Below, piece by piece: positions 1-21,049 of a stretch of 21,049 nt of DNA (within the stretch, counting starts at the first letter, position 1; every line of letters starts with the position of its first letter). Both the position numbers and the translations under genes were made by a program. The notes under the pieces were generated by a model. The model saw only the letters and a program-made list of their open reading frames with translations, was not told where the DNA came from and searched no databases. The DNA is taken from the NCBI GenBank assembly GCA_046757165.1, contig JBHHXT010000073.1, positions 1 through 21,049 on the forward strand, in the 5' to 3' direction. The stretch comes from a bacterium. GTDB taxonomy: Bacteria > Zhuqueibacterota > Zhuqueibacteria > Oceanimicrobiales > Oceanimicrobiaceae.

Positions 1-112
1 AACATTTGATTAACTGGGACTTACAAAGACACCTTTACAAACGTGCCGCATCATTGCACGGCGGGGCAGCAGGGCGCGATTTCCCTCCTGGCACTGCGCG
101 TTGGTGCAAACG

Positions 113-1093
113 TCAAGCCGTGGGCTGGCGAACGTATTTTTCAGGCTGGGACTCGAATTTCTGCTGACAGCCAGCGCAGCAAAAATAGAACACCGAGCCT
201 TGAAAGTCCGTTTTGTAAAGTGCGGTATCAACAGGAACGCTCATCCCGCAAATGGGATCGATTGCGCCGGGTGTCGGCGTCTGAGTTTTGTCTGCTCCAG
301 GTTCCACGACGGTGCGGCGCCGTTTGACCTCGATAATCTCCGCCAGAATACTCACGGCAATTTCCTCGGGCGTCGTGGCGCCGATGTCCAGCCCGGCGGG
401 CGCTTTCACACGCTGCCAATCATTCCTGCTGACCCCTTTATTTTTCAAGTAGTCGAAAATGGCGGTCGCTCGTTTTTTGCTGGCGATCAAGGCAATATAG
501 GGCGCCCGGGTCGACAACGCATGTTTCACCGCCTCTTCATCATAGCGGCCGTGCGTGGCAATGACGATGTGGGCGTGCGGGGAGTCTTTGATGTCGCTAA
601 GATCGAGTTCGGTGCAAAGGGTACAATTCTCAGGGAAGGAGCCCGGTGTAATCTCGGGATCGAAAACCAGGAGCTCGAAAGACATGACCTCGCCCAGGCA
701 GGCCAAAGCCTGCAAGTCGGGAGAATTGCCGATCAAAACAAGCTGCGGCTTTTGCAGCACGGGTTCGATGAAAACCTCCATGGTTCCTCCGCTGTAGCAG
801 GTCATTTCAAAATTGAGCACGTTGTTGTTTTCGCCAAACATGGCTGCTTCCGGGGCACCGATTTTGAGCAATTTCGGCACGCCGTCCTCGAGCGCTTTTA
901 GTGCTTCTCGAATCACGATTGGCTGCGCGCAGCTTCCGCCGATCCATCCGAACAGGGTTCCGTCTTGCTGGATCAGGGCTTTTGCGCCGGGCCTGGCCGA
1001 GGTGGGTTTTTCACAGCTCACCACCGTTGCGAGCACAAAGGGTTTGCGCTTCTGCCTGAGGTCGAGGATTTTTGTCAGCAACAAGTCGTCCAT
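113..1093 (-). CDS. XdhC/CoxF-family molybdenum-hydroxylase maturation protein with C-terminal YHS domain
   Basis: N-terminal XdhC/CoxI-type segment (FVLATVV...SARPGAKALI...GWIGGSC), MTCYSGGTMEVFIEP and the XdhC Rossmann part (ATHGRYDE, YIALIASKKR, APAGLDIGATTPEEIAVSILAEI). The C-terminus has the YHS/TRASH pattern DPICGMSV...FYFCCAGC. Lies downstream of coxL on the same strand. Confidence 0.9.
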   Translation of the reverse strand: MDDLLLTKILDLRQKRKPFVLATVVSCEKPTSARPGAKALIQQDGTLFGWIGGSCAQPIVIREALKALEDGVPKLLKIGAPEAAMFGENNNVLNFEMTCYSGGTMEVFIEPVLQKPQLVLIGNSPDLQALACLGEVMSFELLVFDPEITPGSFPENCTLCTELDLSDIKDSPHAHIVIATHGRYDEEAVKHALSTRAPYIALIASKKRATAIFDYLKNKGVSRNDWQRVKAPAGLDIGATTPEEIAVSILAEIIEVKRRRTVVEPGADKTQTPTPGAIDPICGMSVPVDTALYKTDFQGSVFYFCCAGCQQKFESQPEKYVRQPTA

Positions 1094-1281
1094 GTCAAGT
1101 TCAGGTTGAAATTGGAATGGGGCTTGTCCAGCGAGTCAGATGTCATTGCAAGGGCGCACCCTCCCGTGCTGCCCGGGAGAGAACTTCTTCACGTTGAAAA
1201 GCATGGGACTCGCGCAATGACAGGCCATCTCTCTTTGACAGTGCAGCCTGCCGAACTTTTGATTTTCTTGCAAAAAAATCA

Positions 1282-1392
1282 AACCGCAAAGACGCAATGA
1301 ACGCAAAGGTCAAAATATGATAGATTATTGACTGATCGTTAGAGCCCGTTTCCCAAAATTAGAACCTTTGCGAGTTTTGCGCCTTTGCGGTT
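1282..1392. repeat. Degenerate inverted repeat built from ~9-nt CGCAAAG-NN units
   Basis: AACCGCAAAGACGCAATGAACGCAAAGGT (1282-1310) matches the reverse complement of 1364-1392 (AACCGCAAAGGCGCAAAACTCGCAAAGGT) at 24/29 positions. A small hairpin ATTGCGGC-TTT-GCCGCGAT follows at 1402-1420. Confidence 0.8.
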
Positions 1393-1479
1393 AATAATTC
1401 TATTGCGGCTTTGCCGCGATTGGAAATGCTGAAGCATTTCACTCCTTGTTCATTCTGCCTTCGATGAATAGTATTTAAT

Positions 1480-1562
1480 CTCACGCAAAGAACACGGAGC
1501 GCGCAGAGTTTGTTTGTTTTTTTGACCTTCATTTCTCTGCGAACTTTGCGGCTTTGCGTGAG
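1480..1562. repeat. Second CGCAAAG/CGCAGAG-unit inverted repeat, immediately 3' of coxL
   Basis: CTCACGCAAAG...CGCAGAG (1480-1508) pairs with CTCTGCG...CTTTGCGTGAG (1535-1562) around a T-rich spacer; the outer 11 bp are perfect. Confidence 0.8.
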
Positions 1563-1571
1563 CCAATACGT

Positions 1572-3929
1572 TCATTCGACGACACCCTTCTCTTTCAGGA
1601 TCTTCCAAACCTTGTGCGGCGTGATTGGAATGTCGATGTGCTTGACGCCGAGATGGGACAACGCGTCAACCACGGCGTTGGCGATTGCCGGCGGCGCCCC
1701 GACGGTGGCGGATTCGCCGACGCCTTTGGCCCCAAGGGGATGGTGTGGCGAAGGCGTGCAGGTTTTGTCTGTCTCCCAATTGGGCGTCTCGACCGCCGTC
1801 GGGACCAAGTAATCCATCAAAGTGCCGGTCAGGCAGGTGCCCTGGTCATCGTAGATGATTTCCTCGAACAAAGCGGGCGCCAACCCCTGGGTCAGGCCGC
1901 CGTGAATCTGGCCTTCGACGATCATGGGGTTGATGATATTGCCGCAATCGTCTACGGCGACGAACCGGCGAATCTTGACTTCGCCGGTCTGGTTGTCGAT
2001 GTCAACGACGCAAACATAGCTACCGAACGGAAAAGTCAGGTTCGGGGGATCGTAGTAGGAAACGGCCTCCAGACCCGCCTCCATGCCCTGAGGATGGTTG
2101 GTGTAGGCGGCAAAGGCGACTTCCTGAATGGTTTTCGCCTTGTTGGGCGAGCCTTTCACGAAGAACTTGCCGGCTTCGTATTCCATATCTTCTTCTGCTG
2201 CTTCCAGCAGGTGGGCCGCGATCTTCTTCGCCTTGTCCCTGATTTTGCGCGAGGCCATGGCCATGGCAGCGCCGGCGGTCGGTGTGCTGCGGCTGGCGTA
2301 GGTGCCCAGGCCGTACGGACAGGTATCGGTGTCGCCATGTTCCACCACAATGTCGTCGACCGGAATGCCCAGCTCCTCGGCAATGATTTGCGCAAAGGTC
2401 GTTTCGTGGCCCTGACCCTGCGTTTGCACCCCGATGCGCGCAATGACTTTGCCCGTGGGGTGAATCCGAATCTCAGAGCTGTCGAACATCTTGAGTCCCA
2501 AAATATCGAACGTGTGAGAAGGGCCGGCTCCGACGATTTCGGTAAAGCTCGAAATGCCGATTCCCATCAGCTCACCTTTCTTGCGCTTCTCCGCTTGCTC
2601 TCTGCGCAGATCGTCATAACCGATCTTGTCCAGGGCCAGCTTCAGGGCTGCGGGATAATTACCGCTGTCATATTCCCAGCCCAAAGCGGATTTGTAGGGA
2701 AACGCCTCCGGTGGGATGAAGTTCTTCAACCGCAGCTCAGCCGGGTCCATTTTCAGCTCCTGTGCCAGGACGTCCACCATGCGCTCGATGGTGTGGACTG
2801 CTTCGGTCACGCGAAAGGAACAGCGGTAGGCGATGCCACCGGGAGGTTTGTTGGTGTAGGCCGCGTCCACCTCGGCAAAGGCATGCTTCAAGTCATAAGA
2901 CCCCGTGCAGATAGAAAACAAACCGGCGGGAAATTTGGATGGATTTGCGGCAGCATCGGTATAGCCGTGGTCCGCGATGGTTTTGATGCGCAGCGCGGTC
3001 ATGGTGCCGTCGTTCTTGGCAGCCATCTCGGCCCGGATGCGGTAGTCCCGCCCGAAGGAATCGGCTTGCAGATTCTCAGAGCGGTCTTCGATCCATTTGA
3101 CCGGGGCCCCGGTCAGGAAAGAGACCGCGACAGCAATCACATAGCCGGGATAGACCGGCACCTTGCCCCCAAATCCGCCGCCGATGTCCGGTGAGATGAC
3201 CCGGATTTTGTGCTCCGCCAAACCCACGTGTCCAGCCACAAGTGCGAAGACCGTGCGGATGGCATGCGGCGCCTGGGTGGTCATCCAGACGGTCAGCTTC
3301 TCGGTCACCTTGTCATAGCTGGCCACGCAGCCGCAGGTTTCGATCGAGCACACGTGGATTCTCGGGATGTATAATTCTTGCGCCACCTTGACGTCTGCTT
3401 CATCAAAGGCTTTGTCAGTGGCAGCTTTGTCGCCCGCCTCCCAGTGAAAAATATGATTGTCTTGCTTGCCCTCTTTGTCTGTCCGCAGCACCGGGGCGCC
3501 CGGTTTGAGCGCTTCGCGCGGATCGACGACCGGCGTCAGCGGCTCATACTCGACCTCGATCAAATCCAGTGCGTCAGCCGCGAGGTAGCGCTCTGTGGCG
3601 ATAACAGCGGCAACCTCCTGAGCATAGTACATGACTTTGTCCGTTGGCAACACCATTTGTGTATCGGACATCAGGGTTGGCATCCAGTGCAGATTGTACT
3701 TTTCCAAATCCTTCCCAGTGATAACCGCTGCGACGCCAGGCATCGCCAGGGCCTTTTCAGCATTGATGGATTTTATTTTGGCATGGGCATAAGGGCTTCT
3801 CAAGATGTCCATGTAGAGCATGCCGGGAAGCTTGACATCATCGACATAGGTCCCTTTGCCCCGAATAAACCTGGGATCTTCTTTGCGCTTGACACGGCAG
3901 CCCATTCCGCCAATTTTGGGATCCGTCAT
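1572..3929 (-). CDS. coxL: Aerobic carbon monoxide dehydrogenase large subunit, form I (Mo-Cu)
   Basis: 785-aa molybdopterin hydroxylase large subunit (RKEDPRFIRGKG, IGGGFGGK, QGQGHET, EGQIHGG, GAKGVGE). Active-site loop AYRCSFR matches the form I signature AYXCSFR. Gene order M-S-L is the form I arrangement. Confidence 0.96.
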   Translation of the reverse strand: MTDPKIGGMGCRVKRKEDPRFIRGKGTYVDDVKLPGMLYMDILRSPYAHAKIKSINAEKALAMPGVAAVITGKDLEKYNLHWMPTLMSDTQMVLPTDKVMYYAQEVAAVIATERYLAADALDLIEVEYEPLTPVVDPREALKPGAPVLRTDKEGKQDNHIFHWEAGDKAATDKAFDEADVKVAQELYIPRIHVCSIETCGCVASYDKVTEKLTVWMTTQAPHAIRTVFALVAGHVGLAEHKIRVISPDIGGGFGGKVPVYPGYVIAVAVSFLTGAPVKWIEDRSENLQADSFGRDYRIRAEMAAKNDGTMTALRIKTIADHGYTDAAANPSKFPAGLFSICTGSYDLKHAFAEVDAAYTNKPPGGIAYRCSFRVTEAVHTIERMVDVLAQELKMDPAELRLKNFIPPEAFPYKSALGWEYDSGNYPAALKLALDKIGYDDLRREQAEKRKKGELMGIGISSFTEIVGAGPSHTFDILGLKMFDSSEIRIHPTGKVIARIGVQTQGQGHETTFAQIIAEELGIPVDDIVVEHGDTDTCPYGLGTYASRSTPTAGAAMAMASRKIRDKAKKIAAHLLEAAEEDMEYEAGKFFVKGSPNKAKTIQEVAFAAYTNHPQGMEAGLEAVSYYDPPNLTFPFGSYVCVVDIDNQTGEVKIRRFVAVDDCGNIINPMIVEGQIHGGLTQGLAPALFEEIIYDDQGTCLTGTLMDYLVPTAVETPNWETDKTCTPSPHHPLGAKGVGESATVGAPPAIANAVVDALSHLGVKHIDIPITPHKVWKILKEKGVVE

Positions 3930-3933
3930 CTCC

Positions 3934-4413
3934 TCAACTCCTTGTTTTCATTTTGTTCGCAGCATAGTGAACAGACTTGACGATATTCACATAGCCGGTG
4001 CAGCGGCACAGATTGCCGGAAATCGCCTGTCGAATATCGTCTTCGGTTGGGTCAGGATTTTTAACCAGCAGCTCGGCCGCGGTCATCATCATCCCCGGTG
4101 TGCAGTAACCGCACTGCAGCCCATGTTCTTCCCAAAATCCCTCTTGCAGGGCGTGCAGTTCGCCATTTTGCTCCAGGCCTTCCACGGTTGCGATTTCCCG
4201 GCCGTTGGCCTGCACCGCAAACAGGGTACACGATTTGACCGCTTGCCCGTCTAACAAAACCGTACACGCGCCACAGTTGCTGGTGTCACAGCCAATATGC
4301 GTTCCGGTCAGGTTCAAATTCTCACGAATGAAATGAACCAGGAGCAATCTGGGCTCGACATCCGCAGAATGTTCCTGCCCGTTGACCGTGATCGTGATCG
4401 ACTTTGTGGTCAT
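3934..4413 (-). CDS. coxS: CO dehydrogenase small subunit, two [2Fe-2S] clusters
   Basis: [12 protein letters not shown]...C and LQCGYCTPG...GNLCRCTGY motifs; sits between coxM and coxL with 2- and 4-nt gaps. Confidence 0.95.
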
Positions 4414-4415
4414 GT

Positions 4416-5291
4416 CTAACTCCCTCCTTTCGCTCTGGCGACTGCTTTGTTCAAGGCCCGCCGGGTTAGGGTGTTTACCAGAGAGCGTTTATATTCTTCC
4501 GTGCCGCGCAAGTCATCGGTCGGGTCTGCCGCCGCCGCGGCCAACTTGCCCGCCTCTTTGGTCGCTGCTTCATCGGGTTTCTTCCCCAGCAGATAGTCGA
4601 TGGCGTCCCGGGCTTTGATGGGGACATTGCCCACATTGGTCAGGCCAATGCCGACGTGTTTGCACGTCCCGTCCGCGTCCAACGTAACTTGTGCGGCGAC
4701 TGCGGCGATGGCGTAATCTCCGACTTTGCGTTCCAGTTTGATGTAGGCACCGCCGCTGTTGGCAGGCGGTGTCGGAATGCGCACCTCGGTCAAGATTTCG
4801 TCAGCGCGGAGCTGCGTCGTCAGCAAGTCGACGAAAAACGCCTCGGCGGGAATGGTTCGGCTGCCGCCGGGCCCCGTTACCACCACCTGAGCTTCCAGGG
4901 CGATCATGGTGGCCGGATGGTCATTCGCCGGGTCGCCGTGCGCCAGGTTGCCGCCCACCGTGGCCATATTTCTGACCAGCGGGTCCGCGATCACCTTTGC
5001 CGTGTCGAGCAGAATGGGATAGTTCTGCGCTACGAGGTTGGATGCCTCCAGGGCCGCCTCTTTGGTCAACGCACCGATGCTCAAGTAGCCGTTCTCTTCC
5101 TTGATATGATCCAGGTCGTCGATCTGACCGATGTCGATGACATAGGGAGGTGCAGCCAGGCGAAGTTTCATCATGGGAATCAAACTGTGCCCGCCGGACA
5201 AGATTTTGGCCTCCTCTCCATATTTTGTCAGCAGGGAGAGCGCCTCAGTGAGCGAGGCCGGCGAAAAGTATTCAAATGACGGTGGAATCAT
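4416..5291 (-). CDS. coxM: CO dehydrogenase medium subunit, FAD-binding
   Basis: [11 protein letters not shown] start, [16 protein letters not shown] and [21 protein letters not shown]-binding motifs; strong SD (AAGGAGGTG) just upstream on the minus strand. Confidence 0.95.
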
Positions 5292-5446
5292 AGGCCACCT
5301 CCTTGGTTTGATGAGTGAGTCCCTGAGTTGTCAACTCGAGAACACTGATGACCCTATTATGTAAGTTACAGCGACAGTCTTTTCTTGGGATTCAGGGGTC
5401 CAGAATTAGGGTGTTCACGCTTTGGCGTGTTTTCCCCTCCACCCCA

Positions 5447-5491
5447 GCAAGCCCCGATTCCTTAATTCTATAGTAATTGAGTCGGGGCAAG
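5447..5491. repeat. Hairpin GCAAGCCCCG...GTCGGGGCAAG, nested in a looser REP-like inverted pair (about 5410-5507)
   Basis: GCCCCGATTC pairs with GAGTCGGGGC, and the inner TAATT/AATTG also pairs. The same terminal sequences recur at 12356-12405. Confidence 0.6.
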
Positions 5492-5738
5492 CTCAAGCTC
5501 GTACACCGACCTCCCCGGTCAGGAACCACTCAGTTCAGGCGATTCATGTGATTTGATCCGGAGTAAATGAGCGCCTAAGCCCCAGCGCGTCGACGCGGAC
5601 TTGGCTCAGTAGAGAGTTCCCTGCGGGCGGGAAAAGGGACGATATTCCACACGGATCAAAAACCCACACGGATTTCTCAAATCAAATTAAATTAAGATAG
5701 TCTTCCGTGTCTGCGTCCCTAATACGATTGACAACAAA

Positions 5739-6185
5739 TTATTTTGATCGTTCGGCGAGCTGTTTTTCCAGGGATTTGAAACCTTGATTCACAAACATCT
5801 TGGCCGCTGCGCCAACAATTCTCTGACCCACCGCAGCAATGGGGCCACCGATTTGATTGCTGGCCGTGTAGTGGAGCCGGGTTTCGTCGCCCTGCGCCTC
5901 GAGCCGGATGAAGACCTCACCGTTTAGAAAGCCACGAGCGCCCTTTCCTGCCAGTGTTAATCGAAAGCTTTCAGGCGGGTCTTTGTCCAGAAGTCTGATG
6001 GCTGTCGAGTAAACTCCCTTGACCGCCGCAATCCCGATGGTCATTTTTGCGTCATACGCGTCCTCTGCAACCTCTTCCATTTGTTCACATCCCGGAATGG
6101 CGTTGGCGATGACCTCTGGGTCCATCAGCAGCTCCCAAACCTGCTGGCGCGGCGCTGACAAAACATGTGAGCCTTCCAAATTCAT
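5739..6185 (-). CDS. coxG: CoxG-like protein (SRPBCC/START fold), without a C-terminal membrane anchor
   Basis: 148 aa; APRQQVWELLMDPEVIANAIPGCE and QIGGPIAAVGQRIVGAAAK are typical of CoxG. AAGGA SD upstream; adjacent to coxMSL. Confidence 0.88.
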   Translation of the reverse strand: MNLEGSHVLSAPRQQVWELLMDPEVIANAIPGCEQMEEVAEDAYDAKMTIGIAAVKGVYSTAIRLLDKDPPESFRLTLAGKGARGFLNGEVFIRLEAQGDETRLHYTASNQIGGPIAAVGQRIVGAAAKMFVNQGFKSLEKQLAERSK

Positions 6186-6274
6186 AGAGCGTTCCTTTTG
6201 TGGGATTGGGTGTCAGATTTTTGTGAGAAGCAAGACGAGCGCTCGAGCTGCAGAAATCTCCGGTCGCGAAAGTC

Positions 6275-6303
6275 AATATAGCGATACAAACATTTCTTGT
6301 CAA
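6275..6303 (-). promoter_or_regulatory. Sigma70-type promoter for coxG and probably the cox block
   Basis: Minus strand TTGACA (6303-6298), 17-nt spacer, TATATT (6280-6275), about 90 nt upstream of the coxG ATG. Confidence 0.7.
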
Positions 6304-6522
6304 CCGAAATCGTGCAAAGAAACCTCTGATAGTTAATAACGAATAGAGCAGCACGATTATTTCACGGTTGACACACAAGGCGCGATAAGAAATTCTAATT
6401 CTTTCTGTCAGTGATAGCAAAGCAATCGTGTAAATATTAAGTGACCAAAAAACAAAGCCTTAAAGGCGATCAATTTTTTGATGTGGAAAGAGAGAGTACC
6501 AAATTAACAGGACAATGAGATA

Positions 6523-6569
6523 TTAAAATAATAAAAAACCTTGACATTCTTCGTCCTATTTGTTACACT
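6523..6569 (+). promoter_or_regulatory. Strong sigma70-type promoter for the radical SAM cluster
   Basis: TTGACA (6541-6546), 17-nt spacer ending in TGn (extended -10), TACACT (6564-6569), preceded by an A-rich UP-like tract TTAAAATAATAAAAAA. Confidence 0.78.
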
Positions 6570-6575
6570 CTGGTA

Positions 6576-6862
6576 ACTATCGAGGAGAGAGACTTCCAGG
6601 TGTCGTGGGCGAGTGTGTTGCACCGCTCACGATGAACACGGGGGATGCCGATAGCTGGAGGGAATGTCCGGGGCTTTCACTTGTAAGAAGTGAGCTATTC
6701 CTTTTCGTTATTACCTGAATATCTGTCGCCTATTGCTGTTCACCCTTTAAGTCCACAAAGTATTGGCATTGCTTCGCATGTCAACGTGGACACGTGCCTT
6801 CCTTTTACTTTGCTGATTTAGTCTCGTTAGTCTGATCATGACCTTCTATTGATTAATGGACA
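6576..6862 (+). promoter_or_regulatory. Long, structured putative 5' leader; no known riboswitch class recognised
   Basis: Stems found by eye: 6602-6611/6624-6633, 6592-6598/6655-6661, 6677-6682/6688-6693, 6657-6665/6697-6705, and 6751-6756/6786-6791 with inner TTGGCAT/ATGTCAA. Confidence 0.4.
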
Positions 6863-7870
6863 ATGAGTGGGACAGTGGCCGAAACTGTTTTTCGCACCAG
6901 TAAGCTTTGTGGTGATTCTGTTCGTGATCTGAATATCCTCGAAATTCATATGGAGTCGCCTTATACCATCGTGAAGTTGACGAATGGCGACCTGGGCGTC
7001 GCCTTCAACTTTGATCATGAATCGCAGCCCTTCAAGATATGTGAAAATCGACACAACTGGCCAGCCATAGCGACGGGGTTGCTAGATAGAGCCCGGACTG
7101 ATACGCTGCTAACCGACCACGAACCCAGGGAACTCTACGAGCTTTCAGTGCAGGTTGCAACCTCGAGTGCCCTGTCTCAGAGCCAGAATATCCGCGATAA
7201 GGATCTTGCTGACAATGGACTCATTGTTGACGACTTTCCGATCCCACTGGCAGACATTTCTAGAAAGGGAGACACGGTTAGTGTTATCGGTTTTGGGGGC
7301 TATTTCTGTCAAGCGCTATATGACCCCAATGTGCACCAGGTTCTTGTGTCGGATCTTTTGTTGAGTAGATCTTCAGAGATGCAGGAGAACGCTGCCAGGT
7401 TTCTGCAACAGTTTCCGAATAAGCTGCAATTCTTTGACGACGCTGTCAGCAGCGAAGCCATCGTGTTAGAGGCGGACGTGGCGTGCATTACTGCCTCCGC
7501 GCTGTGCAATGGAACGATGGATGGCCTGCTGCAAGCGGCCCGAGAGGGAAAGTGTCGTGAGGTGATCGTGTATGGCCATAGCGGTGGAATGCTCTCAGGT
7601 CCGCTTTTTGAACATGGGGTCACGATCCACCTCAGGCCCAGAATCAAAAGAGCCTTTCTCGCTGAGACGAAGAAGTTCATGTCAAGAATCAAAGACCCTG
7701 AAGTTCGGTCGGTTGTCAGGACGGTACTGCAAGAGGACAATTTTTATGATTTTATTGACGTTAACCTCAAAGCTGTTACCGTGAAAGAAAAACCAATCTC
7801 CTTTGCAAAGATCAGGCGATCTTTGAAGAAGAAAACAACAAATGGGCTTCACTGTTCATGTATTATTTGA
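6863..7870 (+). CDS. DUF364-like protein (N-terminal enolase-like domain plus Rossmann-like domain; family proposed to act in heavy-metal chelation)
   Basis: 335 aa; YTIVKLTNGDLGVAF in the N-domain, TVSVIGFGG, and ADVACITASALCNGTMDGLL...VIVYGHSGG...LFEHGV, resembling the DUF364 pattern ITG(S/T)xxxNGTxxxLL...GPS...LFxxGV. Overlaps the next start codon by 13 nt. Confidence 0.72.
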   Translation: MSGTVAETVFRTSKLCGDSVRDLNILEIHMESPYTIVKLTNGDLGVAFNFDHESQPFKICENRHNWPAIATGLLDRARTDTLLTDHEPRELYELSVQVATSSALSQSQNIRDKDLADNGLIVDDFPIPLADISRKGDTVSVIGFGGYFCQALYDPNVHQVLVSDLLLSRSSEMQENAARFLQQFPNKLQFFDDAVSSEAIVLEADVACITASALCNGTMDGLLQAAREGKCREVIVYGHSGGMLSGPLFEHGVTIHLRPRIKRAFLAETKKFMSRIKDPEVRSVVRTVLQEDNFYDFIDVNLKAVTVKEKPISFAKIRRSLKKKTTNGLHCSCII

Positions 7871-9432
7871 AAAACAAAGAAGTTCAAGAACTATCTGAGA
7901 TCGTACATTTCGAGACAGAATATGACCAAACCTTGCCTTATTTTGCCGATCTGAATTCAACTCTTCAAGCCAACAGCTTGCTCGAGCTCGTGAGCGGTCT
8001 GCAAATCATCCCGGGCAGTGCGGATTCCAGTCTGTTTTGGCATCCGGATACCGCCATGTGGTGTTATGTTGATTCGAATGAAATGCACGTTTGTCAAGAG
8101 TTAGAGCAGACCATTAGATTCTCCACTCTGCAACAGAGATTCCCTCAGTACCGGCGCGAAGATGTAACGAAACTCCTGACTCATTTGTATCGACGCGGCT
8201 TGTTGAAGATTGACGACCAGCCAGGTCTGGATCCCGGCTTTTGTGAAAACGCCCCTTTGTTCAAGAAAGCATATCTGGTTGAGTTGTACATGACGGAAAA
8301 ATGTAACCTGGGGTGCAAGTACTGCTTTGCTGAGGCCGCGCCGGACAATTCGACCATGCCTGTGGAAATCGGCTACCTGGCGATAGATAAGGCCTTTGCG
8401 TTGCCTGCAACGAGGTTTATCATCGAATTCGCAGGCGGTGAGACTTTTGTCGAGTTCGGGACCTTTCAGCGCCTGGTCGAATACATCGCGGTGAAGAAAA
8501 AGCAAACCGGCAAAGATCCGCAAATTGTGGTGCAGTCGAATGGCACGTTGTATCACAAGTCACACATCCGCAAGTTCATTCTAAGACACAACATCATCAC
8601 CGGCGTTAGCATCGATGGGCCGCCAGAGGTACAGAATGCCGTCCGACCAACCGCAGGCGGAAAAGAGAGCTCCGACGCTGTGTTGCGAGGAATCAAGGCG
8701 CTGCAGAAGACGGGCTTTGAGGTCGCTACCATCACGACAGTCAATCGAGCGAATGTCGATAGACCGGAAGAAATTGTAGATTATTTTGTGTCCCGGAATA
8801 TCCACTACGGCCTTTTCAAAGAGATGCTAGGGTTAGGACGCGCCGAAGCGTCGTGGCATGAGCTGGCCGTTGGGCCCGAGGAGTTTTTTGAGTTCATCAA
8901 ACGGGTTCTGGAATACACGACTGAAAACAACATCTTTTTCAGAGATTTGACCACCAAGCGGCTGATCAGGAACCTGCTCGTACGAACACGTAGTTTCCGG
9001 TGCATGCGCTCGCCTTGCAACGCTGGCGTCGACTATTTTGTCATTCGTCCAAACGGAGATATTTATCCGTGTGCGGATCACGTCAGACCGGAGCTGAAAA
9101 TGGGAAACATCAAAGACCCTGAGCCCTTGCACGTTTGCTTTGAGAAACAGCCGACCGTCGTTGAAATGAAGTGCCATCGCAGTGTCAAGAATATTCCCGG
9201 CTGTCGGAGTTGCGACTGGCGACACCTGTGCGAAGCGGAATGTGGCCTGGCTGCTTTGAAAAGCTACGGTACGTTATACCACGCATCCCCCAAGTGCCAG
9301 TTCTACAAAATGGTGTATCCCTATCTGCTGGGATTTTCTCAAAAACATCCAGAGGTGATTTGTGATTATTGGGAAAACGCCGAGGTGGTGAGGTTCAGTC
9401 TCGTGAACGACAAGGGGTCTCTCGAGGCATAA
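7858..9432 (+). CDS. Radical SAM/SPASM peptide maturase 1 with N-terminal RRE (PqqD-like) domain
   Basis: CNLGCKYC (CxxxCxxC), FAGGE, QSNGT and VSIDG. SPASM cysteines: CMRSPC, GDIYPC, CRSCDWRHLCEAEC and a final C. The ~135-aa N-terminal extension has an RRE-like pattern (FWHPDTAMWCYV...LLTHLYRRGLL). Confidence 0.9.
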   Translation: MYYLKNKEVQELSEIVHFETEYDQTLPYFADLNSTLQANSLLELVSGLQIIPGSADSSLFWHPDTAMWCYVDSNEMHVCQELEQTIRFSTLQQRFPQYRREDVTKLLTHLYRRGLLKIDDQPGLDPGFCENAPLFKKAYLVELYMTEKCNLGCKYCFAEAAPDNSTMPVEIGYLAIDKAFALPATRFIIEFAGGETFVEFGTFQRLVEYIAVKKKQTGKDPQIVVQSNGTLYHKSHIRKFILRHNIITGVSIDGPPEVQNAVRPTAGGKESSDAVLRGIKALQKTGFEVATITTVNRANVDRPEEIVDYFVSRNIHYGLFKEMLGLGRAEASWHELAVGPEEFFEFIKRVLEYTTENNIFFRDLTTKRLIRNLLVRTRSFRCMRSPCNAGVDYFVIRPNGDIYPCADHVRPELKMGNIKDPEPLHVCFEKQPTVVEMKCHRSVKNIPGCRSCDWRHLCEAECGLAALKSYGTLYHASPKCQFYKMVYPYLLGFSQKHPEVICDYWENAEVVRFSLVNDKGSLEA

Positions 9433-9445
9433 GGAAGGGCGAAAA

Positions 9446-11062
9446 ATGTTTTATCTGAAGAACAGCGACCTTGCGCAGCTTTTTGAAATTGTGTTATTGG
9501 AGAACGCTTTTGATCAAGAGCTGCCTTATTTTGCTGAGCCTGAGCTGACGCCCGCGACCGTCTTGCATCTGACGAACGCGACACTGCAAGCTAAAGATGA
9601 CGGGCACGCCCTGATCTGGAATCCTGAAACGGGGACCTGGTGCTTCATCAGCCCAATGGAATATCCCGTGTGCCAGTCAATGATGGAGCCGATTCGATAT
9701 GGCGAGCTGAGGCAGAAACACCGACTGCAACACGGTGACCAGGACATTGAGTTGACGGAATTCCTGACTCACCTCTACCAACGCGGCTTGCTCGCGTTAG
9801 ACGGCCAGCAGGGCATCGACCAGGACATTTATGCAAATGGGCCTTTGTTCACCGAAGCATTTATTCTGGAGCTGATGCTGACCGAAAAATGTAATCTCGG
9901 CTGCGCGTATTGCTTTGCTGAGGCGGATAACAGCAAAGATGACATGACTTTGGAGCTGGGCAAGCGTGCAATCGACAAAATGCTTGCTCTTCCTGACCAG
10001 AGCTTTGTTGTCAAATTTGGTGGCGGCGAGCCGCTTTCCAGGTTTCGCACCCTGATTCAGTTGGTCGAGTATGCTTTACAAGCGAACAAAACCCAGAGGG
10101 CGGAGGAAGCCGCTATTCTCTTTGACATCACGACCAACGGAACTCTGATCACGGACCGGGTTGTCGAGGCACTAAGGTGCTACCCGATAAGGCTGCAGAT
10201 CAGTTTCGACGGTTTACCTGAAATCCATGATACGGTCAGATATTACCTCAATGGTAAGGGCTCGAGCAGGGATGTGGTGGCGGCATTTAGCGAACTGCAT
10301 CAGAATGAACTCCCGTTTCGGGTGATCACGGTTGTCAGAGGACCACACATCCCAAAAGCAAAAGACCTTTTTCGATACTACGATGATCTGGGAATCAAGC
10401 ACGTTCGGTTCAATCCCATGATCCGGTCCGGTCGCGGCAGTTTCGTCGAGCAACAACATGGCATCACGCCGGAAAGCTATTTCCATTTCATGCAGCAGCT
10501 CGTTGAACACATGGCTGAGCATTTGACCTTCAGTGACGACTCCATCCAATCGATGGTGCGGAATTTGGTCGGTCGCACGCGTGATTTCAGGTGTATGCGC
10601 GGAACGTGTGGTGCCGGCATCACCTATCTCAACGTTGATGCGAAAGGCAACCTTCACCCGTGCGCTTATTTCCGCTCCGCTTCCCGGCACGTTGACCTGG
10701 GGAATGTGGAATCAAATGATTTGTCTTTTCACGCATGCTGCAAGAATGATCCGATTGTGACCAGAATGGCACAGCGCACGGTTCATACGATTGCCAGGTG
10801 CTCGAGATGTCCCTGGCGCCATGTCTGCACCGGTGGCTGCGCCATGGGGGCCTATCAGAAATATGGTAATTTTGACCATCCTTCTGATTTATGCGACTAT
10901 TATGTCAAGATGTACCCGTTTCTGCTGGACACGTTGCACCACACGCCCGAATTGGCAACATTCTTACTGCCAGACATAGAGCAGTGTATGCCAGCCGGCA
11001 TTCCTGCCTCGCCAGCAAATTCCAGGAAGGAGGTGATAGCAAACGCGCAGCAATCGGTTTAG
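9446..11062 (+). CDS. Radical SAM/SPASM peptide maturase 2 with N-terminal RRE domain, paralog of maturase 1
   Basis: CNLGCAYC, FGGGEP, TTNGT and ISFDG. SPASM cysteines: CMRGTC, GNLHPC, CSRCPWRHVCTGGC and a final C. RRE-like IWNPETGTWCFI...FLTHLYQRGLL. AAGGAAGG SD at 9431-9438. Confidence 0.9.
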   Translation: MFYLKNSDLAQLFEIVLLENAFDQELPYFAEPELTPATVLHLTNATLQAKDDGHALIWNPETGTWCFISPMEYPVCQSMMEPIRYGELRQKHRLQHGDQDIELTEFLTHLYQRGLLALDGQQGIDQDIYANGPLFTEAFILELMLTEKCNLGCAYCFAEADNSKDDMTLELGKRAIDKMLALPDQSFVVKFGGGEPLSRFRTLIQLVEYALQANKTQRAEEAAILFDITTNGTLITDRVVEALRCYPIRLQISFDGLPEIHDTVRYYLNGKGSSRDVVAAFSELHQNELPFRVITVVRGPHIPKAKDLFRYYDDLGIKHVRFNPMIRSGRGSFVEQQHGITPESYFHFMQQLVEHMAEHLTFSDDSIQSMVRNLVGRTRDFRCMRGTCGAGITYLNVDAKGNLHPCAYFRSASRHVDLGNVESNDLSFHACCKNDPIVTRMAQRTVHTIARCSRCPWRHVCTGGCAMGAYQKYGNFDHPSDLCDYYVKMYPFLLDTLHHTPELATFLLPDIEQCMPAGIPASPANSRKEVIANAQQSV

Positions 11063-11097
11063 AGGGGAAATCTTTAACAATTAAGGAGATGAAACCA

Positions 11098-11568
11098 ATG
11101 TCCGAGAAAAAGAATGAGAAACAAGACCGCAGAACCTTTCTCAAAGGCGCGGCCCTGGCAAGTGCGGTCGTCATCCTGGAGGGTCCATCTGCTGTTGCGC
11201 AGGAGAGACTAACCAAAGTGCAGCAGAAGAAAAAAGTCCTCTGGGCTGTTCCGCCTCCGCCAGGTGACAATGCGCCTGAGGACGACCTCGAGGAGCTTCA
11301 GCCTTTAATGAAAGCAGCACTCGGCGAAGCCATGTCAAAAGCGGAAGCGGTGATTGAAAAGATGGTCAGGTCCGGAGGCAAGACTAAGACGCTGAATATT
11401 TCCAAGGCATTGGCCGCCGAGGGGTTGACACTGAGAAGCCCCGGAGCCAGAAAGGCAGCCACCACCATCAAAGTTCCTGCTATCATAACGAAGAAGGCCA
11501 GGGAGGCGAAAGCTGAGGGCTGGCATCTTCATGGCCAGATCTCTCAGCATACCCATATGACCTGGTAA
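11098..11568 (+). CDS. Putative RiPP-type precursor A1 (156 aa) with Tat signal and C-terminal core WHLHGQISQHTHMTW
   Basis: AAGGAG at 11083-11088 is 9 nt before ATG 11098 (an in-frame ATG at 11089 is too close to the SD). DRRTFLK twin-arginine motif, hydrophobic GAALASAVVIL, AVA|QE signal peptidase site. Lies directly after two RRE-SPASM enzymes and has a close paralog downstream. Confidence 0.8.
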   Translation: MSEKKNEKQDRRTFLKGAALASAVVILEGPSAVAQERLTKVQQKKKVLWAVPPPPGDNAPEDDLEELQPLMKAALGEAMSKAEAVIEKMVRSGGKTKTLNISKALAAEGLTLRSPGARKAATTIKVPAIITKKAREAKAEGWHLHGQISQHTHMTW

Positions 11569-11655
11569 TTAAGGATGTGTGTGGGATGGTATAGACGAAT
11601 GGGTAAACCCGAATTTGAATCAACGACGGTTCATCCCCTCTGAACCGTGATTATT

Positions 11656-11755
11656 CAGGTAGATAGGCTGTAGAGGCTGTAGGAAGAATCGACGCGTTGG
11701 ATTTGAGCATTGCGCAAAACCGAACAGCCTAATTGCCTACAGTCTAAACACCTGA
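11656..11755. repeat. Imperfect inverted repeat with AGGCTGT/ACAGCCT-type units between the two precursor genes
   Basis: TCAGGTAGATAGGCTGTAG (from 11656) versus CTACAGTCTAAACACCTGA (ending 11755; reverse complement TCAGGTGTTTAGACTGTAG), plus extra AGGCTGT/ACAGCCT copies. Confidence 0.6.
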
Positions 11756-11852
11756 TAGTTACTCAGAACCTATTCAAACTGATTGAATTCTATTCGCTAA
11801 GAGCCAATTGACATAAGCCAATCGCTCAACTTAGATTATGGAGATGAAACCA

Positions 11853-12320
11853 ATGTCCGAGAAAAAGAATGAGAAGCAAGATCGCAGAACCTTTCTCAAA
11901 GGTGCGGCCCTGGCAAGTGCAGTTGTCATCCTGGAGGGTCCGGCTGCAGCTCAGGAGAGACTAACCAAATCGCAGCAGAAGAAGAAAGTCACCTGGGCCG
12001 TTCCTCCTCCACCAGGTGATAATGCGCCTGAGGACGACTTCGAGGAGCTTCAGGCTTTGGTACAAGCGGCAGTCGGCGAAGCCATGTCAAAAGTGGAGGC
12101 GGTGATTGAGAAGATGGTCAGATCCGCGGGCAAGGCTAAAACGCTGAATATTTCCAAGGCGTTGGCTGCCGAGGGGTTGACCCTGAAAAGCCCCGGAGCC
12201 AGAAAAGTGGCCGTCACCATCAAAGTTCCTGCCATCATCATGAAGAAGGCCCGGGAGGCGAAAGCTGAGGGCTGGCATATTCATTCCAGCGCTTCGGCGC
12301 ATAGCCATACGACCTGGTAA
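11853..12320 (+). CDS. Putative RiPP-type precursor A2 (155 aa) with Tat signal and C-terminal core WHIHSSASAHSHTTW
   Basis: GGAG at 11840-11843; first 30 aa identical to A1, including DRRTFLK. By manual alignment there are about 15 substitutions and 1 indel before the last 15 residues, but 7 of the last 15 differ. In-frame ATGs at 11838 and 11844 are alternative starts. Confidence 0.8.
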   Translation: MSEKKNEKQDRRTFLKGAALASAVVILEGPAAAQERLTKSQQKKKVTWAVPPPPGDNAPEDDFEELQALVQAAVGEAMSKVEAVIEKMVRSAGKAKTLNISKALAAEGLTLKSPGARKVAVTIKVPAIIMKKAREAKAEGWHIHSSASAHSHTTW

Positions 12321-12355
12321 TCAATATCTGACAAGTCAACCTCTGTTATTTTTTG

Positions 12356-12405
12356 GCAAGCCCCGGCTGTTGTCCTAATTGTCTTTTGATGACTGTCGGG
12401 GCAAG
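12356..12405. repeat. Hairpin GCAAGCCCCG...GTCGGGGCAAG 3' of precursor A2 (possible mRNA stabiliser or terminator)
   Basis: GCCCCGGC/GTCGGGGC stem; terminal sequences are identical to those of the element at 5447-5491. Confidence 0.5.
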
Positions 12406-12410
12406 ACTTG

Positions 12411-12570
12411 AGATCACAAATTGCAAAGGTCCAAATAACAAATAAGCCCCAATGCCCAATTCCTGAAATCTCAAACAAGACAAAGGTGCTCGATACCGGC
12501 GGTCGTTTGGTTCATTGTGATTTGCAGTTTGAGTTTTATTTGGGTTTTGTTCTTTGATACTTGGGGTTTC
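12411..12570. repeat. Degenerate inverted repeat with ~7-nt periodicity (CAA-rich arm facing a TTG-rich arm)
   Basis: 12411-12477 has CAA about every 7 nt (cacaaat tgcaaag gtccaaa taacaaa ... caatgcc caattcc). 12504-12570 has the mirrored TTG periodicity. Confidence 0.6.
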
Positions 12571-12598
12571 CAGCTCGTCCGGCTTAAGCAATTGAGAA

Positions 12599-14542
12599 AT
12601 GAAGGTTTCATCCTTGTTTGCAAGAATCATCCTGATCGTTCTTTTACTAGCGGCCTCGTCTGTCGGGGTTACTGGGACTCTTTCAGACAAAACGAATGAC
12701 CGTTGGAAATCTTTCACGAGCGTGAACTATGCTCTCGATCTGTTTTCTGATGGCCGCACCTTATGGGTAGCGGGTGGAGGGATTCGATGCTTTGACCTGC
12801 AACAACGAACCCTGAAAGTTTTTCACACTGAGAATGGGCTGATCTCTAATGGCGTGACATGTCTCGCCCAAGACAATTCCGGGAAGGAGCTTTGGATTGG
12901 CTCCGCGGATGGAGTGTGCAGATTGAATGTCGAGACCGGCAACTGGCTTTCTTTAACCACGGAGGATGGCCTGGTCAATAATTGGGTGCAGGCTGTGGTT
13001 GTATGCCATTTCAATCATCAGAAGACGATCTGGTTTGGCACGAGAAAAGGGGTGAGCGTTCTCGAGCCCCGCAAGATGAGCTGGCATCACGATACAGGCG
13101 AAGAGGGGATGTTGCCGGATGATTGGATCACCGCTCTGGCTGTTGATGAGGTGCGGGGATTCGTCTGGGTGGGGACGGCGAAGGGATTGGCTCGATACAA
13201 CTTAGAAGGCCGGCACTGGGCGAAGGTTGGACGCTTCACCAGCTCCATGTGGATTGTCGACCTCATCATAGAGAATGAAACTGGCAACGTCTGGTGTGCG
13301 ACACTCTCACAGGGGATCAAAAAATATGATAGTGCGCAGGCGAAATGGAGTGATGTTTTGAACACGTCGAAGCCATTTCACACGCTCTGCATGCACCTGG
13401 ACGAGAGGCAGCAGACCCTCTGGCTTGGCACCGATGATGGTCTTTGGGCCTACCACCCGGATGCGAATAAAAGTCCCTGGAAAAAGCACAGCCCTGAAAG
13501 GCCTGGGCAGGCCATGGTCATCACGTCTATGCAAATCGATGAGCAGCTGGAGAAGGGTTGGTTTGCTACAGACAGGGGTATCTATGAGTATGAGTTGCAA
13601 GCTCGAACCTGGACCTCTGTCGCACCCAACATCGGGTTGGTTCATAACGATGTAAATGCACTCGCTCTCGATGAACCCTCCGACTCGATCTGGTTTGCGA
13701 CAGATGGCGGAGGCATCAGTCGCTACGACCTCGAAGAGAAAGCGTGGGAGACCTATACCCGGGAAGAGGGTCTCTTTTCTCTTTCCTTCAAATCAGCGGA
13801 CATGAGTGTCAAGGATAAGGCGTTGTGGTTTGGCTCCTCGCAGGCAGTTGGAGTTTTATATCCTGACACCAAACAAATTGCACGTATCGGGCGGGCCGAG
13901 GGCCTGGACGATGCCGCGATTACCGCCATCGCGATAGACGAGCAAAGAGAAGTCGCATGGATTGGAGCATGGGGCAGAGAGGGCGGACTTTATCGATATG
14001 ATTTGAACGATACGAGATCACCCGGCCACAATTATACTTATGGTTTGGCGCACAGGAGCGTGACTTCAATTGCGGTGGCTGGAGATCGGGTTTGGGTCGG
14101 AACAGGCGCTGGCGTGAGCCGATACAATACGAAAACCGACGACTGGCGGACGTTCACTACCGAGGACGGGTTATCCAATAGCGCGGTCATCACCCTGGCC
14201 AGGGACGGGAAGCACCGGGCCGTGTGGGCGGCCACAGAATGGGGTCTGAATTGTTATGATGAGCGGCAGGAACGCTGGCATCAGTTCTTCAAGACAGAAA
14301 ACGGATTGGCTCATAACATTGTTCTGGCCATTGCAATAGATGAAGATAACGACAAAGTGTGGTTCGGAACTGAGGGCTTTGGTGTGACGTGTCTTGACTT
14401 GAAAACAAATACATGGGAGACGTTTACCACCAGGGATGGGTTGGCTAACAATTATGTGCTTTCTATCGTGTTGGATAAGAAGCGCAATTGCACATGGTTT
14501 GGCACGTTGATGGGAGGCGCAAGTCGACTTTGCGATCGATGA
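12599..14542 (+). CDS. Secreted beta-propeller protein 1 (two-component-regulator-propeller-type repeats, 14 counted)
   Basis: Sec-type signal MKVSSLFARIILIVLLLAASSVG. 14 repeats of x-W-(F/V/I)-(G/A)-T..G...YD....W..(F/Y)T..DGL..N.V..IA.D. The protein ends right after the last repeat, with no TM helix or kinase domain. Confidence 0.85.
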   Translation: MKVSSLFARIILIVLLLAASSVGVTGTLSDKTNDRWKSFTSVNYALDLFSDGRTLWVAGGGIRCFDLQQRTLKVFHTENGLISNGVTCLAQDNSGKELWIGSADGVCRLNVETGNWLSLTTEDGLVNNWVQAVVVCHFNHQKTIWFGTRKGVSVLEPRKMSWHHDTGEEGMLPDDWITALAVDEVRGFVWVGTAKGLARYNLEGRHWAKVGRFTSSMWIVDLIIENETGNVWCATLSQGIKKYDSAQAKWSDVLNTSKPFHTLCMHLDERQQTLWLGTDDGLWAYHPDANKSPWKKHSPERPGQAMVITSMQIDEQLEKGWFATDRGIYEYELQARTWTSVAPNIGLVHNDVNALALDEPSDSIWFATDGGGISRYDLEEKAWETYTREEGLFSLSFKSADMSVKDKALWFGSSQAVGVLYPDTKQIARIGRAEGLDDAAITAIAIDEQREVAWIGAWGREGGLYRYDLNDTRSPGHNYTYGLAHRSVTSIAVAGDRVWVGTGAGVSRYNTKTDDWRTFTTEDGLSNSAVITLARDGKHRAVWAATEWGLNCYDERQERWHQFFKTENGLAHNIVLAIAIDEDNDKVWFGTEGFGVTCLDLKTNTWETFTTRDGLANNYVLSIVLDKKRNCTWFGTLMGGASRLCDR

Positions 14543-16515
14543 CAAGAAGGGTGAAGGCCACCGCTGTCCTGGCTGCGTTGTTAGCGGTCACCGCGGTTTC
14601 GGGACTCCGACTTGGCCTTTGGCAGCCGGAAGCGGTGGAATTTCCACACCTTACACTCGAAGCGGCGCACAAAATCCGAGCCGATTGGACGTCATTTGTC
14701 AACACCACACACGTGTCCGGGCTCGCCGCTGACGGAGACCGGGTGTGGACAGTTGGGGGGGGTGTCAGAAGATACGATCTCAGGACAAACAGCTATACCA
14801 CCTTCTATACCGAGCACGGCCTGGCCAGCAATGACACCCGGGCGATCTCGGTTGAAGATGATTTTGTCTGGGTGGTGACAGCCGCAGGAGTCAGTCGCTT
14901 TTCCAGGAAGGAAAAGAAGTGGCAGAACTTCTCTGTGGCGGATGGCCTGGCAGATGATCTGGTTGTGTCTGTTGCGCTCGACAGGGAGAACCGGATCATC
15001 TGGTTTGGCACCTGGGATAGTGGTCTGTCACGCTACGACATTGAGAATGATCGCTGGCAGAGTTACTCGACAAAAGACGGTTTGAGCAACGATTGCGTCA
15101 TCTCTCTGGCTGTTGATTCTCAGGACAACATCCTTTGGTGTGGAACGTGGGGCGGAGGTGTCAGCCAACTGAATCTTGCGACCGGCAAATGGAGAAGTTG
15201 GGACAAAACCTCGAACCTGGCATCGAATACGGTCACCGCGATTGCCGTGCAGACCGATGTGGTATGGTTTGGAACCCTCGATTCAGGCCTGTGCCGTTTC
15301 GACAAGAGCGAGGAGAGCTGGGAAACTTTTAGCGCCGAGAACGGGCTCGGCGGAAATGCGGTCTCCGCAATTGTCGTAGATAGTGCCGGCACCAGCGTGT
15401 GGGTCGGAACCAGAGATGGCGGACTGAGCAGGTTGCGCACCGATGTGGGGAAATGGGAGGTCTTTGGAGGAAAAGATGGGCTCTTGATGGCCATCTCCGC
15501 AGTCTCCCTTGCTGACAACACGCAGCTCCTTTTAGGGACCTGGGGAAAGGGTCTGGTCAAGTTCGATTACCGAAACAACGAGGCGCAGGTTTATGGAACA
15601 ACCAATGAGATCGCCCATAATCAGGTTGTCGGGATGTTTGCAGATAGTGTGAGGAATGCGTTGTGGGTTGGCACGGAAGGGGGAGGGGCATCCAGTTATG
15701 AACTCGCGGTGGGCCAGTGGAACACGTTCAATCGAGAAGCCAAAACGCTTCCGAACAATACGGTGAATAGAATTGTCGTGACAGGTGGTCAAGATGACAG
15801 CCGTGATGACCTCGTTTGGTTTGGCACCCTTGATGGCGTCGTCCGCATAAACCAACAGACCACCTTGACGGTGAGTAGAGAGCTCAGCGAAGGCCTGGTC
15901 GAATCATTTGCTCAGGATCCGGCAGGTAAAGTGTTATGGGTGGGCACCAATAACCAGGGACTTTACCGATATGATTTGCAGGCTGAAACATGGCAGCATG
16001 TCGAAGAGTTGCCCGACTATATCTACTTTTCGCTTGCCTGGGATGAGGCGGAGAAGACCTTGTGGTGTGGAACCGAAGAGGGGATACAAGGGTATGAAGC
16101 AAACTCTCGACGGCCGATCACCTTTGATTCCTTTCCTGCTCCTGATGCTGACATCCGGTCCATCGTTGTGGATGACAAGCACGAAACCCTTTGGGCCGGG
16201 TCATGGCTTTCAGGTTTATTTGGCTATGATAAGCAAACGCGGCAATGGACGCGATATACCAAGGCTGACGGGTTACCAGGTGATACGGTGGTTGGCCTGG
16301 CACTCGACACGCATCGGGATGGGCATGAAGCCTTGTGGGTGGGCACGAATATGGGCGCGGCCAAATACGAATTCAGCTCTGGCGAGTGGGTTCAATTTAG
16401 CACAGCCGACGGGTTGGCCCATAATTTCATCCTGGCCATTGCTCTTGATAACAGCGGTTCCGTCTGGTTTGGGACCTGGGGAGGCGGGGTGAGCAAATAT
16501 GAGAACAGGGACTGA
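14539..16515 (+). CDS. Secreted or membrane-anchored beta-propeller protein 2 (14 repeats counted), paralog of propeller 1
   Basis: ATG 14539 overlaps the upstream TGA (ATGA coupling). N-terminal MTRRVKATAVLAALLAVTAVSGL signal/anchor, then 14 WxGT-type repeats and no output domain. Confidence 0.85.
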   Translation: MTRRVKATAVLAALLAVTAVSGLRLGLWQPEAVEFPHLTLEAAHKIRADWTSFVNTTHVSGLAADGDRVWTVGGGVRRYDLRTNSYTTFYTEHGLASNDTRAISVEDDFVWVVTAAGVSRFSRKEKKWQNFSVADGLADDLVVSVALDRENRIIWFGTWDSGLSRYDIENDRWQSYSTKDGLSNDCVISLAVDSQDNILWCGTWGGGVSQLNLATGKWRSWDKTSNLASNTVTAIAVQTDVVWFGTLDSGLCRFDKSEESWETFSAENGLGGNAVSAIVVDSAGTSVWVGTRDGGLSRLRTDVGKWEVFGGKDGLLMAISAVSLADNTQLLLGTWGKGLVKFDYRNNEAQVYGTTNEIAHNQVVGMFADSVRNALWVGTEGGGASSYELAVGQWNTFNREAKTLPNNTVNRIVVTGGQDDSRDDLVWFGTLDGVVRINQQTTLTVSRELSEGLVESFAQDPAGKVLWVGTNNQGLYRYDLQAETWQHVEELPDYIYFSLAWDEAEKTLWCGTEEGIQGYEANSRRPITFDSFPAPDADIRSIVVDDKHETLWAGSWLSGLFGYDKQTRQWTRYTKADGLPGDTVVGLALDTHRDGHEALWVGTNMGAAKYEFSSGEWVQFSTADGLAHNFILAIALDNSGSVWFGTWGGGVSKYENRD

Positions 16516-16533
16516 ACTTCGCAGCTCCCACGG

Positions 16534-18285
16534 TTACTCCTGCTCAAAAATCCCCTTTAGATGATACAGGTTATTGCTTGATTCTAACCTCATCATGCTC
16601 CAGTGCTTCTCGTCAGCAATCGTGGGGACCTGCTCCAGGGGTGTGAATGTTAACTCCGGGATGGGTTTGTATCCGCTCAGTTTCATGAACAGGGTCAGAG
16701 GCAGGCCAACTTCCGCCTTGTAAGAGAATGGCGTTGGACGAGGAAATTTCTTGCGGTTAATATAAACCGTTGCACCCTGTGGCGCTGAATCTATTCTAAT
16801 TTCTTTCTTGAACCGTACCAGAACGGCGGAGCCGGAAGCTATGGTTTCGTTGCCGACCTTGAGGCTCCCGTTCCTTAGTACGCTGACGGATTTCTCGGCT
16901 GGCTCAAAGCCCTCCCTGGACAACATCAGGTGATGCGTTCCGGTTACTATCCTGGCAATCTCGACAGGTGTTTCTTGTGGCAGCGGTTGGCCATCCCAAA
17001 TCACCCGGGCGCCCCCCGGCACAGACTCGATGATTAGCGATGAAGGATAGAGCTGGCTGTAAAGGGTCTCTCCAAACCGGGTCCACTTATATGAAAAATC
17101 CAAAGCGCTGAACGCAAGAAAGAGAACCAGAACCGATATCAGGCCCACGATCGCTGCTTTTTTGTGCGACCGGGCAGTGTGTCGCATGACATCGATCACC
17201 GTGATTGATTCCTGGCTCGGCCTCGCTTGAAAAATCATGGAGTGGGATCTGACTTCTTGTGCCGCATTCTCTGCACGGCTGGCCGCCTCCGGGCTTGCGA
17301 CCCTCTCCTTTTTCGCTTGCAGCACACTTTTCTTGTCGGGTTCTTTCGCCGGTTGGTTCAACCCTTGTGCAAAATCGCGCAGCTTTTCATCCAGGGCCCA
17401 GACCTGTCGCGATCTGAGGAATTGAGACAGGTCCTGATACAGGTCCCGCGCCGATTGGTATCTTTCATCTCTTCTCTTTCTCAAGCTCTTCCTGAGGATG
17501 GTTTCCAGAGCATTTGGAATTTCGGCTTCCTTCAAGCTCCCCGCATCAAGGTCAACAGAGGTGATTTCTGTCATGATGTCATAGGCGTGCTCTCTTTTGA
17601 AGAGTCGATCTCCAGTCAGCAGTTCATAAAAGATGACGCCCAATGAGAAAATATCCGACCGCCTGTCCAATGCCACGCCGCGCAGGATGTGCTCCGGAGA
17701 CAAATAGGTCCACTTATCCCGGCGCGTCTTTACATCCACAACTTCGCTCGAGCTGAGTTTCCACTTGGCGGGGCCAAAATCTATCAGCTTCACCTCGCCC
17801 TTGAATGAGATGAGTATGTTGGAAGGGTCGATATTTCCGTGAAGAATGTTCAGGGGTTTATGGGACCTGATATCCTTTAGATTATGGGCATAGTCCAGCG
17901 CTTTGGCGACCTCCGCAACAATATGCACCATCAAATCGAGCTGCAGCTTCCTGCGCAAGAGTTTGCAGATGGTCAGAATACTTTTCAAATCCAACCCATC
18001 GACAAATTCCATAATAGAATAAAAGGTGCCATCCTCGGTCCGACGCAGGTCATACATCTGTACGATGTTCGCATGAGTGAGCTTTGCCGCATTGCGGGCC
18101 TCCTCGACGAACCGATCAACAGAAGTCTTGTCTGTCAGCAAATTGGAATGAATCTTCTTGATGGCGACCGGTTTCTGCAAGGCTCGATCGAGGCCGTAAT
18201 AGAGTACGCTCAATCCGCCTTCTTTGATCTTCGAAACAAGTTCATATTTTCCATCAAGGATAGATCGCGTCCGGATTTTTGTCAT
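16534..18285 (-). CDS. Hanks-type Ser/Thr kinase-like membrane protein with two PEGA-like domains; probable pseudokinase
   Basis: VAIKK, RFVEEA, HANIVQ, IMEFVDG, DFG, YLSPE and SDIFSLG are present, but the catalytic loop reads HGNIDPSN. TM helix AAIVGLISVLVLFLAFSAL. PEGA patterns IESVPGGARVIWDG...TP and IDSAPQGATVYIN...TP. Confidence 0.85.
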   Translation of the reverse strand: MTKIRTRSILDGKYELVSKIKEGGLSVLYYGLDRALQKPVAIKKIHSNLLTDKTSVDRFVEEARNAAKLTHANIVQMYDLRRTEDGTFYSIMEFVDGLDLKSILTICKLLRRKLQLDLMVHIVAEVAKALDYAHNLKDIRSHKPLNILHGNIDPSNILISFKGEVKLIDFGPAKWKLSSSEVVDVKTRRDKWTYLSPEHILRGVALDRRSDIFSLGVIFYELLTGDRLFKREHAYDIMTEITSVDLDAGSLKEAEIPNALETILRKSLRKRRDERYQSARDLYQDLSQFLRSRQVWALDEKLRDFAQGLNQPAKEPDKKSVLQAKKERVASPEAASRAENAAQEVRSHSMIFQARPSQESITVIDVMRHTARSHKKAAIVGLISVLVLFLAFSALDFSYKWTRFGETLYSQLYPSSLIIESVPGGARVIWDGQPLPQETPVEIARIVTGTHHLMLSREGFEPAEKSVSVLRNGSLKVGNETIASGSAVLVRFKKEIRIDSAPQGATVYINRKKFPRPTPFSYKAEVGLPLTLFMKLSGYKPIPELTFTPLEQVPTIADEKHWSMMRLESSNNLYHLKGIFEQE

Positions 18286-18353
18286 TTTCAGATCAAGATA
18301 TGTTCCTGAATGAGCCCATCCCCATTCGGGTGCTGAAATGGTGGCTGGCCGTC

Positions 18354-19808
18354 CTACTCCCGGTCCTGAGCCTCCAATTTGAAAAGGCGGCTCCCGGCCT
18401 TTTGATAATAGAGGTAGGTTGGGTCCGGAGCAACTTGCATCGCCTGTTCATAGTAGCCAATCGCTTTCGGGATATTCCTGATGGTCGGTTCTTTCTCGAA
18501 TCGATATCCTTCGATGAACAACTCCTTGGCTCTCAGCTTTTGCGCCTCCGTCAATATCACTCTTGCTTTGGGTGGGGTGATAGTCAGGGACACCACCCGG
18601 GAAGCCGTCATGCCGGACTCATCCCCCACAGATACGGTGACCTTGTCCTGGTGGTCTGCAGGAACCTCCATCGGAGCCGTATATGTCACTTCACTGTCCA
18701 GGCCCGTAATCGTGCCCAATAGCGCGCTCCATTCATAGCGTAGAAGTTCAGGGTTCGGGCCCCCCGCGACCACAGTCAACCGGCTTTGCTCGCCCGTAGT
18801 CAGAGTGGACTTTTCTGCTGTCAGCTTCACAATCTTTACGGGCGCACGTTTGCGTTTAGATCTTGCTTCTTGTTCGGCGCGCCGGGCCAGCTCGTTTTTC
18901 TGCCGGAGCTGTTCATATCGCTGAACGTGCTCCAAATAGCTCAATGCCACCTTGTTTTCGGGATGCCGTTCAAGCACCCGGTTGATTTTTCTCCGGGAGT
19001 CTTTGTAACGTCCCTTGGCAAAATCGTGCTTTGCTGCACCCAGCAATTCCTGAACTTGCAGCCTGGCTTCAGCTTCTGATTTGAGTTTCAGGGCTTGCTC
19101 ATGATTGGAATCCAGGCGGAGAACCTCATCAAATCTCTCTATCGCTTGTTGAAGTTCTTTTACATTGTCACTTTGACCGAGGAAAGCTGCTGCCGTGCAA
19201 ATATTGTCGATTCTGATTCTCTCATGCACCTCCTCGATCAGGTCGATCACCTCTTGATTTCTCGGGTCGACAGCCAAAGCCACCTCCAGCTCGACCAGGG
19301 CGTCGTTATACAAGGCTCGTTTGTAATACTTGTTGGCGGTGCTCCAGTAGGGTTCTACCGTTCCGTGCTTTTCTGATCTTGTTGCAAAAAAGAAAACGAA
19401 ACTCCCAACAACAGCCACGGCCAGGAAGGGGACAATGTAGCCCCATCGCGACCTTGATCGATTAGGGTCAAATCGGCGATCCAACCAGGGTCGTCTCAGA
19501 GCTTTGCCCTTTTCATTCAGCAGCGCCACGGTCAAAGTTGTGTTTCCTATTTCAATGACGTCATGATGGCGCAGAAGCAGCTCTCCGGTGATCAGATGTC
19601 CATTCACCCGGGTGCCATTGCGGCTGCCGAGGTCTCTCAGGTAAACCGACCCGGCGACCGTTTTGATCTCTGCGTGGGTGGTTGAAGCCAGGTCGTCATC
19701 GAGATGAACACCGTTTTCCGGACTCCGGCCGATGATTACGGCGCCACCGGAAACCGTGTAATGCTTGCCCGTGCCAGGACCCTGGGTAACCGTCAATCTT
19801 ACTTTCAT
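18354..19808 (-). CDS. FHA domain - TM - TPR repeats - Ig-like domain membrane protein
   Basis: FHA phosphothreonine-binding motifs are intact (IGR, STTH, DLGSRNGT). TM WGYIVPFLAVAVVGSFVFFFA. TPR-like helices (ALAVDPRN, VLRLDSNH, VLERHPEN, AMQVAPDP). Beta-rich module LRYEWSA...VTYTAP...VTVSVGD. Confidence 0.85.
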   Translation of the reverse strand: MKVRLTVTQGPGTGKHYTVSGGAVIIGRSPENGVHLDDDLASTTHAEIKTVAGSVYLRDLGSRNGTRVNGHLITGELLLRHHDVIEIGNTTLTVALLNEKGKALRRPWLDRRFDPNRSRSRWGYIVPFLAVAVVGSFVFFFATRSEKHGTVEPYWSTANKYYKRALYNDALVELEVALAVDPRNQEVIDLIEEVHERIRIDNICTAAAFLGQSDNVKELQQAIERFDEVLRLDSNHEQALKLKSEAEARLQVQELLGAAKHDFAKGRYKDSRRKINRVLERHPENKVALSYLEHVQRYEQLRQKNELARRAEQEARSKRKRAPVKIVKLTAEKSTLTTGEQSRLTVVAGGPNPELLRYEWSALLGTITGLDSEVTYTAPMEVPADHQDKVTVSVGDESGMTASRVVSLTITPPKARVILTEAQKLRAKELFIEGYRFEKEPTIRNIPKAIGYYEQAMQVAPDPTYLYYQKAGSRLFKLEAQDRE

Positions 19809-19815
19809 CTGTTTT

Positions 19816-20796
19816 CTACTTCTGCTTCTCTGTTTTCTGCTCTAAGATTCTCGATTCCTGGATTAAGAAATAATCATTCACGGAAAAATCGGGCGGCGTC
19901 GTTGCTGTGACAACAAACAATAGCTCCGAGTTATCTTGCATCTTCTTTTCCCTTCGGAACAGCATCGGGAGAATATCCCCGAGGATGGGGACTTTGGATA
20001 CCGACGAGCCGCGGGAAGTTTTCTTGAGGCCACCCAATATTGACGTGCCACCGTTTTCAACCGATATGGTGCTCTCTGCGGTTCTGGAGGCCAACGCCGG
20101 CTGCCCGGCAATCGGACTGATTTCACTTGCTTCGGTGTGGATCTTGACCAGGATATCACCGGACCCCTGAATTTTCGGACTCACCTCCAGCTTGACGCCA
20201 AACTCCTTGAAAATAGTCACCGCAAATCCATCCGGTCCCACTTCATTGAACGGAAACTCGCCGCCGATCAGGATCTTGCCGGATTCACCGTCGACCGTGG
20301 TAATTCTTTCATTATAAACGACCTCGGCATTTCCTTTGGTCACCCAATAGGAAACGGCGCTGAGAATATTAGACTCCAGCACCAGGTTGGTGGTCACCCC
20401 CTCGAATCCTTTCTCGAGGCCAGCGGCAAATCTGGCCTGAGGGTTGTATTCGGCAAAAGCGCTCCGGCTCACGCTCACGATCAGAATTGAAATCCCGATT
20501 TGGTATTTCTTCGTCCTGTCCACCACCAGATTCACGACCTCTCCCTCGGGGTAAAGGGCCATGATCTTTTCGAACCTCTGAATATCGACATGCGTATAGA
20601 TTTCCCCCTCGACGACGACTTTGCTCCCTGCCTGACGAAAGGTCAACCCCTCGACGTCTTGCAGCAGACTCATCAGCTCCTGAATCGTCACCTCCGTCTC
20701 CTGCGCCGATAGCGCCAGTGAGAAGAGGTGACCTGTCAAGACAATCGTGACCAAACTCATCAGTTTGGCCAGGGAACGAGTTGCATTGTTTTTCAT
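19816..20796 (-). CDS. Compact outer-membrane secretin (type II/III secretin domain, RcpA/CpaC-like)
   Basis: Signal peptide ending LSA|QE, a short BON-like segment (VVVEGEIYT...VVNLV), then secretin C-domain motifs IGGEFPF, FKEFGVKLEVSPKI, ILGGL, SKVPILGDI and SELLFVVT. Confidence 0.82.
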   Translation of the reverse strand: MKNNATRSLAKLMSLVTIVLTGHLFSLALSAQETEVTIQELMSLLQDVEGLTFRQAGSKVVVEGEIYTHVDIQRFEKIMALYPEGEVVNLVVDRTKKYQIGISILIVSVSRSAFAEYNPQARFAAGLEKGFEGVTTNLVLESNILSAVSYWVTKGNAEVVYNERITTVDGESGKILIGGEFPFNEVGPDGFAVTIFKEFGVKLEVSPKIQGSGDILVKIHTEASEISPIAGQPALASRTAESTISVENGGTSILGGLKKTSRGSSVSKVPILGDILPMLFRREKKMQDNSELLFVVTATTPPDFSVNDYFLIQESRILEQKTEKQK

Positions 20797-20961
20797 GTCA
20801 TTCTGTCCATTCTAAGCACGAAGGAAAACGATGTCTCGCCTATATTTGAGCCACGGATTTTCACTGATTGACACGGATGAATTGCGTTTAGAAAAAAAAT
20901 TAGTACCCACAAAGCTCACTTTATTAAGAGCGGTGTTTTGGGGCTGTCTAAGAAGAAGGAC

Positions 20962-21002
20962 TGTCATTTCGAATCCCCGTGTTTTTCAGCGGGGTGAGAA
21001 AT
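20962..21002. repeat. REP-like hairpin TGTCATTTCGAA...GAGAAAT
   Basis: ATTTC (20966-20970)/GAAAT (20998-21002) and CCCCG (20975-20979)/CGGGG (20990-20994) pair; intergenic. Confidence 0.45.
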
Positions 21003-21049
21003 TTTAAGAACCACATAATTAACGTGCACATTTATTCTGGCTAACCAAA

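Follow-up and report, generated by a model that had tools for sequence, protein, structure and literature searches.

Triceptide enzymes join an aromatic ring at residue i of a ribosomal peptide to the beta-carbon of residue i+2, and the examples in the accessible part of the source include His-C2 linked to Ala or Arg and Tyr or Trp linked to Asp or Asn (PMC11002830). A His-C2 to Ser link is described in the accessible part of a further study (PMC12912966), and His cross-links are rare in RiPPs according to what is available of another (PMC10206099). HXS, the one characterised system with an exported His-motif protein, yields a change of +8 Da together with N-terminal processing (PMC13128918). 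In the portions of the literature available to us, a His(i)-to-His(i+2) C-beta bond made by a radical SAM enzyme was not found, and a search for radical SAM enzymes paired with a Tat signal, with His-His or HxH, or with aKG-HExxH returned no relevant paper within that accessible literature. To our knowledge, His-to-His bonds have yet to be attributed to a radical SAM enzyme. Here we analyse a window of 21,049 nt, the whole stretch of DNA under study, in which two enzymes (E1 and E2) probably modify two small proteins (A1 and A2) in a RiPP-type pathway, as judged from sequence comparison, stapling a core hairpin before Tat export.

Seven open reading frames, all on the + strand, occupy positions 6863-16515 of the window (Table 1), which bears out the co-directional gene block of an earlier, sequence-only reading. 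The tight junctions it quoted are all exact, namely a 13-nt overlap between P0001 and E1 (7858-7870), a 13-nt gap between E1 and E2 (9433-9445), a 35-nt gap between E2 and A1 (11063-11097) and an ATGA overlap between P1 and P2 (14539-14542), but gaps of 284 nt (A1-A2) and 278 nt (A2-propeller P1) had been left out. Each of these two gaps holds a palindromic element repeated genome-wide (70 and 46 blastn lines, respectively, self included), and the one between A1 and A2 is a host repeat outside the mechanism. A GGAG ribosome-binding site precedes position 11098, where A1 starts. Of the strong promoter claimed in that reading there stands one consensus match (10/12 plus TG) about 290 nt upstream of the first gene, which is among 12 such matches found where 8.0 +/- 3.1 are expected by chance. 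Another candidate, ahead of A2 at 11808-11837, was not accepted because its transcript start would fall within the ribosome-binding site. The 290-nt leader has a folding z of -2.1, with equal stability reached in 8 of 200 shuffles; neither it nor the gaps gave an Rfam match close to the gathering score for a riboswitch or other known RNA, and no DNA similar to the operon's upstream region was found upstream of related loci.

Table 1. Features of the operon and its surroundings (window positions unless stated otherwise).
Feature	Position	Strand	Remarks
Sigma-70-like promoter candidate	6541..6569	+	TTGACA, 17 nt, TG-TACACT; consensus match only
DUF364/DUF4213 protein (P0001, 335 aa)	6863..7870	+	PF04016
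Maturase E1 (P0002, 524 aa)	7858..9432	+	RRE, radical SAM core, SPASM with 8 Cys
E1 RRE	residues 49-112, about 8002-8193	+	predicted structure
Maturase E2 (P0003, 538 aa)	9446..11062	+	E1-like architecture
Precursor A1 (P0004, 156 aa)	11098..11568	+	Tat signal, leader, core after Gly141
Predicted core of A1, WHLHGQISQHTHMTW	11521..11565	+	two His-x-His motifs, terminal Trp
Palindromic element, A1-A2 gap	11653..11762	.	repeated genome-wide; blastn matches; limits approximate
Precursor A2 (P0005, 155 aa)	11853..12320	+	tandem A1 copy, other core loop
Predicted core of A2, WHIHSSASAHSHTTW	12273..12317	+	precursor alignment
Palindromic element, A2-propeller gap	12350..12587	.	repeated genome-wide; blastn matches; limits approximate
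Propeller P1 (P0006, 647 aa)	12599..14542	+	Reg_prop repeats, N-terminal hydrophobic segment
Propeller P2 (P0007, 658 aa)	14539..16515	+	Reg_prop repeats, N-terminal hydrophobic segment

E1 and E2 are 36% identical and both match PF04055, while PF13186 scores 30.1 bits for E1 and 20.7 for E2 against a cut-off of 21.5. Each has the CxxxCxxC motif (C149/153/156). Of the eight cysteines that each SPASM domain holds, seven are invariant across 63 family members and C449 is present in 59%. In the E1 model, residues 49-112 form three strands and three helices (mean pLDDT 93), and the superpositions on CteB (5WGG; residues 46-498, Z 27.9, rmsd 5.1, 414 aligned) and TigE (8VPO; residues 39-516, Z 23.9, rmsd 3.5, 409 aligned) include the N-termini; the top Foldseek matches are 5WHY and 5WGG. 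E2 would carry an RRE by homology to E1, at the identity given above. The enzyme architecture first proposed (CxxxCxxC, SPASM Cys sets and an RRE-like N-domain) is thus confirmed, for the E1 RRE by model and for that of E2 by homology. When compared with family HMMs, as that reading had suggested, both enzymes fall under every NCBIfam family cut-off among the matches listed (the best 25 for the enzymes), and the best match of E1 is HxsB. Judged by a quick tree, E1 and E2 are old paralogs, each conserved separately: their clades are distinct, each ortholog group has an SH-aLRT of 99, and gene order is the same in every two-enzyme locus.

A1 and A2 are 86% identical, and their amino-acid differences concentrate in the core (7/15 core codons vs 14/107 leader codons compared; Fisher p 0.004). 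This contrast agrees with the conserved body and variable tail described earlier, but the tail itself has fixed His and Trp around a variable loop. The A1 leader is about 105 aa long and mostly helical, both cores are 15 aa without Asn or Tyr, Cys is absent from A1 and A2, and His-x-Ser occurs once in A2 and nowhere in A1. Their Tat signals score 16.6 and 16.7 with TIGR01409 (cut-off 16.7) and 21.0 and 20.9 with Pfam (cut-off 22.7); across 16 precursors the twin-arginine motif is conserved and 15 match TIGR01409 at E up to 0.05, and TatC is encoded in the genome. A single-sequence search with A1 returned only A1 and A2, while profiles found relatives. The ESM Atlas gave no informative match to A1 (best 0.87), and AlphaFold2 left its core unmodelled (pLDDT <50 at 141-156; mean 51.7). 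Folding E1 with A1(45-156) gave a median score of 0.44 vs 0.02 for the best control, with partner pLDDT of 41-45, one of three runs at 0.01, and at least 30% of contacts agreeing between runs. The mark used is reached by 116/157 solved pairs and 2/215 mismatched pairs, scores of at most 0.60 comprising just 18 of these solved pairs and both mismatches, and solved RRE-leader complexes may bias the E1-A1 result. The predicted complex weakly supports the pairing of E1 with A1.

Sixteen precursors share one core pattern: Gly, then [W/F/G]-His-x-His, a variable loop, and His-x-[His/Asn/Asp]-x-[Ser/Thr]-Trp-stop. The first motif is His-x-His in all 16, the second is His-x-His in 13, His-x-Asn in 2 and His-x-Asp in 1, and both the Gly before the core and the final Trp are invariant. 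Core length ranges from 15 to 28 aa, and the loop is hypervariable in sequence and in length (5-18 residues; 5 only in the window's own cores). The cores show beta-hairpin signatures: the second turn position is Gly in 6/11 even-length cores (shuffle p 6.5e-5), and there is hydrophobic alternation (p 3e-5), both computed on related sequences in a register picked after inspecting them. Cross-strand Cys pairs occur in four cores; in the multi-Cys cores L116 and P0147 an in-register pair is absent. The modified unit is most likely His-x-[His/Asn/Asp], on the evidence of this alignment and of the wider family, and not the aromatic tail in general.

Close enzyme relatives were found on 15 distinct metagenome contigs, four of which end too early to be assessed, and a Tat precursor adjoins the enzymes in all 11 others (10 complete and Trp-ending, 1 cut). 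This co-occurrence, which the earlier reading had named as its test, together with the failure to reach any curated family cut-off, supports its claim that the enzymes are maturases and A1/A2 their substrates. A 182-aa gene that follows the precursor in six related contigs was not detected in this genome, and a component of the operon may therefore be missing. The wider enzyme family counts 163 proteins at E up to 1e-30, and it shows four layouts: a His-x-His hairpin goes with two enzymes (this window), His-x-Asn/Tyr-x-Asp with three, His-x-Asp repeats with one, and His-x-Asn repeats with one enzyme and a hydroxylase. In ten single-enzyme precursors, His-x-Asp/Asn occurs 4-8 times per sequence (shuffle p at most 0.0016), the His-x-Asn-repeat clade adjoins an aKG-HExxH beta-hydroxylase (91 bits, cut-off 40), and an HxsC-like gene, under its cut-off, occurs in the three-enzyme sister type only. 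Searches of 60 related genomes and of 166 other genomes of the phylum gave no family member, its motif was unmatched in viral contigs, and a genome-collection scan, saturated by the generic CxxxCxxC pattern, kept 80 loci with 2 clear members (L001, L002). The distribution of the two-enzyme operon is patchy. The family carries no name, and its single-enzyme clades could stand in the supplements of the triceptide survey, the RaS-RiPP atlas or SPECO.

The two propellers are conserved orthologs by sequence comparison. P1 and P2 are reciprocal best matches of the first and second propellers of L131, at 224 bits (best unlinked paralog in the genome, 114) and 247 bits (best unlinked paralog, 144), and a Reg_prop-type propeller is found in 7/7 contigs long enough to reach the next large gene, six called by Pfam or tblastn and L117 by eye from its first 59 aa only. 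The DUF364-like protein had been counted as part of the system, a place it did not keep: P0001 matches PF04016 (43 bits, cut-off 23), but tblastn gave no match in any related locus and none of the 166 other phylum genomes has it. We reject it as a core part and regard it as an accessory gene.

We propose the following pathway. In the cytoplasm, E1 and E2 would very likely bind the conserved A1/A2 leader through their RRE domains. Within each His-x-[His/Asn/Asp] motif the third residue would then, with good probability, lose a beta-hydrogen to the enzymes, and we think it probable that its beta-carbon becomes bonded to the imidazole of the leading His (-2 Da each), at C2 as triceptide enzymes do or at N as found in dynobactin, with E1 and E2 most likely acting on one motif each. 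The +8 Da change in HXS counts against such a simple -2 Da staple. Possible, if on the unlikely side, is other chemistry by the same enzyme-substrate pair: a cross-strand His-His or Trp-Trp link, a dynobactin-like Trp(i)-His(i+3) link, an ether, beta-oxidation, epimerisation or a +8 Da change of the HXS kind. In the hairpin register His4 would face His(n-3) and Trp1 would face the final Trp, W-x-x-H has the spacing of the Trp(i)-Asn(i+3) link in the accessible account of dynobactin, DarE gives ethers if the partner is aromatic, e.g. His, in the available part of its source (PMC10705402), and HxsB is the best NCBIfam match of E1 (156.6 bits). On the other hand, Trp1 is replaced by Gly or Phe in 2/16 cores that keep both His, and the substrates beside single-enzyme relatives are linear His-x-Asp/Asn repeats without a Trp frame, which indicates an i, i+2 unit. 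Thioether products are excluded since A1 and A2 have no Cys.

The stapled protein would quite likely be exported by Tat, because modification precedes export. Outside the cytoplasm, and here our confidence falls slightly short of even, the core would form an amphipathic beta-hairpin that carries its four His on a single face, and it would have the two propellers as binding partners, for which carrier, display and self-protection roles were considered. A host protease may remove the leader at a candidate Gly|Trp cut, and the likeliest role would be that of a rigid beta-strand mimic used at the cell envelope for competition or defence. It seems doubtful that the helical body is instead kept, in which case a Tat-exported mini-protein with a His-to-His-stapled hairpin tail would sit as a subunit on paired 14-bladed propellers, its four-imidazole face and freely variable loop making it an interchangeable recognition or metal-site subunit of a diversifiable periplasmic complex built post-translationally. 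A metal-binding periplasmic protein or peptide, which competes with the step outside the cytoplasm alone and leaves the preceding ones untouched, is rather unlikely; the four-His face would take Cu, Ni or Zn, the staples would pre-organise it, and the propellers would be its receptor. Consistent with this, 61/64 motif positions of one hairpin face are His, a figure that owes something to how the register was built, copper binding by a His-crosslinked RiPP is described in the accessible part of PMC10206099, and Pfam labels DUF364 as putative heavy-metal chelation. However, at one site His gives way to Asn or Asp in 3/16 cores, as it does throughout the sister types, no related locus contains DUF364, whose one characterised member cyclises methyl-SAM in the available part of PMC12930334, no metal transporter was among the NCBIfam and Pfam profile matches of the operon proteins, and ring substitution may cost ligands.

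The patchy distribution of the operon, absent from all 166 other phylum genomes, and the likewise two-enzyme maturation of an exported His-motif protein in HXS also fit an anti-phage system in which a matured, leader-retaining protein stops phage DNA entry in the periplasm. This is improbable given that HxsC, HxsD and a peptidoglycan-binding domain are absent from the profile matches listed, that there is no His-x-Ser repeat array, that the predicted core is not basic, and that PADLOC (2023 library) returned nothing beyond generic viperin matches in the radical SAM core. Methylamine and quinohemoprotein amine dehydrogenases pair small subunits bearing a protein-derived cofactor with propeller large subunits. 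That A1 and A2 are such small subunits of a periplasmic enzyme, with the propellers as large subunits, would match a small Tat-signal protein beside orthologous propellers and two terminal Trp that are cross-strand neighbours in the register, but it is quite improbable, since the loop is hypervariable with core copies differing within one operon (window, L117), Trp1 is not invariant, TIGR03906 scores 89 and 151 vs a cut-off of 453, and no cytochrome partner is encoded. Finally, anSME is the closest core fold to E1 (Z 30.8, rmsd 2.6, 353 aligned) and has the same 8-Cys SPASM pattern, but it is very improbable that E1 and E2 are anaerobic sulfatase maturases or other-substrate enzymes with A1/A2 as unrelated neighbours, given TIGR03942 scores of 146.9 and 144 vs a cut-off of 349.45, no sulfatase among the profile matches (NCBIfam and Pfam) of the operon proteins, the RRE in the E1 model and the precursors beside the enzymes in every assessable contig.

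The stapling pathway would have several implications. It defines an unnamed RRE-SPASM family whose substrates share His-x-[His/Asn/Asp] across its four layouts, and a His(i)-His(i+2) staple, if true, would be new chemistry. Enzymes that accept two fixed motifs separated by loops of 5-18 residues would help make rigid beta-hairpins, and the Tat signal with conserved propellers offers a direct test of modified-peptide export without a dedicated transporter.

Compared with known systems, the operon has what marks RiPP radical SAM/SPASM pathways, namely a SAM core with SPASM, an RRE, and a co-encoded precursor with a conserved leader and variable core, and by sequence it belongs neither to HXS nor to dynobactin nor to any named triceptide family. 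With triceptides (3-CyFE: XncB, OscB/GrrM, MscB, HaaB, YhhB, YxdB, MicB, ChlB) it shares a SPASM radical SAM enzyme, a fold close to E1 (ChlB; Z 27.2, rmsd 2.8, 343 aligned), an aKG-HExxH partner in a distant clade of the present family and, as far as the available sources go, the aromatic-x-X3 motif with His first and Asn/Asp third, here with two His-x-His per core. Unlike triceptides, it has an RRE fused to the enzyme along with an N-terminal extension, its enzymes are a pair of paralogs, the third motif residue is His, and a Tat signal, the long leader and conserved propellers are present; triceptide families score far lower than their cut-offs (TIGR04261, 80.9 and 109.8 for E1 and E2 vs 310; NF041718, 76.7 and 89.6 vs 425; NF041707, 105.9 for E2 vs 445). 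A peptidase and an ABC exporter are also absent from this operon, in contrast to triceptides; the earlier statement to this effect holds for this operon, for the peptidase as judged by NCBIfam and Pfam profile matches, but a sister type encodes a candidate peptidase.

HXS (HxsA-D; PMC13128918) shares two radical SAM enzymes and an exported periplasmic His-motif protein. Its enzymes are an HxsB/HxsC pair whereas E1 and E2 are paralogs, HxsB (TIGR03978) scores E1 at 156.6 and E2 at 124 vs a cut-off of 370, no HxsC or HxsD model was among the operon matches listed (best 25 for the enzymes; none for P0001), and HxsA has His-x-Ser repeats and a peptidoglycan-binding domain where A1/A2 have neither, showing C-terminal motifs and propellers instead. 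Dynobactin, in the accessible accounts, likewise has two separate core motifs, one with His linked two residues away and one Trp-led, and a beta-strand-like product, as in other BamA-binding cyclophanes, is also expected here; it differs in using one enzyme rather than two (DynA model NF041298, 131 and 144.8 vs 450), in its core, which is ten residues long and closed by Trp-Asn(i+3) and His-Tyr links, as against 15-28 aa with a variable loop, and in lacking the Tat signal of A1/A2. Bicyclostreptin (HghA-D) also has two radical SAM enzymes acting on His-x-His (His-Gly-His), but it is streptococcal and quorum-controlled with a separate RRE, and its available description gives Ser-O to His-C-beta and backbone links around a middle Gly, a residue not in that place in the window's cores. 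CteB/SCIFF, PapB ranthipeptide maturases and TigE share the RRE-radical SAM-SPASM fold of the E1 model; PapB and SCIFF score 119 and 162 (cut-off 340) and 93 and 133 (cut-off 425) for E1 and E2, and sacti/ranthipeptides (SCIFF, PapB, QhpD) use Cys donors in the precursor, in contrast to the Cys-free A1/A2. The new RiPP-type system once proposed thus stands in that no named family is matched, but since its working resembles that of triceptide, dynobactin and HXS systems, it is better described as a variant than as something entirely new.

The two enzymes of the operon, E1 (524 aa) and E2 (538 aa), share 36% identity and are both radical SAM/SPASM proteins, as the sequence-only reading had it. 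Neither exceeds any curated-family cut-off among the best 25 matches of each, the best being HxsB for E1 (156.6 vs 370) and PapB for E2 (162.3 vs 340). In the AlphaFold2 model of E1, residues 49-112 form a three-strand, three-helix domain (pLDDT 93), and the model superposes on the RRE-bearing CteB and TigE structures, starting at their N-termini. A profile search with E1 and E2 retrieved 163 proteins (E up to 1e-30), and the top 120 divide into three clades. E1-type and E2-type enzymes branch as separate clades in a quick tree (SH-aLRT 99 each), and their gene order is identical across every two-enzyme locus, which suggests that the two split the work between them. No family member turned up in 166 other genomes from the host's phylum, so the operon is patchy in occurrence. 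In a rumen bacterium (L003), two distant RRE-like SPASM enzymes stand in tandem, with no obvious precursor beside them.

A metagenome scan with the family motif yielded 55 loci, sorted by profile score and best hit into 19 (15 contigs) of the window's clade and 20 of clade 2, with 16 distant or unmatched loci left out. Four of the 15 contigs (L085, L095, L098, and L113) stop before the precursor position; in 11/11 of the remainder, several of which share a sample prefix and are not fully independent, a twin-arginine precursor adjoins the enzymes, bearing out their predicted co-occurrence, and 10 of these precursors are complete and Trp-terminated. Further enzyme-precursor pairs are indirectly suggested by proteins whose contigs agree in length: P0010 with P0154 (21,365 bases) and P0038 with P0168 (21,259). 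Moreover, a propeller gene occupies the next large-gene position in all seven contigs reaching that far, including L117, on which just the first 59 aa of it are present. Each of the window's propellers, P1 and P2, pairs with one of the two in L131 as a reciprocal best match, far above unlinked paralogs in this genome. The DUF364 protein, read earlier as a member of the system, has no match in any related locus, 7 contigs with more than 1 kb upstream included. Six related contigs carry a 182-aa gene after the precursor; it was not found in the window's genome and has no Pfam or NCBIfam match. Its nearest named Atlas clusters, leads only, include DcrB and DUF3805.

We collected 16 precursors of the two-enzyme type: A1 and A2 of the window, 7 from the loci, and 7 from a profile search of 13 hits after removal of 3 unrelated proteins, 1 fragment, and 2 that nearly duplicate locus proteins. 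Their identity is mostly 26-63%, a few close pairs aside, and all have a Tat signal, a helical leader, and Lys-x-x-Gly, followed by a core of [W/F/G]-H-x-H, a loop of 5-18 residues, and H-x-[H/N/D]-x-[S/T]-(Y)-W-stop (third residue H in 13, N in 2, D in 1). Amino-acid differences between A1 and A2 are concentrated in the core (p 0.004). With His4 set opposite the second motif's third residue, the core can be drawn as a hairpin in which the turn has Gly in 6 of the 11 cores of even length, hydrophobic residues alternate, Cys pairs are in register in 4 cores, and all four motif residues share one face. We infer the hairpin, because the sequences tested are related, the tests were made post hoc, and AlphaFold2 did not model the core. 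Loops rich in Cys (five Cys) occur in some cores (L117 and P0147), suggesting disulfide-braced or metal-binding variants.

The likely modified unit can be read from the wider family. A three-enzyme sister type, for which no family name was found, contributes 19 more complete Tat precursors with a fixed, highly conserved core that holds H-S-N, H-x-N, [Y/H]-S-D, and Y-[T/S]-D and ends in Tyr-Ser-Asp-Tyr-Thr-Asp-Trp-Trp. Its loci further code for a B12 radical SAM protein, an HxsC-like enzyme, a 1030-aa FG-GAP/Reg_prop propeller, and a candidate peptidase (a PDZ protein carrying HExxH). Clade 2 pairs a single enzyme with a short precursor (100-125 aa) bearing His-x-Asp repeats (p at most 0.0016 for each of 10, picked by eye; other clade-2 loci include duplicates and too-short ones), and the precursors scanned have no Pfam or NCBIfam match. 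One clade-2 locus comes from a Gaiellaceae genome. The clade 3 precursor has four repeats with His-x-Asn and Phe-x-Asn, and its gene is accompanied by a DUF483-like one, that of the enzyme, one for an aKG-HExxH hydroxylase, another small gene, and one for a TPR protein. On a named plasmid these genes carry no family name, and clade 3 probably represents a triceptide-type pathway of cultured bacteria that has yet to be described. The element common to these precursors is therefore His-x-[His/Asn/Asp], which probably marks the modified unit.

Features of the window and of related loci
Feature	Location	Remarks
Operon	window 6863-16515	+ strand, seven genes
Long leader	window 6572-6862	strong hairpin ~6601-6633; single copy in genome
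coxG, coxM/S/L-type, and XdhC-like genes	window 113-6185	- strand
Secretin, FHA-TPR, and kinase genes	window 16534-20796	- strand
Intergenic palindromic repeats	window 1094-1571	83 blastn lines in genome
Intergenic palindromic repeats	window 5292-5738	158 blastn lines in genome
Intergenic palindromic repeats	window 20797-21049	14 blastn lines in genome
Three-enzyme sister system	L084 3831-16417; L089-L091; L124; L109; L093; L095	
Clade 2	L001 1448-3532; L097; L101; L118; L127; L103	
Clade 3	L002 25-5661; L139 4348-9814	Marinobacter; Paracoccus yeei plasmids
182-aa gene	L131 10810-11355; L117 4421-4969; L128 1465-2010	
Cys-rich-loop core	L117 3351-4348	
Distant enzyme pair	L003 8367-11440	

The window is one entire contig (21,049 bases) of a 6.09-Mb genome, with a CO-dehydrogenase-type gene block on one side of the operon and a convergent Ser/Thr kinase on the other. 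Its seven co-directional genes and four tight junctions are exactly as first read; gaps of 284 and 278 nt around A2, absent from that reading, contain genome-wide repeats. The strong promoter claimed is a candidate, seen as a consensus match. The operon's genes have a GC3 of 0.54-0.62, lower than the average over long ORFs of the genome (0.65, sd 0.07). Two neighboring genes are low as well, so composition gives no sign of recent transfer. The long leader has no Rfam match and could be regulatory. In the upstream block, CoxG was scanned against domain models and the molybdoenzyme and XdhC-like labels were assigned from translations. Downstream, the genes for a secretin, an FHA-TPR protein, and the kinase with PEGA domains converge on the operon across an 18-nt gap.

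SPASM enzymes bond an aromatic ring at position i to the C-beta at i+2, a chemistry that includes His rings and Asn/Asp carbons, as described in parts of PMC11002830 and PMC12912966. By analogy, each core would receive two ring-to-C-beta staples, probably one from each enzyme, and Tat export would follow; TatC is encoded in the genome. A predicted E1-A1 complex (0.44 vs 0.02 for the best control; partner pLDDT 41-45; one run of three failing) hints that E1 may bind A1, at a score in the range where false passes are common and with a possible model bias from solved RRE-leader complexes.

The role of the product is the weakest step of this mechanism. We tentatively favor competition or defense at the envelope, because the loops vary, the precursors are duplicated, and occurrence is patchy. 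Metal handling is a rather unlikely role, anti-phage action an improbable one, and a cofactor subunit, for which amine dehydrogenase is the comparison, very improbable. The propellers are likely partners of the matured precursor, since their orthologs are conserved and both begin with a hydrophobic segment; that a His-His-stapled, exported mini-protein serves a propeller complex as its variable subunit is a doubtful extension.

In membership tests, the system fell outside HXS, dynobactin, named triceptide families, thioether RiPPs, and sulfatase maturases. Our literature search, with key subscription papers and all supplements outside it, found no earlier description; further comparison drew on parts of PMC10206099, PMC12186529, PMC9062424, PMC10135246, PMC11851443, PMC12930334, 10.1101/2024.12.16.628070, and PMC10705402. 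The operon is a real, conserved, and apparently unnamed radical-SAM RiPP system. In its motif it resembles the triceptide pathway; as in HXS, described in part of PMC13128918, two enzymes serve an exported His-motif protein.

Follow-up and report, generated by a model that had tools for sequence, protein, structure and literature searches.

The window, a stretch of DNA of 21,049 nucleotides, carries on its forward strand, in this order, genes for a DUF364 protein, two radical SAM (rSAM)/SPASM enzymes, two small precursor proteins with closely related C-terminal tails (cores), and two beta-propeller proteins. These features and their surroundings are collected in Table 1.

Table 1. Genes and sequence features of the window (positions count from its first letter).
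Feature	Position	Strand	Remarks
Aerobic CO dehydrogenase cluster	113-6185	-	coxG-like, M, S, L, XdhC-like; divergent from the RiPP operon
DUF364 protein	6863..7870	+	Pfam: putative heavy-metal chelation; 13-nt overlap with enzyme 1 start
Radical SAM/SPASM enzyme 1	7858..9432	+	524 aa; CxxxCxxC at 149-156, eight SPASM Cys, ~135-aa N-terminal domain
Radical SAM/SPASM enzyme 2	9446..11062	+	538 aa; same architecture, 35% identical to enzyme 1
Precursor 1	11098..11568	+	156 aa; twin-arginine signal, predicted helical leader domain (~residues 61-140), core; start from AAGGAG 9 nt upstream and database protein P0001
Twin-arginine motif of precursor 1	11128-11145	+	RRTFLK; cleavage predicted after Ala34
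Core of precursor 1 with stop	11521..11568	+	WHLHGQISQHTHMTW then stop; 3' of invariant Gly (11518-11520); from sequence and family comparison
Intergenic repeat	11650-11760		dispersed, inverted ends, REP- or MITE-like
Promoter-like site	11808-11837		TTGACA-18-TAGATT, immediately 5' of precursor 2; consensus match only
Precursor 2	11853..12320	+	155 aa; 85% identical paralog of precursor 1, by sequence comparison
Core of precursor 2 with stop	12273..12320	+	WHIHSSASAHSHTTW then stop; from sequence
Intergenic repeat	12330-12590		dispersed, inverted ends, REP- or MITE-like
Beta-propeller protein 1	12599..14542	+	647 aa; Reg_prop repeats; hydrophobic N-terminus, signal peptide by inspection
Beta-propeller protein 2	14539..16515	+	~658 aa; Reg_prop repeats; ATGA overlap with propeller 1; hydrophobic N-terminus
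Ser/Thr kinase with PEGA domains, FHA-TPR protein, short secretin-domain protein	16534-20796	-	converge on the operon

No protease or ABC exporter is found among the window's annotated genes; a C39 peptidase is encoded on another contig, so that cleavage in trans is possible. No clear operator or terminator was found in the window, where promoter-like sites number 12 against 8.5 expected, and the one preceding precursor 2 could, judged from its match to the consensus, allow this gene to be expressed separately. The two intergenic repeats have 47 blastn matches on 40 contigs and 18 on 17 contigs in the genome (G000), at high read depth. In the divergent cluster, CoxL passes TIGR02416 (1257 vs 991 bits). 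Aerobic CO dehydrogenase requires Cu and Mo.

The preliminary description had presented the core as a motif of 15 residues in which fixed positions alternate with variable ones, preceded by a conserved leader. Between the two paralogs, W1, H2, H4, S8, H10, H12, T14 and W15 are indeed identical (8/15 core residues) and the odd positions from 3 to 13 all differ, but even position 6 differs too and the alternation is imperfect. All six internal invariants fall on the seven even positions, for which the chance is 0.004 in a test made after the pattern had been seen. Leader identity, earlier put at ~89%, came on recounting to 128/145 aligned columns (88%), against 8/15 in the core (Fisher p=0.002), and in codon counts over the two paralogs pN/pS stood at 0.055/0.28 (leader) and 0.32/0.29 (core). 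By this contrast the leader is under purifying selection, with the non-fixed core positions free to change; the identities, the pN/pS values and the cores of homologs all agree with the conserved-leader/variable-core reading. Read in all six frames, the 6.09-Mb genome contains the relaxed motif at these two sites only. Contigs from runs X1 and X2, both labelled hydrothermal vent metagenome, span both copies with zero letter differences and are possibly the window's own source.

A word-indexed search with the window precursors matched the window's own proteins only. Exhaustive searching brought up 8 distant relatives and a profile search brought up 23 proteins, to which cluster look-ups added further members; the family core set comprises 28 distinct cores out of 42 sequences, which share the motif G-W-H-x-[H/N]-x(5-22)-H-x-[H/N/D]-x-[S/T]-W-stop. 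The Gly, W1 and H2 are present in 28/28 cores, and H4 in 27/28, the remaining one having Asn. Counted from the end, position -6 is His in every core, position -4 is His in 23, Asn in 4 and Asp in 1, position -2 is Thr in 17 and Ser in 11, and the last residue is Trp in all 28; a hydrophobic residue stands at -7, -5, -3 and -1 in 75, 71, 82 and 100% of cores. The first His of both pairs is thus invariant (28/28) and the second is swapped for Asn or Asp only, while the spacer between the pairs varies from 5 to 22 residues and frequently contains Cys pairs and a Gly turn.

The His/Trp register that the preliminary description had predicted for homologs is therefore kept, and other parts of it gave way: Ser occupies position 8, proposed as fixed, in 9/28 cores; the 15-residue length is dissolved by the spacer, and that form of the motif applies to the two window paralogs only; and a strict four-imidazole site is contradicted by the 6/28 cores in which one His is replaced by Asn or Asp. 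Beyond the signal, the precursors fall under no NCBIfam or Pfam family, and our literature search returned no description of the family, which the supplements of rSAM-RiPP atlases may still list. The feature is real and conserved: it is the tail of a small uncharacterised family, very likely of rSAM RiPPs, adjoining two radical SAM enzymes, with the unusual traits of a twin-arginine (Tat) signal, a leader predicted to fold, a predicted fixed-stem/variable-loop hairpin and putative propeller partners.

The twin-arginine motif is found in 25/27 family members, one of the 2 misses being a truncated record, and 8/12 members pass the TIGR01409 cut-off; the window precursor's own signal lies just below (16.6 vs 16.7, or 0.1 bit under TIGR01409, and 21 vs 22.7). 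The RRxFLK motif and hydrophobic region expected of a Tat substrate are present, TatC is encoded in G000, and the precursors are likely to be exported by this pathway. In the AlphaFold models of the window protein and of homolog P0154 alike, a helical domain is predicted with confidence, at a pLDDT of 87-95 over leader residues 61-130 of the latter. The P0154 model further predicts a C-terminal beta-hairpin (strands 139-146 and 149-156, block pLDDT 64-80), and symmetric strand pairing would gather the four His and two Ser on a single face, opposite the Trp and aliphatic residues. The earlier suggestion of four His on one hairpin face is in keeping with this homolog model, but not with that of the window protein itself, whose tail (pLDDT 57 and 36) has no confident fold. 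Fold searches with the two precursor models gave best Z scores of 3.3 and 3.6 and no Foldseek match at E<=0.001, and Atlas searches, with top scores of 0.87 and 0.77, gave matches that were unnamed or driven by the signal peptide. Leader models of the NHLP clan matched weakly, under their cut-offs, in 3/15 proteins scanned (P0126, P0153 and a precursor-like protein from locus L082; TIGR04509 17.9/34, NF038399 15.7/40, TIGR04351 15.3/65), and the window protein had none.

Neither enzyme reaches a family cut-off among its best 25 NCBIfam matches, and their chemistry is consequently not readable from homology. The best match is HxsB for enzyme 1 (156.6 bits, cut-off 370) and PapB for enzyme 2 (162 bits, cut-off 340), the nearest models overall being HxsB, anaerobic sulfatase maturase, DynA, PapB and QhpD-type, with DynA within the top four for both. 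A search for relatives gave 152 matches at E<=1e-40, and 37 enzymes, taken from 120 of the 152, were aligned; the clade tree was built with FastTree. CxxxCxxC and seven SPASM Cys are present in 37/37 aligned relatives and C449 in 31/37; it is Thr in the other 6, including P0044, which is identical in the tree to the enzyme of L082. No Pfam PqqD/RRE domain was detected in any of the 37, and the ~135-aa N-terminal domain, which is conserved, looks RRE-like by its sequence pattern; the enzyme profile matches 8vpo_A from position 39, one match including the N-terminal part. Prediction of a complex between enzyme 1 and the precursor (0.00, 0.47, 0.01) favours neither side.

The enzyme family was not found in the other 166 genomes of its own phylum or, with 3 candidates scored per genome, in 401 genomes of the G167 phylum; in the G168 phylum, 23/351 genomes contain enzymes that are more distant (290-333 bits). 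Twenty regions from the latter (L202-L221) contained no precursor of the window family, and in them tandem rSAM/SPASM pairs of ~500 aa recur, mostly with no small precursor found alongside. Scanning metagenome and genome contigs by pattern gave close enzymes in at least 4 loci (4 of the 159 listed) and mostly unrelated rSAMs.

In locus L004, the sole other locus with a homologous precursor that was read directly, this gene is surrounded by enzymes of the same clade, three in all, and after them come genes for a propeller and a B12-binding protein. Its precursor aligns with the window family over 134 columns, including the Lys-Gly-Trp junction (HHalign 93.8%, E 1.8e-7), and this Tat precursor (L004:5468-5989) has a different core of His-x-Asn/Asp repeats ending Trp-Trp. 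The L004 propeller is a fused PQQ-type/Reg_prop protein. Its best matches in G000 are window propeller 2 (212 bits) and propeller 1 (190), the next contig scoring 111, which argues that the propeller belongs to the system; the DUF364 gene, which was not observed beside the L004 enzymes, is possibly accessory. Of 40 precursor records, 8 share longest-contig size and source exactly with an enzyme of a 58-row clade that includes both window enzymes, against 0/40 for 88 out-of-clade lengths (null mean 0.14, maximum 3 in 10,000); these matches touch both the enzyme-1 and the enzyme-2 branch, and they are indirect and amount to some three groups that are independent. Distribution is sporadic, with the cluster in 1/167 genomes of its phylum; the precursor was not found in 60 relatives, in the other 166 genomes of the phylum save 5 signal-peptide-only matches, or in 301 genomes of the G170 phylum and viral contigs. 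A conserved leader with a variable C-terminal core, and adjacent, recurring rSAM/SPASM enzymes, both as expected of an rSAM/SPASM-modified RiPP, are found together.

Related histidine-rich proteins accompany other enzymes of this kind. Precursor-like proteins with His-x-Asp repeats and no twin-arginine signal lie beside related single rSAM enzymes at L082:3155-3532 and L005:2474-2881, and are likely a sister RiPP group, the L082 protein having the weak TIGR04351 match. Against a background of 15-20%, Asp stands at His +2 for 8/9 His in the L082 substrate candidate and 3/4 in that of L005; Asn, Asp or His follows in this way for 6/7 His in L004 and for only 4/13 in the more distant L212, and the trend is not general. 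The L212 protein (L212:2756-3580, 274 aa), with terminal His-Ser-Asn/Tyr-Ser-Asp repeats, has as neighbours a B12-type rSAM-like gene and three rSAM enzymes of more distant relationship. Short peptides ending Gly-Cys-Gly-Thr-His-x-His directly 5' of distant rSAM/SPASM genes (L119:6044-6199, L109:9406-9540 and L027:785-937) are, by sequence, a candidate for another His-tailed RiPP group.

Sequence, family motif, gene order and recurrence in L004 were observed directly; the remainder of the reading we infer. The precursors are very likely the substrates of the two enzymes. Their helical domain would be an NHLP-like leader, probably bound by the N-terminal domains of the enzymes, each of which would then close one ring, from the His of a pair to the C-beta of the His, Asn or Asp at i+2; for this ring pattern the balance is about even, the alternatives being an ether at Ser/Thr or a ring that joins Trp1 and residue 4. 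We place the His as ring partner and the i+2 residue as source of the C-beta radical because the first His is invariant and the second tolerates Asn or Asp, and an i,i+2 link suits a hairpin since the side chains it joins lie on one strand face. His-x-[His/Asn/Asp] occurs twice in 28/28 cores, in agreement with the aromatic-x-x pattern of triceptides, a pattern of low specificity; the same conservation of His equally fits a metal site with Asn and Asp as substitute ligands.

Precedents exist for parts of this chemistry. HaaB, YhhB and ScaB are described as linking His C2 to a C-beta (in HaaB, His C2 to Ala C-beta; PMC11002830; PMC10288494), YxdB as forming a Tyr-Asp C-beta link (PMC11002830), and dynobactin as containing Trp-Asn(i+3) and His-N/Tyr C-beta links (PMC11002830; PMC10288494), while in bicyclostreptin two rSAMs act on a His-Gly-His core (PMC11002830). 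A link made by an rSAM enzyme between His and His, or from His to Asn or Asp, is not among the linkages in the excerpted literature surveyed. Copper binding by noursin is reported to need its His cross-link (PMC11002830), and a His cross-link and a metal site are therefore compatible. Thioether chemistry is unlikely because the window cores have no Cys, and sactipeptide or ranthipeptide formation was rejected on this ground, neither core offering a donor Cys to enzymes with eight SPASM Cys; CteB is described with an open auxiliary cluster site (PMC8172795). An epimerase of the proteusin type, producing D/L alternation, was set aside, as the enzymes carry a full SPASM domain.

The product would be a stapled beta-hairpin passed through the Tat pathway, after which the core would either be released at the invariant Gly-Trp junction or be retained on the folded domain. 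Its expected destination, judged from the signal, is the cell envelope; neither an exporter nor a protease is encoded in the cluster. General-export signals are described as rare among RiPP precursors (PMC11626156), and our literature search found none uniting a Tat signal with rSAM maturation. Once exported, the product may dock on the co-encoded propellers, a step to which we give slightly less than an even chance, and would bind metal outside the cytoplasm on its His/Ser/Thr face. Binding of Cu, Zn or Ni is the likeliest role, although we hold it tentatively: it is suggested by the histidine face, the DUF364 neighbour, the vent habitat and the bufferin precedent, all circumstantial. Taken whole, the reading in which the enzymes cross-link the first His of each pair to the i+2 beta-carbon, giving a stapled, Tat-exported, metal-binding hairpin, is in our estimate evenly poised between right and wrong.

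By analogy, the cluster would work most like the His-containing cyclophane RiPPs, and by the tests run it is not in the HXS, dynobactin, triceptide-maturase or bufferin families. His-containing triceptides (HaaB, YhhB, ScaB; also YxdB) share with it a SPASM rSAM acting on an aromatic-x-x triad and provide precedent for a His ring that acts as acceptor and for donation by Asp C-beta (PMC11002830), but here there are two enzymes, a twin-arginine signal, a variable-loop hairpin and propeller partners; scores for triceptide maturases were low (GrrM 81 and 110/310, AmcB 77 and 90/425, YhhB 106/445 for enzyme 2). Dynobactin likewise has two separate rings (Trp to i+3, and His to a ring partner two residues apart), an aromatic C-terminus and, in DynA, a top-four match to both enzymes, whereas the window system has a spacer of 5-22 residues, two enzymes and no exporter in the cluster; DynA (NF041298) scored 131 and 145 bits/450, and Tyr at His+2 occurs in 0/28 cores. 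Bicyclostreptin (HghB/HghC) resembles it in two rSAMs acting on a C-terminal His-x-His (PMC11002830), and is set apart by description rather than by enzyme sequence: it is described as streptococcal and quorum-sensing controlled, with a separate RRE protein and one His-Gly-His, in contrast to the two His pairs, long folded leader and signal peptide found here.

In HXS (HxsABCD), too, paired rSAMs mature an exported His-containing protein (PMC13128918), and HxsB is the nearest model to enzyme 1, but the window motif is C-terminal and framed by Trp, and no HxsC-type match was found among the best 25. Membership was rejected at HxsB scores of 157 and 124/370, the presumed effector having neither a peptidoglycan-binding domain nor five basic HxS repeats; HxsD (TIGR03976) had no match in G000, and none in the control genomes either. 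Bufferins are RiPP precursors with a general-export signal peptide and a proposed metal role (PMC11626156), yet theirs is a Sec signal, with Cys-derived thiooxazoles and an MNIO, as against a Tat signal and rSAM enzymes here, and no MNIO/DUF692 gene was present among the window proteins scanned. QHNDH (QhpBCD) similarly joins an rSAM/SPASM-modified small protein to a beta-propeller protein (PMC8172795); its Cys thioethers, CTQ cofactor and dihaem subunit are not indicated here.

Other explanations were weighed against this reading. The enzymes may modify the precursors in such a way that the His remain free metal ligands and the rings use Trp1 and residue 4, Trp and Trp across the hairpin, or a Ser/Thr hydroxyl. 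Both Trp and the Ser/Thr position are invariant in 28/28 cores, W-x-x-[H/N] has the Trp-Asn(i+3) spacing of dynobactin (PMC11002830), an ether from Ser-O to His C-beta is described in bicyclostreptin (PMC11002830), and the strand limits predicted for P0154 would imply Trp-Trp and His-Ser cross-strand pairs, the register being inferred. The substrate candidates of L082 and L005, with His-x-Asp repeats and no framing Trp, count against rings of this kind, which we regard as unlikely but credible. It is distinctly unlikely that the modified protein instead serves a periplasmic enzyme or receptor as its small subunit, exported folded and docked on the propellers with a Trp/His cofactor or metal centre, as in QHNDH. 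This would explain why a propeller is kept with the cluster in L004, why the leader is predicted to fold as a domain in P0154 and why the window annotation has no protease or ABC exporter, and in QHNDH an rSAM-modified small subunit is indeed coupled to a beta-propeller subunit (PMC8172795). A variable loop of 5-22 residues and two diverged paralogs would, however, suit a diversifying ligand better, the QhpD model scored 89 and 151 against a cut-off of 453, and Cys is absent from the window cores.

An envelope defence like HXS, in which paired rSAMs would mature an exported His-rich effector that blocks entry of phage DNA, is improbable, since both enzymes score far under the cut-off of HxsB, the second is a paralog of the first with HxsC not within the best 25 matches, peptidoglycan-binding domain and basic HxS repeats are lacking, and PADLOC yields generic viperin rSAM matches only. 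In its favour are the two rSAMs and exported His-containing protein that HXS has (PMC13128918; PMC9062424), HxsB as the best NCBIfam match of both enzyme 1 and P0009, the patchy distribution (1/167 phylum genomes), and a terminal His-x-[Ser/Thr] in 23/28 cores. Alternating polar and hydrophobic residues, terminal Trp and the rank of DynA could also point to a core released as an antibacterial cyclophane that mimics a beta-strand in the manner of BamA inhibitors, with the propellers as binding or immunity proteins; bamabactins are described as working by beta-beta pairing (10.1101/2024.12.16.628070). Xenorceptide clusters are described with both an exporter and a protease (10.1101/2024.12.16.628070), neither of which is in this cluster, Tat delivery would leave the product in the producer's own periplasm, and a hairpin with both edges paired would mimic a strand poorly, making such a role very improbable. 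Finally, the precursors might be unmodified, ordinary exported His-rich metal-binding proteins, with the enzymes acting elsewhere, as there is no direct evidence of modification and Pfam detected no RRE; the recurrent linkage to one enzyme clade, the NHLP-like leader matches and the lack of any other candidate substrate in the window render this extremely improbable.

The most specific form of the stapled-hairpin reading, in which the two rSAMs lock both hairpin stems with His-His cross-links around a variable, often Cys-paired loop and the product is exported folded by Tat and docked on the propellers as a histidine-face metal centre, is on the whole rather unlikely. If true, it would mean that the cross-link, the route by which an rSAM RiPP is exported and the type of envelope metalloprotein are all new. 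Should the enzymes staple the two stems and accept any loop of 5-22 residues between them, nature would have supplied tools for building rigid hairpin libraries. The wider enzyme family, which passes no named model and whose neighbours repeatedly carry His-x-Asp/Asn/His, forms an orphan group related to HxsB.

Follow-up and report, generated by a model that had tools for sequence, protein, structure and literature searches.

Precursor proteins with predicted twin-arginine signals beside paired radical SAM/SPASM enzymes: a probable case of peptide modification followed by Tat export

Organization of the locus

The window considered here is the whole of a 21,049-nt stretch (contig JBHHXT010000073.1 of assembly GCA_046757165.1, positions 1 to 21,049, forward strand) from a bacterium of the family Oceanimicrobiaceae, Zhuqueibacterota. 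Seven genes in its middle lie on one strand (+): a DUF364/DUF4213 gene (6863..7870), two enzyme genes designated B1 (7858..9432) and B2 (9446..11062), two precursor genes designated A1 (11098..11568) and A2 (11853..12320), and two genes for Reg_prop beta-propellers, P1 (12599..14542) and P2 (14539..16515). The DUF364 gene overlaps the start of B1 and is likely the first gene of the operon. Upstream of the operon there is a sigma-70-like promoter match at 6541..6569 (+ strand, 10/12, extended -10), which is a consensus match only, and 12 sigma-70-like sites were found against 8.1 expected by chance. A1 and A2 are separated by a 284-nt spacer (11569-11852); since another such consensus-only match (11808-11837) lies within it, A2 may have its own promoter. 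The start of P2 overlaps the stop of P1 (ATGA), and both propellers have N-termini that appear by eye to be of the Sec type.

A1 encodes a protein of 156 aa, in which a predicted signal is followed by a variable linker, a conserved helical body (about residues 60-140), a KxxG motif and a predicted core of the form W-H-x-H ... H-x-H-x-T-W (residues 142-156, 11521..11565, + strand). A2, with 155 aa, is 85% identical to A1, although its core (12273-12317) differs. A1 is preceded by an AAGGAG ribosome-binding site at 11083-11088; an upstream in-frame ATG at 11089 was rejected as the start because it overlaps this site and because homologs start in the 11098 register. The AlphaFold model of A1 has a mean pLDDT of 59 with a disordered core, and no fold match was found for this low-confidence model. 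The ESM Atlas likewise held no family for A1.

The dedicated transporter that the preliminary description reported missing was indeed not found among the 15 ORFs of the window that were scanned, and no protease family was matched among them either. Gene context is available for three loci. The absence of both rests on the window together with the 13.4-kb stretch of a related locus, L090, in which no protease gene was found; the third locus, L088, ends 400 bases after its precursor gene.

The radical SAM/SPASM enzymes

B1 (524 aa) is a radical SAM/SPASM protein that has eight SPASM cysteines and starts with an RRE-type domain of three strands and three helices, and B2 (538 aa) is a protein of the same class with 35% identity to it. 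By Pfam matches and alignment, the CX3CX2C cysteines (C149/153/156) are invariant and the SPASM cysteines are conserved. The model of B1 (pLDDT 94) contains the N-terminal beta3-alpha3 domain and has CteB, anSME and TigE as its best fold matches, with an alignment to CteB over 484 columns. B1 and B2 have the features of RRE-dependent radical SAM/SPASM maturases. Neither has a PqqD-family Pfam match. Both score below the cut-off of every curated family, the best matches being HxsB, anSME, DynA and PapB, and PADLOC returned generic viperin-type radical SAM matches and nothing else.

B1 has 152 homologs at E <= 1e-40, and a profile of 59 of these was used to fetch related loci, most of which, among the matches listed, were distant radical SAM loci. 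Five loci were taken as members of the family (L007, L008, L088, L089 and L090) and three as outgroups (L009, L031 and L139); L087 and L091-L093 were left out because their sequences are not long enough for a precursor to be seen. A tree of 92 enzymes places B1 and B2 in separate, well-supported ortholog clades (0.998 and 0.999). Each of these clades includes an enzyme from L088, which suggests two distinct reactions. The enzymes of L007 and L008 form a sister clade (support 0.895), and the root of the Tat-linked enzyme clade is weakly supported (0.51). Because L007 and L008 have precursors without an RR motif beside their enzymes, the motif is unlikely to be an enzyme recognition site.

L007 (1448-3532, Gaiellaceae) has a sister-clade enzyme followed by an RR-free precursor of 125 aa, which is NHLP-like at its start and rich in H-x-D motifs. 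L008 (25-5056, Marinobacter) has a 200-aa precursor with four repeats carrying HVN and HAN beside its family enzyme, and also encodes an aKG-HExxH beta-hydroxylase. In L089 (1001-7041) the precursor contains two WHDFPECxH repeats, and the locus also encodes a double radical SAM protein similar to HxsC and two family enzymes that are more distantly related.

The twin-arginine signal and its conservation

The predicted Tat signal peptides span residues 1-34 of A1 (11098..11199, + strand) and residues 1-33 of A2 (11853..11951, + strand). The preliminary description had seen a twin-arginine signal in both copies, and all of its parts are present: an Asp directly before RRTFLK, a hydrophobic stretch, and an AxA site before Gln. 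In A1, RRTFLK occupies residues 11-16 (11128-11145) and is followed by GAALASAVVIL-E-GPSAVA and then QE, as read from the translation of 11098-11202 (residues 1-35), so that the predicted site is AVA before Gln. A2 is identical to A1 over residues 1-30, with RRTFLK at 11883-11900, and reads GPAAA before QE, giving an AAA site. Among 34,818 internal 35-residue segments from 3,448 long ORFs of the host genome, RRxFLK occurred 3 times, and the motif with an h-region as good as that of A1 and A2 occurred 4 times; the pattern is therefore not a chance one. The profile scores lie close to their cut-offs. The two copies reached 16.6/16.7 bits with TIGR01409 (cut-off 16.7) in the scan of the window ORFs and 18.4/18.2 bits, above the cut-off and at ranks 8 and 9 among 22, in the genome-wide scan, while with PF10518 they scored 21.0/20.9 bits, below the cut-off of 22.7.

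A homolog search with A1 as a single protein gave no matches beyond the two copies in the window, and relatives of the precursor were reached through the enzymes instead. L088 has two enzymes and then a 162-residue protein with SRRSFLR that scores above the TIGR01409 cut-off, and in L090 a 173-residue protein with ERRAFLS, followed by an h-region and AHA, is surrounded by three enzymes. Both of these RR precursors were reached by enzyme homology alone, with no use of the signal. A four-sequence profile was then run against 1.84 billion proteins and gave 12 matches, all 12 with the motif; a second round gave 17. The final alignment (A5) holds 26 members of 151-230 aa, which form 9 groups at 50% identity and 5 at 40%. 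One sequence (P0134), RR-bearing and apparently frameshifted, was left out of it, and P0148 represents the cluster of P0127. For seven further precursors the length of the longest contig equals that recorded for a family enzyme, an indirect sign of linkage.

The preliminary description had made the Tat reading depend on conservation of the RR motif in homologs, and the motif is conserved in nearly all of them, with RR in 25 of the 26 members and KR in the remaining one. This natural KR variant is the type II precursor P0147. The Phe of the motif is invariant (26/26), at least 13 uncharged residues follow the RR in 24 members, and TIGR01409 matches 22 of them (E <= 5). In 17 members Gln is preceded by a small-x-Ala site, while the other 9 have no clear site of this kind. 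Column conservation averages 0.79 for RRxFLK, as against 0.37 for the n-region and 0.39 for the linker; the averages for the h-region, the body and KxxGW are 0.62, 0.47 and 0.85. With their signals removed, 22 of 22 homologs still scored 59-103 bits against the four-sequence profile, where the weakest reported match scored 36, so relatives without a signal would have been detected. NCBI lists one member, from an Acidobacteriota bacterium, under the name of a twin-arginine signal protein.

The precursor family is rare. Searches of 166 other genomes from the host phylum, of 251, 401 and 351 sampled genomes of three other groups (part of the candidates scored), of 5 single genomes and of viral contigs did not turn it up.

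Core motifs and predicted chemistry

The precursors fall into two subtypes, which are homologous without the signal as well (hhalign E 2e-5). Type I has 11 members, including A1 and A2, and its cores begin with WHxH (11/11) and continue through a loop of variable length to HxHx[ST]W (9/11), the remaining two having HxN and HxD in its place. All 15 members of type II carry HSN, HxNH and [YH]SD-Y[ST]D-WW. By eye, several type I cores (P0125, P0130 and P0131) have a variable loop with paired Cys and with turns of Asn-Gly or Phe-Gly, which suggests a beta-hairpin that would place the four His on one face. Between A1 and A2, 7 of the 15 core codons change the amino acid, a pattern of conserved leader and variable core: codons 1-30 differ by 6 synonymous and no amino-acid changes, against 1 synonymous and 7 amino-acid changes in the core (Fisher p = 0.005 for signal versus core; 0.051 for signal versus body).

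An E-G-W or K-G-W precedes the core, and there is no double-glycine site. Models of the NHLP clan gave weak matches, to three models in 1-2 of the 26 members (best E 3e-4), and comparison of the body with NHLP leaders by hhalign was not significant (E 0.06-0.15). Thioether chemistry of the ranthipeptide kind was rejected for A1 and A2, whose cores have no Cys.

The H-x-H-x-S/T spacing of the type I cores is that of the fused rings of darobactin. Darobactin is described as a bicyclic scaffold (PMC9055067). Links from His and Tyr at position i to position i+2 are reported for HaaB, YxdB, YhhB and MicB, and aromatic-x-x motifs on His or Tyr are given as substrates of three-residue cyclophane enzymes (PMC11002830, PMC12912966). 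Should the cores be modified, i to i+2 cross-links would by comparison with these enzymes be roughly an even bet. The proposed chemistry is an analogy, because B1 and B2 both stay below every curated cut-off.

Relation to known systems

The nearest system, as we read it, is the HXS anti-phage system (HxsA/B/C/D), in which two radical SAM enzymes are reported to mature a signal-peptide protein with His motifs that reaches the periplasm (PMC13128918). The signal of HxsA was predicted to be of the Sec type and did not export GFP, and its export was called non-canonical in the same report (PMC13128918). HXS would thus be both a precedent and a warning for the Tat-export reading. It also bears on the view, held at the outset, that the known signal-peptide RiPPs have Sec-type signals and enzymes other than radical SAM proteins: the part on the signals stands for HXS, but the part on the enzymes does not, as HXS uses a radical SAM pair (PMC13128918). 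What it shares with the cluster in the window is a pair of radical SAM enzymes next to a substrate that has a signal peptide, and HxsB is the best NCBIfam match of B1 (E 9e-46). However, HxsB scores 157 bits for B1 and 124 bits for B2 against a cut-off of 370, HxsC is absent from the best 25 matches of either enzyme, and the scan of 15 ORFs (small ORFs left out) turned up no HxsD-type partner, no peptidoglycan-binding domain and no array of HxS repeats. The RR motif is conserved in the A1/A2 family, whereas the HxsA signal is described as Sec-type, and the partners here are beta-propellers.

The triceptide enzymes (HaaB, YxdB, YhhB, OscB, MicB) are likewise reported as radical SAM/SPASM proteins, acting on aromatic-x-x core motifs such as HxH, HxS/T, HxN and YxD, which the cores of the A1/A2 family also contain. 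Yet the scores of B1 and B2 fall well short of this class (GrrM/OscB 81/110 bits against 310, YhhB 106 against 445, AmcB far below its cut-off), and the A1/A2 family differs in its precursors of 151-230 aa, its Tat signal, its paired enzymes and the lack of a protease or transporter in the cluster. Judged by sequence, the family belongs to neither HXS nor the triceptides. With the daropeptides and dynobactins it shares a spacing of aromatic-x-aromatic-x-x, present twice here as H-x-H-x-S/T, which could give fused rings, and DynA is among the top matches of B1 and B2 (131 and 145 bits). These scores are nevertheless below the cut-offs (DynA 450, DarE 650), the residue is His and not Trp, and there is no dedicated transporter.

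Proteusins and other RiPPs with NHLP leaders have a long helical leader before a C-terminal core and several radical SAM enzymes (NCBIfam TIGR03793, TIGR04509, NF038399). The helical body before the core and the several radical SAM enzymes, one of them B12-dependent in L090, resemble this arrangement, but a double-glycine site and a C39/ABC exporter are lacking, and a Tat signal stands in front of A1 and A2. The system of the window thus falls outside HXS, the curated triceptides and the proteusins, and appears to work like each of them in part. As to the route, halocin C8 is a ribosomal peptide whose precursor leaves through Tat, and the preprint, as far as it was available, does not describe it as modified by a radical SAM enzyme (bioRxiv 10.64898/2026.07.27.741052). 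No natural radical-SAM RiPP exported by Tat was found in the literature searched, which left out most subscription papers.

Mode of export and form of the product

It is probable, on the strength of the sequence evidence, that A1 and A2 are cross-linked in the cytoplasm by B1 and B2, likely from i to i+2, and then exported by Tat, and the conservation described above supports this reading. The precursors would be kept in the cytoplasm during this step, with B1 and B2 binding to their conserved helical body and not to the RR motif, as suggested by sister enzymes that serve precursors without RR. The two enzymes would form i to i+2 links from His (or Tyr in type II) to the beta-carbon of His, Asn, Asp, Ser or Thr, and the two enzyme clades might make different rings. 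Tat could retain the chain in the cytoplasm long enough for this and then pass the rigid product. The housekeeping translocase (TatABC) would carry the precursor to the periplasm, where signal peptidase would cut at the AxA site and leave Gln35 at the N-terminus. The host genome (99.98% complete) has tatC on contig C1 and two tatA/B genes on C8, and its Omp85 genes point to an outer membrane.

Work on lanthipeptides offers some guide to this route. Sec is reported to have moved lanthipeptide fusions before they were modified, being too fast and too narrow for ring-bearing peptides, and an attempt by the same group to send lanthipeptides through Tat failed (PMC5686179). Modified nisin has been displayed through Tat by another group in an artificial setting, and so a ring-bearing RiPP can, by that account, pass Tat after cytoplasmic modification (PMC11048544, citing Hetrick 2018).

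The cluster lacks a protease gene, and so the product would probably be a periplasmic protein of about 120 residues with a cross-linked tail. Alternatively, the precursor may be modified and exported through Tat in the same way and then cut near KxxG before Trp by an unlinked periplasmic protease, which would free a 15-residue peptide; the product would then be a small RiPP of the conventional kind that leaves the cell by an uncommon route. This differs from the preferred reading in the final form only and shares part of its probability. The K-x-x-G-W stretch before the core is the best conserved of the family (0.85), and the characterised triceptides are reported to be cut just before their first ring motif (PMC12912966). 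However, neither the cluster nor the 13.4 kb of L090 has a protease gene, the precursors have no double-glycine site, and the only C39 match of the host is a stand-alone domain on another contig. We regard release of a short peptide as possible but somewhat unlikely.

The beta-propellers, whose genes had escaped the preliminary description, may be partners of the product outside the cytoplasm. They are likely part of the cassette because L090 has a related one (two of two loci with enough downstream DNA): a signal-peptide protein directly after its enzymes whose Reg_prop half, compared with the proteins of the host genome, matches P2 best, at 211 bits, then P1 at 191, the next match being at 106. 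The L090 protein is a fusion of a PQQ-type and a Reg_prop propeller. Also encoded in L090 (2089-13402, type II) are a HEAT-repeat protein with a membrane anchor, a radical SAM protein that binds B12 and the third of the family enzymes. In amine dehydrogenases a small subunit with cross-links is paired with a large subunit that forms a propeller. By analogy, a periplasmic complex might be assembled here by two routes, in which a small subunit that retains its leader arrives through Tat with a tail of fused His-His/His-Ser rings and is bound by propellers exported by Sec, to serve as a metal site, a catalytic cofactor or an effector of envelope defence. We consider a complex of this kind unlikely, if worth stating.

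The RR segment might have no part in export and act instead in recognition, delay or membrane tethering, with a product that stays in the cytoplasm or leaves by an enzyme-assisted, non-canonical route like that of HxsA. The failure of the HxsA signal to export GFP, with a cleavage that is reported to need the radical SAM enzymes (PMC13128918), gives this some weight, as do the 9 of 26 members without a clear AxA-Gln site. The HxsA signal is however described as Sec-type and has no RR. The three regions of the signal also persist together in 5 to 9 divergent groups whose flanking n-region and linker drift, and the sister enzymes of L007 and L008 stand beside RR-free precursors, so the motif is not needed by the enzymes. 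A role of the RR segment other than export is, in our view, quite improbable.

Even with the family as a whole exported by Tat, A1 and A2 themselves could be exported poorly or not at all. A short h-region with a Glu in it had been raised as a caveat from the start, and this was borne out: Glu28 (11179-11181, inside the h-region) limits the uncharged run to 11 residues in both copies. The TATFIND rule calls for at least 13 uncharged residues in the h-region. A1 and A2 alone among the 26 members have a Glu at this place, the corresponding residue being Thr in the closest homolog (56% identical), and they alone have a run below 13; their profile scores, as noted, lie at the cut-offs. On the other side, codons 1-30 keep their residues through 6 synonymous changes, and the hydrophobicity over 13 residues (1.74) is inside the family range of 1.52-2.12. 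Runs below 13 also occur in 5 of the 22 Tat-like signals of the host genome, including that of an FAD oxidoreductase which, by its sequence, likewise has a Glu in an 11-residue run. We regard poor or absent export through a signal weakened by Glu28 as very unlikely. That A1 and A2 are unmodified, Tat-exported, His-rich metal-binding proteins, with the radical SAM enzymes acting on something else, is just as hard to credit: alternating His could all lie on the same side of a hairpin, a protein of the DUF364 ('putative heavy-metal chelation') family heads the operon and B1 and B2 also resemble the protein-modifying anSME, but both enzymes carry an RRE-type domain, the leader is conserved while 7 of 15 core codons change the amino acid, type II cores have His/Tyr-x-Asn/Asp motifs with a period of three, the propellers would by their Sec-type signals leave the cytoplasm unfolded, and no DUF364 gene was found in the related loci examined.

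Modification in the cytoplasm followed by Tat export is thus the reading that we favour, and it would have some consequences if true. Mining for RiPPs takes it for granted that the precursor is small, that a protease removes the leader and that export has a transporter of its own. Precursors of 150-230 residues may have been overlooked or labelled merely as twin-arginine signal proteins, as one member of the family is. Borrowing of Tat would be another way to keep oxygen-sensitive chemistry inside the cytoplasm and still place the product outside it, and it raises the question of whether modification gates Tat export. The enzyme family, with its 152 homologs, is uncharacterised and likely makes His-centred cross-links. 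The system could also serve as a natural template for the secretion of cross-linked peptides from engineered cells.

Flanking genes

Convergent on the cassette, and on the - strand, genes for a secretin, an FHA-TPR protein and a Ser/Thr kinase with PEGA domains occupy 16534-20796. Through the predicted secretin, proteins of the periplasm might be secreted further. On the other side, also on the - strand, an operon of the aerobic CO dehydrogenase type (113-6185) comprises coxG, genes for the medium, small and large subunits, and a XdhC/CoxI-YHS maturation gene. The large subunit scores 1257 bits with TIGR02416 (cut-off 991) and contains AYRCSFR, which we take to be the signature of form I CO dehydrogenase. 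An inverted repeat of 29 nt (83% complementary, 53-nt spacer) lies in the intergenic region after the large-subunit gene, at 1282-1392.
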